The notes under the pieces: model-generated | What the model was told of the DNA's origin: nothing | Seen by the model: the letters and a program-made list of their open reading frames with translations, nothing else | The model's database searches: none | Program-made: the position numbers and the translations under genes | From: Alkalispirochaeta sp. | GTDB lineage: Bacteria > Spirochaetota > Spirochaetia > DSM-27196 > Alkalispirochaetaceae | Reading direction: 5' to 3' | Length of the DNA stretch: 64,000 bases | Assembly: GCA_965242725.1 (NCBI GenBank) | Contig: CBDESZ010000016.1 | Coordinates: 32,001-96,000, forward strand | Shown here: in pieces, positions 1-64,000 of the stretch | How the letters are laid out: every line of letters starts with the position of its first letter | How positions within the stretch are numbered: position 1 is the first letter of the stretch

Positions 1-1344
1 GCCCTGCGAGAGTTCACCGATAAACGACGCGGGAATCTCACTTCCCGGATTCCGACGGTCTTCGAGTTCCACATCGGCACCGACATCGCGAAGTAGCTCT
101 GTTGCGTCTTCTTCGCATCCGCGAGGCAACCCGACATGCTCCGGGAAATCCTCACTACACGAGATTATTCGAGGTATGTTCCAGACGGGTCGCCTCTGTT
201 TCTGTGCCTTGTAAAACTCGGGGTTACCGAATGCCGCGATCGCGGATAGACGACTCAGCAGCGGAGTCGGCAATCCCTTCTTTTCGATGTAAAAAAGATT
301 TGCCCGGACCGTCTTCACCGGTTTGTTTCCTGTGAGAGTCGATTCGGCTTCTCCGGCGACACTGCCTGATGGCCTTCGTTCCCACGGAAGGATTTGCGGT
401 CCGTTGTATTCGGGCAGGCTTGGATTTACATCCGAATAGTGTGGATTTTTTTGTTCATGATCGATAGTGAGAGCCGATGAGACGAGCGCGCGACCGAGTA
501 GCCGAGGCATATTTGCAAGGGTCTGCGCGAGCATTTGTGGATCGACTTTTCTCAGGGAAGTAATAAGTGCCCATTGATCCGGGTACGGTCGCCCGGAATC
601 GTCTATGAAAACAGAGTTCCCTTTATCCCGTGCCGTTCGCTGGAGCGGAAGAGCTATCAGATTACCGAAACCGCCCTTGGGAAGGGTGTCCTGGTTTGGA
701 AAGAAGCGATCAAAGGAATCGAAAGCGATTGGATACTCCTCCATCGCGGAGTGGGACAAAACCAATGTCCCTAGTGCACGCGCGTCCCGGGCAGGGACGG
801 GTTCAGTGAAAAAGATCCAAACATGAGCACCGTTACCGGAGCGCGAACGCTCGACGTAACACGGGATATTCTCCGCCTCACATCTCGTACGAAAACGGTT
901 CGCGTCCCGGAACCAGGTCGACTTGTCGAAATCCACCGCAAGAAACCAACACGAGTCGTCCGGTAACAACGGATATATTCCGACCACGATTTGTCCGGTA
1001 AGATGTTGGTAGACGACCTCGGGGTCCAACGGTATAAATTGCTTTTGCCCGAGATCGCGACACACGTTCTTGGGCCGACGGCAGATAGATCGGTCGTCTT
1101 TATGGCAGTGTACCGGGCTGTACCCAGCTTTACCCATACGACTCTCCCACCGAAACGCAAAGACGTCTTGACGTCCACGAAAGACCTTCAAAAAGAGATC
1201 GATTTTCTCAGGGGGAGTTAATGATGTGGTCAACCGATCGGTCTTGGTTTGATCACCCCGAAGAAGGGCATTCTCACGGCGCAGTCTCTCTACTTCCATC
1301 TTGAGGCGATTATTTTCATCTTGAAGTCGCCGAAAATCGGTCAT
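1..1344 (-). CDS. TOTE-conflict-system-type archaeo-eukaryotic primase domain protein, probably fused to an SF2 helicase; 3' end runs off the window
   Basis: Not in the ORF track because it has no stop in the window. Manual translation from ATG 1344 stays open: FRGRQDVFAFRW, GIYPLLPDDSCWFLAVDFDK, ERSRSGNGAHVWIFF, SFDRFFPNQDTLPKGGFGNLIALPLQ, AAFGNPEFYKAQ, LPRGC. Confidence 0.8.
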   Translation of the reverse strand, partial: MTDFRRLQDENNRLKMEVERLRRENALLRGDQTKTDRLTTSLTPPEKIDLFLKVFRGRQDVFAFRWESRMGKAGYSPVHCHKDDRSICRRPKNVCRDLGQKQFIPLDPEVVYQHLTGQIVVGIYPLLPDDSCWFLAVDFDKSTWFRDANRFRTRCEAENIPCYVERSRSGNGAHVWIFFTEPVPARDARALGTLVLSHSAMEEYPIAFDSFDRFFPNQDTLPKGGFGNLIALPLQRTARDKGNSVFIDDSGRPYPDQWALITSLRKVDPQMLAQTLANMPRLLGRALVSSALTIDHEQKNPHYSDVNPSLPEYNGPQILPWERRPSGSVAGEAESTLTGNKPVKTVRANLFYIEKKGLPTPLLSRLSAIAAFGNPEFYKAQKQRRPVWNIPRIISCSEDFPEHVGLPRGCEEDATELLRDVGADVELEDRRNPGSEIPASFIGELSQG

Positions 1345-1362
1345 AGTGAAAATCGATTAAGG

Positions 1363-2208
1363 CTACACGTTTTTCTCGCTACGGAGAGCCAACAGATCTT
1401 CCCGGAAATCCTCGATCATCGATTTTGTATAGATCCGATAGATAAAGCCCCGGTTTTGAAATTCTACGAGCTTGCGAAAATCGCTCTGTCGGGCGCGCCA
1501 CGAAATTCCGTCAGTGAAAAGCAGAAATGTTGTGTCATGGCGTTTTTCATTGACGATTCGATTTATGTCTCCAATGACATCGGTCTGCTTGCTGCCGGTA
1601 GCCCCATATCCCTTTACTTCAATGATTATTTCGGGATTGTCGTTTGACGGAATGGCAAAATCGGCTTTTTCCGTCGAGAGGCCGTTCAGTCCGGAGAACC
1701 GTCCCCGGATCGAATAGACGGGGAATATACGTGTCACAACCTCTTCCACAAAGTCTTCGAGATCACGCCCGCGTTTCTGACCTTTAATGGCGCTTCCCCG
1801 TCCGCCCTTGAGACGTTCGGCGATAATGTCCTTCCATGTATAGGTTCCGGATACCGTCTCGGAAATACGTTGCCGTATCAAGAGATGGTCCAGCGTCTTT
1901 ACATAACCTTCCGGATCTTTGAGAAACCGTTTGTTTCCACTCCCCCCGTCCCCGAGTTCCTCAAACAGGCCGCGAATGACACCGTTGTATTCGTCCTTGG
2001 ACATCTCCAGAAAGAGCCGGATTATAGTCGATGCGGCTTCAAAGTCCAGGCGCAAAAGCTCGATCAACTGCTGATCGTCAATGTCCGGAGAGTCTCCGAT
2101 ATTCTCCAGAACCGCCAGGACCCGTCGGGAAAAATCGTCTTTCCAGTCCGTTTCAAGAATAGACAATGAAGATAGAAGCTCATCGGTATTCTGGGTAACT
2201 TTTTTCAA
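1363..2208 (-). CDS. DpnII-like PD-(D/E)xK type II restriction endonuclease
   Basis: ADFAIP...IIIEVKGYGATGSKQ...FTDGISW motifs; 2 bp downstream of an MTase. Confidence 0.7.
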   Translation of the reverse strand: MKKVTQNTDELLSSLSILETDWKDDFSRRVLAVLENIGDSPDIDDQQLIELLRLDFEAASTIIRLFLEMSKDEYNGVIRGLFEELGDGGSGNKRFLKDPEGYVKTLDHLLIRQRISETVSGTYTWKDIIAERLKGGRGSAIKGQKRGRDLEDFVEEVVTRIFPVYSIRGRFSGLNGLSTEKADFAIPSNDNPEIIIEVKGYGATGSKQTDVIGDINRIVNEKRHDTTFLLFTDGISWRARQSDFRKLVEFQNRGFIYRIYTKSMIEDFREDLLALRSEKNV

Positions 2209-2210
2209 CG

Positions 2211-3299
2211 TTACGTCCCCACAATAAGGTATTCGTCTACCACGGCACGTTTTACGGCGTTGTGTGTACCGAAATGATACCGATGCGGACGCCGATAGAC
2301 TTCGACTCGTCTCTTGTACTGCCCCAGCATCGATTCCAGTACATCCAATGAAGGATACCCGTTTGACGAATAGGATAGAACAATCTTGCTGTCGGTAAAT
2401 TTCCCAAACAGTCGTTGAAAGGCTTCTTCGGCAGTCCTGCGGTAGGAGAAGGGAGTATATTTCTTTTTTATCTTATGCACCTTCGTGTGATAGAGAATTT
2501 CCTCACCTGCCCAGTATTTGGAAAGTCCTTCCAGAAAGTGGTAGCGTTTCACGTAACAGTTATCGTCCGATCTGGGGACGTACGGCGGATCGAGGTATAC
2601 CAGGTCGGGGCGATAAAAGTGTTCATCAAAATCGAAGATATCCATGTTGAACGACAGATGTTCGGCACCGTTTGCAAAGACCGCAGAATTGTAGTGATTA
2701 ATCTGCTCAAGAAAGTGCTCCCTGAGGGAAAGTCTCATATCCCTGCGACCATCGTCGTAACGACTCGTATCACCGGATATGGTAAACACTCCCCGGGGCT
2801 GTTTCTTGACGCTGCTCCGTATCAGCGCCGCCATTGCCAGGGCCCGAAGATACTCATTATCCAGCTTCCTTATATTATGGGATACGAGATCGAGGAACTG
2901 CAGATCCTCCGGAGAGAAGAAAATCCCTTCAAAGGTAGACCGGATAAAATCGGGCGCCGACGGATCGTTTTCAACAAGGATTTCCAGGTCTTCCGGCGCT
3001 ATCCGATTTGTATCATTTTCGATGATTGCCTTGGTAAGAATGTGTGAAAAATGCAGAAAGTCATTGGTCAGGACGCGTTTTCCCATTGCCTTGCAGAGAT
3101 ACGCGACCGCACCGGACCCGCTAAAGGCATCAAGAATGGTGTGGAATTCCAGGTCCTGCAGAACTTCGGATATCCATGGCAACAATCGGTTCTTGCTTCC
3201 CATATATCGAATCAAAGGAAAAGCATCGATGCGTTGTTGAATGGTTTGCTGCGTTTCAGGATCGGCCGGATTGGCGAGCAATTCCACTGGGATATCCAT
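2211..3299 (-). CDS. D12-class N6-adenine DNA methyltransferase
   Basis: RYMGSK, DAFSGSG (motif I), YLDPPY (motif IV); start could be 3320. Confidence 0.88.
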   Translation of the reverse strand: MDIPVELLANPADPETQQTIQQRIDAFPLIRYMGSKNRLLPWISEVLQDLEFHTILDAFSGSGAVAYLCKAMGKRVLTNDFLHFSHILTKAIIENDTNRIAPEDLEILVENDPSAPDFIRSTFEGIFFSPEDLQFLDLVSHNIRKLDNEYLRALAMAALIRSSVKKQPRGVFTISGDTSRYDDGRRDMRLSLREHFLEQINHYNSAVFANGAEHLSFNMDIFDFDEHFYRPDLVYLDPPYVPRSDDNCYVKRYHFLEGLSKYWAGEEILYHTKVHKIKKKYTPFSYRRTAEEAFQRLFGKFTDSKIVLSYSSNGYPSLDVLESMLGQYKRRVEVYRRPHRYHFGTHNAVKRAVVDEYLIVGT

Positions 3300-3422
3300 C
3301 ACACAAGTATATGCCACCACCTGGTCCGGGTAAACCGTGGGAAGTTTAGCTCAAAGAATGATTTGGGAAACACGATAGCCAGAGGGTCGATTCCAGTGAA
3401 ACCCGGCCGCGTCCCCTCCCCA

Positions 3423-4007
3423 TCACCCCACCGTCTCCAAAAACTCCCCCGCATACCTGGACGAATACGGCGCCGAAGAATGCTCAAGATACATCCACCG
3501 GAGATTCACAATCTGGCGGATATGGAAGAAGTCATGGGCAACCCACGCCGCAACGATATCACCCGCCCGGAGCGCCTGCGTCCCCGGGGCGGGATTCCGG
3601 TGCAGCACATCGGGATCGAAGTTGTCCACCCTTCCCAGCCATTCCAGAGAGGCGGCGCGCTCACGATTGAAGACCTGCACCACGCCGCTCAAATCGAGCT
3701 CCCTCCCCGGCGCATCCTCCGGCCCAAAGGGCCACTCAAACGACGGAAACGGATCGTCCGGATTCCGCAGCACCGAGGAAAGGCGGGCGCGGAAATCATC
3801 GCATTCCTCAACAACCAGGTGGCGGACGATCTGAAGCAGCGACCACCGCTCCTCCGCCGACCATCGACGGACCACATCCGACGCACCGCCCGCCGCATCG
3901 GAAGCAACGCCGCTCCACGCAGCCTCCTCCGGTTGCACCCCCTCAAGGAGCCCGACAATGGCCGCGCCGTTCGCCTCCAGTCGCAATCGCAACTCATCAA
4001 TATTCAT
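3423..4007 (-). CDS. DinB family protein
   Basis: WSLLQIVRHL and HDFFHIRQI histidine motifs. Confidence 0.8.
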   Translation of the reverse strand: MNIDELRLRLEANGAAIVGLLEGVQPEEAAWSGVASDAAGGASDVVRRWSAEERWSLLQIVRHLVVEECDDFRARLSSVLRNPDDPFPSFEWPFGPEDAPGRELDLSGVVQVFNRERAASLEWLGRVDNFDPDVLHRNPAPGTQALRAGDIVAAWVAHDFFHIRQIVNLRWMYLEHSSAPYSSRYAGEFLETVG

Positions 4008-4128
4008 GCATCACAGCATATCAGCCGTTCCGGCATTCCGGAAAATATAATTGAACCATCCGGTTCCGCTGAGCGGACACCCCTCATCACCCCTTTCTAT
4101 CGCCTCCCGGGGCGAGTATTCTACGGGC

Positions 4129-4539
4129 ATGGACCCCGACGCGCTGGCCCAGGCACTGAAGAATGTCTCAACCTATGACGTCGCCCGCTCCGGCGGACCG
4201 GGCGGGCAAAATGTGAACAAGCTCAACACAAAGGTGGTTCTTCGTGTGCCGGTGGGCCAGCTCCCCCTCTCGGAAGCAGAAGCGGCAAGAATCCGCCGCG
4301 TCCTGGAAAACCGGATCAACCGTGAGGACGAGCTGGTCATTCACTCCTCGGAAACTCGCAGTCAGACGGAGAACAGAACGCGGGCGGAAGAGCGCGCCTT
4401 GGGGCTGCTCCTTGAAGCGGCCACACCGCCCAAACGGCGCAAGCGCACACGCCCGTCCAAAGCGGCCCGGGAACGGCGCATCATCGCCAAGAAACAACGA
4501 GGCGAAACAAAGCGATTCCGGCGGGATCCGGAGGGGTAG
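4129..4539 (+). CDS. arfB: alternative ribosome-rescue peptidyl-tRNA hydrolase ArfB
   Basis: RSGGPGGQNVNK GGQ motif; basic C-terminal tail RKRTRPSKAARERR. Confidence 0.92.
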   Translation: MDPDALAQALKNVSTYDVARSGGPGGQNVNKLNTKVVLRVPVGQLPLSEAEAARIRRVLENRINREDELVIHSSETRSQTENRTRAEERALGLLLEAATPPKRRKRTRPSKAARERRIIAKKQRGETKRFRRDPEG

Positions 4540-4732
4540 GAGGAGTGGGTGGATTGATGGTGTTTCGTTGTAGTAGAATCCGTGTCGTGGGATGTTCTTT
4601 CGACGGAAACGTGACTCTCATGTTGGTCGCGGCGCGGTTTCCGGACATCGCCGTTACTTCCTGGGCGACTCGTCGGTGCCTCAATACCGATCTCCTCAAA
4701 GACTAAAAGTAACCGTCTCTATGAGTGCAGGA

Positions 4733-4738
4733 TGTCAA
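4733..4738 (-). promoter_or_regulatory. -35 box TTGACA of the IS110 circle-junction promoter
   Basis: Joining the element ends gives TTGACA-N17-CATCAT (-10 from 6081-6086), pointing at the ncRNA and transposase. Confidence 0.7.
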
Positions 4739-5823
4739 GCAGCGAAGTCGAAGTTCTTGAATCGTTCGAAGTCGCGCTTCTTTCGCCGAAACGAGCTCTC
4801 TCTTGGAAACCGACTGGCCTCACCATTCTTCAACATATAGAAGATCGTTCCGATCGTTCTTCCTACAACTGCGACACGGATCTTCTTGCGGGACTTCCCC
4901 AAGGATCGAGCGACAAATCGATCGAGTAGCGGATTGCCGTCCACTAAGTGATGAGAGGCTTCCAACAACAGGGTAAATGTGAGTCGTCGTCCTCGCTTGT
5001 TGATACCGCCAATATGGGTGCGTTCATTTGACGAATCGACTCGAGGTGCGGCCCGGAGATAACTTACGAGATGTCTCCTTGTACGAAAACGTCGGATATC
5101 GACGATGTCCGACATGATGCAGACGCTGCCGAACACGCTTATCCCATGGATCGTCATTAGTACTTGGACTTCCTGAGAATATCGGATGACGCCAAGAGCT
5201 GTGATTCGGTCTCGAGTTGCCTCAAAGTCCGCGTCGATCAATTCGTACTCCCTCAGAAGTTGACGGATCATAAACCGGTCGGAGTCGCGGAAGCTGGGGT
5301 TCGCAAAAACCTCATCGGGGCTTGTCATCAGATCTTGACGACTGATTTGAATCATTCGCTGGCGACATACTGCGAATATTCGATTGCGAATCCGGTTCCG
5401 GGAGGTCGTCAGATACTGGTAGTGCGTGACAAGTACTCGGAGTTCCTGTGTCTTTTCGTCCGGAACAAAGACTTCAGGAAAATGGTCGTCCTTATCGTCG
5501 TTTTCAAGATGGCGTTTGAGTGCGTTAGCAAGTTTCCTGGCATCAACACGATCGGTCTTTTTCACGCCGCCCCATATCAGGCGCATATCCATCGGATTCA
5601 CGACAAAGACCCGCGCTCCCGTTGCCCGAACCAATCCAGCGAAAAAGAACGCCCCGCTGCCCGCCTCAACGCAAACGGCAGCATCTGCATTCAAGTCGTC
5701 GAGGAAACGATCGATACTATCCAGCGGGTATCGTCGATTCTGCCGCTCGATGCCGTTCATCCCTTCTCGAATCAGGTGGACCGTGATTTGCGTCGAATGC
5801 TGATCAACACCAACATAGACCAT
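4735..5823 (-). CDS. IS110-family DEDD recombinase/transposase
   Basis: YVGVDQH, CVEAG, KKTDRVDA, TIHGIS and DSSNERTHIGGINKRG motifs; RBS GAGGAGG upstream. Confidence 0.93.
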   Translation of the reverse strand: MVYVGVDQHSTQITVHLIREGMNGIERQNRRYPLDSIDRFLDDLNADAAVCVEAGSGAFFFAGLVRATGARVFVVNPMDMRLIWGGVKKTDRVDARKLANALKRHLENDDKDDHFPEVFVPDEKTQELRVLVTHYQYLTTSRNRIRNRIFAVCRQRMIQISRQDLMTSPDEVFANPSFRDSDRFMIRQLLREYELIDADFEATRDRITALGVIRYSQEVQVLMTIHGISVFGSVCIMSDIVDIRRFRTRRHLVSYLRAAPRVDSSNERTHIGGINKRGRRLTFTLLLEASHHLVDGNPLLDRFVARSLGKSRKKIRVAVVGRTIGTIFYMLKNGEASRFPRESSFRRKKRDFERFKNFDFAA

Positions 5824-5847
5824 ACTGCAACCTCCTCAGAAAAATTT

Positions 5848-6060
5848 GAGAGAAGGACGGTCCTGATCGAGTGCGTCTCATGCCTCTATGCGAGCTACCG
5901 CCATCCGCTTACACGGCGGGCCCAGGAGATCGTACGAAGAAGGCTGACTAGTCCAATTAACGGGCTTGTGATTTTCCGATGAGAATCACCCCCAACGGTT
6001 ACTTCAGCCTTCGTCAATCCGTCACCTCTCAGGACCGACGGTACCTTCTCTCGTACGACC
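5848..6060 (-). ncRNA. putative IS110 bridge/seek RNA
   Basis: Nested stems 5848-5866/6029-6052, 5939-5947/6004-6012 and 5968-5976/5981-5989; internal-loop segments match both halves of the insertion target; exact ends unknown. Confidence 0.8.
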
Positions 6061-6159
6061 TCTCAAGGCCGCCGGCACTCATGATGTCCAATTTTCCCGC
6101 ACCTTACGATCAGCACCGGAGTGAATCATACTGCTGACTTTCAAAAGGAGGGCATCGGT

Positions 6160-6471
6160 ATGACAGCGAATAATCAGTCTGAAGAGCGCCGGGAAATGGT
6201 GCGCCAGTTTCATGAAAGCGGGATGACTCAAAAGGACTTTGCCGCGTTTTATGGAGTCACGCGGAGCACCTTGGGATATTGGGTGCGACGGCTTCGGGAG
6301 AACGAGCAATCGACGGAAACGACCTCGTTCGTCCCCGTCGGAGCGATTATGTCTCCCACACGTTCAACGGCACTTCGCGTCATCATCCGTTCCGGTGTAA
6401 CGGTAGAATTGGATCTTCCCGCGTCTGAAGAAACGATACGAATGGTGTTGAAGGCGGCCCAGTCGATATGA
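6160..6471 (+). CDS. tnpA: IS66 TnpA accessory HTH protein
   Basis: SGMTQKDFAAFYGVTRSTLGYWVRR and FVPV motifs. Confidence 0.85.
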   Translation: MTANNQSEERREMVRQFHESGMTQKDFAAFYGVTRSTLGYWVRRLRENEQSTETTSFVPVGAIMSPTRSTALRVIIRSGVTVELDLPASEETIRMVLKAAQSI

Positions 6472-6818
6472 TCGGTCCGGATTTCTCGCAGATAGCGATT
6501 TATGTCCGACCCGGCATCACGGACATGCGGAAAGCTATAAATGGTCTTGCGATCATCGCGACCGAGCAGATGAACAAAGACCCATTGTCCGGAGCACTGT
6601 TCCTGTTCTGCAACCGCTACCGAAGAATTATGAAGGCCCTTTATTGGGACAAGAACGGGTTCTGTCTTTGGCAGAAGAAACTCGAAAAGCACCGCTTCCC
6701 GTGGCCGCAAACTGAAGAGGCTGCTCGGAGCATCACCGCCGGAGAACTCCGGATGCTTCTCGAGGGTATCGACTTCTGGCATGTCCACGAGTCGTTACCG
6801 TATCGTTCGGTCTCCTAA
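6468..6818 (+). CDS. tnpB: IS66 TnpB accessory protein
   Basis: TDMRKAINGL...LFLFCN...KALYWDKNGFCLWQKKLE. Confidence 0.92.
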   Translation: MIGPDFSQIAIYVRPGITDMRKAINGLAIIATEQMNKDPLSGALFLFCNRYRRIMKALYWDKNGFCLWQKKLEKHRFPWPQTEEAARSITAGELRMLLEGIDFWHVHESLPYRSVS

Positions 6819-7206
6819 GGCTATACACACAAATTCCAGCATGCTAGAATTCTGGCCATGGCGTTGGCCGATACGGTGCTGGAACAGCTTGATCCTCAAG
6901 TCCGATCCTACATCGAAGATCTCGAGAAACAGTCCGCATCACTGGCACGTGAAAATGAACACTTATCCCAGGAGAAAGAAGCCCTTTCCAACGAGGTGCA
7001 GTCTCTTGTGTACACCGGCCCAAAACGGACACGTATTCCGGTGGAAAGCGGACAGTGATTCCGGCGTAATCCGGACACCGATTCCGGCGGAAAACGGACA
7101 GTTTTTCCGGAGCGCCGGAATCGATTCAGCCTGACAGAAGAGATCCTCGATCAATACGGGCACTCCCGGCAAACTGGTGGGTAACATCATTGTGAGGGAG
7201 TACGGA

Positions 7207-8754
7207 ATGCCGAGAGAGAGGATACCTGTGAAACACATGCGCAAATTGCTTGCGCTCACCTACGAGAGCAAACTGGGGCTTCGGGACGTATCGCGACTCA
7301 CCGGAGTATCGAAGACGACGATCAGTGAATACCTGGTGCGATTCAGACGCACCGGAATCAGCTTTGAGAAGAGCCTTGAGCTCACCGATGACGAACTGCT
7401 TGGCCTGTTCGAAGAGAAAAAGCAGGAAGAAAGCGAGCAGTACACGCAGGTGATGGCGCTCTTCCCGGAATACGCAAAACGGTTAAAGCGCCGGGGAATG
7501 ACCAAGCAGCTGTTGTGGGAGGAGTACCGGACGCAGCACCCCGACGGGTATCGCTACAGCCAGTTCTGTCACCACTTTGGCATGTTCCTGGAATCCGGCG
7601 AGGTCACCATGCGGCAACCTCACGAACCGGGAGACATGGCCTACATCGATTACGCCGGTGAGACCTTCCCGTACTATCGAGACGGCGAAGAACAGCAGGC
7701 AGAGGTATTCGTTGCGGTACTCGGAGCAAGCCAACTCGCGTATGTCGAAGCTGACGAGAGCCAGAAACAGGAAGCGTTTCTCCGTTCAACCGAGCGGGCG
7801 TTGCGCTATTTCGACGGAGTTCCCCGCGCTCTGGTACCGGATAATCTGAAGGCGGCCGTGCTCAAGGCAAGCAAATACGAACCGGAAATCAATCCGCTGT
7901 TCGACGATTTTGCCGAGTATTACCGAACGACGGTTATTCCCGCCAGGGCATACAAACCAAAAGACAAGGCCCTGGCGGAGAACACCGTCAAATTAACCTA
8001 CCAGCGGATTTTCGCCCCGCTGTACGGCAGGACGTTCCATTCGTTGGCTGAGCTCAACCAGGCCATCGCCGAACGCCTTGAGACCCACAATACTCGAGAA
8101 TTGACCAAGCTGCAAATCTCTCGACGGCAGTTGTTTGAGGAGATCGAACGATCGGCGCTGAAGACGCTGCCCAGCGCGCCGTATCCGATGAAATCCTTCG
8201 AGAACCACAAGGTTGCACCGGACTATCACTTTATCCTGTCGGAAGATAAGCACTACTACTCCGTTCCCTGGCAGTTGAAGGGTGTGCAGGTAAAGGTGAT
8301 CTTCGATGAGCGTATCGTCGCGGTATATCACGACAACGTACGCGTTGCCCAGCACCGGCGCAGCCGGAAAAAAGGGCAGTACACGACAAAAGCCGAGCAC
8401 ATGCCCAAGCACCACCGGTTTTTTCAATCCTGGTCTGCCGAAAAGTTCACCTCCTGGGCCAATTCCATCGGAGAAGAGACGTTCCTGGTGATTTCTCGGC
8501 TCCTGAGCGATAAACCCCATGAGCAACAGGCATACAAGTCCTGTCTTGGGGTGCTGAATATGGCACAGGAAGTCGGTTCAGATCGACTGAACTTGGCCTG
8601 TCGACGAGCCCTTAACTACTCCAGAATCAGCTATCGGGATGTCCGTGGGTATCTGGACGAGATTTTGCGCCAGGAGAAGGATGATCACGAGGATGATCGG
8701 GTACTTCTTTTCACCGACCACAAGAATCTGCGTGATTCGGCAATCTACAAGTAA
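7207..8754 (+). CDS. istA: IS21 transposase IstA
   Basis: YIDYAG, VPDNLKAAV, KPKDKALAE. Confidence 0.93.
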   Translation: MPRERIPVKHMRKLLALTYESKLGLRDVSRLTGVSKTTISEYLVRFRRTGISFEKSLELTDDELLGLFEEKKQEESEQYTQVMALFPEYAKRLKRRGMTKQLLWEEYRTQHPDGYRYSQFCHHFGMFLESGEVTMRQPHEPGDMAYIDYAGETFPYYRDGEEQQAEVFVAVLGASQLAYVEADESQKQEAFLRSTERALRYFDGVPRALVPDNLKAAVLKASKYEPEINPLFDDFAEYYRTTVIPARAYKPKDKALAENTVKLTYQRIFAPLYGRTFHSLAELNQAIAERLETHNTRELTKLQISRRQLFEEIERSALKTLPSAPYPMKSFENHKVAPDYHFILSEDKHYYSVPWQLKGVQVKVIFDERIVAVYHDNVRVAQHRRSRKKGQYTTKAEHMPKHHRFFQSWSAEKFTSWANSIGEETFLVISRLLSDKPHEQQAYKSCLGVLNMAQEVGSDRLNLACRRALNYSRISYRDVRGYLDEILRQEKDDHEDDRVLLFTDHKNLRDSAIYK

Positions 8755-8756
8755 GG

Positions 8757-9506
8757 ATGAGCACCATGAACAATAATCAGGCAACGATCAACAGAATGAC
8801 CGAGATGCGCCTGCATGGAATGGCCCAGGCGTTTCGCACGCTTCAGGAAACCGGAAAAACCATGGATCTCACCATCGACGAGACGATCACGTACCTGATC
8901 GACGCCGAATGGGATGAGAAGCACAACCGACGGCTCGATCGGCTTACCCGGGCTGCCCGGTTCCGCTACCAGGCTGCATTGGAAGATATCGACTACACCC
9001 TGGATCGGAATCTGGACAAGAACCAGATTCTTCGGCTCGCCGACTGCTCGTGGATATCCCGGGGGCAGGATCTTCTCATCACCGGTCCAACCGGTTGTGG
9101 AAAAAGCTTTCTCGGATCAGCCTTCGGGCATCAGGCGTGCCAGCACGGCCATTCCGTGGCGTACTTTTCCGCATCTCGCCTGTTCAACGAAATCGAAGCG
9201 GCCAAGGCGGATGGAACATACCTGAAACATCTGACACGAATCATGAAGAGCGCATTACTGCTCATCGACGACTTCGGCCTGGAGCCGCTCAACCATACCT
9301 CTCGAATGGCTCTCCTTGAAATCCTTGAGGACCGGCACCGACGGAAATCAACAATGATCATCTCTCAGCAACCGGTAGAGAACTGGCATGCCCTCATAGG
9401 CGACCCGACGATCGCCGACGCAATCATGGATCGGCTTGCATTTCATTCTCACCGAATTGAGATCACCGGCGACACGGTGAGGAGGAAACTCTATGCGGTA
9501 GATTGA
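8757..9506 (+). CDS. istB: IS21 ATPase IstB
   Basis: GPTGCGKS, LLIDDFG, ADAIMDRL. Confidence 0.93.
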   Translation: MSTMNNNQATINRMTEMRLHGMAQAFRTLQETGKTMDLTIDETITYLIDAEWDEKHNRRLDRLTRAARFRYQAALEDIDYTLDRNLDKNQILRLADCSWISRGQDLLITGPTGCGKSFLGSAFGHQACQHGHSVAYFSASRLFNEIEAAKADGTYLKHLTRIMKSALLLIDDFGLEPLNHTSRMALLEILEDRHRRKSTMIISQQPVENWHALIGDPTIADAIMDRLAFHSHRIEITGDTVRRKLYAVD

Positions 9507-11260
9507 CCTGAAAACGGACAGCTGTTATGAGTGATGGCGAGGATTTTGTTCCTTCAGGCAGCTGTCCGTTTTCGCCCGGAATCCCTGTCCGAAATCACCG
9601 GAGTACACACTCTCGAAGAGAAGCTCCAGCTGGCTGTTTTTCTCCGTTTCGGTCGTTCCAGTGAGCAATCCACCGTCGCTCCCGGCCAGGGCGATCTGTT
9701 TACCGAGGCCGATGACACAACCACGGCGGAGTCAGAAGAATCCGAGGACAAAGACACCGTAACGGTCGCCGCCCATACGAAGAAAAAGCCCGGCCGCAAG
9801 CCGATTGATCCGGCGCTTCCCCGCTTTGAACGGGTCATCGATATTTCCGATGGCGACAAACAGTGTGCCTGTGGTCACCAGATGGTACGGATCGGTGAAG
9901 AAGTTACCGAGCGCATTCAGGTCATTCCGGAGAAGATCTGGGTCGATCGTATCGTTCGCCCCAAATACGCATGCCACCAATGCGAAGGGTCCGGTGATGA
10001 ATCCAAACCCGCAGTGCGAATAGCGCCGGTGGAACCGACAGTGGTTCCCGGAGGTATCGCCACCGCGAGCCTGATCGCCTTTATCCTGGTTAACAAGTTT
10101 GTGGATCACTTGCCGTTCTACCGGCAGGAAAAACGATTTGAGCGGATCGGGATCACCATATCCCGAGAGAACATGAGTAACTGGACGATCCGCTCTGCCC
10201 AGGTACTCCAGCCATTGATCGATCGGTTTCGGACGCTGATTCGCGGAGGGCCGGTGGTGAATGTCGATGATACCCGGGTACAGGTCATGAAAGAACCGGG
10301 GCGGGCAGATACAACGAACAGCTTTATGTGGCTTGCCCGCGGCGGGCCGCCGGATTCACCGGTAACACTGTATCACTACAGCCCGACCCGGAGCGCCGAC
10401 TATCTCAGACGACTCCTCTCAGGGACTGCGCTCTACATGCAGGGTGACGCGTATCAGGCGCATGAGCAACTGGCAAAGGAAGAACCCGGCATTATGCGGG
10501 TTGGGTGCTTCGCCCATGCCCGGCGAAAGTTTCACGAGGCGGCGAAGGGGAGCAAGAAAGCCGGCGCTGCCCACGAGGGGATGAAATACATCGGCCAGCT
10601 CTACCGGATCGAGACGGAGTTGCGTGCATTGGGTCTCTCCGACGATGAGTTCTCTAGGAAACGACGTGAGAGGACAGAACCGATCATGGCGAAGTATCAT
10701 CAATGGTTGACCAAGAAGCAGCAGGCCGTTGTTCCTTCAACTCTTCTGGGAAAGGCAGTGACCTATACGCTCGACGAATGGCCGGCGCTTGTTCGCTACC
10801 TCGATCACCCGGCACTCACCCCGGACAATAATGCCGCCGAAAACGCAATCCGCCCCTTTGTTCTGGGCCGGAAGAACTGGCTGTTCTCCGGAAGCCCGAA
10901 CGGCGCTGCCGCCTCATGCGCGATCTATTCATTGATCGAGACTGCGAAGCAGAACAGCCTGAACCCGTTCGCGTATCTGTACTATGTCCTTGATCGGGCT
11001 CCACGGATCATCGCCGATTCCGAATGGGATGAGCTGCTTCCCGGTAAGCTCACTGAGGAAACGATATCAGCATCCTACCCCGCACCGGGGCGTTTAATTT
11101 GACGGTTACGACTAAAAACGAGACATGCCAGTCGAGAGTCACCAAGAAAAGTGCAAAAGAATCTGGACACTACCCGAACGCTTCGAAGGTATTCTGTATA
11201 GATTTTGCGACAGCCTCTATATGCTTCGTAAATGTGATGACCGTTCACGAAGAGGATAGT

Positions 11261-12196
11261 TTAAGGAGTCCCACTATAGGAAACCCTGGTACCAATAATC
11301 GCGCCCGCCGCCTTACGTTCATCAATGCCGTGTTCGTCTCCGTGTATCCGCAGTACCGTACAATCACGGAATCTTTGAGCGGCCAGGAGCATCCCGAGAC
11401 GATGTGGTTTTGGCCCTAATGGAACGATCGAAACGTCCGACTCGTGGATAAACTCTGAAATGAGTTCAGCTATCGCTTGAAACACGATGCGAACACTCCG
11501 AATGGGCAGAGGAAACACCTGATCGGCGTCTTCTAATATTGCTTTGTTCGCGTCACGCGCCCTTTGTGAGTATTCGTCATGTGCACCGGGATCGGCATAG
11601 ATAGCGATTAGTACTTCTGGTTCCAATTCTTCGACCACTGCTGTAGCAGACCATCCATCGAATCCTAAACCAACTATTGCGGTCGACATAGCAAGTGTAT
11701 ATGGCATACCCTCAAAACCAGGTATAGCGGCAACACTCTGTAGTTCCAGCCGCGGGTGCTCAGGCATATATTCTGCCAAAGAATAGAAGAAATCAATCGT
11801 AACATCGCGATCAAAGGATGTATTGGAGCACCAACTTAGTAATGCAGCGTACCACGATGTACTCATCGAGCTGTAGTCGACAAGCAGATGAAGATTGCTG
11901 GTACTGGAGTTTCGGACTCTGTCTAGGATTGAGTATATCGTTTGTTGTGATTTTCGTTGCTCGGAATGAAACTCAGAGGAAAAATGTGTTGAAAAAAAGG
12001 TATCACTCATTTTGCGCTGATGATTATCCGAATAATCCGTGTATCCGAGTACATGAGTATTACAATCAAGCTTCCCCTTTAGTGCAGTGGCTAAGTGTGT
12101 TGCTCTCGATTCATAACCTGACGCAAATATAGCCGCATCATACGATGTCGTTTGTGAAGTCTCCAAATCAATGTCTTCAACTCTATATAACTTCAT
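11261..12196 (-). CDS. hypothetical protein with two Rossmann/CARF-like repeats
   Basis: AIFASGYESR...VDYSSM and AIVGLGFDG...IVPLGPKP repeats; ATGA overlap with the ATPase gene. The CDS is solid; the fold is inferred. Confidence 0.6.
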   Translation of the reverse strand: MKLYRVEDIDLETSQTTSYDAAIFASGYESRATHLATALKGKLDCNTHVLGYTDYSDNHQRKMSDTFFSTHFSSEFHSEQRKSQQTIYSILDRVRNSSTSNLHLLVDYSSMSTSWYAALLSWCSNTSFDRDVTIDFFYSLAEYMPEHPRLELQSVAAIPGFEGMPYTLAMSTAIVGLGFDGWSATAVVEELEPEVLIAIYADPGAHDEYSQRARDANKAILEDADQVFPLPIRSVRIVFQAIAELISEFIHESDVSIVPLGPKPHRLGMLLAAQRFRDCTVLRIHGDEHGIDERKAAGAIIGTRVSYSGTP

Positions 12197-14016
12197 TGTT
12201 CCTCATTTATTGGTAGAGATAATTGAGTAGATTCGACGCCATCGCCGTTCTCAATCTGCTCCTGACCCTGGCTCAAGATCTTTGATAGTTTGACTGGCCT
12301 TCCATTTCTCGGTAGTAGACGGAAGTGCGGGCATAATGCAAACGCGAGTTGAAATGTGCCAGTTTTTTCGGGTAGTTGGTCTGGCGAAGACCGCCTTCTT
12401 CGTGGATAGAGTAAGCCGAGTGAGACGGCCCGACTGATAACGGGCCAGTATTCTTCCGGCACGTCTTCGTCGAATTGGATCGCTGAATACACATCGGTAG
12501 TCAAAGGCGAAGTATGAAACCTATTCCGAAAATACATGCCAATTCGGTCGATAAGTTCGAAAAGTGCGGTCCCAACAGCCTCGTCGCTCCTCTTTCTTTC
12601 TAGTTCATCTGCTGAAAAAGAGATTAGTTTCTCGGATTGGCGCGTCTTGGAAACTACGGGTTCTTCTTTATTCACCGAAGACCTGGCCGCTGACTTAAAC
12701 TCGAGCAGGTACTTGTTATATATTCGTATCAGCTTTCTTGTGTTAAAATCCGCACATCTGACGATCAACTCAGCACCGGAAAATACGTCAATTTGTGCGT
12801 TACCGCGCTCGTTAGCTACCGCTTCGCGCAATAGCAGTGCACCGCGAATCTTTCGATCGATTGAATCTCCAAACTTTGCGGGCGAACTTGTGACAAGCTC
12901 ACGAGCTCGGTCTCTAGTTTCGGTGCTACAATACTTTTCAATGAGTTTATCGATTCTATCGTCCAGTCCTTTCGAGTACTTGTGGGGCTGAAGAAGAACT
13001 GAGTGTCCAAAGAGTTTGTGTAGAGTGATCTCTGACGTGAATGCATGAGATCTTGCCACCCGCTTATTGAGGATCGTAGCAGCAAATTGGTACCCCGGCG
13101 CGTCGGTTCGGCCACTTCTTAATACGGGGTCTTGGTCAATATACACGTATTCGAAATCGTGTCCTATATCTAGCGGGGCAGCTATATTCGTAGCAAGTGT
13201 GCTATGGTAATAAGGCATCGTAACAATCTTGAGAAACAGATTTGCAGACTCTGCCCGCATCAGAGTATTTAGGACACGAAGGTGTGATTCTTCTAGATAC
13301 TCTGCTTCGTCGATACAAAGTGCCCAAGCTGCACTTTGCGACAATTCTAGGATCTCCGTCGCGATCGGAATGCCCGTCCTAATCATGCTTAACAGCGGCA
13401 CATCGAGTTCGTAACCTACTGACATGTCGGACCGGTCATTCTCATTCGATCTTTTCGCCTGTAATAGGTTCTTGTGGTGTGCGATCTCCAGGAAATGCTT
13501 CTGTATACTTCCGAGCTGAGCGATCGAAATCTTTCCACCAGTCCACAAACTCGATAGCTCTTGAGACAGTAATCTCTCCCTACGAGCCCGACGACCGGGA
13601 TCTTCGAAATACCGATTAAGGCAACTTCGAAGTGATTCAAGGAAACTAATTACGGTGAGTAGGTTAAAACGCCACTGAAACTGACTTTCAGCTTCCTCTT
13701 TTGAACTCCAAGGCTTGCTACGAAGTGCTCCTACCCACTCCAAACTCGTCGGTGTGTACATGCCTATGAATGCACGATCTTCTATCGCACGCTTGGCAGG
13801 CCTTTCATCTAAGAGCGATAAATGGGAATGTGATAACATCCGTGCCAGAGAAGTCTTTCCGGCTCCGCGTGAGCCGAGGATCACATGATGCTTCGGTGTC
13901 ATCAGACGCCAAAACGCTTTAAGGGGAACGAAAGTCGCGGCGATGTCTTCAGCGTTGAGATGCTTGGCATTTTCAACTTCAAAAAGGTTTCTCGACACCT
14001 GAAATTGCTTACTCAA
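12193..14016 (-). CDS. ORC/CDC6-like (STAND-related) AAA+ ATPase with probable C-terminal wHTH
   Basis: Walker A GSRGAGKT; Walker B LCIDEAE; C-terminal RAVSLGLL...LCPHFRL. Confidence 0.75.
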   Translation of the reverse strand: MSKQFQVSRNLFEVENAKHLNAEDIAATFVPLKAFWRLMTPKHHVILGSRGAGKTSLARMLSHSHLSLLDERPAKRAIEDRAFIGMYTPTSLEWVGALRSKPWSSKEEAESQFQWRFNLLTVISFLESLRSCLNRYFEDPGRRARRERLLSQELSSLWTGGKISIAQLGSIQKHFLEIAHHKNLLQAKRSNENDRSDMSVGYELDVPLLSMIRTGIPIATEILELSQSAAWALCIDEAEYLEESHLRVLNTLMRAESANLFLKIVTMPYYHSTLATNIAAPLDIGHDFEYVYIDQDPVLRSGRTDAPGYQFAATILNKRVARSHAFTSEITLHKLFGHSVLLQPHKYSKGLDDRIDKLIEKYCSTETRDRARELVTSSPAKFGDSIDRKIRGALLLREAVANERGNAQIDVFSGAELIVRCADFNTRKLIRIYNKYLLEFKSAARSSVNKEEPVVSKTRQSEKLISFSADELERKRSDEAVGTALFELIDRIGMYFRNRFHTSPLTTDVYSAIQFDEDVPEEYWPVISRAVSLGLLYPRRRRSSPDQLPEKTGTFQLAFALCPHFRLLPRNGRPVKLSKILSQGQEQIENGDGVESTQLSLPINEEQ

Positions 14017-14017
14017 A

Positions 14018-15238
14018 TTACGACTCCTTCAAGAGGATCAGGTTGTCCAGATTTTCACCATGCGGGGTTAGCGATAGGTCCGGGGGCAGGATCTCCAATG
14101 CCGATCTGACGCGTTCGAAGGGTACGTATTCCAATGATAACATTGCTGCGAGATCTCGCCACTTGATGTGATCTTTAGTCGAGAACACTTCCCTTATCTT
14201 TGGTTCCACTCTAGATAACAATTCTCCTTCACGCAAGTATGAGCCAAAGGGATATCGATGGGCCACTCCATTGTGGGCGTCGCTAGGTTTCCATCCCTTG
14301 GCAGCTGTATGGGTCCAACTTTTGACTTCACCGTACGCCGAAAGATCTTTGGGATCTCTACCGTTCACTTCAATTATATGGAACTGATTATTGACCACTC
14401 CGCTCCACCTCGAGTCTAAGATTGCAGAAAAGCTCCCTGCTCCTATCACTACAAGTGGAAACGCACCATTTATACTGACGGAATGTACATTCGGTGCGTG
14501 CTTGTGTCCATGTATCAACAGATCAAAATGATTTCTCGAAAGAGATTGAATTAAGTTCATACTATTGGTCATAACGCTAAAATCAGGTTCATCAGGTAAC
14601 GGGTCACTATAAGCCAACACATGATGATGAACGACAAAAATCCTTAGTTGGTCGTGGTTTGGACTTTTCTGAGTTATTAATTTATCAATTGTTTCCACAG
14701 TTCGCTGTGGGATCAGGCCGTGGTGATTCGATTTCTCGGGTCGATCATGCCAGGATGAATTGAATGTCATAACGTATGCTTCCGGGAAGCGCCATTCGCA
14801 GACAAATGGAGCAATGTCGAAGGAGCCTCGGGCACTTTCATGTCTTTCGGTGAGGTACGACGCAGTGCGTAAAAGGGGATCGTAGCGTTGCTTGTGTCGC
14901 AATCCTGTTGGATCATCGCTGTCGATCCGTAGAACACTCCAATCCACGTCATGATTACCTGGAACGAAAACTACCTTATCATTAGATATGTTAAGTACGT
15001 TGCATATCCGCTTTATCGCTGTGACGGCCAATTCCATTTCCCTCGGATCTGCTCTGTGAGATAGGTCTCCGGGTACTATGAGAATATCTGCGGAAAGACT
15101 TTCAGTTCTAACAAAGTTTTCGAAACTATCGAGATAGTTGTCAACGAAATGTTTTTCGTCTCTTGAATCAGGACATAAATCATTTGCCTTGGACCCGTCC
15201 CCAGAATGAAGATCACTTACTACTGCAATGCGTGTCAT
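14018..15238 (-). CDS. calcineurin-like metallophosphoesterase
   Basis: SDLH, GDL, PGNHD, HH and HGHKH motifs. Confidence 0.9.
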   Translation of the reverse strand: MTRIAVVSDLHSGDGSKANDLCPDSRDEKHFVDNYLDSFENFVRTESLSADILIVPGDLSHRADPREMELAVTAIKRICNVLNISNDKVVFVPGNHDVDWSVLRIDSDDPTGLRHKQRYDPLLRTASYLTERHESARGSFDIAPFVCEWRFPEAYVMTFNSSWHDRPEKSNHHGLIPQRTVETIDKLITQKSPNHDQLRIFVVHHHVLAYSDPLPDEPDFSVMTNSMNLIQSLSRNHFDLLIHGHKHAPNVHSVSINGAFPLVVIGAGSFSAILDSRWSGVVNNQFHIIEVNGRDPKDLSAYGEVKSWTHTAAKGWKPSDAHNGVAHRYPFGSYLREGELLSRVEPKIREVFSTKDHIKWRDLAAMLSLEYVPFERVRSALEILPPDLSLTPHGENLDNLILLKES

Positions 15239-16044
15239 GATGACAATCCTAGATTTAAGTTTGAGGCGACGATTTCTGAGGCCGGGTTCCGACGTTCTGC
15301 CTTGCTGGCCATCCGACGTGGAACAGAAATAGTGCTAAAGTTCCACTTGTTTTTTAAGTTTTGTATTTGTTCACAATCCGCATAACTGAGTACAAAAGCC
15401 GCTCCACGTTTGTCAATAACCTCAAGAACACGCATGAGTCTCTCTAAGTCGTCAAAATCGAACAGTTTTGGCCCATATTGGGTGAAGGATTTTACCCCAC
15501 GGCGAAAATACGGTGGATCTAGATATACAAAGTCCCGTTCTCGAACATTGCTAAGAAGAAAATCCTCAAAGTCTATGCAGGAAAACGTTACTCTATTCAT
15601 TGTTGCACTTATTTCTCTCAGTCGGTCTTTTGATGGTAGTTGACCGGTTTTCCTTGGCGCATAGGGCACATTAAACTCTCCCTTGTGATTGGTTCGATAC
15701 AGACCATTGAAACAATACCGATTCAAAAAGATGAATCTCGCTGCCCTTGCTACATTATCGTCGAGATTTGTCTGGCTTCTGACGTGATAGTAGAATGCTT
15801 TCGTGTTGGGCATTTTTTGCAAATTGTCGGCCACCTCGTCTGGTCGATCAACAATCGTTTGGTATGTTTTAACTAGTTCGCCATTTAAATCGTTGAGTTG
15901 CGCCGTATGTGGAAGAAGGCGAAAGTAAAGAGCAGCAGATCCCGCAAAAGCTTCGAGGTATCTTACAAAGTGTGGAGTCCAGAATTCCTGAAGCAATGGT
16001 AGTAGAGCTTTCTTACTACCAGCCCACCGAAAAATAGGTTCCAT
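15235..16044 (-). CDS. Dam-family DNA adenine methyltransferase
   Basis: FRWAGSK, EAFAGS, FNGLYRTN, YLDPPY. Confidence 0.9.
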   Translation of the reverse strand: MEPIFRWAGSKKALLPLLQEFWTPHFVRYLEAFAGSAALYFRLLPHTAQLNDLNGELVKTYQTIVDRPDEVADNLQKMPNTKAFYYHVRSQTNLDDNVARAARFIFLNRYCFNGLYRTNHKGEFNVPYAPRKTGQLPSKDRLREISATMNRVTFSCIDFEDFLLSNVRERDFVYLDPPYFRRGVKSFTQYGPKLFDFDDLERLMRVLEVIDKRGAAFVLSYADCEQIQNLKNKWNFSTISVPRRMASKAERRNPASEIVASNLNLGLSS

Positions 16045-16455
16045 TTTATAACTATAAACTAGAATTTATGTGTCGCACAGCGCTTCATTTCGAAGACCCA
16101 CCAACCATTTCTCTAAAGTCTCGCGGTCCGCCTCATCGTGGTATGAGAAACTCTAGAAAATCGGCAATCCTTCCATACATAAAGATAAAGTACGATATTT
16201 TGCGCACTTTCATGGGAGTTGAAAGAAACGGCCCTCGACTGGATAGTGTGAGTTACCCCTAACCAACTATCACAGGAGGACTGTCGCGGGCCAGGCATAA
16301 TCCCCATAAATTTGGCGTTGGGGCCATGGATATTCCCCACCCGCCGAGCCCCACGGGGCCATTTATATTCCCCAGTTTTTCCGCAATAGGGCCATCCATA
16401 TTCCCCACCTGATGGGGTGATACCGGTACCCTGATGCGCAGGAGGACTGTGGGTC

Positions 16456-18069
16456 ATGGGATACCGTATGCTGAAGATTGATCACCTCTATGAGGTATAC
16501 CGTCGCGCCATCGCCGGAGAAAGCAAAAGCGCGATCGCCATACACACTGGATGGGATCGCAAGACGATCGGGAAATACATCAGGATTCTCTCGGAGCGGT
16601 CACTACTGCCGGCAGAATTGGCAGTCAGCCGGGATGCGTTTCAGAGACGGGCAGGAGATCTTGCCGATCAGCCGCGTGAGAAGTCTACACCGGCGAGGGA
16701 TCAGCTTATTGATCATCTTGATGAACTGCGCGAACTGATCGCTCCGTCCAAAGATGAGAACGGGAAAATCGAAAAACCGATGCGCCCGAAATCGGCATAT
16801 CGGGTGATCCTCCGGCGCCATAACCTCTCCATCGGATACTCGTCGTTCAAACGGTTCGCCCGGGAACACGGTTTAATGGAGGTTGCAAAGAAGACGTATA
16901 TCCGTATTGAGTTACCGCCGGGTCGGGAGGTCCAACTTGATTACGGCACCATGGGGCTTCTGGCCGTGGATGGGCGGAATCGCACGATCTACGCCTTCTG
17001 TGCAATTCTTGCTCACTCTCGCAAGCCCTTTGTCCAATTGGTCACCAGCCAGAGCGAACAGAGCTTTGCGGAGAGCGTGGTTGAGATATTCCATTTCTAC
17101 GGCGGTGTCACCGAGTTTCTCACGGTGGATAACCTGAAGGCTGCGGTGATTAAACCGGACCTCTGGGACCCGCAGCTGAACCGGTCTCTGGCAGAAGTGG
17201 CTGAGTATTACGGAACCTTTGTGAATACCGCTCGGGTAGTGACGGCAACAGATAAAGGGAAGGTCGAGCGGATTATTCCGGTTGTCAGGGAAGCGTATCG
17301 TGTCATCAGAGCAGTCCATCCCACCGCGACCCTCACGGAAATGAACCGCTACATGCTTCAATGGTGTGTCGACGAATACGGTACGGAACCGCATGGAACG
17401 ACTCGTATTCCACCTGAGGAAGCGTTTGTGGCCGAGCAAAATGCACTCAAACCGCTCCCGGAATCGCGATTCGAGCCGGCTTCCTGGGCCTATCCGAAAG
17501 TTCACAAGGGTGATGGCTTTCTGAGCTACCACAAGATGCGCTTTGCCGTTCCGGCGAAATACCGGGGAAAACAGGTGGCGGTACGCGCTACCAGGCGCCT
17601 GATCGAGATTTTTCATGGCCCGGAGCGTATCCGCATCTATCCATATGAGCCGGGAACGCGGGTGTATTACTTCACCAGCGACTTTCCGGCGGAAAAACAG
17701 GCGATGATGGACGGGTCCTATCCACAACACCTTCTCCAGCGCGCGAATTCGTACGGGAGTGCAGCCCGGGATCTGATTTCCGCAATCCTGGCGCCTCACG
17801 CGTATCTCAACGCCCGTCAGGCTCAGGGACTACTCCGTGTTATGGATGAATTCCGCGAACATCCGGACTTTGATACTCACTGCCTCACCGCACTGCGCCG
17901 CCGGATCGTCGTTCCCAAAACGTTCAAAGCATTGTTTGAACTAGACAGGACCGCCGGCAGGCGAGGAACACTCTCTACCACGCCCGCTGTCGATATGACG
18001 ATGGCACGGGATATCACCTATTTCTTTGACCTTCAGGAGGAACTCGATGCAGCAGGCTCACGAAATTGA
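16456..18069 (+). CDS. istA: IS21 transposase IstA
   Basis: QLDYG, VDNLKAAV, DKGKVER. Confidence 0.92.
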   Translation: MGYRMLKIDHLYEVYRRAIAGESKSAIAIHTGWDRKTIGKYIRILSERSLLPAELAVSRDAFQRRAGDLADQPREKSTPARDQLIDHLDELRELIAPSKDENGKIEKPMRPKSAYRVILRRHNLSIGYSSFKRFAREHGLMEVAKKTYIRIELPPGREVQLDYGTMGLLAVDGRNRTIYAFCAILAHSRKPFVQLVTSQSEQSFAESVVEIFHFYGGVTEFLTVDNLKAAVIKPDLWDPQLNRSLAEVAEYYGTFVNTARVVTATDKGKVERIIPVVREAYRVIRAVHPTATLTEMNRYMLQWCVDEYGTEPHGTTRIPPEEAFVAEQNALKPLPESRFEPASWAYPKVHKGDGFLSYHKMRFAVPAKYRGKQVAVRATRRLIEIFHGPERIRIYPYEPGTRVYYFTSDFPAEKQAMMDGSYPQHLLQRANSYGSAARDLISAILAPHAYLNARQAQGLLRVMDEFREHPDFDTHCLTALRRRIVVPKTFKALFELDRTAGRRGTLSTTPAVDMTMARDITYFFDLQEELDAAGSRN

Positions 18070-18817
18070 ACACGAACTTAAACGACTACGCATGCCCGGA
18101 GCGTACCAGCAGCTTGATCACCGGTTGATTGAGGCTCAAGAGCAGAGCCTCGGTTATCTCGAGTTCCTCGCTCTGGTTCTCCACGACGAACTGGCAAACC
18201 GGGAGGCGAACAACTTCACCAAACGGTTGAGTCAGGCATCCCTGGGAACCCGGGAAACCTTCGATCGCTTCGATTTCCGTTTCAATGATGAAGTCTTTCC
18301 GGCGGCAACGATCCGCGACCTGGCATCATGCCGGTTTATCCAGCAGCACACCAACCTCGTTATTGCCGGTCCTCCCGGAATCGGGAAGACGTTCATTGTG
18401 AAAGCGATCGGCCACGAGGCATGCCGCCAGGGATTCACCGTGCTGTTCCGCAGCACTCAGCGGCTGCTTTCCAGCCTCCTTACCGCTTCACCTGATCGGC
18501 AACGACGGATGCTCAAGAAAGCGTGTTCCGTGGATGTCCTCATCCTCGATGATTTCGCCTTCCGCTCTCTTGATCAGCATGAGGCGGAGATGCTGTACAT
18601 CATCGCCGAAGAACGGAACGGTATCTCCTCGACCATTCTCACTTCCAACAGACCGCCGCAGGACTGGTACAGCATCTTTCCCGATCCCATCGTTGGTGGT
18701 GCTATTCTCGACCGCATGGTCTCGGGAGCGATTAAACTCATTACTTCGAAAGGGCGCTCGTACCGGAAGGAAGTACACGGCTCCCACACCTCAAAATCAG
18801 CTCCGCCAAAATCGTGA
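18047..18817 (+). CDS. istB: IS21 ATPase IstB
   Basis: GPPGIGKT, LILDDF, TSNRP, AILDRM. Confidence 0.92.
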   Translation: MQQAHEIEHELKRLRMPGAYQQLDHRLIEAQEQSLGYLEFLALVLHDELANREANNFTKRLSQASLGTRETFDRFDFRFNDEVFPAATIRDLASCRFIQQHTNLVIAGPPGIGKTFIVKAIGHEACRQGFTVLFRSTQRLLSSLLTASPDRQRRMLKKACSVDVLILDDFAFRSLDQHEAEMLYIIAEERNGISSTILTSNRPPQDWYSIFPDPIVGGAILDRMVSGAIKLITSKGRSYRKEVHGSHTSKSAPPKS

Positions 18818-18906
18818 CACCCCCCCGGATACCCTTATTTTCACTGGGGAATATGGATGGCCCTGGGGTGGGGAATTACGCGGCCCTTGACAAGGACCGC
18901 CATGAA

Positions 18907-19475
18907 TGGAAATTACGCCCCAAACCTGCCGGCTGTTACGATTTAAACCTGCCACCCATTCCGGCTAAACCTGCCGGGTATTCCGACGTAAACCTGCCAA
19001 ATTTCGGCGGTCATCGTAACGGGTGGCAGGTTTGTATCGGAATGGAGATTTGCATCCTCGCAAGAAACGTTGGAACTCGTCATCGTAGCCGATGAGGAGG
19101 AACCGAATGCCGAAAGCGAGGATCAGCATGAGTAAAATACGAGAAATCATTCGGTTAAACGAATCTTCCGGATTATCCATCCGGAAGATCAGCCGCGCAC
19201 TGGCCGTATCCCGGCCGGTGATGTCGGAGTATCTCAAACAGGCAGAAAATGCCGGACTGAAATGGGCGGATGTGGAGACGATGAGCGACGATGAGTTGCT
19301 CGAGCGTTTGCGGGATAGCGAAACACGGCGATATGATCCACGATACGAAGTTCTGATGAATCTGATGCCGGGAATGGTCAACGAGCTGGGGCGACGCCGC
19401 GGCCGTATGGGTGAGATACCGGTCGTGTGGAAACCACACGACCGGAGCTTTGCTCCTGAGCTTACGGGACGGTGA
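18907..19475 (+). pseudogene. istA: truncated IS21 element 3 (left-end repeats plus istA N-terminus from 19107)
   Basis: Four AAACCTGCC repeats at 18922, 18945, 18967 and 18990; MSKIREIIRL...SIRKISRAL HTH, then loss of similarity. Confidence 0.8.
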
Positions 19476-20163
19476 TCGTATTGGCGTACGTGCCGTTCCG
19501 GAGCTCACATCCTTCCGTGCGACGGGCCCTCAGTTGGACCGTGTAGGGGCCCGCGGGCAGGTCCGGGACTTTTCCGTCTACGATTTTTGTACCGTGGCGG
19601 CTGTAGACCGTTGCGCGATACCCGGTGCCGGCGGCATCCACAAAGAAGACGCCTTCGTCCTCCGCTTCCGTATGGAAGGCAAGGCGGGCGCCGACGATGT
19701 GAAAGAGTTGCCCCGGAGAGAGCTCATCCGCCGCCGCAGGTTGATCCACGTTTGTAAGGGTTGAAATGACCGGCAGTTTTGGATTGAGCTGCTCCTCCAC
19801 GGAGATCGCCAGACGGTTCTGGATCTCCTGGTAGAAGCCGCGGTTTGGACGATACCGGAGCTTCATGCCCTGCGGGCCGATGTCAGGCGTGACGGGGCTC
19901 CCGTTTCGCTCGCCCCGTACGTGGGCGGCAAAGATGCCGAGGGGCGTCTGCACGGCGTTGCCCTTGGCGGTGTAGAAGACGAGTGCCTTCTTGAGTCGAT
20001 CTACGGCGAGACGCATGTCGTCCTCTTCCAACGCCGTATCCATCGCCATAAACCGCAGAATTTCTTCAAACTCCACGGTTACCCGATTGACCACACGCGG
20101 CCGTAGCGGCAGTCCGTTATGCAGCGTGTTTTCCACCAACGTGACTTGCAAAGGCATAGCCAC
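19462..20163 (-). CDS. HU-like DNA-binding domain plus DUF4469 (Ig-like) protein
   Basis: N-terminal HU-like segment; C-terminal GARLAF...DEGVFF...LPAGPY. Confidence 0.7.
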   Translation of the reverse strand: MAMPLQVTLVENTLHNGLPLRPRVVNRVTVEFEEILRFMAMDTALEEDDMRLAVDRLKKALVFYTAKGNAVQTPLGIFAAHVRGERNGSPVTPDIGPQGMKLRYRPNRGFYQEIQNRLAISVEEQLNPKLPVISTLTNVDQPAAADELSPGQLFHIVGARLAFHTEAEDEGVFFVDAAGTGYRATVYSRHGTKIVDGKVPDLPAGPYTVQLRARRTEGCELRNGTYANTITVP

Positions 20164-20518
20164 CTCCTGGGAACGTATTTACTCCGCCCGAGGCGGGAGT
20201 AGTCTCACGTATCCGGATCGAGTAACACAGGCGAGTGCAATGATCTTTCCTAGTATCGGTTCAGGAGGTTATAAATAAGAGTTATTTTTCCGTATTCTGT
20301 TGAAAATATTTCTAACTCGAATTCTGTATTTCGAACGTTCCAGACACACGATATGTTCGTTATATACACGCGATTCGTACATTCCATACGGCGCGTTTGT
20401 ACGTCACGTCCAAACAAAGAGTTCGTGACATTCAAACTGTGTGTTCGGGAGTTCCGGATATCGGGGAAGAAACCTTCTTTCATTGAAGGTCGTATCCTGC
20501 GTCGCTATATTCCATGTA

Positions 20519-22399
20519 ATGGCACGCTTCGGTCGTCACCGTATTACGATACTCGTCCTTGTCGCGCTCCTGTCCGGGATTGCCGGGTTCCGGTACTTCG
20601 GTACCCGGGAGGACGTTGCATTTCCCGATCTCCAGGGTCCCGACGGGGCAGCGGAGGTAGCGGTTTCACCTCCCCCGACGGATCCGGCTGCCTATCGGCT
20701 GCACGGCAGCGCTTCTCATGCCGCGGCGATACTGTTAACCGATACATCGTCGTCGTGGCTGGGCCTCGCACACGGTCTGAAGACGATGGGGGTACCTTTT
20801 ACGATTGTCACCGATATCGACGAGGCGCTGGAACACGACGTCGTGATCGTCTATCCCGCGCTGACCGGAAGCAGCCTGCCGCCGCACGCCCTGCAGGCGC
20901 TGGCCGCACACGTCAGATCCGGTGGAACCCTCGTTGGTTTTTCCGTGATCGGAGGGGGGATGCCGCCGGTCTTCGGATTCGACAGAGCAAACGAGGATGC
21001 GCGGCGCCGTGAAATGGTATTCACCGACTCGCCCTGGGTGCGGCGTTTTGCCGCCGACGCATTGGAGCGGCGCGTTCCCCTCGCGCCGCCCTCCGGTGAC
21101 GGGAGTCCGGTGCTGATCTTTGCCGGAGAGAAGCTGGAACCTGTCGCGCGGTACCGCGACGGCGGGGCGGCGATCGTTATGAATCGTTTTGACGCCGACG
21201 GCCGGACCGGTCGGGCCTACGCGGTCGGATTCGACATCGGTCACTACGTCCTGCGCGCCACAAACGGTCGCTTCGCGGAGATGGTTTCGAGTTACACAAA
21301 TACATACCAGCCCCAGGTCGACACGCTCCTCAGATTTCTTAAAACCGTCTATCGTGAGGGAGAACCGGACGCGGTGACGCTGGGTTTCACGCCCCATGGC
21401 AGGGATGTGACGATCGTGATGACCCACGATATCGACTTTACCCGTTCAATGGACAACGTGCGCACCTACGCCGATTATGAGTCGGGTGCAGACATTCCCG
21501 CGACCTATTTTATTCAGACGAAATACATGACCGACTACAACGATCGGGCGTTTTTCGGTCCGTCCCGGCAGGAGGATCTCCGCTATCTGGAGGCGCGCGG
21601 TATGGAGATCGCCAGTCACGGCGTCTCTCATTCAAACGAATTTCGTTCGATGCCCCTCGGTACCGGCCTTGAGCGGTACCCGGACTACGAGCCCTTCGTA
21701 GAATCCTTTACCGAGGTACGGGACGGCTCCGTACTGGGAGAGCTTCGGGTCAGCAAATTTCTCCTTGAGTCATTGTCTGCGTCGAACGTGTCGTCGTTCC
21801 GGCCGGGGCACCTGTCGCACCCCGACTTCCTCCCCGAGGCGCTCGATGCGGTCGGGTATCGTAACAGCTCCAGCATGACCGCCAATGAAGCGATGACGCA
21901 CTTCCCCTATCAGTTGACCCACAGTCGCGGGTACGCCACGGAAGTCGACGTCTTCGAGTTCCCCATAACGATAGAAGACGAGTACGGAAGCCTGACCGAC
22001 AGAATTGACGCGTCGATCGCCCTGGCCGATCGGATCGCTTCCCGCGGCGGCCTCGTCAACGTGCTGATCCACACCGACGTGGCGGGTGAGAAGCTTGCAT
22101 TTGAAAAGCGCTTCGTGGAGGCCTTTCGCGATCGGGCGTGGTTCTCGACCCTCGGAGACTTCGGCGAGTGGTGGCGCGCCCGGGATGAAGTGACCCTGGA
22201 GGTCGTTCGTGAGTCCGACGATCGCCGTCTCCTGATCCTCGAGGCTCCCTTTGAACTGGAAGGGCTGACCCTTCAGGTGCCGGAGCGCTGGCAGCTCGTC
22301 CATTCACCCGTTGCGGCGCGACAGGAAGGAACCGCCGTCGTCGTGGAGGCACTTTCCGGCGTCACACGCCTCCCGTTTCACGTGCGATCTGTCCCCTGA
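20519..22399 (+). CDS. polysaccharide deacetylase family exported protein
   Basis: MTHDID, ATYF, EIASHGVSH and FRPG NodB-type motifs; N-terminal TM. Confidence 0.75.
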   Translation: MARFGRHRITILVLVALLSGIAGFRYFGTREDVAFPDLQGPDGAAEVAVSPPPTDPAAYRLHGSASHAAAILLTDTSSSWLGLAHGLKTMGVPFTIVTDIDEALEHDVVIVYPALTGSSLPPHALQALAAHVRSGGTLVGFSVIGGGMPPVFGFDRANEDARRREMVFTDSPWVRRFAADALERRVPLAPPSGDGSPVLIFAGEKLEPVARYRDGGAAIVMNRFDADGRTGRAYAVGFDIGHYVLRATNGRFAEMVSSYTNTYQPQVDTLLRFLKTVYREGEPDAVTLGFTPHGRDVTIVMTHDIDFTRSMDNVRTYADYESGADIPATYFIQTKYMTDYNDRAFFGPSRQEDLRYLEARGMEIASHGVSHSNEFRSMPLGTGLERYPDYEPFVESFTEVRDGSVLGELRVSKFLLESLSASNVSSFRPGHLSHPDFLPEALDAVGYRNSSSMTANEAMTHFPYQLTHSRGYATEVDVFEFPITIEDEYGSLTDRIDASIALADRIASRGGLVNVLIHTDVAGEKLAFEKRFVEAFRDRAWFSTLGDFGEWWRARDEVTLEVVRESDDRRLLILEAPFELEGLTLQVPERWQLVHSPVAARQEGTAVVVEALSGVTRLPFHVRSVP

Positions 22400-22471
22400 A
22401 CGGCGTGCCGGGCGGTGCGACCGTTTCGCGGGTCGTTTTACTCAACCGATACCGATGCGTATCTTGACCAC

Positions 22472-22915
22472 ATGAAACACGTACCAATCTGTGTTGTTTC
22501 ACTCTTTTTCATGGTCGCCTCGGTCGCCGTCGGGCAGGACAATACGGCTTCCCCCGGGAGCGACGCCGCCGATCCCCGCGCCGCGTTACCGGCTACATGT
22601 ACCTCGGATCTCGATTTTGCCCAGGTTCGGGACGTCCGTGCGTCGCGGGAAGGCGACACGTGGAGCTTTTCCGTTACGGTAGAACACAATGATGAGGGAT
22701 GGGACCATTACGCCGACGCGTGGGTCGTCGTGAACCCGGAGACGGGTGAGGTGTACGGGGAAAGGGTCCTTCTGCACCCCCATGATACCGAACAGCCCTT
22801 TACCCGACATCTCAGTGGTGTGGAGATTCCTGACGATGTCGAAACAGTGCTTGTGGCCGCGCGGTGTTCGGTTCACGGATATGGAGGATGCGGCGTTCTC
22901 GTTTCTGTGGATTAA
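22472..22915 (+). CDS. conserved secreted His/Cys-rich protein, possibly metal-binding
   Basis: Signal peptide; HNDEGWDHYADAW, LLHPHDTEQPFTR, CSVHG. Confidence 0.65.
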   Translation: MKHVPICVVSLFFMVASVAVGQDNTASPGSDAADPRAALPATCTSDLDFAQVRDVRASREGDTWSFSVTVEHNDEGWDHYADAWVVVNPETGEVYGERVLLHPHDTEQPFTRHLSGVEIPDDVETVLVAARCSVHGYGGCGVLVSVD

Positions 22916-22988
22916 CCCGTTAGACGGAGACGCAGCCGTACCGGCAGTCCGTTTTGCAACGTATGTGGAAGATCCGGGGTTTGCGTCA

Positions 22989-23600
22989 TCACAACGCCAG
23001 GATTCCATCCTGCAAGGCAATCACCACCGCCTCGGTGCGCCCCTCGGCGCCAAGCTTGCGGAAAATCGCCGAGAGGTGATATTTGACGGTGTTTTCCGAA
23101 ATCCCCAGGGACAAGGCGATTCCGCGATTGCTCCATCCCTCGGAGAGCTTCTGCAGGACGTCCCGTTCCCGGGGCGTGAGGGTTACGCCGACGCCGTCGA
23201 TTTCATCTTCAGCGGTGGCGTCGCGGTAGCGGCTGTCCCGGTAACGGCCGCCCCGGACGGCGAGGATAATCGCCGCCTCCACCTCGCGCCACGTCCACGG
23301 CTCCGACAGAATCGCCGTCCCCTCCCGCCGGGCGAGCTCTCCGGCGCTCTCCTCCCCGGCTTCTTCTTCCCCGGCCCCACGCGCAAGGAGGGCGACAACC
23401 GGAAGTTCCGGCGGAACACGCTTCAGGATCCACCCCACCTCGTCGGCGTCGCTGTGGTGGAGGAGGAGCGCATCGATCGGGGTGGCGTCCAGCTCCAGTG
23501 AGCCCGGGTGGGCAAACTGAAAGGCAAACTCCATCTCCGGGAGGGCTGATCGTGCGTCCTCAAGAAATGACTCCGTCCGGCTCACCACCCCGACAGTCAC
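22989..23600 (-). CDS. LuxR/NarL-type HTH regulator with degenerate receiver domain
   Basis: LTPRERDVL...SNRGIA...ISENTVKYH; GTG start after GGAGAGG. Confidence 0.85.
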   Translation of the reverse strand: MTVGVVSRTESFLEDARSALPEMEFAFQFAHPGSLELDATPIDALLLHHSDADEVGWILKRVPPELPVVALLARGAGEEEAGEESAGELARREGTAILSEPWTWREVEAAIILAVRGGRYRDSRYRDATAEDEIDGVGVTLTPRERDVLQKLSEGWSNRGIALSLGISENTVKYHLSAIFRKLGAEGRTEAVVIALQDGILAL

Positions 23601-23601
23601 G

Positions 23602-24690
23602 TCAATCCGCCTCTCCGTGGTGGTGTCCGTGGAGCCCGCCATGCCCGTGCCCGTGGCCGTGATGCCCGTCCCGGCCACGGTGGTGACCGTGTCCCCGTCC
23701 TCTCCGGCCTCCACCGCAGCACCCCTCGCCGTGGCCGCCGCCGTGCCCGTGGTGCCCGCCGTGACCGTGATGGTGGTCATGCCGGCGCTCGGCAAGGGTG
23801 ACCTCCACATTCCGCGTCTCACCGCCCCGGAGGTAGTGCACATCAACCGTCCGTCCCGGGGGACCCATGAGGGCGGCAAAGAGTGACTCCGCACTCTCAA
23901 CATCGACATCACCCACACGCACAACGATATCGCCAACCCGCAAGCCCGCACGCTCCGCCGGAGAATCCGCCTCCACATCGACGAGGAGATAGCCCGACGT
24001 GCGCCCCGCCTTATCGCCGTCAAGGGACGCCGTCTTCCCGCGGGTGCCCAGGTAGGCGACGGTAATGCGGCCGTGGGTGCGCAGGGAATCGACTATTTCC
24101 GAGAGATCCTTCCAGACCATGAAGAGATTGTCGCCGCGATCGTGGCCCGGAAGAGCCAGGGCTACCGCATCGCCGGTGGGTGCAATCAGGGGCGCACCGG
24201 AAAAGCCGGGATAGGAAAGCGCGTCAGTCTGCAGATAGCTTGAAAGGAGACGGCCCGAGGGGAGACGGAATGGTTCGCCCACACACCGGACCATTTCAAG
24301 CCGGGACTCGACACTCTGGGACGACGGAAACGCTACCGATACCGCAAGGGAGCCCACCCTGGGGAGGGCATCGCCCTGCGCATCGCCTCCCCCGCCGCCG
24401 GAAGCCGTGACGGGTGTGAGGGGGAGCGACTTGTCGTGGCGAATGAGGGTCACGCCGCTCGTCTCGTCAAAACCGATCACCTCGCCTTCCGCCTCCGAGC
24501 CGTCCGGCCCGCGCAGCCGGACGGTCTCACCGATAGTTGCGTCCATCGCGACGGTGACGATCTCTTCGCCTGAAAATACGACGCCGGTACGTCCCTGCGC
24601 ACCCGGCGCCGAAACATGGACGATCGACCGCGACGCCGTCGCCACCAGCTCCGCAAGGTCCCGGGAAAGTGCCTGCAACATATCACTCAT
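23602..24690 (-). CDS. HtrA/S1C-like trypsin plus PDZ protein with His/Gly-rich tail
   Basis: LQTDA..YPGFSGAPL; PDZ SPAERAGLRVGD; RBS AGGAGG. Confidence 0.8.
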   Translation of the reverse strand: MSDMLQALSRDLAELVATASRSIVHVSAPGAQGRTGVVFSGEEIVTVAMDATIGETVRLRGPDGSEAEGEVIGFDETSGVTLIRHDKSLPLTPVTASGGGGGDAQGDALPRVGSLAVSVAFPSSQSVESRLEMVRCVGEPFRLPSGRLLSSYLQTDALSYPGFSGAPLIAPTGDAVALALPGHDRGDNLFMVWKDLSEIVDSLRTHGRITVAYLGTRGKTASLDGDKAGRTSGYLLVDVEADSPAERAGLRVGDIVVRVGDVDVESAESLFAALMGPPGRTVDVHYLRGGETRNVEVTLAERRHDHHHGHGGHHGHGGGHGEGCCGGGRRGRGHGHHRGRDGHHGHGHGHGGLHGHHHGEAD

Positions 24691-24864
24691 AGTGCCTCCT
24701 TTATGCATCTCCCACAACGTACCGCGGGTATGCATCGCAGGGTACTACCGGAATGGGTGGGGCGTACAAACTGTCCTCAGAAGGCTTTGTTCTCAACTTG
24801 ACAAGTTGACAGATTCGTCCGCCGATGACTTCAGGATTACCGAAGACGAACTCCTTCGCCTGAA

Positions 24865-25266
24865 ATGAACTATCTCCTGGACACCCATACGTTCATCTGG
24901 TCTTTCAGCCGGTCCGATTTGATTCCGAAGCGGACACGCCGGAAAATGCAGAATCCGGCGAATACCGTATTCATAAGCGCGGTCAACCTGTGGGAGCTTT
25001 CGATCAAGAGCAGATTGAAAAAGATCGACCTCGGTGGCGTGACGATGGATGAGCTCATCGGATTGGCCAAAGAAATGGAATTTGAGCTGATCAGTCTGTC
25101 ACCCGAGGAAGCCGCCACCTATTGCCGGCTCGAAGAAGACAGTCATTTTGACCCCTTTGACAGAATGCTTATCCGGCAGGCGATACGGCGAAACCTCGTG
25201 TTGATCAGCAGAGATACCGAGTTTGAGAAGTTTGTTCCCCATGGATTGAGACTGTTGTGGGAGTAA
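24865..25266 (+). CDS. vapC: PIN-domain VapC toxin
   Basis: YLLDTHTFIW, SAVNLWE, HFDPFDRML. Confidence 0.9.
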   Translation: MNYLLDTHTFIWSFSRSDLIPKRTRRKMQNPANTVFISAVNLWELSIKSRLKKIDLGGVTMDELIGLAKEMEFELISLSPEEAATYCRLEEDSHFDPFDRMLIRQAIRRNLVLISRDTEFEKFVPHGLRLLWE

Positions 25267-25284
25267 CCACGCAACACACCTGAT

Positions 25285-25821
25285 TTATTCGATACGCAAT
25301 CCCGCCAGCTTGATTTCTTCTCTGCAATCCCGGGCAAGAATGCGGGCCAGCTCTCTGCGGCCCCGTCGGACCCGGGACTTTGCCCCGGAAACGGTGATAC
25401 GGAGGGTCCTGGCGATATCGACGAATCTGCGATTGTCCAGGTGGCATTGGACCAAGGCGTCACGGTATTCCGGTTTGAGTGCGGCGATGTATGTGGGAAG
25501 CCACCCGGCAAGGGAACGCCGTTCTTCCAGAACCTCGTCGGGTTCCTCAACAGGAACGTCGTATTCCAGGGGAATGTCCCGCCCCTGTCGTCCCTGTTTT
25601 CTTATATGGTCGGTAATCGCATTTCTGGCGACGGCGTAGAGCCAGGAATCGCGCCGCTCCGGAAGTTTTCGGCGTTGTGTGGCGGTACAGATCTTTGCAA
25701 ATATCTCCTGCACGCATTCTTCCGCGTCGTCGTGATTGCCGATTTGCCGCATCGCCATGCGACGGAAGACGACGGCACATTCATTCCAGATCGTTTCGAT
25801 ATCCCATTCCTGATATGCCAT
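25285..25821 (-). CDS. ECF sigma factor (SigZ-like)
   Basis: DAEECVQE, SWLYAVARN, AKSRVRRGR. Confidence 0.85.
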   Translation of the reverse strand: MAYQEWDIETIWNECAVVFRRMAMRQIGNHDDAEECVQEIFAKICTATQRRKLPERRDSWLYAVARNAITDHIRKQGRQGRDIPLEYDVPVEEPDEVLEERRSLAGWLPTYIAALKPEYRDALVQCHLDNRRFVDIARTLRITVSGAKSRVRRGRRELARILARDCREEIKLAGLRIE

Positions 25822-25930
25822 AGTCTTCGTTTAATATAGCCGTAGACCGCCCGTTCCGTAAAATCGAATAATGCCGCCTGTTTTGCGTCCTTTTGAGAGT
25901 CTTCTCGTCCTGTAGGGCAGGGAGGACAAC

Positions 25931-26572
25931 ATGTTACGACTTTTTACGGCGATTCTTCTTGGAATGAGCAGCAGCGTCACCTGTCCGAGCAACACATTGC
26001 TGATACATCACGGAGGCCGGTCTGCTCTTGTGGTTACCCTTGCGGTTGCCCTTTGCGCGGTCCTCGGAGATACGGCAGTGCTGCTGCTCCTGCTCCGGGT
26101 CGTTCCGGAATCGCTCCGTGCGACCGTTACGGGCCAGTACTGGTTCTGGATGGTCGGTGCGCTGATTATGGGGTATATCGCCGTCGGGCAGCTGCGCAGC
26201 GGGCGCTCGGATTCTCATGAGAGTGCGGTGGCCGGGACGACCGCCTCCAGGAAACGCGCGTCATCGGGGCGTCCCTTGCGGTCGGCGTTTTCCGGCTTTT
26301 CCGTCACCGCCTTCAATCCCTTCACCTGGGTATGGTGGATCGGGCTGTTTGGACCGGGGATCGCCACGGACGGCACGATCCGGTATGAATTCTTCGGCGG
26401 GATTCTTATCGGGGCGACCCTGTGGTTTACTTTGCTGGCGACTGTCGTTCACATGGTGCGCGGACACATGACCCAGCGGGCCGACACGGCGATACATATC
26501 GTAAGCTTCGGTATCCTCGGTACCTATGCGATATGGTTGGTGGTGGAGGGGCTAAGCCGACTGATAGTCTAA
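25931..26572 (+). CDS. LysE/RhtB family exporter
   Basis: Multiple TMs; GFSVTAFNPF.WVWW. Confidence 0.7.
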   Translation: MLRLFTAILLGMSSSVTCPSNTLLIHHGGRSALVVTLAVALCAVLGDTAVLLLLLRVVPESLRATVTGQYWFWMVGALIMGYIAVGQLRSGRSDSHESAVAGTTASRKRASSGRPLRSAFSGFSVTAFNPFTWVWWIGLFGPGIATDGTIRYEFFGGILIGATLWFTLLATVVHMVRGHMTQRADTAIHIVSFGILGTYAIWLVVEGLSRLIV

Positions 26573-26629
26573 GGGTTCGTAATTGACCAGGGATTGATCA
26601 CCTCGGACTCAGTCGATGTAATACTCACC

Positions 26630-27016
26630 ATGAATCGTTCGATCACGTATAAACAGATATTTGCTCCTGCAATCGGCATGGCCCTCGCCGGCATGGTTGC
26701 CCTCATCTGGCTCAGTCTCGGCGTCGGGATTATCGGTGCCGACGGAGACCCCGCCAACCGCATGTACCTTGGAGTTGTACTTGTCACTGCCGTTGGATCG
26801 GGGATCGCACGATTCCGGCCGGTGGGCATGGCGCGAACGATGATAGCCGCGGCAATTGTCCAGGCGGTTATCACTGCCGTCGCATTGTTCGGTCGCCTCG
26901 GTCTGCCATACAGCGGACCGGCGGAAATCCTCGGACTGAACGCTCTTTTCATAGCGTGGTTTGTCGCATCGGCCCGTATCTTCTACCGCGCGGCGAAGGG
27001 TAGAATGACACCATGA
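26630..27016 (+). CDS. small membrane protein
   Basis: Four hydrophobic segments; GIIGADGDPANRMY. Confidence 0.6.
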   Translation: MNRSITYKQIFAPAIGMALAGMVALIWLSLGVGIIGADGDPANRMYLGVVLVTAVGSGIARFRPVGMARTMIAAAIVQAVITAVALFGRLGLPYSGPAEILGLNALFIAWFVASARIFYRAAKGRMTP

Positions 27017-27327
27017 CTTCACCACAGATGACAATTGATCTGCTTTACTTTAATGGATGCCCCTCATACCGACAGGCGTGGGATGACATACTCGACGTCC
27101 TCGTCGAGGAAAAGATCGATGCTACGGTGCGGCTCGTTGCCGTGGAAGATATGGACCGTGCCAGGGAACTTCAGTTCGCCGGTTCACCGACGATTAAAGT
27201 CAACGGTCGGGACCTGGAGGACTACCGGGGAGAGGGCGTCCTGGCGTGCCGGATCTACAATGAAAACGAAGGAAAGGGGTGGCCCAGCAAAGAGCTGCTG
27301 CGGGGGCGCGTGAAGAGCGCTTTGTAG
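27013..27327 (+). CDS. thioredoxin-like protein
   Basis: YFNGCPS, FAGSPTIKVNGRD, ACRIY. Confidence 0.7.
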   Translation: MTSPQMTIDLLYFNGCPSYRQAWDDILDVLVEEKIDATVRLVAVEDMDRARELQFAGSPTIKVNGRDLEDYRGEGVLACRIYNENEGKGWPSKELLRGRVKSAL

Positions 27328-27380
27328 GAGCCGCCGACTAATCGCCGGATCGCGGCGTTGTTCCGGCAAAACCGGGCGTA

Positions 27381-28640
27381 TTAAATCGTCCCGTAGGTAA
27401 GGCGTCGCCAGAGCCATTCCAGCGGTCCGTAATTGTGGCGGCGGAGCCACCACCGGCTCACCGGTATCTGCAACGCATACAACCCAATGGCAAGGAAGAA
27501 ACCGGTAACCAGGCTGGTTGTGCCGAACATGCCGAATCCATAGCCGTAGGCCAGGGTACTCATCACGATTGAATGGGTTATGTAATTGGTGAGAGCCATC
27601 CTGCCCACCGGCGCCAGGGGCATCAGAAGACGTGCGCCCCGTGCAGTCCTGCTTAAGAGCACGATGCCGGCAATGTAGGAGAGGGAGAGCAGCACGCTGC
27701 CGATTCCAAGGGCGATGACCTGGGCGAGCTGCAGGAGGGTGAACACCTCGATACCCAGCTTGTTCTGTTCAAATCCCGTGGCGCCGACAAAGAGATTGAG
27801 TAACAGCCCCACCGGAAGCGCCCACGAAAGGAGCCGCCGAAAGAGGGCGGTATTGGATTCGATATTTGAGAACCAGCCCTTCTTACCGGCGCGCAGTCCC
27901 AGCAGAAACATACCCAGCACGCTGGGCGCCATAAAGAGCGTCGTAGAGGTAGTCAGCCCGAAAAACTCAAAGAAGCGGAACCGCGTAACCTCCCACCACG
28001 AACCGCCGCCGTACACGGCGGCCGCCGCGGCACCTTCCGCCCGGACCTCTTCCTGTACCTCATGAAATGCCGCCTCCACCTGTGCGTAGGCACCCGTCTC
28101 GGGAGGAGCCGCACGGGCGAGTTCGATCATACCCGCCGATAGGGCGATAAAGAGCATGGGAAGGATGAGAAATATCAGCGCCCAGATGAGAAGCGTCTTC
28201 GGCGAGCGCTTCCGGAAGAGCATCACCGTGAGAAATCCGATCACGGCATAGAGGAACAGTATGTCCCCGGTCCAGAGCAGGGCCCCGTGGGCGACGCCGA
28301 AGAGGGCGAGCACCAGGAGGCGCCGCACATAGGTGGGGAGAAAGGGGACGCCCCTCGACTGTGCCCGGGAGAATTGTATCGCCATTCCCAAGCCGAAGAG
28401 AAATGAAAAGAGGGTGTAAAACTTGGAGACGAAGAAGGTATTGGTGATGAACATCACCACCCGCTCTCCCGTGGTGGATTCGGCGGTTATCAGCGGCGTG
28501 GTCCAGTGGTTGAAAAAGTACAACACATTTACGACCAGGATTCCCAGGATGGCGAATCCCCGGAGGACGTCGATTACCTGTATCCGTTCCTGAGACGCGA
28601 CGGGGCGGATCGCGACGGGGCCGATATCGTGGGAATCCAT
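27381..28640 (-). CDS. DUF418/YeiB membrane protein
   Basis: DVLRGFAILGI, FSFLFG, GRMALTNY, GPLEWLWR. Confidence 0.88.
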   Translation of the reverse strand: MDSHDIGPVAIRPVASQERIQVIDVLRGFAILGILVVNVLYFFNHWTTPLITAESTTGERVVMFITNTFFVSKFYTLFSFLFGLGMAIQFSRAQSRGVPFLPTYVRRLLVLALFGVAHGALLWTGDILFLYAVIGFLTVMLFRKRSPKTLLIWALIFLILPMLFIALSAGMIELARAAPPETGAYAQVEAAFHEVQEEVRAEGAAAAAVYGGGSWWEVTRFRFFEFFGLTTSTTLFMAPSVLGMFLLGLRAGKKGWFSNIESNTALFRRLLSWALPVGLLLNLFVGATGFEQNKLGIEVFTLLQLAQVIALGIGSVLLSLSYIAGIVLLSRTARGARLLMPLAPVGRMALTNYITHSIVMSTLAYGYGFGMFGTTSLVTGFFLAIGLYALQIPVSRWWLRRHNYGPLEWLWRRLTYGTI

Positions 28641-28667
28641 ACAAGCCTCCTTCCTGTTATCTCCCGA

Positions 28668-29837
<1,170 letters not shown>

Positions 29838-30032
29838 CTATTTCTTCTGTTGGAGTTTCATGATCGCATCGAAAATGGTATCGACGGTTTCGCCCTCAAA
29901 GAGCTTCTCTCGTTCCTTGGTGTAGTCCCCACTGCCGGGATTCTGGTCCTGAAGGAACGTAATGAATCCGTCAGGGCCAAGTTCGCGAAACAGAAGTTCG
30001 AGACCGGCTTTCCGTATCTGTGCGGGGCTCAA
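29838..30032 (-). CDS. putative antitoxin of the adjacent PIN gene; start uncertain
   Basis: GLELLFRELG...GSGDYTKER, downstream of the PIN gene. Confidence 0.6.
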   Translation of the reverse strand: MSPAQIRKAGLELLFRELGPDGFITFLQDQNPGSGDYTKEREKLFEGETVDTIFDAIMKLQQKK

Positions 30033-30037
30033 GTTAT

Positions 30038-30489
30038 CTACATCGATAATTCGTCTCTCTCCTCAATCCAATTCATGGGGTTTCGGACTCTCACCCGAAC
30101 CAGGTCACTGTTGGCCGCGCCCTGCTTAATCAGCTTATCGTCCACGGTGAAAAGAACCTCCGCGCCCGCTCGTTCAGCCAAAACGACGTGAGCCGCACCA
30201 TCGGCCCGAACCCTCGTTCGGCAAGCTTCCGTGCCCGAATGCGGTCCTCTTCGGTCACCGTAAGCATCGTACTCATCATACCCATAAGGTACGCAATTTG
30301 TTGACGAGTATCGAAGTTTGGATTCCGTCCCACTTCGAAGGTGAGAACCGTGCTGCCGACCCATTCTAAGTCTCCATTCTTGACCCGTCGAAGGAGAAAG
30401 CGTACCGCCTCGGATTCCAGCCGAACCCGCTCCTGAGCCTGGTCGTCAAAGGGGTGAGATAGGCAGCAAACATCGAAGTAGACTTTCAC
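30038..30489 (-). pseudogene. frameshifted PIN-domain toxin
   Basis: VYFDVCCLSHPFDD; adding 1 nt near 30198 gives GPMDAAHVVLAE...TVDDKL. Confidence 0.8.
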
Positions 30490-30699
30490 GATTCTCGTCC
30501 CCGGTGCTTCATAGGTACAATCATTATATCGTGCATCGGCCTTTGGTTCGATTCCTCATGCCGTTCACGCGACATACAGCTCATTCTCCATCGGATGGTA
30601 CACCCGTTGAAGCTTCTTTCGTGAGTCAGTCATCCGTTTGGTGTAGCCGGCGGGATGATGCGATACCGCTTCCGGCTCTTGCCGCCGACAACTCCAACG

Positions 30700-31175
30700 A
30701 AACCACAAAGTTCACCGGGTCGTTCCCTACGTAGACATACCAGTTATCCCCGTCTCTAATGGGATCCACCGTCGTAAATCGCCCCACCGCGGGCGTCGTG
30801 ATCCGCCGTCGTGCCAGGGAAGCCACGGGTGATCGAGGCCGGGGTTGAACTCCGTGTCCCGGTACTCCGCCACGGGATTCATGGTGAGTCCGTCGTAGAG
30901 ATACTCCGTCACACTTTCGTTGTCCCAGCTCCGTTGCCATCGACTGCCGAAGCTCACCGTCTGGTACTCCGCCCGGCTCACCCGTCTGCCCAGAGCGTCG
31001 TACTCGTAGCGTATTCCCGACTCCAGTTCCCACTCGTGCCGTCCCCAGTGGTAACGGCCGACCAGACCTTCCACCTCGGTGTTTACATCCACCACGCGGT
31101 TCTCCGGGCTGTAGGCGTAGACCACTTGGAGGTTTCCCAGCGCTTCGCCGGTGAGGTTGCCGTTCTCATCGTAGG
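30700..31175 (-). pseudogene. RHS core remnant (internally deleted copy of about 39000-39840)
   Basis: Near-identical DNA to the main RHS gene; YVGNDPVNFV. Confidence 0.85.
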
Positions 31176-31453
31176 TTTCGAAGGAATCTGGACGCCCCCG
31201 CCGATTCCTGTATCCGATGCCGGGACGACGGACATAACTGAGCCGGTACCGCTCGTCATCCTATCACCCGGCATTGGTTTTGCGATTCAGTGTGGCGTCT
31301 CCCGATTCCCACCGTGGGCCGGCGGGCCGGGCTCTGCGGGGGTTCCGTCTGCCGACTTCATCGGCAGACCGGCTTCGCCGCCCCTCCGATCCCTGGCGCT
31401 GCTGACGCATCAAGATCGGTCCATTCTGTTTGATTATTCGAGTCTTCAATTTC

Positions 31454-31861
31454 TCAAGCCAGTATCCATCGCACGATCAACACTTGCATCACCATGACCC
31501 CAACCAGCAATGGGAAGATGATGACATCACCGACTCTCCTTTCGAAGTCGGTCATGCGCTCCTTGATCTTTCGCACCCGTTCTACAGCGGACCTCCGGCC
31601 CGCAGATCCGCGTGCAATTCGGTCAAACAACATTGCCAAGGCGAATAGTCCGATCCCAACAACCAAACCTGCTGATTGTTGGGCGGCGAACCCAGGGAAT
31701 ACGACAGCTATCAACAGAAAGAGCCACGGTGCCAACACCACCACAATGAAGGCTGTGGCCCCCACGTCTGGTAAGGCAAATCTCCCGAGAACCGGCAACG
31801 CCCAATTGGTATCCTTGATCGCTGCGCTTATCCACGCATGTATCAGCCAAATCGATCTCAC
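31454..31861 (-). CDS. membrane protein, possible immunity protein
   Basis: Three hydrophobic segments within the RHS array. Confidence 0.45.
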   Translation of the reverse strand: MRSIWLIHAWISAAIKDTNWALPVLGRFALPDVGATAFIVVVLAPWLFLLIAVVFPGFAAQQSAGLVVGIGLFALAMLFDRIARGSAGRRSAVERVRKIKERMTDFERRVGDVIIFPLLVGVMVMQVLIVRWILA

Positions 31862-31966
31862 ATTAAACCTCGCAGTGTCTTTCTATTCGAGACTCGATCA
31901 TATTCGGCTTTTAGCGGCGGGTTGCACCGTTTTCAGTATGCCAATCATGATATGCACGACGAAAGG

Positions 31967-32803
31967 TCAGTACCTTAAAAGGAAGTTGATTGCCATATCG
32001 TCCCATCGTTCTCCTTCATAGACATCGACTATGGTTAGAATTACTCTCTCGGTCTCTTGCCTCAGCTCAATGGCTTGTGGTGAGGGTGTATCCCGTAATT
32101 CAACCTCATATCTTGATTCGTTCGTTATATCCCGTACCTCAATACGTTTCGCTCGCGCATTAGCGCGGTACAAATACGGTTTCTCAAACGAAACGAATCC
32201 GTTGGATATCCAAATCCGCTGCGAGTAGACCGGCGAGATGACGATTTCCTCCCCGATGCCGGGCCCCGGGACATTCTCAACCCACGGCATAGATAGCCTC
32301 GTGTTGCGGAGGTTCGCACCGGTATACGCAACCGATCCCTCCACCAAATAACTTGAGACACTTTCCACGTCGAGGAGGGTTAAGGCTTCGATCCCCCCGG
32401 AATCCTGCGATACTCCGACAAAAAACGGGAATGCCATTGCGTCCTTGTAAGCGAGCAAGAATTCGTCACATGCAAGTATGAGCCAATGCCCTTCCTCCGA
32501 TCCGTCGATCTCAATAAACGGAACACCATTCTCTTCCGAAAACTGGTAACGATAGGAACGGTGAAATTGTTCACCCCTGTCCGGATCGATACCGGAAAAG
32601 ACAAGATCATTTCGCGACTCGAAGCGAAGCATAGCGAACTGCGAGTGATACACCTTTCCCGCCAATGAATTACTCTCCCCGTACACGTTGAAAACACTCG
32701 GGCCTATCAGGATCGAGAGGACGCCGACTATGAGCAGAAGGAGAGATTCGCTACTTATTCTTCTTGCTTGATACACCGACCGTAATCGTGTCTGGATTTC
32801 CAT
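31967..32803 (-). CDS. exported protein with NADase-type glycan-binding-like domain; 5' end uncertain
   Basis: PWVENVPGPGIGEEI, NGFVS..KPYLY..NAR, VYEGERWDD. Confidence 0.6.
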   Translation of the reverse strand: MEIQTRLRSVYQARRISSESLLLLIVGVLSILIGPSVFNVYGESNSLAGKVYHSQFAMLRFESRNDLVFSGIDPDRGEQFHRSYRYQFSEENGVPFIEIDGSEEGHWLILACDEFLLAYKDAMAFPFFVGVSQDSGGIEALTLLDVESVSSYLVEGSVAYTGANLRNTRLSMPWVENVPGPGIGEEIVISPVYSQRIWISNGFVSFEKPYLYRANARAKRIEVRDITNESRYEVELRDTPSPQAIELRQETERVILTIVDVYEGERWDDMAINFLLRY

Positions 32804-33029
32804 ACACCCTCCACAGCCACCGCTCGGGGTTGAAGTGTCTCCCCCAGCCGGTCACGCGGCGCGTCGCCTGCTCCACTTCCTGCCGCTCCACGCCGGTGAG
32901 CACCACATGCTCGGCAAACGCCGTCGCTCCCTCTCCGGGTACCAGATGCCATCGTCCCCACCCGTCGGGCCGTCGGCCGCAATAGCCTTCGTAGACCTTC
33001 TCCTTCCCCGCAAGAAGATCGCCAGGCAT
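32790..33029 (-). pseudogene. RHS fragment (copy of about 39960-40175)
   Basis: RRPDGWGRWHLVPGEGA...HFNPERWLW, nearly identical to the main RHS. Confidence 0.85.
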
Positions 33030-33042
33030 ACCTTCCTTTCTG

Positions 33043-33798
33043 CTACTCCTGCACTACTGAGAATTCAATTGTGCGTGTTTCATATTGGCGTGTAATCGGA
33101 ACTAGCCGCTTTGAACTTGTTAAGTACCGATAGGCGATCACGGTCATTGTCACTGGCTCCGAGCCAGGCCATCTATCGAAACGAACGATGGGTTCACCAC
33201 CAGCTATACTGCTTGAACTTATTCGAGCCTCTGGTGAAGAAATCTCGAGCAGACGATCTATCCGTACCTCTGTCCGCTCTTCGGGCAACAGCGCTGTCAA
33301 AAAGGGCCCGTTCCCACCAGCTTTCTTTATCGTAACCATGTACCACTGCGCATACGGTTCTCGCTCCCATTCAAGAGTCACATCCTCAATGTCGTCGAAT
33401 TCGCTGCCATTGATCGGACTAACTACCGTCACTGGATCGTTCACGTATAGGCTAATATGTCCATTCGAGTCTATTAACTCCTCTACTTCAAACCAGAAGA
33501 GTTCACCAAAAAGGACAGTCTCTGCAGTGCTTCCCACGGTCCGCCTTTTTTCGTACCGCATAGAGACAGCTGTGGTAGAAATCGAAATATGCGCGGTTGA
33601 CCTAGGCTGCAAGCTAATCATCTGATGCCCAACCAACGTTCCTTCCCCATCTCGAAAGAACACGGCTATGTCTATGGAATCAACGATGCCAGTGTATTCG
33701 GGAATCAAAACGACAGGTACAGATTCAGCAGAACACGACATTATCGAAGCTAGAACCAATAGTGATAGCGTTGCGACTGTTTTAGAATAATGCATCAA
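33043..33798 (-). CDS. putative lipoprotein, candidate immunity protein
   Basis: LLVLASIMSC lipobox-like signal; overlaps the end of the orphan RHS-CT. Confidence 0.6.
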   Translation of the reverse strand: MMHYSKTVATLSLLVLASIMSCSAESVPVVLIPEYTGIVDSIDIAVFFRDGEGTLVGHQMISLQPRSTAHISISTTAVSMRYEKRRTVGSTAETVLFGELFWFEVEELIDSNGHISLYVNDPVTVVSPINGSEFDDIEDVTLEWEREPYAQWYMVTIKKAGGNGPFLTALLPEERTEVRIDRLLEISSPEARISSSSIAGGEPIVRFDRWPGSEPVTMTVIAYRYLTSSKRLVPITRQYETRTIEFSVVQE

Positions 33799-34522
33799 TA
33801 ACCTTCCTCAAGAGCGACCGTCGATCTTCCTCCAGAGCCTGATCAACCAAGTGAGGTGTCCTCTCCAACACCTCTCGTGCAAAGTCCTCCGGCAATGGAT
33901 CACCGGGATCGTATCTCAGAATGTCCACGTCTTCGGAGATCGATGGTCCTTCGTTTTCCACGGGAAGCGTTACTCGCACATCATATCCCCGGATGTTGTT
34001 GTCATTTCGGACTCCATAGGTTGTAAGTGTCACCGTACCCATCTTTATAGCACCACCGTAAATCGGCGCGGTTAGCGATATCGCACCACCATTCGGTCCT
34101 TGCTCGTATGCGCCTTGCCGCAGTATCTCTCCCACCCCAGCGAGTAGACTTGTATCCTCGTACTGATTAACGACCCAGCGAGTTGTACCAAACGGATCAA
34201 CGATCACCGGGCCATCTGCCATACGGGGATCACCATACATGCCAAGCTGGTCGATCTTTGCCGCCAAATCTCCCGCCGCCATCAACCCCCACGGATCCAC
34301 AAAGTTCACCGGGTCGTTCCCTACATAGACGTACCAGTTATCCCCGTCTCTGATGGGATCCACCGTCGTAAACCGGCCCACCGCGGGCTGATAATCCCGG
34401 AAGCCGTAGTTGTAGAGGTTCGTCCCCTGGTCGTAGCGTTGACCCGTATACCCAACCTCGTTCACCCGGTTGAAGCTCCCCTCATAGTGGTTCCCAAAGG
34501 CGTCATAGCCGTAACGCTCCAC
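33782..34522 (-). CDS. orphan RHS core plus variable C-terminal tip
   Basis: YGYDAFG...RFTTVDP...PVNFVDPWGL followed by a unique tip. Confidence 0.85.
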   Translation of the reverse strand: MERYGYDAFGNHYEGSFNRVNEVGYTGQRYDQGTNLYNYGFRDYQPAVGRFTTVDPIRDGDNWYVYVGNDPVNFVDPWGLMAAGDLAAKIDQLGMYGDPRMADGPVIVDPFGTTRWVVNQYEDTSLLAGVGEILRQGAYEQGPNGGAISLTAPIYGGAIKMGTVTLTTYGVRNDNNIRGYDVRVTLPVENEGPSISEDVDILRYDPGDPLPEDFAREVLERTPHLVDQALEEDRRSLLRKVIDALF

Positions 34523-34616
34523 CGTGTGAACCCGACTGTCGGTGTTGCAGTTTGATCCTCGATACGCCGCTCGGTAGTCTCCGTTCTAATACAACCGGTA
34601 CAATTCGGTGATACAG

Positions 34617-35183
34617 TTAGGTGGAGATATCAGCGCCTGGAGGACCGCCCGACGATCCGGCCTTCTCTATTCCTGCGAGTGCGCGTTCTTTGTATTTGTT
34701 TGACACTTCGATTAGATCATTGTCGTTGGAAAACTCAGACACCGCACTTTCATGCGTCCGCAGCACCATTTTATAGTCCTCATTGTTAAAATAGCCAGCC
34801 AACAAATACTTGTAGACGACTTCCTTACCCGACAATCCAGTTTCGGTCTGTCTGAGATACTCGCACCGTTCTACAACCTTGTCATAGTTCTCGCGTTTCC
34901 ATTCGGGAAGCACGAAGTAATTGATCCCCTTCGTAAGAAGTCTTTTGTCCCTAAGTTGCGGTATAAGCATGCGAAAATACTCAAAACCGGTGTCAGATTT
35001 TCCTATATAAGCATAGGCGAATGATAGATTTCGGATAGAGAGAAAATCAAAATCTTTATTTTCTAGGTCAGCGTGTGCAATTGAGATTATTTCCTCGTAC
35101 CTGCGATCCTTGAAGAGTCTAGCAGATCGTAGAATCCGACGAAAGTTTTTAAAAACGTAAAGAATTCCTTTCACCATTTTCAT
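34617..35183 (-). CDS. helical/TPR-like hypothetical protein
   Basis: AT-rich 188-aa ORF in the RHS array. Confidence 0.5.
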   Translation of the reverse strand: MKMVKGILYVFKNFRRILRSARLFKDRRYEEIISIAHADLENKDFDFLSIRNLSFAYAYIGKSDTGFEYFRMLIPQLRDKRLLTKGINYFVLPEWKRENYDKVVERCEYLRQTETGLSGKEVVYKYLLAGYFNNEDYKMVLRTHESAVSEFSNDNDLIEVSNKYKERALAGIEKAGSSGGPPGADIST

Positions 35184-35261
35184 ATCGCATCCTTATTGAA
35201 AGAACCCTAAAATATCCGCAACGACGTCCAAAATCGCTCCACCGAGTGTTTTCTTTGGTTC

Positions 35262-35393
35262 TGGTGCCCTCCGCCTTGTTCAGGATCGCCATTATCTGTG
35301 AGTCCGAAAACCGAAACTTCCTCTTCGTTACTCCTTTTCCAGGGATATTAGGTTTTCTACTTTTGGCGAAGGCTGCTTTCTGAGGGGATTACA
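35262..35393 (-). mobile_element. IS3-family left-end remnant
   Basis: TGTAATCCCCTC end, then KRKFRFSDSQIMAILNKAEG (OrfA-like N-terminus). Confidence 0.6.
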
Positions 35394-35400
35394 GTTGCTC

Positions 35401-35868
35401 TCACCGTTTGAGTTCCGTGGCTGCTTTCTTCTTTATATGGAATCTATCTATCTTTCCATCTCCAAACGCGATCTTCAAATCATTCATCGAGGCAAGATCG
35501 AGAATAATAGGCACCAAGTAGGACTCGATTGTCTTCTTTATCCCTTCTTGGCGTTCGGAGGATGTCACATCCTCGTTCTCAAGATCGAGAGACTTCTCAA
35601 GAGCCATTCCAATGTCTGACGGAACCAATTTTGAAAGCCGCGTACGCAAATGGCATTTGTTCTCCTTGGGAAAGGGCTCCTCGCCTCCAAGAGACTTCAT
35701 CCAAATGCCTACGTTTAGATAGTGCTGCAGCCCAAACTGAGATCGTTGCAAATTAACCACCCAGATGACGTCATTAGAGTCTCGAAACCACGTTAGACCC
35801 TTTTTCCGAAATCCATGACTTTTCAGACAGGTCGCAATGGATGATTTCAATTCCGAATCCGCATTCAT
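35401..35868 (-). CDS. DUF4304-like protein, candidate immunity protein
   Basis: LKSHGFRKKGLTW...VNLQRSQF...YLNVGI. Confidence 0.7.
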   Translation of the reverse strand: MNADSELKSSIATCLKSHGFRKKGLTWFRDSNDVIWVVNLQRSQFGLQHYLNVGIWMKSLGGEEPFPKENKCHLRTRLSKLVPSDIGMALEKSLDLENEDVTSSERQEGIKKTIESYLVPIILDLASMNDLKIAFGDGKIDRFHIKKKAATELKR

Positions 35869-35915
35869 GGCATAGTCTACCTTTCCCTTATAGAATCAAC
35901 AAATCCGTTTGGGAA

Positions 35916-36200
35916 TTATCGATCATATGTTTCGACCAATCCCGTCCACTCGCCACCATATGTATCTTCCAGCTCCTGACGATAGCGCTCGACTTGACAT
36001 TCTCCCCTACGAATCGCCCGCGGGTTATTGCGCTTTAACTCGACTACAACACGTGTTTCGAAGTTGACCGTATCAGCTCGACGACCACTCTCAAAACGAA
36101 ATTCCTTCTCATAGCCTTCACCAGGATTCCATTGTTTATGCGCCTCTCTACCACTACGGGTGTACTCGGTTTCTCTACGAAATGCATTGACAACACCGCG
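35916..36200 (-). pseudogene. startless REase-fold toxin C-terminal domain cut by IS66
   Basis: Manual translation GREAHKQW...KEFRFESGRRADTVNFETRVVVELKRNNPRAIRRGECQVERY. Confidence 0.75.
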
Positions 36201-37963
36201 GCAGCCGTCAAATTAACCGCGCCGGCACGGGGTAGTTGGCAGATATGACGTCCTGATTCAGATTTCGAGGAAGCAGAGTGTCCCATTCGTCGTCATCAGA
36301 GATCCGTGGTGCCCGATCGAGCACGTAGTACAGATAGGAGAATGGGTTCAGATCATTCTGCTTCGCCGTCTCGATCAGCGAATAGATTGCGCATGAAGCT
36401 TTCGCGCCGTTGGGGCTGTCGGAAAATAGCCAGTTTTTACGTCCGAGGACAAATGGCCGGATGGCGTTTTCCGCCGCGTTGTTGTCCGGCGCGAGGACCG
36501 GATGATCGAGGTAGCGAATGAGTGCACTCCACTCGTCCAGCGTGTAGTTCACCGCCTTGCCGAGAAGCGATGATGGCACAACGGTTTCCTGCTTCTTTGC
36601 AAGCCAGTGATGGAACTTCTCGAGGATCGGCATCACCAGGGTGCGGCGCTTCTTAAAAAACTCGTCGTCGTCGATGTATTGTGATCGCAACTCGGTCTCG
36701 ATACGGTAGATTCGCGCGACGTATTTCATACCCTCATGGGCGGCACCGGCTTCCTTGCTGCCTTGCGCCGCCTAGTGAAACTTTCGCCGAGCGTGGGCGA
36801 AACAGCCAACACGAATAATACCTGGCTCTTCTATTGCGAGTAGTACGTGGGCCCGGTGCGCATCACCCTGCATGTAGAGCTCGGCTCCGGAAAGAAGCTC
36901 ACGAAGATATTCGGCACTGCGGTTTTGACTGTAGTGGTACAGCACAACCGGCTCATCCGGTGGCCCGCCGCGGGCTAACCACATGAAGCTGGTGGTCGTA
37001 TCCGACCGGTTCAGCTCGTTCATGACCTGCACCCGGGTATCGTCGATATTGACTGCTGGACCACCGGGGATCATGGTGCTAAATCTCTGTATGAGCGGCT
37101 GGAGCATCGTTGCGGATCGCACCGTCCAGTTACTCATGTCCTGCCGGGAGATCGCGATCCCGATTCATTCAAACCGTTTCTCCTGGCGATAGAACGGCAG
37201 GTGATCCACGAACTTGTTGACCAGAACGAACGCAATCAGGCCGGCAGTGGCGATGCCTTTCGGTACCACCGTCGGCTCAACAGGCGCGATCCGTACCGCC
37301 GGCTTGGATTCATCGCCGGAGCCTTCGCAGTGGTGACGTGCGTATTTGGGACGCACGATACGATCAACCCAGATCTGCTCCGGGATGACCTGAACGCGCT
37401 CGGTGACTTCCTCGCCGATACGGACCATCTCATGGCCACAGGCACACTGCTTGTCTTCCTCAGGGATGTCGATGACTCGCTCAAATCGCGGGTGTTTCGG
37501 ATCAATCGGTTGATCGCCTTACGCATGTCGGTTACCCAGGGCGGATGAAGATCTCTACCCGGTTGAGATCCGGGCCAATTATGATGGCGCCAAGGCCCGG
37601 ATGATCGTCAAAAACTCCACTTCGCTCACTGGTCGTTCCACCTCGATCACGACACCAGTTCCAGACGTTACGCGAAGCGTCTGTCGCCCGGCAACCGGAT
37701 TAACGGTACCGACTGACACCATGTCTGATGACCGTTGTGCCCACTACTTTTTTCGTTCACAGCCCAGCCAATACTGAAGGGTGCTAATCGGCAGATCGTG
37801 GCGTTCACAGAATGCATTCTGAGTAAGGCCACTCTCGTGAAAGTCGTTCAGTAGTCCTTCGCGTCTCGTATTCCGCTCGTTGGTGTTCACTATCCCCTCC
37901 TTGCATGAAGGAGTATTCAGTATCGATGACGTCCGGTGTAGGTGGGGATGTTTTGACGATTAC
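36201..37963 (-). mobile_element. degenerate IS66 copy (tnpA stop, tnpB/tnpC deletion, broken tnpC)
   Basis: Ends GTAATCGTCAAA (37963) and GCAGCCGTCAAATT (36201); tnpC pieces 36208-36729, 36772-37137, 37165-37428; no TSD. Confidence 0.85.
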
Positions 37964-38039
37964 GAATAATTAGAAAATTCGCCAAGTAAAATCTATCTAG
38001 TATTATAATTATTTTATCTTGATATGAAATATAATTCCA

Positions 38040-38516
38040 TTATTTTTGATCAACTACGGAACTAGTCTCACGAATGAGGTCGGCCTCCTTAGGAGTCAGA
38101 CAACTAAGCGGTATATACAAATGAACACCGTTATTATGTTGAACGAAAACCAATTCCTCGGTTTCTCTAATACGAAAGAAATCATTTCTATTCAACATAC
38201 CTTCCCCTTGAGATGTCGCGTAATAAATACCTTCTTCGTTAATCTCAACCTTTATAGGGTTTTTAAGGACATTGCTAATTCTATAGTTTCGGCGTGCCGT
38301 CCACTCTGGTCCTTTTATCCAATACCACGCAAATATAGCTGTAATTCCAATAAATATAATGGACGCAATATATTGACCGATTAGTGCGGTAACTACAATC
38401 AATCCACCGCCAAATATCGATAATGCAATAATCTGCCATATCGACAATTGGTTTTCTTTTTCAAGTACAATATAATTCCGAACATACATAGCCTCATCCA
38501 ATTCATATTCTTTCAT
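38040..38516 (-). CDS. YcxB-like membrane protein, candidate immunity protein
   Basis: Two TMs then EINEEGI...RIRET...LYIP; AT-rich; directly after the RHS tip. Confidence 0.6.
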   Translation of the reverse strand: MKEYELDEAMYVRNYIVLEKENQLSIWQIIALSIFGGGLIVVTALIGQYIASIIFIGITAIFAWYWIKGPEWTARRNYRISNVLKNPIKVEINEEGIYYATSQGEGMLNRNDFFRIRETEELVFVQHNNGVHLYIPLSCLTPKEADLIRETSSVVDQK

Positions 38517-38535
38517 ATCGTTTAATCCTCGCTTG

Positions 38536-41500
38536 TTAAAAAGACCTGGCAAAGAATTTGGCCAATTCCCATCCCGCGTTTAACACGCGCCCGGCGGTCC
38601 TTCCGAGACGTTCTGCTGCACTCGTCGCTGGCGGAATATCCGGACCCGGTCCGGCAAGACCAGATCCGAGTTCGACCACCAGTCCGTATGTAAATGATCC
38701 CGGATTCTGTCGGATGGTCCTCCCTGCATTCACAAAGGCTCCTTTCGCCAATGCTTGTGGTGTTGCCGTAAGAAGTTTCCTTGTCGGAGGACCCGGAAGC
38801 ATCAAAGTCGGAGGTGTGCCACTAACCAGACGGGTTTCGAATTCGGCCCCGGTTGTCTGATCCACGAAATACGGAGGGTTCTGAGAATCTTTACCCGCCA
38901 ACCTTTGCAAGAACGATCTTTCATCGTTAGGCCTAACCAGCACGAGATTTCTAGGATCGGGCGCAGTCCCATTCCCCGCCGTCTCCTTCATCAACCCCCA
39001 CGGATCCACAAAATTCACCGGATCGTTCCCTACGTAGGCATACCAATTGTTCCCGTCTCTGATGGGATCAACCGTCGTAAACCGTCCCACCGCGGGCTGA
39101 TAATCCCGGAAGCCGTAGTTGTAGAGGTTCGTCGCCTGGTCATACCGCTGGCCGGTGTAGCCCACCTCGTTCACCCGGTGAAAACTCCCCTCGTAGTGGT
39201 TCCCAAAGGCGTCGTAGCCGTAGCGCTCAACCGTGCGGCCCCGGCTGTCGGTGATCACCGCCGTCGATCCCAGCACGTCCTGATGGTAGTATTCCGTCTT
39301 CTCCCAGGTCAATCGCGTGTATTCAGGGTTGAAGTCGCTCCTTGCGATGAGCTCGTCCCGGTTCCCGTAGACGTACTCGCCTACCGGGCGGAATCGTCCC
39401 TGCCGCACCCAGCTCCAGCTCCGGTGTCCCGGATGGGAGCGGTGATGTCCCCACCGCGGCCGTCGTGATCCGCCGTCGTGCCAGGGAAGCCAGGGGTGGT
39501 CGAGGCCGGGGTTGAACTCCGTGTCCCGGTACTCCGCCACGGGATTCATGGACAGTCCGTCGTAGAGATACTCCGTCACGCTTTCGTTGTCCCAGCTCCG
39601 CTGCCATCGACTGCCGAAGCTCACCGTCTGGTATTCCGCCCGGCTCACCCGTCTGCCCAGGGCGTCGTACTCATACCGTATCCCCGACTCCAGTTCCCAC
39701 TCGTGCCGTCCCCAGTGGTAGCGGCCCACCAGTCCTTCCACCTCGGTGTTTACGTCCACTACGCGGTTCTCCGGGCTGTAGGCGTAGACCACCTGGAGAT
39801 CTCCCAGCGCTTCACCGGTGAGGTTGCCGTTCTCATCGTACGTGTAGAGCCGTTCTCCCGCCTGCTGCAGGCGGTTCTCCTCGTCGTAACGGTAGGGAAT
39901 CGCGCCCCAGCCGTTCGCCTTGGAGAGGCGGTTGCCGTTCTCGTCGTATTCGTAGTTCTCAATCCAAAGCCATCGCTCGGGGTTGAAGTGTCTCCCCCAG
40001 CCGGTCACCCGGCGGGTCGCCTGCTCCACTTCCTGCCGCTCCACCCCGGTGAGCACCACATGCTCGGCAAACTCCGTCGCGCCCTCTCCGGGTACCAGAT
40101 GCCATCTCCCCCACCCGTCGGGCCGCCGGCCGCGATAACCTTCGTAGACCTGCTCCCTTCCCGCAAGAAGATCGCTCAGGTGGTCGCCGAACTCAGACTC
40201 GTCAAAGTCGGGGACATGAGGCAGGCGGAAGCCGAAGTGCACTCCCGGGTGCTCCGGTTCGTCTCCCATACCGCTGCTGTGGAGTCCGCCTCCGTCCTCT
40301 TCGTACTCAGGATACAACCCCACCGTGAGGCGCTCCTCAAAGTCCTCACTCGCCTTCCCCACCCCAAAGGGATAGAGCGCCGTCTCGAGGCGTCCCGCTT
40401 CATCGTAGCGGTAGACGGTGAGTCGTCCCCGCTCATCCACGCGGTAGGTGCGCTTGCCCGACTCGTCGTAGACGTAGCCCTCTCCACTGATAAGCTCTCC
40501 CCGGCTCTTCCGTTCCCGTATGGCGCTCACTCTCCCCGCCGGATCGTAACTGCGCTCGGTGATAATACCGTTCGGGAGCTCTCGTTCGATCTCACGCAGG
40601 AGCAGATCGTAGGTGTAGGTTGTCGTGGTGCCGTCGGGGCCGGTCACCGACAACAGCTCTCCCGCCTCGCCGTAGGTGTAGCGGGTGACCCGTTGGTCGG
40701 AAAGCCAGGCGATGCGGGTCCGGCGCCCTTCCGCGTCGTAAGCGTAGGTGACCACCTGTCCCAGGTCCGCGTCCTCGCTCCGCACCAGCCGGTTCAGCCC
40801 ATCATATGCATAAGCGTATTCCCGCGCTTCATTATCCGCCGCGATGAGGTTTCCCGCCTTGTCGTAGGTGAAGGTGTTCTGTGATCCGTCGGCAAACTCG
40901 ACACGCGTCAGTCGTCCCAGAGGGTCGTAGAGGTAGCCGGTGTCCGCGTCGGTGAAGTCGGTCTTCCCGATCCGGTTGCCTTCCCCGTCGTAGCGATAAC
41001 TCTGTGTATCGCCCAGCCGGTTGGTCTCGTTCACCAGCCTGCCGAGGGCGTCGTATTCGTACTGATACACCTCGCCCTTCCCGTCGGTCATGCCGGTCTG
41101 TCGGCCTTCTTCGTCGTAGGCGTAGGTCACCGTCTCGCCGGCGCCGTTGGTCTCCTCCTCAAGCCGTCCTAATTCGTCGTAGGTGTAGGTGGTGACCCGG
41201 CCCGCGCCGTCGGTGACGGAGAGCAGGTTTCCCGCTCCGTCATAGGTGTAATTCGTCTCCGCCATGATCGGATCGGTTACCGTAACGAGGCGGCCGAGTT
41301 CATCGTAATCGTAGCGGGTGATGTGTCCCAGGGCGTTCCGCTCCGTCGCGATATCGCCGAGCAGGGTGTAGGTGTACGTTGTGGATGCGCCGTAGGGGTT
41401 GGTCACCACCGTTCTCCTGCCCGCTTCGTCATAGCCGTAACGCCACGTCGCGCCGGTCCGGTCGGTAAGTTCGGTAATCCGCCCCACCTCATCCCGGGTA

Positions 41501-41548
41501 AGCTCCACCCGGTTGCCCGCGGCGTCGATTTCCGCGACAATACCGAGG
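38536..41548 (-). pseudogene. 5'-truncated RHS/YD-repeat polymorphic toxin
   Basis: Many YxYDxxGR repeats; core ends PVNFVDPWGL; the ORF upstream of about 41550 is not RHS-like and overlaps a TA module on the other strand. Confidence 0.85.
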
Positions 41549-41698
41549 AAAAATTTGAGATCATTCGGCGCATAGGTGAAAAATAGTTCGTCTAAGTCCT
41601 TTCCGGGAATTTTCGTGCTCACCCTATAGAGCGGCGAGGCGTGTGTTCGCGGTACGCGGAGAATTGACCGTACAACTCCCAAGCTGTAATCTTCGAGT

Positions 41699-41929
41699 AT
41701 GAACAAGACGGTGGAAAAGATCGTTACAGAAGCATTGTCCCTTTCCCCGCAAGCACGTGCGTTCCTAGCAGAGCGCCTCATAGAAAGCCTTGACACCACC
41801 CCCGGAGAGGATCTATCTCCGTTGTGGCGTGAAGAAGTTCGAAAGCGGTGCCGCGAAATAGACGAAGGTGCTATCGAACTTCGAGATGCGGCCGACGTTT
41901 TCGCCAAAGCGTACGCCGCACTCCCGTGA
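41699..41929 (+). CDS. addiction-module antitoxin
   Basis: ALSLSPQARAFLAERLIESLD...WREEVRKR. Confidence 0.85.
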   Translation: MNKTVEKIVTEALSLSPQARAFLAERLIESLDTTPGEDLSPLWREEVRKRCREIDEGAIELRDAADVFAKAYAALP

Positions 41930-42267
41930 AGCCTATACGATTCCATCCTGATGCCGACTCGGAGATGGTCGAGGCGGCCATATGGTACGAGTCACAACAA
42001 GAAGGCCTCGGAAAGCGCTTTTTGACCTCCGTTCAGAATGCTCTCAACCGGATCGAGCTAAATCCCAAGATGTATCCGATTGTCGAGGATGACGTTCACC
42101 GATGTCTTACAAAAATTTTCCCGTTCGGCATTCTTTTCCGCATCAAATCCGATACCATTGCGGTCATAGCTGTAATGCATCTTCACCGCGATCCGGACTA
42201 TTGGAAGGCCCGGAAGTTCGAGCAATCTTCCGTTACAAATGGAGAAGACTTCACCGTAGAGCCATGA
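41926..42267 (+). CDS. RelE/ParE family toxin
   Basis: FHPDADSEM..A..WYESQQEGLG, FPFGI, IAVMHLHRDPDYW; GTGA overlap. Confidence 0.88.
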   Translation: MKPIRFHPDADSEMVEAAIWYESQQEGLGKRFLTSVQNALNRIELNPKMYPIVEDDVHRCLTKIFPFGILFRIKSDTIAVIAVMHLHRDPDYWKARKFEQSSVTNGEDFTVEP

Positions 42268-42306
42268 CGCCTTCGGGAGATTGCGATCGGAAACTCAGGG
42301 GAAACC

Positions 42307-43242
42307 TCACAAATCGCACCCATCGCATCCGATACTGCCCGATTCAAGCTCGATCGTCGCGTGGTCCACACCCAAGTTCTTCAGGGCGTCCCGGATTGAA
42401 TCCTTCAGCGGCTCGAGACTGTCAAGTGTCGCGGTGCCGTCGCTTACCACATGGAGCGTGACCAGGGTATAGCTCCCGTCCAGCGTCCAGAGGTGGACGT
42501 CGTGGACCTCCTCCACGCCGGGGATCGTTTCCACGGCGTCGTGGACGGTTTCGACCGAAATCTCCCGGGGAACGTACTGGAGGAGAACGCGCAGCGCCCG
42601 CATGAGGATCGGCACCGCCCGGGTCAGGACAAAGAGGTTGATGGCGACCGAGAGCAACGGGTCGATGATGAAAATCCCCCAGAACCTGATCGCCAGGGCG
42701 CCTACCAATACCGCAATCCATCCGAGGACGTCTTCAAAGAGGTGGAGAAATGCCGCCCTGGCGTTCATTGATTCCGTCCGAGAGAGACGGAACGCCGCCA
42801 GTGCGTTCATCACGACCCCGAAGATCGCCAGCACCAGCATTCCCGTGGTGTCAACCGCCTCGGGATTGAGGAGTCGCGGCACTGTGTGAATCAGGACGGT
42901 GACGGCACCTACGATGAGGATCAGTCCGGTGATCAACGCGCCGAGGGTGGAGAAGCGGCGATACCCGAATGTCAGGTTTTCCGACCGTTTGCGGCCGGAG
43001 ACCTTCTCGAGGACGAGGGCCACCGCGAGGGTCACCGAGTCGCCCAGGTCGTGCACGGCGTCGGCGATGATGGCGACGCTGTTGGTGAGCAGCCCTCCCA
43101 CCAGCTCGATAACGGTGAAGAGGACGTTTATGGCCAGGGCGATCCGCAGGTCTCCGACGACGGCGTGGTTGTGCGCCTCCCCGGGCCCGTGTTCATGGTG
43201 GTCGTGGTGGCTGTGGTCGTGTTCTTCGTGGTGGTTACTCAT
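42307..43242 (-). CDS. CDF family Zn/Co/Cd efflux transporter
   Basis: His-rich N-terminus; ADAVHDLGD, HLFED, HDVHLW. Confidence 0.9.
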   Translation of the reverse strand: MSNHHEEHDHSHHDHHEHGPGEAHNHAVVGDLRIALAINVLFTVIELVGGLLTNSVAIIADAVHDLGDSVTLAVALVLEKVSGRKRSENLTFGYRRFSTLGALITGLILIVGAVTVLIHTVPRLLNPEAVDTTGMLVLAIFGVVMNALAAFRLSRTESMNARAAFLHLFEDVLGWIAVLVGALAIRFWGIFIIDPLLSVAINLFVLTRAVPILMRALRVLLQYVPREISVETVHDAVETIPGVEEVHDVHLWTLDGSYTLVTLHVVSDGTATLDSLEPLKDSIRDALKNLGVDHATIELESGSIGCDGCDL

Positions 43243-44113
43243 ATCTGTGCAAATCCCGTTCCATTTCGTACTGGGAGACAAAGCGCTCAAAGCCGAGCTC
43301 CTTCAGCGCCGTCTCCATCTCCGTGCACGACGCCGGCAGGTTGATGACTTTCAGTTCATCTCCGGCAACGATCTCTTCCGCGTGGGTGACCACCGCCCGG
43401 AGCGCGTCGATGTCGGTACCGGCGATCTGCATGAGGCTTCCCGTGTCCACGGCGACAGCGGCCCACGCCCGAGTACACCCTTCACCGGGCACTTTCACGA
43501 GGCGACACGCTGCGCCGAGTGCCTCAATCGCCTCGGCGCTGTTCTGCCACGAGGGCCGACATCCCGGGACCAGCGAGTAACGTTCCCGCCACCCCCGCTC
43601 AACGGCGATATCGACGGCACCGCCGTCCTTCCAATCGCCGTCTTTCCTATCGTCGCCGTCCATCGTATCGCGGACGACCGTCTTTCGAAAACAGTTGAGC
43701 TCCCTGGTCACCTCAAACCCGTGGCGACGGTAGAGCGCCACGGCGCGGTCGTTGCCCTGCAGCACTTCAAGGAGGTACCGCTGGTAGCCGAGGTCCCGCA
43801 GCCGGTCCACCGTCTTCGTCAGCAGCTCGGCACCGTACCCTCTGCCCTGATATCGCTGCCGTATTCCCGTCCCGGCATCATACGCGGTCAATACGCCGTC
43901 CAAACGGCGCGATCCGGTGAGGACAAATCCGGCAAGAACGTCGCCGTCAAAGAGCCCGAAGGAGTGGTCCAGGCGGACGGACCGCTCCCGGATCATCCGG
44001 TCCAGCTTCGCTTCGGTCATGTCCACGGATATCTGGTATTCCGAGAATGCGTCGTTGAATGTGTCGGTAATGACGGCGCGGGTGACGCCGTCGAGGGTTT
44101 TGAATTCGGTCAT
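43235..44113 (-). CDS. GNAT acetyltransferase
   Basis: YQGRGYG; LEVLQGNDRAVALYRRHGF. Confidence 0.85.
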   Translation of the reverse strand: MTEFKTLDGVTRAVITDTFNDAFSEYQISVDMTEAKLDRMIRERSVRLDHSFGLFDGDVLAGFVLTGSRRLDGVLTAYDAGTGIRQRYQGRGYGAELLTKTVDRLRDLGYQRYLLEVLQGNDRAVALYRRHGFEVTRELNCFRKTVVRDTMDGDDRKDGDWKDGGAVDIAVERGWRERYSLVPGCRPSWQNSAEAIEALGAACRLVKVPGEGCTRAWAAVAVDTGSLMQIAGTDIDALRAVVTHAEEIVAGDELKVINLPASCTEMETALKELGFERFVSQYEMERDLHRYE

Positions 44114-44156
44114 TTACTGTGAAAGCTCGCCGGCCGAGCAAGGGGCCGACCGCCCC

Positions 44157-44993
44157 TCAGTACGCGCCGTCCGTCGCCTCGCCGCGGACGAGCTTCACCC
44201 CGGAGCTCGTGCCGAGGCGGGTGGCGCCTGCGCGAATCATCGCCACCGCGTCGTCAAAGGAGCGGACGCCGCCGGCGGCCTTCACCGAGGTGTTCTTGCC
44301 CACGGACTGTCGCATGAGTTGCACGTCCCTGACGGTGGCGCCGTGGTGGGAGAAGCCGGTGGAGGTCTTTACAAAGTCAACGCCCACCTTCTCGGCGATG
44401 CGGCAGGCGAGGATTTTCTCCTCGTCCGTGAGAAGCGCCGTTTCGATGATCACCTTGAGAACGACGTTGCGGCCGCACGCCCGCCGTACCCAGCGGATGT
44501 CGGATTCCACCGTTTCCAGGTCGCGGGAACGGAGCGCCCCCACGTTGATGACCATGTCGATTTCACGGGCGCCGTCCTCCACCGCGTGGCGGGCCTCAAA
44601 GTTCTTTGCCCGTCCCGCCATCGCACCGAGGGGGAAGCCGACGACGGCGCAGACCTTCACGTCGGAACCCTGAAGGCGCTTTGCGCAGTGGCGCACCCAT
44701 GAGCTGTTGACGCAGACCGAGTAGAATCCGTACTCCTTCGCCTCGTCGCAGAGCGTGTTGAACTGCTCCACCGTCGCTTCCGGCTTGAGCAGGGTATGGT
44801 CGATGTATTTTGCCAGGTCTTTCGGGAGGATCACCGGCTCGTCGGCGGTCCCTGACGCGCCCGCTCCCGCCGCGTCTTTGCCCGACCCGGCGGCGCCCGC
44901 GGCTCCCGCGGCTCCCGCGCCCGATGCCGTCTCTTTGTTGAGCCGGGCGAGTACCTCTTCCGTTATTTGCTGTATCAGTTTGTCTTCGTTCAT
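44157..44993 (-). CDS. deoC: deoxyribose-phosphate aldolase with N-terminal encapsulation peptide
   Basis: IDHTLLKP, VVGFPLG, FVKTSTGF, RLGTSSG; N-terminus LIQQITEEVLARL plus Ala/Gly linker. Confidence 0.93.
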   Translation of the reverse strand: MNEDKLIQQITEEVLARLNKETASGAGAAGAAGAAGSGKDAAGAGASGTADEPVILPKDLAKYIDHTLLKPEATVEQFNTLCDEAKEYGFYSVCVNSSWVRHCAKRLQGSDVKVCAVVGFPLGAMAGRAKNFEARHAVEDGAREIDMVINVGALRSRDLETVESDIRWVRRACGRNVVLKVIIETALLTDEEKILACRIAEKVGVDFVKTSTGFSHHGATVRDVQLMRQSVGKNTSVKAAGGVRSFDDAVAMIRAGATRLGTSSGVKLVRGEATDGAY

Positions 44994-45025
44994 TTTCGTT
45001 ACCTCATTCCGCAGACCAACCGCGG

Positions 45026-45535
45026 TCAGCGGCGGCGCTCCACGGCCATCATCTTGTTTATTCGTCGCCAGTGTCTTCCCCCTGCAAATCGCGTCTTCAG
45101 CCACGTTTCGGCCATGGCACACAACTCGTCGACGCTGTGAAGCGGTCCGCCCAGAGTAAGGACGTTTGCGTTGTTGTGTTCCCGGGAGTTTACGACCGTC
45201 TTCATATCATAACAGAGGGCGGCGCGAATACCTCGCACCTTGTTGCAGACCATTGAAGATCCGATTCCCGCGCCGTCGATCATGATGCCCCGGTCACACT
45301 GCTCACGGGCGACGGCCTGGGCGACCTTGAGAGCAAAGTCAGGGTAATCCACGCTCTCGGTGGAATAGGTTCCCACGTCAAGGATTTCATATCCAGCCAG
45401 TTCCAGCACACCCTTCAGCGCCTCCTTGGCGGCAAAGCCGCCGTGGTCCGCGCCGAGGGCCACGCGCTTTACGTTGTCCCGCTGATTGGTCTCTTTCATC
45501 GAATCTTCATCGTAGACCGGACCGGTGGTCTTCAT
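45026..45535 (-). CDS. rpiB: ribose-5-phosphate isomerase B
   Basis: GADHGG, VDYPD, GAGIGS, REHNNANVL. Confidence 0.9.
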   Translation of the reverse strand: MKTTGPVYDEDSMKETNQRDNVKRVALGADHGGFAAKEALKGVLELAGYEILDVGTYSTESVDYPDFALKVAQAVAREQCDRGIMIDGAGIGSSMVCNKVRGIRAALCYDMKTVVNSREHNNANVLTLGGPLHSVDELCAMAETWLKTRFAGGRHWRRINKMMAVERRR

Positions 45536-45819
45536 CGCGTTTCTCCCGTATTTGAAAGTTCCACTGCATCCACGATTCCCACGACGACGGTCCGCACCGG
45601 CGCCGATGTGTCCTGCAGCATGAGGCGGGCGGCGTTGCCTTCGTCACAGACGAGGACGATGTCTCCCTGTCCCGCCTGGGCGAGGTCGATCGCCACGACG
45701 CACGATCCGGCGCGGGTGAGTTCCCCCGTCACCGGCTCCACAATGAGAAGCTTGTGGCCCCGGAGGATTTCATGTTTTCGCGTCGAGGTGACGTCTCCCA
45801 CAACTCGTCCGAGGATCAT
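45532..45819 (-). CDS. BMC vertex pentamer (EutN/CcmL)
   Basis: GRVVGDVTSTRKH; D..AGQGDIVL. Confidence 0.9.
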   Translation of the reverse strand: MILGRVVGDVTSTRKHEILRGHKLLIVEPVTGELTRAGSCVVAIDLAQAGQGDIVLVCDEGNAARLMLQDTSAPVRTVVVGIVDAVELSNTGETR

Positions 45820-46103
45820 CGTTTACCCTCCGAACCGTCGGCGACGTGGAGGTCGTCCACGATCGCCAATATCGATGCGTCCGAGGGATTGAAGGTGTGG
45901 CGCAATGCCATTGCCGCTTCCCGTCCGCCTTCGTAGAGGACGGTGTCTCCCGGACCGGCCTGAACGGTGTCGCACGCGACGAGGGGCGTCCCTTTCGGCG
46001 CACCATGTTCGTCCAGAGGCTGCACGAGGAGTAAGGTCACTCCCGAGAGCGATTCAACCCGGCGGTCGCACACAACCGATCCGATGACTCTGCCGATTTT
46101 CAT
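45816..46103 (-). CDS. BMC vertex pentamer (EutN/CcmL)
   Basis: GRVIGSVV; DTVQAGPGD; DASILAIVD. Confidence 0.9.
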   Translation of the reverse strand: MKIGRVIGSVVCDRRVESLSGVTLLLVQPLDEHGAPKGTPLVACDTVQAGPGDTVLYEGGREAAMALRHTFNPSDASILAIVDDLHVADGSEGKR

Positions 46104-46143
46104 GATTTGCCGCCTCGCATGCTCGTCAATCCCATGACACCCA

Positions 46144-47562
46144 TCACACAATCCGGAAGTATCCGACAAGGGTACACCGCCGCTCACGGGTAAAGGTCCG
46201 CGGCCGGGTAAAACCCTCTCCGGTGGGGCTGGCGATCGTATAGGAGGTGTACCCCGCGCCGCCCTCGGCCATGCCGTTAAAGTTCGATCCGTTCTTCACA
46301 AAGAGGGAACAGTTCATCACCTTCGCCATGCGCGAGAGGTTGTCGATGTTCTTTGAGTGAATGCTCGCGGTGTGACGAAATCCGTGCTCGCACTGCACGG
46401 CGTAATCGATCGCCTCGTCGGCGTTGCGGAATCGCGCGATGGGGAGCACCGGCATGAGCTGTTCCGTCCAGATAAGGGGATGTCCCCTGTCCACCTCCGC
46501 AAGGAGGAGGCGCGTCTCCGGCGGTACGGTGAGGGACAGGACCTTGTCCGCAATGTAGGCGGCGTCCTTTCCGACATACGCCTTGTTTGCCATGCCCTCG
46601 TGGCCTTTCCGCCCGGGGTCGGCGATGATGACCTTCGTAAGACGTTCGATCTGGTCGGCGTTGAGCTCGTACGCGCCGTGGCGGACCATCTCCCGCTTCA
46701 GTTCGTCGGCGATGGAATCCACCGCGAGCACCTCTTTTTCATCGATACAGATGATGTTGTTGTCCAGGGAGGCGCCGGCGACGATGTCCCGCGCCGCCTT
46801 TTGAATGTCCGCCGTCTCGTCCACCACCGCCGGCGGGTTGCCCGGTCCCGCGGCGATCACCTTCTTGTGGGTACTCATGGCGGCGCGGACGACGCCGGGA
46901 CCGCCGGTCACCACGAGCATGGCGATTGTCGGATGCTCCATCATCTGTCCCGCCGAGGCGATCGTCGGCTCCTCGATCATGGTGAGGACGTTGGCCGGTC
47001 CTCCGGCGCGCTGGATCGCGTCGTTCAGCAGCGAAACCGTCAGGGCGGAGACCTTCTTTGCCGCGGGATGGGGGTTGAAGACGACGGTATTTCCCGCCGC
47101 CACCATGCCGATGGCGTTGCAAATGATCGTCTCCGTGGGGTTGGTACTCGGTGAAATGGCGCCGATCACGCCGTAGGGCGCCCGCTCGGTCATGGTCAGG
47201 CCGTTGTCGTCGGTGTACGCCTCGGGACGCAAATCCTCAACGCCCGGCGTCATCGTCGCGGCGAGGCGGTTCTTTACCACCTTGTCCTCGACGCGGCCCA
47301 TTCCCGTCTCCTCAACGGCGAGACGGGACAACCGTTCCAGATTCTGCTTTATCGCGGCGCGCATCTCTCCGATCATCCGGTCCCGGACGCTCAGGGGCGT
47401 TTCTGCGAGGGCCCGGAACGCCTCGTCCGCGGAGTAGACTGCGGCGTATATGTCGTCGAAAATCCCGCTGAAGGGCGCACCGCTGTGCTCGGCGGCGCCT
47501 TCCCGCGGGAGTCCCCGCAACACCTCTTTCACGATATTCATGATCTGCTCTTTATCAGACAT
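46144..47562 (-). CDS. eutE: CoA-acylating aldehyde dehydrogenase (EutE/PduP type) with encapsulation peptide
   Basis: PSTNP, GPGNPP, NIICIDEKE, TIASPTGEG; N-terminus EQIMNIVKEVLRGL. Confidence 0.9.
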   Translation of the reverse strand: MSDKEQIMNIVKEVLRGLPREGAAEHSGAPFSGIFDDIYAAVYSADEAFRALAETPLSVRDRMIGEMRAAIKQNLERLSRLAVEETGMGRVEDKVVKNRLAATMTPGVEDLRPEAYTDDNGLTMTERAPYGVIGAISPSTNPTETIICNAIGMVAAGNTVVFNPHPAAKKVSALTVSLLNDAIQRAGGPANVLTMIEEPTIASAGQMMEHPTIAMLVVTGGPGVVRAAMSTHKKVIAAGPGNPPAVVDETADIQKAARDIVAGASLDNNIICIDEKEVLAVDSIADELKREMVRHGAYELNADQIERLTKVIIADPGRKGHEGMANKAYVGKDAAYIADKVLSLTVPPETRLLLAEVDRGHPLIWTEQLMPVLPIARFRNADEAIDYAVQCEHGFRHTASIHSKNIDNLSRMAKVMNCSLFVKNGSNFNGMAEGGAGYTSYTIASPTGEGFTRPRTFTRERRCTLVGYFRIV

Positions 47563-47565
47563 ACA

Positions 47566-48147
47566 TCACTTCCCTGTTTCCGCCACGTAGCGATAAAGCT
47601 CTTCCGAAAGGCGGGGAACGATCGTCCAGTGCAGAAGCAGTCCCCGGTCTTCCAGAACGGTACGCGCCCGATCGACGGCGTATTGAACTTCACCCACCGC
47701 CCCGACAAGGCGAACCGAGGCACGGCCGCCCATGGAGTCGTCGATTCTCACCGTCACGACCTGGACATCGGCGCTTTTTGCCGTCAGATCGGCGCAGGAA
47801 ATGCCCGCCGCCACCGTGGAGGTTTCGAGAATCCCCAGCGCTTCCCAGTCATCCCGCATAGCGTCACCCGGCCGCGCGCCACCTTCCAGCGCGACCATGA
47901 CGCGGGGATGGAGATTCGGCAGGTAGAGGTGATCCACCAGGAATCCCTCGCTCACCAGAACCGACGCCTTCAGCGCCGCCTCGACGGACGCCTCGTCCCC
48001 GGTAATGAGGATCACCAGCTTACCCGGATTGATCGTACGTACGTCGACGACGCGGACCGGCGCGGCCTTGACCATCGCGTCCAGCGCCTTCAGGCCGGCA
48101 GCAGTGTTGCCATATTCGTGCAGGCCCAGAACTTCCACCGTCTTCAC
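47566..48147 (-). CDS. BMC-T tandem-domain shell protein (PduT-like)
   Basis: G..ALDAMVKAA, PGKLVILITGD..SV; second BMC domain. Confidence 0.85.
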   Translation of the reverse strand: MKTVEVLGLHEYGNTAAGLKALDAMVKAAPVRVVDVRTINPGKLVILITGDEASVEAALKASVLVSEGFLVDHLYLPNLHPRVMVALEGGARPGDAMRDDWEALGILETSTVAAGISCADLTAKSADVQVVTVRIDDSMGGRASVRLVGAVGEVQYAVDRARTVLEDRGLLLHWTIVPRLSEELYRYVAETGK

Positions 48148-48494
48148 CGGTCACTCCCCGCGGCGGATTTTCGGTACCCCATCGTGCCGGTGGCGCCCGC
48201 TTCCGCCTGAGCAACTTCATCCACCTCATCGACGATACCGACGATGAGGGCGTCCACGGCGGCGCCGTTGGTCTGGGGAATCTGGCGACACGACGAGCCC
48301 TGCGCCACGATCACCACCTCACCGCGGTCCGCGCCGAGGGGGTCGAGGGCGACGATGGAATCGGACGCCTTGTCCCGGGACGTCTTGTCGCCGGAGGCGC
48401 TCCAGGGACGGACGAGAAGATACCGCGGCATGGCCTCTACCCTGCCGGCGTCCTGAGAGGCGACGACGGTGCCGCAGACGGTGCAAATCGTCAT
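48144..48494 (-). CDS. BMC vertex pentamer (EutN/CcmL)
   Basis: VCGTVVAS; DPLGA; QGSSCR; DALIVGIVD. Confidence 0.88.
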   Translation of the reverse strand: MTICTVCGTVVASQDAGRVEAMPRYLLVRPWSASGDKTSRDKASDSIVALDPLGADRGEVVIVAQGSSCRQIPQTNGAAVDALIVGIVDEVDEVAQAEAGATGTMGYRKSAAGSDR

Positions 48495-48496
48495 CG

Positions 48497-48799
48497 CTAC
48501 GCCTGTTCCTTGTTGTAAACGGTCTTGCCGTCGAGATCGACAAGATCCACGATGGCGGTGATCGTCGCGTCGCTCGGTTTGCCGTCAGTAACCTTGGTCA
48601 TGCGGGAGCTTGAGCCCGCCACGTACATGACGATCTCCCCCACTCCCGCACCGACGGCGTCCATGGCGACGACGGTGTCGCCGCCGCGGATCTTCTTCCC
48701 GGAAAAGGAAATCTTCTCCACCAGCAGGAGCTTGATTCCCTCCATGCGCGCTTCCTTGCGGCTGGAAACGACCGTGCCGACCACCCTTCCGAGAACCAT
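48497..48799 (-). CDS. BMC vertex pentamer (EutN/CcmL)
   Basis: [26 protein letters not shown]. Confidence 0.9.
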
Positions 48800-48803
48800 G
48801 GCG

Positions 48804-49442
48804 CTACTCCTTCGCGCCGGACATCTCCCGACCCTGGAGGTCGGCGAGACGGGACTCGACGATATCCTTGCTCACCAGCACTTCCGCCTCGTCACCGGCG
48901 ATATAGACGCGGCCGAAACTTCCGAATCCGGTAACGTTGATAATATTGATTCGGGACGCCTTTTCCGCCTCGTTGGCGGCGTAGTAGGCGTACCCCGCCG
49001 GCTGGATTTCAAGGACGTAGAGGGTATCGCCGCGGAGGACCATGTTGCCGTATCGAACCTTGTTGATCATTTGCGCGTGGTGGTCGGAGACGTTCTTAAT
49101 GAGCTGACTCGTCTTGATCGTCGGTTTCATCCGGTCCGCTTCGGTGAGCTCAAGGGCGTCCAGGACGGCGGCGCCGGCCTGACGCGCCTCCGCCTGCTGG
49201 TCCGAGTGGACCTCCAGAAGGCCGAAGAGGCGTTCAACAATCTGGATGCCCGGTTTGACGTCCGTCGCCTTGAGGGCGATGTCGGTAAGCCTGTTGATTT
49301 CGATCCCCGGGGAGATTTCGATTATGGAACACGCCTGCCCCGCGACGGGAAAGTACCCCTTGGACACCGTCGCCAGATATGACGCCATTTGCAGCTGCAG
49401 GGAATCGAGAAATACGTATGTGCGAAGTTCTATTGCGTTCAT
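48804..49442 (-). CDS. BMC-T double-stacking permuted trimer (BMC-Tdp)
   Basis: [36 protein letters not shown]. Confidence 0.88.
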
Positions 49443-49454
49443 GGAACGCTCCGC

Positions 49455-49748
49455 CTATTCCGCGTTTCCGAGGGGAAGAACCTCGTCGACGTTTGCGTGG
49501 GGACGGGGAATGAGATGGACCGAAATGACTTCTCCCACCTGCTCCGCCGCGCGCGATCCGGCGTCCAGGGCTGCCCGTACGGCGGCGACGTCGCCTCTGA
49601 TCACCGCCGTCACATAGCCACCGCCGGTCTTTTCATAGTGCTTCAGTTCCACCCGCGCCGCCTTGACCATCGCGTCGGACGCCTCAACCATCGCCGCAAA
49701 GCCTCTGCACTCGATCATACCCAGTGCGTTTCCGTTGACCTCTGCCAT
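49455..49748 (-). CDS. BMC-H hexamer shell protein (EutM/PduA-like)
   Basis: ALGMIE, ASDAMVKAA, RGDVAAV, HLIPRPH. Confidence 0.93.
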   Translation of the reverse strand: MAEVNGNALGMIECRGFAAMVEASDAMVKAARVELKHYEKTGGGYVTAVIRGDVAAVRAALDAGSRAAEQVGEVISVHLIPRPHANVDEVLPLGNAE

Positions 49749-49827
49749 CTCATCCTCCTCATGACTGCCCCGCCGGTCTCCGTCGACGACGAACACGCCC
49801 GGCGATTGGTATATTTGTATCAAAAGT

Positions 49828-49862
49828 TGTTTCGATTATAACACCGCAATCCGTCCTGTCAA
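49828..49862 (-). promoter_or_regulatory. sigma70 promoter of the BMC operon with overlapping DeoR-like operator
   Basis: TTGACA (49862-49857), N16, TATAAT (49840-49835); TGTTTCGATTATAACA at 49828-49843. Confidence 0.75.
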
Positions 49863-49940
49863 TAACAGTGTGCGCCTGATTGGGACGGGGGTCAATGAAA
49901 AAGCGGGATACGCCGGCGGCGGCGGCCTGTCGGGCGCCAG

Positions 49941-50720
49941 TCAGGCGAGGATCAGCTCCACTCCGAGGTCCCGGATCTTCTTCTGATCCTCCCCGGAGAG
50001 GCCGGTGTCGGTAATGATCGTATCAAAGTCGGAGAGCTCCGCAAAAAAGGACTGAAAGACGCGGCCGAACTTTGAAGAGTCTGCAAGGAGGATGCGCTCT
50101 TCCGCGGTGGCCATGATCGCCTGTTTGGTACGCCCCTCCACGGTGAGGGATGTCACACCCAGCTGATGGTGCACCCCCGCCGCGGCGACAAAGGACTTGT
50201 TTGCGCGGTTGCGCCTGATGAGCTCGATCCCCTCGGCGCTCTCAAAGAGCATCGTCTCGGGGTGGTAGTAGCCCCCGGCAAAGACGAGCCGGGCATTTTT
50301 CAGCTTGGAGACGTGGAGCAGGATGTTGAGGTTGTAACAGAGAATGGTGACGGGGAGTGTCGGGGGTATGGCCCGGGCGAGGCACTCCGTCGTGGAACCG
50401 GTGTCGATAATGATCGTATCGTCCGGCTCGATCATCGCCGCGGCGCGGCGGCCGATACGATCTTTCTCTTCAGTATGCCGGGAACCGGCGGCGATGAGTG
50501 AATATTCCAGGGGGTGATCCTCGCCCTCCGGTGAGGTACTCCCGTTATAGAGGACGCCGCCGTGAAAGACGCGTACCGCTCCGCGGTCTTCCAGGACGGC
50601 AAGGTCGCGACGGATCGTCATGGTGGATACGTCGAAGTGTTCCGCCAGCTCATGGATCGTCGAGGTGTTGTAGATCCTGAGGTATTTGACGATATCGCTG
50701 ACTCTGTCTGCCCGTTTCAC
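49941..50720 (-). CDS. deoR: DeoR/GlpR family transcriptional regulator
   Basis: LAEHFDVSTMTIRRDL, DTGSTT, ADSSKF. Confidence 0.9.
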   Translation of the reverse strand: MKRADRVSDIVKYLRIYNTSTIHELAEHFDVSTMTIRRDLAVLEDRGAVRVFHGGVLYNGSTSPEGEDHPLEYSLIAAGSRHTEEKDRIGRRAAAMIEPDDTIIIDTGSTTECLARAIPPTLPVTILCYNLNILLHVSKLKNARLVFAGGYYHPETMLFESAEGIELIRRNRANKSFVAAAGVHHQLGVTSLTVEGRTKQAIMATAEERILLADSSKFGRVFQSFFAELSDFDTIITDTGLSGEDQKKIRDLGVELILA

Positions 50721-50729
50721 CGTTCCCCG

Positions 50730-51689
50730 TTACGTCCCTTCCTCCGTATGCAGCCAGCACGCCACGGTGTGTCCCTCTTCGGTGAGGACCGTCGGCGGAT
50801 AGTGGGCGTGACACTTGTCGGTGGCAAAGGGGCAGCGCGGCGCAAAGTGGCATCCCGGGGGCGGGTTTATGGGAGAGGGAACGTCACCTTCAATTGCCTT
50901 CACGCTCTTGCCACGGTCCTCCATCGCCGTGCTTGGAAATGCGCTGATCAGCGCCTGGGTGTAGGGATGGAGTGGTTTGTCCATGATCGTCCGCTTGGAC
51001 GCCGATTCCACGATGCGGCCCAGGTACATGACGATAATTCGGTCGCTCACAAATTCGACCACCGAAAGATCGTGGCTGATGAAGACGTAGGTGAGGTCCC
51101 GCTCCTCCTTCAGATCGAGGAGAAGATTGATGATCTGCGCCTGGATACTCACGTCAAGGGCGCTTACCGCCTCGTCAAGGACGATCAGTTCAGGGTCCAG
51201 CATGAGGGCCCGGGCGACGCCGATGCGCTGTTTCTGTCCGCCCGAGAACTGATGGGGATAGCGGTTCTTGTACTGCGTGTTGATGCCCGTCTCGGTGAGG
51301 ATCGCCTCCACCTTGCTGCGCCACTCCGCCCGGTCGCCGACGCCGTGAACACGAAGGGCCTGGCTGAGCAGGTCTTCCACCCGCTTCCGGGGGTTGAGGC
51401 TTGACGAGGGATCCTGGAATACCATCGCCGTGCGGCGTCGGAAATCCTTGAGTTCCTTCTTGTCCAGCGAAAAGGGATCGACGTCGTAAAAGGTGATCTC
51501 CCCCTCAACCTTCTCCTCAAGTCGCAGGAGTGTGCGCCCCAGGGTGGACTTGCCGCATCCCGATTCGCCGACGACACCGAGAACCTCGCCCTTCCGGACG
51601 GTGAAGCTCACGCCGTCGACGGCCTTTACTACCGAGTCTCCCACCTTGAAGTGGGTTTTCACGTTTTCTACTTTCAGAATCTCAGACAT
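50730..51689 (-). CDS. dppF: peptide ABC transporter ATPase
   Basis: GESGCGKST; FSGGQKQR; HPYTQAL. Confidence 0.88.
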   Translation of the reverse strand: MSEILKVENVKTHFKVGDSVVKAVDGVSFTVRKGEVLGVVGESGCGKSTLGRTLLRLEEKVEGEITFYDVDPFSLDKKELKDFRRRTAMVFQDPSSSLNPRKRVEDLLSQALRVHGVGDRAEWRSKVEAILTETGINTQYKNRYPHQFSGGQKQRIGVARALMLDPELIVLDEAVSALDVSIQAQIINLLLDLKEERDLTYVFISHDLSVVEFVSDRIIVMYLGRIVESASKRTIMDKPLHPYTQALISAFPSTAMEDRGKSVKAIEGDVPSPINPPPGCHFAPRCPFATDKCHAHYPPTVLTEEGHTVACWLHTEEGT

Positions 51690-52716
51690 GTTCGGATTGC
51701 TCCTTCGCTGCGGCAGATGCCGTCGCCGGTTCCGGCGGCCCGTCGGGGTACCAGCACCACGCAAGGTGATCGCCGCCCTCGGAAAAGGAATCGGGGAATT
51801 CCGTGACGCACCGCTGGCCCCGGTTGGGACAGCGGTTTACAAAGGGACAGCCGTCGCCAAGAGTACGCAAATCGGGGACCGTTCCGGGGATGGCCTCAAG
51901 CCGCCGGGCGCCGCGATACTTCGGATTTCCCGGAAGGCTGTTGAGAAGTCCCCGCGTGTAGGGATGACGGGGGGCGGTAAAGACCTGCTCCACGCTCCCC
52001 TGCTCCACCGCCCGTCCGGCGTACATCACCGTCGTCCGATGGGCGACCTGGGCCACGACGCCCATGTCGTGGGTAATGAGCAGAATGGAAACGCCGATCT
52101 TCTTCTGCAGCTCCGACAGGAGGTGCAGAATCTGCGCCTGAATGGTGACGTCCAGGGCGGTTGTCGGCTCATCGGCGATGATGAGGCCCGGCTCGGGACT
52201 TGCAAGCGCCATGGCGATCATAACGCGCTGTCGCATGCCGCCGCTCAGCTGATGGGCATATTCATCGGCCCGTTTTTCAGGCTCGGGAATCTTGACGAGA
52301 TCCAGCAGTTCCACCGCCTTCTTCCACGCGCTCTTTGAATCCAGTTTATGGTGAACGCGAAAGACGTCGGCAATCTGCTCTCCGATTTTAAAGACGGGAT
52401 TGAGACTGGTCATGGGTTCCTGAAAGATCATGCTTATCCGCACGCCCCGGAGCGCCCGATGGTCCCTGGGGGGAATCTGCAACAGATCGCGACCGTCAAA
52501 GAAGATTTCGCCCCGTTCAATCCGCGCCGGCGGAACGGGGAGAAGGCCCGTAATGGCGTGGGCGGTGACACTCTTGCCGCACCCCGACTCGCCGACGAGG
52601 GCGACCGTTTCGCCCTTCCGTATTTCCAGGTCGATGCCCCTGACGGCGCGTACGACACCGCGGACGGTATGAAAACTGACGTGGAGATCGTTTATCTTAA
52701 GCAGCGTTTCGCTCAT
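51682..52716 (-). CDS. dppD: peptide ABC transporter ATPase
   Basis: GESGCGKSV; LSGGMRQR; ADEPTTALD. Confidence 0.88.
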   Translation of the reverse strand: MSETLLKINDLHVSFHTVRGVVRAVRGIDLEIRKGETVALVGESGCGKSVTAHAITGLLPVPPARIERGEIFFDGRDLLQIPPRDHRALRGVRISMIFQEPMTSLNPVFKIGEQIADVFRVHHKLDSKSAWKKAVELLDLVKIPEPEKRADEYAHQLSGGMRQRVMIAMALASPEPGLIIADEPTTALDVTIQAQILHLLSELQKKIGVSILLITHDMGVVAQVAHRTTVMYAGRAVEQGSVEQVFTAPRHPYTRGLLNSLPGNPKYRGARRLEAIPGTVPDLRTLGDGCPFVNRCPNRGQRCVTEFPDSFSEGGDHLAWCWYPDGPPEPATASAAAKEQSEHV

Positions 52717-52727
52717 TCTTTGTATCC

Positions 52728-53630
52728 TTAATCTTTCATCCGCGGATCGAGCACGTCCCGCAGGCCGTCGCCGAAGAGGTTGAAGCCGAGCACCGCGAGG
52801 AGTGTTGCGATACCGGGAAAGGTGACGATCCACCACGCGCTCGTCACAAACTCCCGACTGGAGGCGATCATGAGCCCCCATTCCGGCGTCGGCGGCTGCG
52901 CCCCCAGGCCGAGGAAGCTCAGCGCCGCCGAGGAGAGTATCGCCTCACCAACACCCAGCGTCGCCTGAACGATCACCGGGGCGAGGCTGTTTGGCAGGAT
53001 GGAACCGAACATCAGTTCAAAATCGCCGGTGCCGAGGCTCCGCTCGGCAAGGACGTAATCGGCTTCCTTCTCGGCGAGTACCGATGCCCGTACAAGCCTG
53101 ACGTACCGCGGCATCTGGCTGATACCGATGGCGATCATCGCGTTGGTCAGGCTCGGTCCAAGGACGGCGACGATGACGATGGTCAGGAGGACATAGGGAA
53201 AGGCGAGCATGATATCGATAAAGCGCATGACGATACGGTCAAAGAGGCCGCCGTAGTACCCGGAAACCGTCCCCAGTGCGACGCCGCCGATCATGGCGAT
53301 ACCTACCGAGACGATACCGATAGTCATGCTCAACCGCGCACCGTATATGATTCGACTCAGAAGATCCCGTCCCAGATCGTCGGTCCCGAGGAGACCGAGG
53401 CCGCTGAAGGGCGGGCTCTTGCGGATCGAAATATTCTGTGCCACCGGATCCGCCGGCGCGATGAGGGGAGCCAGGATCGCCACCGTTACAAAGACGATGA
53501 TGATAAGCAACCCCGCAATGGCCGCCTTGTTCTGGCGCAGACGCGTCCAGTTTTCCTGAAAGGGAGTGAGATCCGCAGGAGCGCCCTCAGCTTCCGGAAT
53601 CGTTTCAATCAGTTCACTTGTATCAGACAT
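52728..53630 (-). CDS. dppC: peptide ABC transporter permease
   Basis: LGTDDLGRD; LSFLGLGAQPPTPEWG. Confidence 0.9.
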   Translation of the reverse strand: MSDTSELIETIPEAEGAPADLTPFQENWTRLRQNKAAIAGLLIIIVFVTVAILAPLIAPADPVAQNISIRKSPPFSGLGLLGTDDLGRDLLSRIIYGARLSMTIGIVSVGIAMIGGVALGTVSGYYGGLFDRIVMRFIDIMLAFPYVLLTIVIVAVLGPSLTNAMIAIGISQMPRYVRLVRASVLAEKEADYVLAERSLGTGDFELMFGSILPNSLAPVIVQATLGVGEAILSSAALSFLGLGAQPPTPEWGLMIASSREFVTSAWWIVTFPGIATLLAVLGFNLFGDGLRDVLDPRMKD

Positions 53631-53651
53631 GTTAGCTTCCGTGTTCCTTTA

Positions 53652-54668
53652 TTACTGAAGGCGGATCCGCGGGTTCACCACGGAGTAGAGTACATCCACC
53701 AGGAGGTTTATCAGCACGAATACGGTGGAAACGACGATGACCCCCGCCTGTACCGCCGGATAATCCCGGGCGGCGATGGCGTTATAGAGCCACCTTCCGA
53801 TGCCGGGCCAGGCAAATATCGTCTCTGTGAGAATCGCTCCCGCAAGAAGGAGTCCAAACTGGATACCCACCACGGTGATGATCGGCAGCAGCGCATTTTT
53901 CAGGGCGTACCTGAAGATCACCCGCCGTTCCGGCAGCCCCGCGGCGCGGGCGGTCTTTACGTAATCCTGCCGGAGCGTCTCCAGCATGCTGCTGCGGGTG
54001 GTGCGGGCGATGATTGCAAGTGGAATTGTCGCGAGGGCGATGGCGGGAAGGACGATGTGCCTGAGAGCACTGAGGAAATACTGGGGATCCCCCTCCTTGA
54101 CCATGAGAATCAGCCCGTCAAGGAGATAGAGGCGGGTGATGGGCTCAAAGAAGAGGCGGACATTCATCCTGCCGCCGGTGGGGAACCAGCCCAGACCGAC
54201 ACTGAATATCATGATAAAGACGAGGGCGAGCCAGAAGACGGGCATACTTACCCCCACCAGGGCCCCCACCATCGCGGTGTAGTCGATCCAGGAGTTCTTT
54301 TTCACCGCGGAAATGACGCCGATGAGAATGCCTATCGTCGTGGCGAGAAACATCGCCACCAGCGCCAGCTCCACCGTGGCGGGAAAGAGCTGGCCGATTT
54401 CTTCCATGACGGGGCGTCCCGTCTTGATGGACTGTCCAAAATCGAGCTGGACCGCTCTCCCGAGGTAGCGCACGTATTGCTCCCCGAGGGGGCGGTCAAG
54501 TCCGAGTTCCTGTCGCAGCTGCTCCAGTTGTTCCGCGTTGGCGCGCTCGCCAAGCATGACCCGGGCGGGATCGCCGGGGCTCAGGGCGACCATGAAAAAA
54601 ACGATGGTAAGAACGCCGATGAGGGTGGGGATGAGGAGGAGCAGCCGTCGGGTAATGTATTTCAGCAT
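53652..54668 (-). CDS. dppB: peptide ABC transporter permease
   Basis: PGDPA; DYVKTARAAG; ETIFAWPGIG. Confidence 0.9.
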   Translation of the reverse strand: MLKYITRRLLLLIPTLIGVLTIVFFMVALSPGDPARVMLGERANAEQLEQLRQELGLDRPLGEQYVRYLGRAVQLDFGQSIKTGRPVMEEIGQLFPATVELALVAMFLATTIGILIGVISAVKKNSWIDYTAMVGALVGVSMPVFWLALVFIMIFSVGLGWFPTGGRMNVRLFFEPITRLYLLDGLILMVKEGDPQYFLSALRHIVLPAIALATIPLAIIARTTRSSMLETLRQDYVKTARAAGLPERRVIFRYALKNALLPIITVVGIQFGLLLAGAILTETIFAWPGIGRWLYNAIAARDYPAVQAGVIVVSTVFVLINLLVDVLYSVVNPRIRLQ

Positions 54669-54695
54669 GGTTTCCGTATCTTATCGTTGGAGGGT

Positions 54696-54733
54696 AGAAA
54701 AGAAAAGCAGCCCGGTCTCGAGGACCGGACTGC
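54696..54733 (-). terminator. hairpin plus U-tract after dppA
   Basis: GCAGTCCGGTC-CTCGA-GACCGGGCTGC followed by TTTTCTTTTCT. Confidence 0.65.
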
Positions 54734-54763
54734 CGCTGCAGTTACACTGCCGTTATGCAAGGA

Positions 54764-56371
54764 TCAGTTGTCAAGCCATACGTCGTAGAAAACGCGCTTA
54801 CCCGTAGGATAGATCACGAAGTCACGGACGTGGCTGCGAACGGGAACGGTAACGACCGAGTGCGCCACGGGTACCCACGGTGCCTGGTCGTGAAAGACTT
54901 CCTGCGCCTCTTCATAGAGTTCTACACGCCGATCGTAGTCGAAGGTTGTCTTCGCCTCTTCAATAAGGGCGTCAAACTCGTCGTTCCGCCAGAATGCGAT
55001 ATTACCGGCGGGCACTTCTGCGGCGTCGCTTGAAAGGAGCACGTAGAGGAAGTTGTCGGGATCACCGTTGTCACCGGTCCAGCCGAGGAGCGCCATTTGG
55101 TGCTCACCGCTGTCGGTGCGGTCCAGGTACGTTCCCCAGTCAAAACTGACGATCTCCGCTTCGATTCCCACTTCGGCAAGGTTCGCCTGTGCAATTTCCG
55201 CAACGGTACGTCCGTCGGGGAAGTAGGGGCGGCTCACCGGCATCGCCCACAGATCGGTTTCAAAACCGTCGGGGTAGCCCGCTTCGGCCAGGAGTTCCCG
55301 GGCGCGTTCGGGATCGTACTCGTAGTCTTCGATCTCTTCGTTGTAGCTCCACATCGTCGGAGGAATCGGGTTCTTGGCAACCTGTCCGGCACTGCCGAAT
55401 ACGGCGTCGATGATGTCCTGCTTGTTGATCGCGTGGTTGACGGCACGACGAACGAGCACGTTACCGAAGGGTTCCTTGTCGTTGTTCATCGCGATGTAAC
55501 CCACGTTGAGACCGGGCTGCTGAATCAACTCGATATTGCCGTCAGCCTCCATCGCTTCCAGATCCTCGGGAGAGGGGAAGTCGATCACGTCCACTTCACC
55601 ACTCTGAAGAGCGAGATAGCGGGCGGTCGCATCGGGAATCACCCGAAGGATGAGCCGGTCCAGGTACGCGGGACGGCGCCAGTAGTCGGCATTCCGCTCA
55701 AGAACGATGCGGTCGTCCTTTACCCATTCAACAAACTTGAAGGGACCGGTTCCGACGGGGTTGTTCTTGAAATCCTCTCCCAGTTCCGCAACTGCCGTGG
55801 GACTTACGATCGCCGCAAAGTCCATCGCCAGGTTGGCGAGGAAGGGAGCTTCAACCTTCTTGAGGGAGAACTCGACGGTGTAGTCATCGATGACGGTGAT
55901 TTCGTCGATGATGTCTGACATGCCCATGTAACCCCAGTACTTCCAGGGTCCCAGGTCATAGTAGGGGTGATCTTCCAGATACTGGCGATCAAAGCTGAAC
56001 TTCACCGCGTCCGCGTTGAAGGGCGTGCCGTCGTGGAATGTGACGCCTTCCCGCAGATGGAAGGTAAAGGTCAGACCGTCGTCGGCAACGTCCCAGCTCT
56101 CGGCAAGGGCGGGGCGGACTTCCGTCGTACCGGGGACAAACTCGACAAGATTGTCGAAAATCTGTGTGCTTCCGTAGAAACTTTCACCGTCGGTTTCACG
56201 CGCCGGGTCGAGACCGACCGAGTCACCTGAGCGGGCAAAGACAAGAACACCGCCCGACTGGGGACCATCGGCGGACCCGCCGGTTGATCCGGTCGTCTCC
56301 TGTTGTCCGCCGGCAAAGACCATCGCTGACGCCATGATCATTACGATTAGAAATAATATTGAGCGTTTCAT
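54764..56371 (-). CDS. dppA: dipeptide ABC transporter substrate-binding protein
   Basis: PALAESW; WAMPVSRPY; GWTGDNGDPDNF. Confidence 0.88.
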   Translation of the reverse strand: MKRSILFLIVMIMASAMVFAGGQQETTGSTGGSADGPQSGGVLVFARSGDSVGLDPARETDGESFYGSTQIFDNLVEFVPGTTEVRPALAESWDVADDGLTFTFHLREGVTFHDGTPFNADAVKFSFDRQYLEDHPYYDLGPWKYWGYMGMSDIIDEITVIDDYTVEFSLKKVEAPFLANLAMDFAAIVSPTAVAELGEDFKNNPVGTGPFKFVEWVKDDRIVLERNADYWRRPAYLDRLILRVIPDATARYLALQSGEVDVIDFPSPEDLEAMEADGNIELIQQPGLNVGYIAMNNDKEPFGNVLVRRAVNHAINKQDIIDAVFGSAGQVAKNPIPPTMWSYNEEIEDYEYDPERARELLAEAGYPDGFETDLWAMPVSRPYFPDGRTVAEIAQANLAEVGIEAEIVSFDWGTYLDRTDSGEHQMALLGWTGDNGDPDNFLYVLLSSDAAEVPAGNIAFWRNDEFDALIEEAKTTFDYDRRVELYEEAQEVFHDQAPWVPVAHSVVTVPVRSHVRDFVIYPTGKRVFYDVWLDN

Positions 56372-56495
56372 CGTACCTCCTTTGAAACTATGGCGTTAAC
56401 AGTACCAATCTGAACGAGGACGAGCAAGTATTTTTTTACAGGTTCCCGGTAAATGGAGCTTTTATTCAGCCGACGGACCGGTGAAATCCACGTCC

Positions 56496-56858
56496 TCAGT
56501 GGTGTGCGGAATCAGCACCCGATATAGAACGGCGCCGATATTTCAGTACACGAACCTTTTCCATCGTCACAAGCCCCTCAACGATCCATTCATCCAGAAA
56601 AGGGAGAAGTCGTTCAATCTTGTCCATCGTGTCGACGATTTCGACGATGACGGGCAGATCATCCGAAAGGGCGAGGAGTTTGCTTGCGTGAATACGGCTG
56701 TCGGCGCCGAAGCCGAGTATGCCCCGCGTGACGGTTGCCCCCGCCAGTTCAAGTTCACGCGCCTTCATCACGATCACCTCGTACAGCGGTTTGCCGCGAA
56801 ATCGGTCGTTTTCCCCCAGAAATATCCGCAACAGCGTACACTCTTCAGCGACACCCAT
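56496..56858 (-). CDS. DUF190 PII-like protein
   Basis: LRIFLGE; LAGATVTRGILGFG; LSDDLP. Confidence 0.88.
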   Translation of the reverse strand: MGVAEECTLLRIFLGENDRFRGKPLYEVIVMKARELELAGATVTRGILGFGADSRIHASKLLALSDDLPVIVEIVDTMDKIERLLPFLDEWIVEGLVTMEKVRVLKYRRRSISGADSAHH

Positions 56859-56876
56859 CGTTCCTCCTTCGCATTT

Positions 56877-57272
56877 TCATGACAGGACCATCCGTCCAAC
56901 CATCCGCGTCAGATACACCGCCCCCAGACAAGCGCCGAAACCAAGTACCAGATTTGCCGCCAGGTTGAGGACGCCAAACAACCACTCCCCGTCATGGACG
57001 AGGTTGAGCGTCTCAAGGGTAAAGGTCGAAAAGGTGGTCAGGGCTCCGAGAAAGCCGACGCCGATCATTGCCCGTACCGCCGGCGCGATGGTCAGCCATG
57101 TGCTTCCTTCATAGAGAACGCCGATAAGAAAGGAGCCGATGAGATTTGCCGCCAGGGTACCCCAGGGAAAGAGCACCGCCGACCGTTGAGCGATGAAATA
57201 CGCAAGGGAAAAACGGGCGATCGCCCCGAGGGCACCTCCGAGTCCGACGGAGAGGATGTGTGAGAGACTCAT
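56877..57272 (-). CDS. crcB: fluoride channel Fluc/CrcB
   Basis: GGALGAIAR; PWGTLAAN; GFLGALTTFSTF. Confidence 0.92.
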   Translation of the reverse strand: MSLSHILSVGLGGALGAIARFSLAYFIAQRSAVLFPWGTLAANLIGSFLIGVLYEGSTWLTIAPAVRAMIGVGFLGALTTFSTFTLETLNLVHDGEWLFGVLNLAANLVLGFGACLGAVYLTRMVGRMVLS

Positions 57273-57359
57273 GTATATGACGGTGCAATAAATGAAGGGG
57301 TGTTACAAGCGCAGGAGCAGCAGAACGCGATCTCCCAGTCCTTTCAAATCGCAATCAAC

Positions 57360-57398
57360 CTAACCAATTTCTAACGTAAATCTCATACAAGACTCATG
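57360..57398 (+). promoter_or_regulatory. candidate Pho-box-like 11-bp direct repeats
   Basis: CTAACC/CTAACG/CTCATA/CTCATG at 57360, 57371, 57382 and 57393, upstream of pstS. Confidence 0.55.
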
Positions 57399-57457
57399 GG
57401 CCGCCACTTTCATCAGGGTGTACGGAAAACACACGTTCTTTGAAGGAGGAACAATTG

Positions 57458-58462
57458 ATGAAAAAAGCAATCACCATACTGAGTCTGCTCATGGCGGCGG
57501 GACTCTTATTTGCCGGGGGTCAGCAGGAGGGATCCGGCCGGTCCGGTCAAATGGAAGAGTCCGGCGGCGCGTGGAGCTGGGTTATTGATGACGGCGATTT
57601 TCCCGAGGTAAACGCTCTTGAAGTGCGGGGAAACGTGATCACCGCGGGTAGCTCAACGGTCTTTCCCGCCGCGGAGTATCTGGCCGCCCAGTTTCAGGAT
57701 GAAGGGTACAGCGGAAACATCACCATCGACAGCATCGGTTCAGGCGGCGGCTTTGAACGCTTTACCGTCCAGGGTGAGACGGATGTATCCAACGCCAGCC
57801 GGGCGATACGGGAAAGCGAAATCGAACAGGCCCGTGAGATCGGCCGGGAGCCGATCGAGTTCCGCATCGGCACCGACGCCCTCGCCGTCGTGGTGAATCC
57901 CGCCAACGACTGGGTCTCCGATGTCACCATTGAAGAACTCGCCCGAATCATGACGGCAGACAACTGGAGCGACGTCAATCCGGACTGGCCGGACGAGCCG
58001 GTCCTCAAATTCATTCCCGGCACCGACAGCGGAACCTTTGACTACTTTGTGGAGGAAGTCTTTGACGAAGACGCGGAACCCCTCCTCGCCGCCTCGGATG
58101 TGCAGCTCTCGGAAGACGACAATATTCTCGTCCAGGGTATCGAGGGCAGCCCCTACGCCATAGGGTTCTTCGGCTACGCCTACTACGCGAATGAAGGGGA
58201 CGCACTGAAAATTCTCAGCATCGATGGTGTCGAGGCAAACACGGAGAATGTCGACGCCGGCGACTATCCCCTCGCTCGCCCGCTCTTTATGTACAGCGAT
58301 GCGACGATCATGCGGGAAAAACCGCAGGTTGCGGCGTGGCTCGCCTACGTTCTCAACAACGCCACCGACGGCATGCTGGCGGTCGGGTACTTTGAGGCTC
58401 CCGCCGCAGTGATTGAAGCGGGAAAACAGAAATGGCTCGATGCCGTGGGAGATATGTATTAA
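57458..58462 (+). CDS. pstS: phosphate ABC transporter substrate-binding protein
   Basis: AGSSTVFP; GSGGG; DSGTFDYF; YPLARPLF. Confidence 0.92.
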   Translation: MKKAITILSLLMAAGLLFAGGQQEGSGRSGQMEESGGAWSWVIDDGDFPEVNALEVRGNVITAGSSTVFPAAEYLAAQFQDEGYSGNITIDSIGSGGGFERFTVQGETDVSNASRAIRESEIEQAREIGREPIEFRIGTDALAVVVNPANDWVSDVTIEELARIMTADNWSDVNPDWPDEPVLKFIPGTDSGTFDYFVEEVFDEDAEPLLAASDVQLSEDDNILVQGIEGSPYAIGFFGYAYYANEGDALKILSIDGVEANTENVDAGDYPLARPLFMYSDATIMREKPQVAAWLAYVLNNATDGMLAVGYFEAPAAVIEAGKQKWLDAVGDMY

Positions 58463-58496
58463 CAGCTTTCGCAGCGGGATGCCGTTACGATCCGAA

Positions 58497-58530
58497 ACGG
58501 GAGAGGCGTGCCTCTCCCGTCTTTTTCTTT
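58497..58530 (+). terminator. hairpin plus U-tract after pstS
   Basis: ACGGGAGAGGC-GT-GCCTCTCCCGT then CTTTTTCTTT. Confidence 0.7.
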
Positions 58531-58539
58531 GGAGGTACC

Positions 58540-59469
58540 ATGTCCGATAGTCCGACCACGCCGGAAACGATCGATTTTTCGCCAAGAAGGAGACCCCACG
58601 AGACGGCGATCAAGGGGTTTCTCTTCGGGACGGCGGTCATTTCCGTCTTTATTACAATTGGTATCGCCTTTGAACTGGTAAAGGAGTCGTGGCTCTTTTT
58701 CGGCGATCCCGAGGTCAGTCTCCGGGAGTTTATTTCTTCCACCGAGTGGCAGCCGGTGATCGGACAGTTTGGTATCTGGCCCCTCCTTACCGCGACGCTC
58801 ACGACAAGCATCATCGCCATGCTCGTCGCCTTCCCCCTCGGCCTGATGGTGGCTATTTACCTCAGCGAATATGCGTCCGACCGCGTCCGGAGTACCATCA
58901 AGCCCGTTCTGGAGGTCCTTGCGGGAATTCCGACGGTGGTCTACGGATACTTTGCGGTCACCTTTATGACGCCCCTCCTGCAGTCCATCTTCGGCAACGA
59001 CATTGTGGACGTCTACAATACCGCATCGGCGGGTATCGTCATGGGGATTCTCATTCTGCCCCTCGTATCATCCATGACGGAAGACGCCCTGAGTGCCGTT
59101 CCGCGGAGTCTGCGCATGGGCGCGTACGCCCTCGGTTCGACCAGAATGGAAACCTCCATTCAAATCGTCGTTCCCGCCGCCTTTTCCGGCATCGCCGCGG
59201 CGTTCATCGTCGCCCTCTCCCGGGCCGTCGGCGAGACGATGATCGTCGCCCTCGCGGCGGGGGCGGGTCCCAACTTCACCCTCAATCCCTTTGAAGGCGC
59301 CGAGACGCTCACGGGCTATATCGTCAGGATCAGCGGCGGCGACATCAGCTATAACTCCGTCGACTACAACAGCATCTTTGCCCTGGGCCTGCTGCTCTTT
59401 CTCATCACCCTGACCCTCAACTTCATCAGCCGGCGCATCGTCGAGAAATACCGGGAGGTGTACGAGTGA
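58540..59469 (+). CDS. pstC: phosphate ABC transporter permease
   Basis: LAGIPTVVYG; SRAVGETM. Confidence 0.92.
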   Translation: MSDSPTTPETIDFSPRRRPHETAIKGFLFGTAVISVFITIGIAFELVKESWLFFGDPEVSLREFISSTEWQPVIGQFGIWPLLTATLTTSIIAMLVAFPLGLMVAIYLSEYASDRVRSTIKPVLEVLAGIPTVVYGYFAVTFMTPLLQSIFGNDIVDVYNTASAGIVMGILILPLVSSMTEDALSAVPRSLRMGAYALGSTRMETSIQIVVPAAFSGIAAAFIVALSRAVGETMIVALAAGAGPNFTLNPFEGAETLTGYIVRISGGDISYNSVDYNSIFALGLLLFLITLTLNFISRRIVEKYREVYE

Positions 59470-60728
59470 GCACCTATCAGGCGGAGCACATCACCCACCG
59501 TCACGAAGAGATCATGGAAAACATCGAGCGAAGACGCCGGCGCGGTAAGGTATGGCACGTCCTCTTCTACATCGCCACGGCAATATCGATTCTCGCCCTC
59601 ATCGTCCTTTTGCTGAACATTTTCAACAGCGTCTTCGGCTTTGTACTGATCACCAACGAGGTGGAACCGGAAGCACTCGTAGAGGGGGGCGATCTGGAAT
59701 CCCTGTCCCGAGAGGAACTTATCGGGCTTCTGGAAGAATACCTTTCCACCGGTCTGATTCGCCGATTCAACCATGAAGATCCATTGGCGGAGCGCAGCGT
59801 CGCCGATCTTGCGGCACTGGTCCGGCAGCGCATCGTTAATCCAACGATTGTGGAGGCGTGGTCGCTCAGGGATTCACTCTTCAATCAGGGGGAGATCAGT
59901 GAAGTCAGGGATAACACGCCTGGGGCGCGCCTGCAGTTCCGCAGCTGGCTCACTCCGTCGTTTCTCGTCTCGCCCCAGAATCCGCGTCCTCAGCTGGCGG
60001 GAATACGGACCGCCTTTCTCGGATCCCTCTGGATGATCCTCATCGTCATCGCCGTCTCCTTTCCCGTCGGCGTTGCCGCGGCGATCTATCTTGAGGAGTA
60101 CGCCCGGGGCGACCGGTGGTACAACAAGGTCATCGAGGTCAATATTTACAACCTCGCCGGCGTTCCCTCCATCATATACGGGCTGCTGGGTCTGGCGGTG
60201 TTTGTCCGCATGCTGGAGCCGATCACCAGCGGAACTCTCTTCGGCGCCGCCGATCCGACGACGGCAAATGGACGGACCATCCTTTCTGCGGGACTGACGC
60301 TGTCGCTGCTTATCCTGCCGATCATCATCATTAACTCCCGGGAAGCGATCAAGGCGGTACCCAACAGCCTCCGCGACTCCAGTTACGGCCTCGGCGCAAC
60401 GAAGTGGCAGACCATCTGGCATCACGTCCTGCCGGCATCCTTTGACCGGATTCTCACCGGCACCATTCTCGCCGTATCGCGGGCAATCGGGGAGACGGCT
60501 CCTCTCGTCGTCGTCGGGGCATCCACCTTCATCACGGTAGACCCTGAATCACTCTTTTCCAAGTTCACCACGCTGCCCATTCAAATCTACCAGTGGTCGG
60601 CACGGCCGCAGTCACAATTTCGAAATGTCGCCGCCGCGGCAATCGTCGTACTTCTCATTCTCATGCTGACGATGAACGCATCGGCAATCATTCTGCGCAA
60701 TCGTATTTCAAAGAAAAGGAGAGTCTGA
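59466..60728 (+). CDS. pstA: phosphate ABC transporter permease
   Basis: LAGVPSIIYG; RAIGETAPL. Confidence 0.92.
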   Translation: MSTYQAEHITHRHEEIMENIERRRRRGKVWHVLFYIATAISILALIVLLLNIFNSVFGFVLITNEVEPEALVEGGDLESLSREELIGLLEEYLSTGLIRRFNHEDPLAERSVADLAALVRQRIVNPTIVEAWSLRDSLFNQGEISEVRDNTPGARLQFRSWLTPSFLVSPQNPRPQLAGIRTAFLGSLWMILIVIAVSFPVGVAAAIYLEEYARGDRWYNKVIEVNIYNLAGVPSIIYGLLGLAVFVRMLEPITSGTLFGAADPTTANGRTILSAGLTLSLLILPIIIINSREAIKAVPNSLRDSSYGLGATKWQTIWHHVLPASFDRILTGTILAVSRAIGETAPLVVVGASTFITVDPESLFSKFTTLPIQIYQWSARPQSQFRNVAAAAIVVLLILMLTMNASAIILRNRISKKRRV

Positions 60729-60731
60729 TCG

Positions 60732-61487
60732 ATGGACACGACCCTCGCCATGCAGACAAGGAATCTGAACTTCTACTATGGAGACTTTCAGGCGCTCTTT
60801 GACGTGAGTCTCGACTTCGTATCAAGAAACGTCACCGCCCTCATCGGGCCGTCGGGTTGCGGCAAGAGCACCCTCCTGCGCTGCCTCAACCGTATGAACG
60901 ACCTCATTCCCGATACACGGGCTGAAGGGGACGTCTTCTTCCGGGACCAGAACGTCTACGGTTCCAACGTCGACCCCGTGGAAATCCGGCGCCGGGTGGG
61001 TATGGTCTTCCAGAAACCCAACCCCTTTCCCAAAAGCGTCTATGAAAACATCGCCTGGGGGGCACGCATAAACGGCTACAGGGGCGATATGGATGAGCTG
61101 GTGGAAACGAGCCTCAGGAAATGCGCCCTCTGGAACGAAGTAAAGGACAAACTGAAACAGAACGCCCTGGGCCTCTCGGGAGGACAGCAGCAACGCCTGT
61201 GCATCGCCCGAACCATCGCGGTGGAACCGGACGTGATTCTCATGGACGAGCCGACGAGCGCCCTCGATCCCATTTCCACGGCGAAAATCGAGGACCTCAT
61301 CACCGAGCTCAAGGAGCGTTACACAATTATCATCGTGACCCACAACATGCAGCAGGCGGGGCGCGTCTCCGATCAGACCGCCTTCTTCTACGAGGGTGTT
61401 ATAATTGAAGCGGGCATCACGAGAGACATCTTTTTCAACCCCAGAGAACCGCGGACGGAAGCGTATATTTCCGGACGGTTCGGTTGA
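60732..61487 (+). CDS. pstB: phosphate ABC transporter ATPase
   Basis: [24 protein letters not shown]. Confidence 0.95.
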
Positions 61488-61506
61488 CGGGCAGGAGGAC
61501 ATCGCA

Positions 61507-62169
61507 ATGCAATACCGACACCATTTTCAGGAACAGTTGCACCACATGTATGAGGATGTACTCAAGATGGGTACCCTCGTGGAGGAGGCGCTGCGCAAGG
61601 CGCTGAAAGCGGTCACCAATGACGACCGCTCCCTTGCCGAGAGCGTCAAGAGAAACGACGACACCATCGACGCCCTGCAGTTTGAAATCGATCGGCGATG
61701 CACAGAACTCATCGCCACGGAACAGCCCGTGGCGACGGACCTGCGGGAAATCCTCGTCGCCATGAAAATAGCCGCGGACCTTGAGCGCATCGGCGACCAC
61801 GCCCGTCATGTAGTTCGCGTCATCGACGAGCTCACGGATGTCGCATTTCGCGATACCCTTCCCCGTTTTCAGGCGATGACGGAGATGGGGATCGGCATGG
61901 TCCACGACTCAATCACCGCCTACGTCAATCATGATGCCGAGAGTGCCCGAAAGGTCGCCCGCCGGGATGATCAAATCGATGAAATGCACCGCGCCCTCTA
62001 CGGAGAGCTGATTGAGATCATCAAGAAGAATCCCGACCGCGCGGAAGAGGGCACTGCCCTTATATTTCTGAACCGCTTCCTGGAACGGCTTGGTGACCAC
62101 GTGACCAACATGTGCGAGTGGATCGTCTACGCCAAGACGGGAGAACACCTGGAGCTCAACAAGATCTGA
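61507..62169 (+). CDS. phoU: phosphate signalling protein PhoU
   Basis: QPVATDLR; DLERIGDH; LERLGDH. Confidence 0.93.
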   Translation: MQYRHHFQEQLHHMYEDVLKMGTLVEEALRKALKAVTNDDRSLAESVKRNDDTIDALQFEIDRRCTELIATEQPVATDLREILVAMKIAADLERIGDHARHVVRVIDELTDVAFRDTLPRFQAMTEMGIGMVHDSITAYVNHDAESARKVARRDDQIDEMHRALYGELIEIIKKNPDRAEEGTALIFLNRFLERLGDHVTNMCEWIVYAKTGEHLELNKI

Positions 62170-62234
62170 AGGGCTCCATGACGGGCGGGGTGCGTGCAGA
62201 CTACCCGCCCGATTTTGTGTTACAGTTCCGGTAA

Positions 62235-63512
62235 ATGGCCGATACATTTCCACGGGACCTCCAGTACGCAAAATTTTCCGCCTACGGCTTTCTCAAGAAT
62301 CTGCGCTTCTTTGAGCCGTTCATGATTCTCTTTTTACTGGAGCAGGGGCTCTCCTATTTGCAGGTCGGTACGCTGTACGCCGTCAGGGAAATTACCGTCA
62401 ACATTCTGGAAATACCCAGCGGTGCCGTTGCAGACGGACTCGGCCGACGTCGCACGATGGTGGCCGCCTTTGCGGGATACCTCGTTTCCTTTGTCTTTTT
62501 CTGGTTTGGATCGGGTATGCCCCTGTTTCTCGTCGCGATGCTCTTCTTTTCCGTCGGAGAGGCGTTCCGGACGGGAACGCACAAGGCGATGATCTTCACC
62601 TACCTACGCCTCAATAATCTGCAGGAGTACGGGAACGACTACTACGGCCACACTCGCTCGTGGTCGCAAATGGGGTCCGCTCTTTCGGCGATCATCGCAT
62701 CGGCCATCGTATTCATTTCACGGGACTATCGTTCGGTATTCCTCTTTTCCATGATTCCCTACGTCCTCGATCTCGTTCTGATGATGACATACCCCGCCGC
62801 CCTCGACGGATCGATAGAGAAAATCACGTGGAAGTCGGTGGCGGAGAACTTCCGGAACGTTGGAAAAGGCTTGCGTGAGACGTTCCGGCGCCCGGGAGCG
62901 GCCCGGGCCGTCCTGAGCGCCTCTTCCTACGGCGGATATTACAAGGGCGCCAAGGATTATCTCCAGCCGATGATTTCCGCCGCCGCTCTCGCACTGCCGG
63001 TAGCCCACACCCTCTCGGCGCAGCGCCGGGAGGCGGTCCTGATCGGTGCCGCCTATACCCTCATCTTTCTGATGACCTCTCTGGCGTCACGAAAATCGTC
63101 GGTCGTCGCCGGGTGGTTTCGGTCTTCCGAAGGAGCCCTCAACATCCTGCTCCTTCTCGGACTCGGCCTCGGTCTGGCCGCGGGCATATCCCGGTGGCAA
63201 GGCCGCACGATGATTCCCGTCGTCGTCTTTCTCATGATTTACGTCCTGCAGAACCTCCGTCACCCCGTCGGCGTTTCCGTCGTGGCAAACCGAATTCCCG
63301 AAGACGTTCTGGCAACGATACTGTCCGCCCAATCACAGTTGCAGAGTCTCTTTGCGGCCATCGTCGCCCTTCTTGTAGGCGCCACGACGGACTATATGGG
63401 CGGCAACGTCGGTATGGGACTGACCCTCGCGGCGGGTATGGGCGTCCTCCTCTATCCCCTACTGCGTCTCGCGCCGCAACGGCAGGCAACGGCTGCGGAC
63501 GGTGAGAGGTGA
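62235..63512 (+). CDS. MFS transporter
   Basis: EIPSGAVADGLGRR; multiple TMs. Confidence 0.85.
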   Translation: MADTFPRDLQYAKFSAYGFLKNLRFFEPFMILFLLEQGLSYLQVGTLYAVREITVNILEIPSGAVADGLGRRRTMVAAFAGYLVSFVFFWFGSGMPLFLVAMLFFSVGEAFRTGTHKAMIFTYLRLNNLQEYGNDYYGHTRSWSQMGSALSAIIASAIVFISRDYRSVFLFSMIPYVLDLVLMMTYPAALDGSIEKITWKSVAENFRNVGKGLRETFRRPGAARAVLSASSYGGYYKGAKDYLQPMISAAALALPVAHTLSAQRREAVLIGAAYTLIFLMTSLASRKSSVVAGWFRSSEGALNILLLLGLGLGLAAGISRWQGRTMIPVVVFLMIYVLQNLRHPVGVSVVANRIPEDVLATILSAQSQLQSLFAAIVALLVGATTDYMGGNVGMGLTLAAGMGVLLYPLLRLAPQRQATAADGER

Positions 63513-63565
63513 GCGGTGAGCGATCCGACGTGACTCAACCCCCATCAGTCCGCGAAGGAGCGTTC

Positions 63566-64000
63566 ATGAAGAAGCAGGTCCTCCTAATCGTATCTTTCCT
63601 CTCCTTTATTGCCCTCGGCCTCCCCGACGGAATGCTCGGCGTTGCCTGGCCCTCGATGAGCGCCACCTTTGGAATTCCCCTCGGGAGTCTCGGCGTCCTG
63701 ATGGCGGGATTCACCGTCGGATACGTCGTCACCACGGCGCTCATCGGTTCGCTGATACACCACTTCGGGTACGCAATGGTGATGATCGCCTCGGCGGCAA
63801 GCCTCGCCGTCGGCGGAGCGCTTCTTGCCGGCGCCCCGTGGTTACCCGTGGCGATGGCGGCGACAATCTTTCTCGGTATAGGGTCCGGTCTCCTTGACGG
63901 AGGACTGAACGCATATGGCGCCACCTATTTCCGTCCCCGCGACCTCAACTGGCTCCACGCATTCTACGGAATCGGGGCAGCCCTCGGCCCGGCGATCATG
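63566..64000 (+). CDS. MFS transporter (partial, runs off the window)
   Basis: Manual translation MKKQVLLIVSFLSFIALGLPDGMLGVAWPSM...NWLHAFYGIGA. Confidence 0.8.
   Translation, partial: MKKQVLLIVSFLSFIALGLPDGMLGVAWPSMSATFGIPLGSLGVLMAGFTVGYVVTTALIGSLIHHFGYAMVMIASAASLAVGGALLAGAPWLPVAMAATIFLGIGSGLLDGGLNAYGATYFRPRDLNWLHAFYGIGAALGPAIM

Follow-up and report, generated by a model that had tools for sequence, protein, structure and literature searches.

An IS110-family element in the left terminal repeat of an IS66-family element of Alkalispirochaeta, probably placed there by its own two-loop guide RNA

An insertion sequence (IS) of the IS110 family, intact in appearance and belonging to a divergent clade, lies in the left terminal repeat of an IS66-family element, and its own two-loop guide RNA very probably placed it there (a probability of roughly 0.85). 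The element was found in a 64,000-nt stretch of DNA (the window, to which all coordinates refer) from the 4.3-Mb genome of Alkalispirochaeta sp. (Spirochaetota; Alkalispirochaetaceae; assembly GCA_965242725.1, contig CBDESZ010000016.1, positions 32,001-96,000 of the forward strand). The mechanism itself has been in print since 2024, as set out in sections of Durrant 2024 (PMC11208160), Hiraizumi 2024 (PMC11208158), and Siddiquee 2024 (PMC11187229). The features of the locus are collected in Table 1.

Results

Nested insertion sequences in the window

The IS110-family element and an IS21-like element are both inserted in one IS66-family element. The assignment of the target element to the IS66 family is based on the presence of tnpA, tnpB, and tnpC, on the 8-bp target duplication GACTAAAA that brackets it (4701-4708 and 11110-11117), and on its terminal inverted repeats. 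Excising 4717-6085 together with one GT restores GTAACCGTCCAATT, a sequence with a single mismatch to the 14-nt IS66 right end (GTAACCGTCAAATT on the reverse strand); the original prediction that removal of the IS110 element reconstitutes the IS66 left end is thus borne out. The insertion cuts the left terminal repeat 7-8 bases from its outer end. The first ~50 codons of tnpC (6858-7006) lie upstream of the IS21-like element, which is bordered by a 4-bp duplication, CTCT (7003-7006 and 9610-9613), and is present three times in the genome, in identical copies. The IS110-family element and this IS66 are each single-copy.

Table 1. Features of the IS110-family element, its predicted guide RNA, and the surrounding elements (window coordinates)
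Feature	Position	Strand	Remarks
IS66-family element	4709-11109	+	Two nested insertions
IS66 tnpA	6121-6471	+	HTH
IS66 tnpB	6468-6818	+	PF05717, E 6e-36
IS66 tnpC, part 3' of IS21-like insertion	9614-11102	+	PF03050 (E 2.5e-91), PF13007, PF13005, PF13817
IS66 right terminal repeat	11096-11109		
IS21-like element	7007-9609	+	Within IS66 tnpC
istA	7177-8754	+	IS21-like element
istB	8757-9506	+	IS21-like element
IS110-family element	4717-6085	-	1369 bp between repeated GT; ends by homology with relatives
Transposase	4735-5823	-	362 aa, frame open
Right-end terminus CTCATAGA (element orientation)	4718-4725	-	Conserved; homology with relatives
Subterminal inverted repeat, right-end arm	4721-4731		Pairs with 6072-6082
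Subterminal inverted repeat, left-end arm	6072-6082		Pairs with 4721-4731
Left target half	4707-4716	+	2 nt of IS66 target duplication and first 8 nt of IS66
Right target half	6086-6093	+	IS66 left terminal repeat, continued
Guide RNA core, target loop and donor loop (predicted)	5877-6014	-	Covariance model match
Target-binding loop	5939-6012	-	
Target-loop basal stem	5939-5947/6004-6012		9 perfect pairs
Target-loop 5' strand of RNA (AGUAACCGU)	5995-6003	-	Pairs with DNA strand reading ACGGTTACT
Target-loop distal stem UGGG/CCCG	5991-5994/5961-5964		4 bp, conserved in clade
Target-loop apical hairpin	5968-5989		5968-5976/5981-5989, 8/9 pairs on minus-strand RNA
Target-loop 3' strand of RNA (AAUUGGAC)	5951-5958	-	Identical to left junction (element orientation)
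Donor-binding loop	5878-5937	-	
Donor-loop basal stem	5935-5937/5878-5880		
Donor-loop 5' strand	5925-5934		
Donor-loop distal stem	5921-5924/5891-5894		
Donor-loop 3' strand CAUAGAGG	5883-5890		Matches element right end

The transposase and its relatives

The transposase matches PF01548 (N-terminal DEDD/RuvC domain; E 1.1e-11) and PF02371 (C-terminal Transposase_20; E 1.5e-12), which supports assignment of the element to the IS110 family in the wide sense, with a DEDD transposase. In a profile alignment to the IS621 transposase (8wt6), residues D7, E53, D91, D94, and S265 fall in the catalytic columns, the roles of which are described in part of Hiraizumi 2024 (PMC11208158). The similarity to IS621 is seen only by profile: a Protein Data Bank search with a 19-member clade profile retrieved 8wt6 (E 1.1e-10) and also ISCro4 (9t56), and the same database gave no match to the single transposase sequence. 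The C-terminal motif reads RAAPRVDSSN, i.e. AAP-x4-SN.

The gene is preceded by 262 nt of non-coding DNA and followed by 18 nt (stop codon to junction). The subterminal arms are 11 nt long, with 10 of 11 positions paired (91% complementary). The borders of the element can be moved by 1-2 nt inside a GTC repeat at 4715-4717 and 6086-6088.

A search for relatives with the single protein found none; an alignment of 19 proteins yielded 41 genome loci and 79 metagenome loci. The closest full-length relatives are 43-48% identical to the window protein, and a 206-aa fragment (P0013) is 67% identical.

A predicted guide RNA with two loops

The non-coding regions upstream of the transposase genes of relatives align as a conserved scaffold with two internal loops (23 of 23 aligned). 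The four stems of the scaffold comprise 20 pairs; across 23 sequences, 92.8% of their cells are paired, compared with 18-58% when the partners are slid, and changes on both sides occur in 5 of the 20 pairs. A covariance model trained on 22 relatives, the window element excluded, matches 5877-6014 on the minus strand at 71.3 bits (E 5.4e-17) versus 10.4 bits (E 0.43) on the plus strand, and this is its one match in the whole genome. When the model was applied to 100 homologue loci, 80 matches were obtained, all but one on the transposase strand. An Rfam scan of 4000-9500 gave no family match. The Pfam and covariance model matches, and the matching of both IS66 halves described below, agree with the original prediction of an IS110-family element with a guide RNA in its non-coding end, and they support the view that this end encodes a putative two-loop guide RNA (bridge RNA or seekRNA) on the transposase strand. 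The RNA is presumably transcribed in the window element.

Both of the stems first proposed for the target loop exist, and a repeat search extends the basal one to 12 nt (5936-5947/6004-6015, 92%). The pairing 5968-5976/5981-5989 had been taken as a closure of the loop, but it forms the apical hairpin, and the loop is closed by the UGGG/CCCG stem.

Match between the guides and the IS66 left end

The two strands of the target loop match the two sides of the insertion exactly as first read. The sequence ACGGTTACT at 5995-6003 is the reverse complement of AGTAACCGT at 4708-4716, which covers the outer IS66 end and a single flanking nucleotide. The sequence GTCCAATT at 5951-5958 is repeated at 6086-6093, where the 3' loop strand of the RNA pairs with the + strand. 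All 9 positions of the 5' strand and all 8 of the 3' strand are matched, and a repeat search places 4707-4716 and 5995-6004 together as 10-nt arms with 100% complementarity. Because the match is perfect over 17 positions, the site is regarded as cognate, not near-cognate.

In a k-mer pair scan of the window locus, the true guide/target pair ranked first (8+10 nt); the unconstrained scan over all loci is noisy, with background sums of 15-17 versus 18 for the true pair.

Covariation of guides and flanks in the relatives

The relatives share a common plan, which in element orientation is LT-core(NG)-[2-nt prefix, AT(C/T)ATGAG ... transposase ... CTCATAGA]-core(NG)-RT. The 5' strand of the target loop (9 nt) corresponds, as reverse complement, to RT preceded by the second core base, and the 3' strand reads LT, the core, and the 2-nt left-end prefix. 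A 3' strand that runs 2 nt into the donor end is also the arrangement of the IS621 handshake guide, as a section of PMC11208158 depicts it.

In a curated test of 19 of the 23 aligned loci (those with both junctions on the contig; nine target groups), the guides matched their own flanks at means of 7.5 of 9 positions (5' guide) and 7.1 of 8 (3' guide). Across groups, the means were 2.8/9 and 3.8/8 (280 ordered pairs). An automated test covered 51 loci with guides taken from the covariance-model alignment, and two loci without usable guides (L099 and L102) were scored as misses. The 5' guide matched at least 8 of 9 positions in 26/51 own flanks versus 27/2464 foreign ones, and the 3' guide at least 7 of 8 positions in 39/51 versus 193/2464. 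The donor loop follows the element in a similar manner. Its 3' strand reads AUAGA-NG, and each of the 8 other groups has this NG (GG, AG, TG, or CG) at both junctions. Its 5' strand changes in concert with the opening bases of the left end (ACGAU/ATCAT, ACAAU/ATTAT, and ACAGC/GCTAT). The guides thus covary with the flanks in the relatives, the outcome anticipated for a covariance-model check across homologues.

The guide match is not attributable to chance, because the true pair has the top k-mer rank, the guides occupy the variable positions of a conserved scaffold, and the relatives match their own flanks. The contrary explanation, that the complementarity is coincidental, the region being an untranslated leader that guides nothing, could appeal to the lack of an Rfam family, but it is very improbable given the strand-resolved match to the covariance model (E 5e-17), the covariation in the relatives, and the location of the matches exactly at the two junctions.

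The crossover core

The original prediction had the two guides overlapping on a 2-nt GT core. The repeat at the two junctions is confirmed, but it consists of the three bases GTC (4715-4717 and 6086-6088) and fits three readings of the core. One is GT. A second is TC, which adjoins CTCATAGA as in all relatives and leaves a left-end prefix of 1 nt, not 2. The third applies the clade rule on both sides and gives unequal cores, GG on the left (as in the donor loop) and GA on the right; this reading implies a 13-nt target and a mismatch between donor and target cores.

Other IS66-type ends of the genome favor a 14-nt target: GTAAGCGTCCG... occurs at C3:56982 and C3:59328, and GTAAGCGTCCGATT occurs twice in C25, although those of them that were retrieved with the 14-mer as the query are biased toward it. 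A by-eye alignment with the IS66 right end slightly favors the 13-mer (18 versus 16 of 23 positions). The pattern GTAA[GC]CG[TC]C has 193 sites in the genome, mostly by chance, and only C3:56982, C3:59328, and the two C25 sites are IS66-like. Among 21 genomes of the family, a search for an uninterrupted relative of the IS66 left end recovered the tnpB part only (4 genomes), and among 400 genomes of the phylum an uninterrupted left end gave nothing beyond one 27-nt match.

State of the window copy

The non-coding end of the window element carries the boxes TTGAGA-17-TACCGT, and no promoter was called in it by a sigma-70 scan, unlike the counterpart in one relative (L063; TTGAAA-17-TATCAT), which scans as a promoter. 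The first box of another relative (L059) also fails the scan. The box GGTAtCAT, which is conserved and is a candidate -10, has a nearly invariant A that is changed in the window element alone. The right junction of the element has GA, in contrast to the GG of its donor loop. The box departure, the missing promoter call, and this core difference fit a weakened or ageing copy.

These observations, together with the single copy in the genome, could also be taken to mean that the guide/target pair is real but that the element is an immobile relic of a single old insertion. We regard this as rather unlikely. The reading frame is whole, all five catalytic residues are kept, and the RNA scaffold still scores 71 bits. 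Both target guides remain perfect, which implies that little time has passed since the insertion. Moreover, contigs of two other metagenome runs (X5 and X6) contain only internal pieces of the transposase gene, at 100% and about 94% identity, and close copies of the transposase thus exist elsewhere. Neither joints nor an empty IS66 end nor a circle junction turned up in the reads of runs X1, X4, X5, and X6. The window element may still be active.

Possible specialization on IS66 ends

The original prediction went further and proposed that the element specifically targets IS66 ends. The argument for this part is indirect. The window element has no further copy in its genome, and none of the clade's other 79 guide RNAs carries IS66-type guides. 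No relatives of the window element were found in 21 other genomes of the family, and in a sample of 400 genomes of the phylum they occurred in only 2, at 31-34% identity. The flanks of the relatives are ordinary genes or short repeated intergenic motifs. The notion that the whole clade targets transposons was dropped; among 42 frames in the flanks, transposases were found only at L059 (ISL3) and at L068 and L069 (further IS110 elements). Viral contigs matching the right junction (2 loci) or the 5' guide plus stem (20) were set aside as chance matches, with the RNA model found in 0 of 22.

A further explanation is that the insertion was RNA-guided, but that the IS66 end was a one-off and not the habitual site, reached by a recently retargeted guide or as a near-cognate site. 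A single insertion is known, all of the other clade guides read other sequences, and the IS66-type ends elsewhere in the genome, which differ by 1-2 mismatches, carry no insertion. We nevertheless hold this explanation to be doubtful. The perfect 17-position match identifies a cognate site, and an exact 14-mer is expected, by arithmetic, about 0.03 times per 4.3-Mb genome. Because the 14-mer is so rare by chance, the guide would persist only if its sequence recurs, and transposon ends do recur. It is therefore conceivable that the lineage of the window element lives on IS66 ends. If so, the element would be an IS66 parasite, and IS66 ends would be portable landing sites, each entered end being disabled.

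By splitting the repeat, the insertion presumably disables the IS66 left end, and immobilization of the IS66 is a reasonable consequence. In the window copy this effect would be redundant, because the IS21-like element already splits tnpC.

Discussion

Proposed mechanism of insertion

Here, we outline how the element may have entered the IS66 repeat, with the locus itself and its relatives as the guide. In an element of this clade, the non-coding end that precedes the transposase gene would be transcribed, on the strand of that gene, into a two-loop guide RNA. Within the target loop, the two RNA strands would pair with opposite DNA strands, the 5' strand to one side of the crossover and the 3' strand to the other. 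Between them, these two guides would cover the 13-14 outermost bases of the left terminal inverted repeat of the IS66, and the donor loop would read the element's own ends. The complex of recombinase and RNA would then insert the circular element into the repeat, with the crossover at a 2-nt core that in the window copy falls within the repeated GTC.

Landing sites in other transposable elements

IS4321 and IS5075 reportedly target the terminal repeats of Tn21-family transposons, and IS1383 is said to target the inverted repeats of IS1384. The window element resembles them in landing within the terminal repeat of another transposable element. It differs in its target, the end of an IS66-family element, and in the number of insertions, which is one here and many for IS4321/IS5075 and IS1383. 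No report of an IS66 end as a target of this family was found in open-access papers and bioRxiv. The present case may add IS66 ends to the transposon termini that serve as landing sites for RNA-guided IS110/IS1111 elements, and it would be an instance of natural retargeting inside a clade in which the guides of the other members match short intergenic repeats. The biological addition is modest, since both the mechanism and the habit of targeting transposon repeats were already known for this family (IS4321/IS5075 and IS1383).

Comparison with the IS110 and IS1111 types

Two features that separate the types are given in parts of the published accounts. In the IS110 type, the bottom-strand LTG lies 5' of the top-strand RTG (sections of PMC11208160 and PMC11187229), and subterminal inverted repeats are 7-17 bp long in the IS1111 type but absent or 2-3 bp in the IS110 type (a section of PMC11208160). 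The window element has much in common with the IS1111 type (ISEc11, ISPa11, and ISKpn4): a DEDD transposase, subterminal inverted repeats (10/11), a guide complementary to the top strand and located 5' of its bottom-strand counterpart, and two matches that overlap at the insertion point. It differs in the position of the RNA gene. In IS1111 elements, as portions of the literature describe them, this gene normally lies downstream, whereas the window element has it upstream and only 18 nt downstream; PMC11187229 names a small number of IS1111 members, ISMtsp17 among them, whose non-coding region is likewise upstream. The C-terminal motif of the IS1111 type is GL-P-x4-S(t)G, and the AAP-x4-SN of the window element fits neither type's logo in the portions of the literature that display them.

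The original prediction likened the element to IS621. The likeness holds in that, as in IS621 and ISEc21 (IS110 type), the non-coding end lies upstream, its target loop precedes its donor loop, and the core is included in both guides. It fails in other respects. As far as the published sections on IS621 go, its guide order relative to the transposase is reversed with respect to the window element, and its repeats are absent or 2-3 bp, in contrast to the long (11-nt) subterminal repeats here. The core of IS621 is CT, and that of the clade is NG. Judged by its sequence features, the clade is mixed and not IS621-like, with the RNA gene position of the IS110 type and the guide order and subterminal repeats of the IS1111 type.

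A more far-reaching possibility, which we put forward tentatively, is that the clade is a distinct architectural class (upstream RNA gene, IS1111-type guide order, subterminal repeats, NG core, and 2-nt handshake), with most members homing on short intergenic repeats and the window member naturally retargeted to the IS66 terminal repeat. With 80 predicted guide RNAs and a combination of features that otherwise separate IS110 and IS1111, the clade may aid the mapping of bridge recombinase diversity. Named elements in plasmid records (the ISAtu7, IS1328, and ISMch4 families) show 27-29% protein identity to the window element.

Insertion sites of the relatives

All nearest relatives of the window's IS110-family element (43–48% identity; loci L018–L021, L023, L027, L059, L061, and L079) are inserted at the near-palindrome GGGG|TCWGACCCC, the left flank of which differs from locus to locus. 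Because additional copies of this motif lie close by in L021 and L019, it looks like a REP-type repeat. At the junctions of a second group (L066–L081), the site is CAG|GTTAAGCAAATGTTAG, which forms part of a longer intergenic element that is itself repeated. The sequence is conserved on either side of the junction (left flank, GCGCCAA...), with different neighboring genes from one locus to another. Three parts of the window's transposase gene, within 4804–5811, are ~94% identical to contigs of the sediment metagenome run X6, indicating that there is a relative nearer than any locus retrieved with its flanks.

Candidate promoter and inverted repeats around the target loop

Members of the clade formed by the window's element and its relatives share conserved TTGAnn-16/17-TAtCAT boxes upstream of the target loop, a candidate promoter for the guide RNA. 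In the window's copy, alone within the clade, the second box reads TACCGT, with G replacing a nearly invariant A. A repeat search also found two perfect 9-nt inverted repeats, through which sequence located 5' to the target loop could base-pair with sequence immediately preceding the ribosome-binding site. Both arms would be present in one RNA only if transcription started upstream of the candidate promoter.

Neighboring insertions and right ends

The IS21-like element that splits the IS66 tnpC gene occurs three times in the genome, in identical copies. Its empty site is spanned by a contig of metagenome run X5, which leads from a loose end at 7006 to the sequence following 9613. Among the relatives, a second IS110-family element or guide RNA lies at most 1–2 kb from the first in three loci. 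L020 and L060 carry tandem duplications of the right end: in L020, a stretch of ~50 nt that takes in the final codons and CTCATAGAG is present twice, and L060 terminates, at its 3' contig end, in three tandem copies of GTCTCATAGAG.

Positions of features in the window and in loci of the relatives
Feature	Position	Strand	Remarks
Candidate promoter boxes	window 6038–6066	minus	
9-nt inverted repeats	window 5848–5866 / 6029–6052		
IS21-like element	window 7007–9609		7003–9613 with duplications (CTCT)
Second IS110-family element or guide RNA	L018:2011–2142	minus	
Second IS110-family element or guide RNA	L068:73–1164		
Second IS110-family element or guide RNA	L069:794–1906		
Tandem duplication of right end	L020:3526–3600

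Follow-up and report, generated by a model that had tools for sequence, protein, structure and literature searches.

Metis type I, also described as DS-9 or PUA-Cal-HAD and composed of MisA and MisB, is Dam-dependent and activated by m6dAMP, according to the available text of the reports on it (10.1101/2025.11.05.686725, PMC12871103, 10.1101/2025.01.08.631726). The Metis preprint, in the part available, also presents a putative type III, in which a MisA homologue is accompanied by its own methylase, MisD, and which is predicted to be free of host Dam. Another informative system is RtcR, whose CARF domain, as described in the accessible portion of PMC7790460, binds broken nucleic acid, not a synthesised messenger, and drives oligomerisation.

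The cassette reported here was found in a window of 64,000 nt (the whole stretch of DNA analysed; positions 32,001 to 96,000 of contig CBDESZ010000016.1 of Alkalispirochaeta sp., GCA_965242725.1), where it occupies positions 11261..16044 as four open, co-directional ORFs on the minus strand. In cassette order these encode a Dam/DpnM-family N6-adenine DNA methyltransferase (15235..16044, 269 aa), a calcineurin-like metallophosphoesterase, the predicted effector (14018..15238, 406 aa), an ORC/CDC6-like AAA+ ATPase with a TTG start, predicted to be a switch or scaffold (12193..14016, 607 aa), and a stand-alone tandem-CARF protein of the CARF6 group, the predicted ligand sensor (11261..12196, 311 aa). 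Successive genes are joined by an ATGA overlap, a 1-bp gap and a further ATGA overlap. The cassette is AT-richer than its host, with a GC content of 46.0% against 57.7% for the genome and GC3 values of 0.39-0.47 for the four genes. A sequence-only reading made earlier had described this arrangement and composition, together with bracketing insertion sequences, a nearby restriction-modification locus and the lack of a restriction nuclease, and all of these features were recovered.

On the 3' side, outside the system, lie the remains of an IS66 element (6121..11109, plus strand, recognised by Pfam) with a nested IS21 at about 7072-9591, delimited by inverted repeats 7072-7101/9562-9591. A second, different IS21 (16288..18868, plus strand, recognised by Pfam and inverted repeats) flanks the cassette on the 5' side, separated from the methylase start by about 245 bp. 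Since the two IS21s are different elements, a composite transposon was ruled out, and since each has three identical copies in the genome, the site looks instead like an insertion hotspot. The restriction-modification locus is a pair of genes for a D12 methylase and a DpnII-like nuclease (1363-3320), about 8 kb from the cassette. Family profile searches matched none of the four cassette proteins to a restriction-nuclease family, and the cognate restriction endonuclease expected in a type II operon is not found among the four genes. GATC is not avoided in the genome (observed/expected 0.94), the 245 bp upstream of the methylase contain no GATC site, and a promoter and terminator scan of the locus gave results at chance level.

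The domains assigned by the sequence-only reading were confirmed by profile matches and, for the CARF protein, by its fold. The methylase matches PF02086 (9.7e-47) and TIGR00571 (216.8 bits against a cut-off of 114.85), which places it in the Dam/DpnM family; its nearest solved structures are DpnM (2e-44) and E. coli Dam (7e-23). It carries a DPPY motif at 176-179, and R117 is present in 76/76 and P127 in 75/76 cassette methylases. With the roles that we assume for the aligned target-reading residues of Dam and DpnM, the enzyme is likely GATC-specific. Across loci the methylase has repeatedly been replaced by another, a pattern that agrees better with a mark than with a subunit fitted to its partners. 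The alternative methylase, of 410-442 aa, has its closest plasmid relative beside a nuclease gene of the BglII/BstYI family, whose sites have a GATC core, while another relative adjoins LlaJI; given these differing neighbours, assignment of the alternative enzyme to a CATG type, with an m6A-T ligand, was unsupported.

The phosphoesterase matches PF00149 (1e-13), and its motifs D9/H11, G57-D58, G94-N95-H96-D97, H204-206 and H243-G-H245-x-H247 are kept in 98-99 of 99 sequences. Its top NCBIfam match, DS9_1, scores 95.5 bits against a cut-off of 420 and is aligned only at profile positions 195-474 of 486, the cassette protein starting directly with the catalytic domain. All 31 homologues likewise match the DS-9/MisA effector model NF053862, below its cut-off (best 2.4e-32); 10 of them also match SbcD and one matches Mre11. 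By this family relationship the phosphoesterase is probably the effector, as had been proposed. The winged-helix model PF24408 (wHTH-Calcineurin_assc) matches the C-terminal region of 13 of the 31 homologues, with no match in the Alkalispirochaeta protein at E up to 0.1. One locus (L108) has no phosphoesterase but carries a putative Abi gene (PF16872) 3' of the CARF gene, a single case that is compatible with an exchangeable effector.

The ATPase matches PF24389 above cut-off over model positions 1-571 (1.8e-90, 304.8 bits). Both its Walker A (GSRGAGKT) and Walker B (DE at 236-237) motifs are intact, and R50, D236, R254 and K263 are the same residue in 104/104 sequences. Foldseek searches with its AF2 model (pLDDT 86) gave weak matches (E 8e-5 and up) to ORC/Cdc6/CED-4. 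We take PF24389 and PF24408 to originate from the predicted Calcineurin-CE conflict systems of Nicastro et al. 2023, and the CARF6 group from Makarova et al. 2020.

Ten PADLOC CARF6 models match the CARF protein, the best at 5.4e-53 over residues 5-304, which assigns it to that group. Its AF2 model (pLDDT 94.8) has a tandem CARF fold with no effector domain. The top structural match is Can1 (Z 14.1, rmsd 3.2 over 219 residues), followed by Cam1, Can2, Csm6, Card1 and then SAVED, and the second half of the model matches many CARF domains at Z 9-13. Foldseek alone was ambiguous for this protein, and a sequence search with the CARF profile against the PDB gave nothing significant. Residues E29, R31, D107, Y138, N217, G261 and K263 are kept in 97-99 of 99 sequences. 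The Alkalispirochaeta protein departs from the consensus at T113 (R/K in 96/99), as does its ATPase at T426 (P in 99/104), so this particular cassette may be weakened. A predicted complex of the ATPase (8-586) with the CARF protein (1-308) scored 0.00 in both runs, a result that is uninformative either way. The operon itself contains no Cas10 or CD-NTase. None of five carrier genomes tested has a SMODS cyclase; a single weak Cas10 palm model, applied to the same number of genomes, gave weak matches in three, marginally over cut-off in two, and also matched the E. coli control. With no SMODS cyclase and only these weak palm matches, the CARF protein probably does not bind a messenger made by an enzyme.

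The cassette is not unique to the Alkalispirochaeta genome. It recurs in many phyla, with all four genes present at 47 of 61 fully flanked loci, the co-occurrence that the sequence-only reading had named as a check, and the order methylase-phosphoesterase-ATPase-CARF is kept at 70 of 73 four-gene loci. Full-length PF24389 is absent from 40/40 relatives, 16 of them of the same genus, and the cassette is seen on plasmids and viral contigs; it is a mobile, conserved four-gene unit. It occurs in 2 to 10 genomes per 300-400 sampled, and its neighbours are often restriction-modification, retron and other defence genes. CARF6 had no match in 50,697 phage records, and the Enterobacter ATPase had no DNA-level match in E. 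coli genomes.

The methylase gene tends to be missing where the host has its own dam. Of 15 Enterobacterales cassettes that could be classified, 14 have no methylase gene, the loss being seen separately in three lineages, and all 12 hosts of methylase-less cassettes that were checked carry their own dam. The initial set comprised seven Enterobacterales cassettes, all without the methylase and all in dam-bearing hosts. A search of Vibrionaceae, made after the pattern had been noticed, added six new intact loci, all lacking the methylase without a remnant, with a Dam orthologue in 5/5 hosts checked. On FastTree trees the losses occur in three distinct clades of the ATPase, two of which have a well-supported sister group that carries the methylase, and thus represent three events only. 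The methylase is kept, by contrast, at all eight loci of the sampled Pseudomonadales/Burkholderiales, where it is the sole full-length D12 methylase in the seven genomes concerned, and at all four alphaproteobacterial loci inspected. On the other side, one Vibrio MAG keeps the gene, on a contig 99.8% identical to one from a Motiliproteus MAG, and nine methylase-less metagenome contigs have no assigned host. Host Dam therefore appears to substitute for the cassette methylase, and what the trio of phosphoesterase, ATPase and CARF protein needs is likely methylation of host DNA at GATC and not the methylase protein as such. In a natural clone (L060/L061) an insertion sequence splits the methylase while the phosphoesterase and ATPase genes are intact, an observation in keeping with silence, not toxicity, when the mark is missing, provided that the host has no other GATC methylase.

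The reading preferred here, to which we give about an even chance, is a Metis-like abortive system: a GATC-methylated breakdown product would be the ligand of the CARF protein, and the ATPase would turn on destruction of nucleotides or NAD+. The cassette methylase would mark GATC sites of the host; a phage degrading the chromosome would release the methylated product; the tandem-CARF protein would bind it, and the signal, relayed by the ATPase, would lead the phosphoesterase to destroy NAD+ or dNTPs. Against this reading, a PUA domain is missing from the cassette, as is a HAD/MisB enzyme that would clear basal ligand. As to the ligand, we tentatively favour a short fragment keeping the GATC context over free m6dAMP, which is rather unlikely: CcrM should supply free m6dAMP too, yet 4/4 alphaproteobacterial loci keep the methylase. 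This retention fits the fragment version, and equally well a system reading duplex DNA, or recent transfer. It is conceivable, if doubtful, that the cassette is the first case of a CARF protein sensing a modified DNA fragment: short fragments of the broken-down host chromosome that contain Gm6ATC would be read together with their sequence context, and the signal would pass through the ORC/Cdc6-like ATPase to a MisA-type enzyme destroying NAD+ or dNTPs.

The sequence-only reading had held that methylation marks self. We refine this to action through the GATC mark on host DNA, since host Dam appears to take the place of the methylase; a danger signal is the better supported use of that mark, and self-marking becomes the main rival, a possibility that we consider less probable. 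Here the mark would be read on duplex DNA by an ATPase complex that detects unmethylated or hemimethylated GATC, in incoming or fast-replicating phage DNA or after lost host methylation, and turns the phosphoesterase on, with the CARF protein in a subordinate regulatory role, a scheme near to the earlier view and to BREX logic. In its favour, DNA-binding ORC/Cdc6 and BrxC have folds similar to that of the ATPase, and 76/76 Dam-type cassette methylases keep the counterpart of E. coli Dam R124, a residue that presumably has a role in reading GATC. Loss of the methylase confined to hosts with dam, its retention where the host is CcrM-like, and the BglII/BstYI-family neighbour of the alternative methylase's relative also agree with it. 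However, GATC methylation is a poor self mark in Enterobacterales, where host Dam also methylates phage DNA, and L060/L061 combine a split methylase with intact phosphoesterase and ATPase genes. Self-marking also leaves the strongly conserved CARF motifs unexplained, and the family nearest to the effector has small nucleotides as substrates. If it is nevertheless correct, the system detects missing GATC methylation, which could explain the dam genes carried by many phages.

It is improbable that the roles are swapped, with the phosphoesterase clearing away the methylated signal, like MisB in Metis, and the CARF-activated ATPase being the toxic effector. Such a scheme would provide the cleaner that Metis needs and the cassette otherwise lacks, and for DS-8, which matches less well, degradation of a cyclic nucleotide has been proposed; however, Calcineurin-CE domains are reported invariably at the effector position, and the single locus L108, with an Abi gene instead of the phosphoesterase, fits an exchangeable effector. 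A role other than anti-phage defence, as a selfish or addiction module or a sensor of DNA-damage products, has similarly little chance: the cassette is rare, mobile and plasmid-borne, but defence genes often adjoin it, its parts belong to defence-associated families, and one would not expect an addiction module to give up its antidote in favour of a stable host gene.

Compared with known systems, the cassette proved partly familiar. As a complete unit it corresponds to no system in the libraries searched, which agrees with the earlier statement that it is not a named system; it is less new than that statement implied, as three of its proteins, or homologues of these, are covered by models PF24389, PF24408 and CARF6, and the neighbourhood has therefore probably been listed computationally. 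Outside the source surveys of these models, a literature search found no description or test of the operon, nor is it described in the available text of PMC12839542, PMC4012209, PMC11090510 and PMC11754643. The words CARF and ATPase do not occur in the accessible text of the Metis preprint, whose Fig. S9 and Table S3 may include such loci.

BREX, as far as the available text of PMC12839542 describes it, likewise combines a methylase, an ORC/Cdc6-clade ATPase and a phosphoesterase-type enzyme without a restriction nuclease. The methylase and phosphoesterase families differ from those of BREX (PglX, BrxC, PglZ), and the cassette lacks BrxA/B/L and has a CARF protein; PADLOC BREX models did not match it at E up to 0.1. 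With Can1/Can2/Card1 and the SAVED cOA receptors it shares two CARF-like folds per chain, but its CARF protein has no fused effector and the operon no cyclase. In RtcR, from the portion of its description available, a CARF domain with broken nucleic acid as ligand, as proposed here, is also paired with an AAA+ ATPase, within a single polypeptide that is a transcription activator responding to tRNA fragments; the cassette has separate genes, an ATPase of another clade and an enzyme as output. If the preferred reading is correct, methylated DNA debris would join cyclic oligoadenylates and tRNA fragments as CARF ligands, and the CARF6 group and PF24389 ATPases would gain a function. The Gm6ATC-fragment version, if true, would be a third mechanism, independently built, by which the methylome serves as an alarm, and it would account for replacement of the cassette methylase by Dam but not by CcrM.

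With Metis type I the cassette shares a related calcineurin-like effector domain, matched below cut-off in 31/31 homologues; a dependence on host Dam, shown for Metis, may also apply to the cassette, as the pattern of gene loss agrees with it. In MisA, however, a PUA-like sensor is fused to the calcineurin-like domain and a HAD phosphatase (MisB) is encoded next to it, whereas the four genes of the IS-flanked cassette encode neither PUA nor HAD. In their stead are a separate tandem-CARF protein and an ORC/CDC6-like ATPase, and in most cases the cassette also brings a methylase of its own. The cassette phosphoesterase also differs in lacking a PUA part from that of the putative type III Metis, with which, going by the available text of the preprint, the cassette shares the pairing of an adenine methylase and a calcineurin-like phosphoesterase in one operon.

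The cassette occupies window positions 11261-16044 on the minus strand and consists of four open reading frames, encoding a methylase (gene 1, 15235-16044), a phosphoesterase (gene 2, 14018-15238), a PF24389 ORC/CDC6-like ATPase (gene 3, 12193-14016) and a tandem-CARF protein (gene 4, 11261-12196). None contains an internal stop. Genes 1 and 2 overlap by ATGA, as do genes 3 and 4, and a 1-bp gap separates genes 2 and 3, as described for these co-directional genes in the sequence-only reading. The AT-richness claimed there is borne out by a GC content of 46.0% for the block versus 57.7% for the genome, as is the bracketing by insertion sequences: an IS66 interrupted by an IS21 ends about 150 bp from the cassette on one side, and a second IS21 lies about 245 bp away on the other. 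The two IS21s are distinct elements, each represented by three identical copies genome-wide, and are therefore independent insertions. Both are also present, about 2 kb apart, on contig C5. They belong to a pile-up (4735-19475) that also takes in IS110, the split IS66 and a short ORF (19092-19475) similar to the first part of a further IS21 transposase. Beyond this cluster are genes for an HU-like plus Ig (DUF4469) protein (19462-20163, minus strand) and a polysaccharide-deacetylase-domain protein (20441-22399, plus strand). Each cassette gene occurs once in the genome, and a full-length ATPase match was found in none of 40 relatives searched, all 13 matches being short and weak.

The nearby restriction-modification locus reported earlier was likewise found, about 8 kb away, as a minus-strand pair of a D12 methylase (369 aa) and a DpnII-like nuclease (281 aa) at 1363-3320. 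In a 643-aa PADLOC model, the C-terminal half is matched by this methylase and the Dam-like N-terminal half by the cassette methylase; judged from these matches, the two enzymes could split GATC duty in the genome. Contig C30 encodes yet another D12 methylase (about 554 aa). Across the whole genome CTAG (0.20), GGCC (0.61) and CGCG (0.70) are under-represented, and GATC is not (0.94).

The nearest solved structures of the gene 1 product, a Dam-family methylase, are DpnM and E. coli Dam. Gene 2 encodes a calcineurin-like phosphoesterase with every metal motif intact, and its best NCBIfam match is the effector of DS-9 (Metis), far under the cut-off and with the N-terminal 194 profile positions uncovered; this effector model is matched by 31 of 31 aligned homologues, and PF24408 by 13 of the 31. 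For gene 3 the PF24389 match spans the full length, and the predicted structure (pLDDT 86) gave weak matches to ORC/Cdc6 and CED-4. Ten CARF6 profiles match the product of gene 4, which folds into two Rossmann-type repeats, with Can1, Cam1, Can2, Csm6 and Card1 as the best structural matches. Motifs conserved in both repeats (GYExR and DYSSM; GLG and PxGPKP) presumably correspond to CARF ligand motifs. A profile search returned 1,434 clusters at E <=1e-10. The window copy departs from consensus at two sites, CARF T113 and ATPase T426.

Homologous loci were gathered from genomes by CARF alignment (48) and from metagenomes by ATPase alignment (79), which with 5 further genomes and the window gave 133 classified loci: 12 without an ATPase match, 60 cut off by contig or locus ends, and 61 fully flanked. 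All four genes stand together in 47 of the 61, a count including the window and a few duplicate sequences, so that the proposed four-gene unit holds as a conserved neighbourhood. The others lack the Dam-type methylase (12/61), the phosphoesterase (1/61) or both methylase and CARF (1/61). The window gene order is kept in 70 of 73 four-gene loci, the methylase coming last in three. Hosts, by record name, include Acidobacteriota, Bacteroidota, Verrucomicrobiota, Nitrospirota, Pseudomonadota, Actinomycetota and others; five plasmid records and three viral contigs carry the cassette as well.

Several loci show other arrangements. The trio of phosphoesterase, ATPase and CARF stands without the methylase on viral contigs L177 (2199-8713) and L178 (1914-5854), in the former directly after a P2-like replication gene A, a position typical of defence hotspots. 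On a Sinorhizobium plasmid (L187) the cassette adjoins a convergent unit (7777-9867, minus strand) of dCTP-deaminase-like, MazG-like and TIM-barrel/flavin oxidoreductase-like genes, possibly another nucleotide-targeting system. Locus L108 (5091-9727) lacks the phosphoesterase: its methylase lies immediately 5' of the ATPase, and the stop of its CARF gene is overlapped by a putative Abi gene (PF16872), a possible effector swap. Five Bacteroidota genomes (L032, L038, L043, L044 and L047, about 8001-8950) carry the tandem-CARF gene with 2-oxoacid dehydrogenase genes downstream and no ATPase, phosphoesterase or methylase nearby; therefore the CARF protein is able to persist without the cassette, possibly as a domesticated regulator.

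Of the 12 fully flanked loci in which the Dam-type gene is missing, seven are from genomes of the order holding Enterobacter, three are metagenome contigs within the same ATPase clade, one (L003) carries another kind of D12 methylase in that position, and one (L120) has a truncated phosphoesterase. A full-length dam is found elsewhere in all seven genomes, in a neighbourhood recognised from translations that we take to be the housekeeping damX-dam-rpe. A search of 301 Vibrionaceae genomes matched 10 (three already known, one fragmented, six new and intact); no methylase or remnant of one was present in the six new intact loci, and a Dam orthologue is present in all five hosts checked, scoring 427-439 bits where the window enzyme scores 106. 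A Pseudoalteromonas plasmid copy is missing the methylase too. The one exception to the Vibrio pattern, a methylase-bearing contig of a Vibrio MAG, is 99.8% identical over 6.5 kb to a contig of a Motiliproteus MAG, which reflects either misbinning or very recent transfer; the latter MAG also has a second, distant four-gene cassette. In the Motiliproteus and Aromatoleum orders, with 401 genomes searched in each, all loci recovered (5 and 3, respectively) keep the methylase, and in the seven carrier genomes it is the sole full-length D12 enzyme.

ATPase trees (FastTree, midpoint root, subset of rows) place the losses in three separate clades. Two of these have methylase-bearing sisters with good support, and the third is nested, with weaker support, among methylase-bearing rows. 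The pattern represents three events, and several methylase-less loci come from metagenome contigs that could not be assigned to a host. The cassette methylases do not form one clade, and R117 is present in 76/76 Dam-type ones. On the simplest reading, the trio would require m6A at GATC in host DNA, whichever enzyme writes it.

Among 401 alphaproteobacterial genomes two carry the cassette, together with a gene presumed to be CcrM-like, and both keep a methylase, one of Dam type and the other from an alternative family. Each inspected copy on Sinorhizobium and Methylobacterium plasmids also retains a Dam-family gene. The alternative D12 family (410-442 aa) fills the slot in L003 (3722-4954) and L191 (8237-9565), whose enzymes are 38% identical, and has entered two distant ATPase clades. 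Retention in CcrM hosts, at four loci, which are few, argues that free m6dAMP of whatever source would not be sufficient; site density or recent transfer could instead account for it.

CARF domains are oligonucleotide binders. There is no cyclase in the cassette operon, SMODS was found in 0/5 carrier genomes tested, and Cas10-palm matches in the carrier genomes tested were weak. The CARF of RtcR binds broken tRNA and oligomerises (PMC7790460). Every step past gene content is our inference; because of the Metis-like effector and dependence, the CARF/RtcR type of ligand, the cyclase-free operon and the SMODS result, sensing of a GATC-methylated breakdown product is given an even chance. It is possible, at distinctly lower odds, that the ATPase reads unmethylated GATC on duplex DNA. 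In L060 (305-2907) and L061 (104-2707) the cassette methylase is broken by an IS and the downstream genes are intact, which would lean towards breakdown-product sensing. Exchanged roles and a non-defence function are both improbable.

PADLOC and NCBIfam hold no system matching the four genes together, and the earlier reading likewise recognised no named, validated system in it. Three of its parts have library models of their own. No description or test of the operon was found in the literature searched, a search outside which lay Makarova 2020 and Nicastro 2023, where a listing of the neighbourhood is most likely, and the Metis supplements. This study adds a count of the methylase losses set against Dam-negative controls, the follow-up in Vibrionaceae and the retention in CcrM-like hosts.

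Metis (PUA-Cal-HAD) is reported to be Dam-dependent and activated by m6dAMP freed by phage-driven chromosome breakdown, and its calcineurin-like domain destroys NAD+ or dNTPs (10.1101/2025.11.05.686725; PMC12871103); the same text predicts versions carrying their own methylase (10.1101/2025.11.05.686725). Compared with Metis as described there, the effector domain of the cassette is related and its dependence pattern, here deduced from gene loss, is the same, whereas the PUA and HAD components of Metis are replaced by a tandem CARF and an ATPase.
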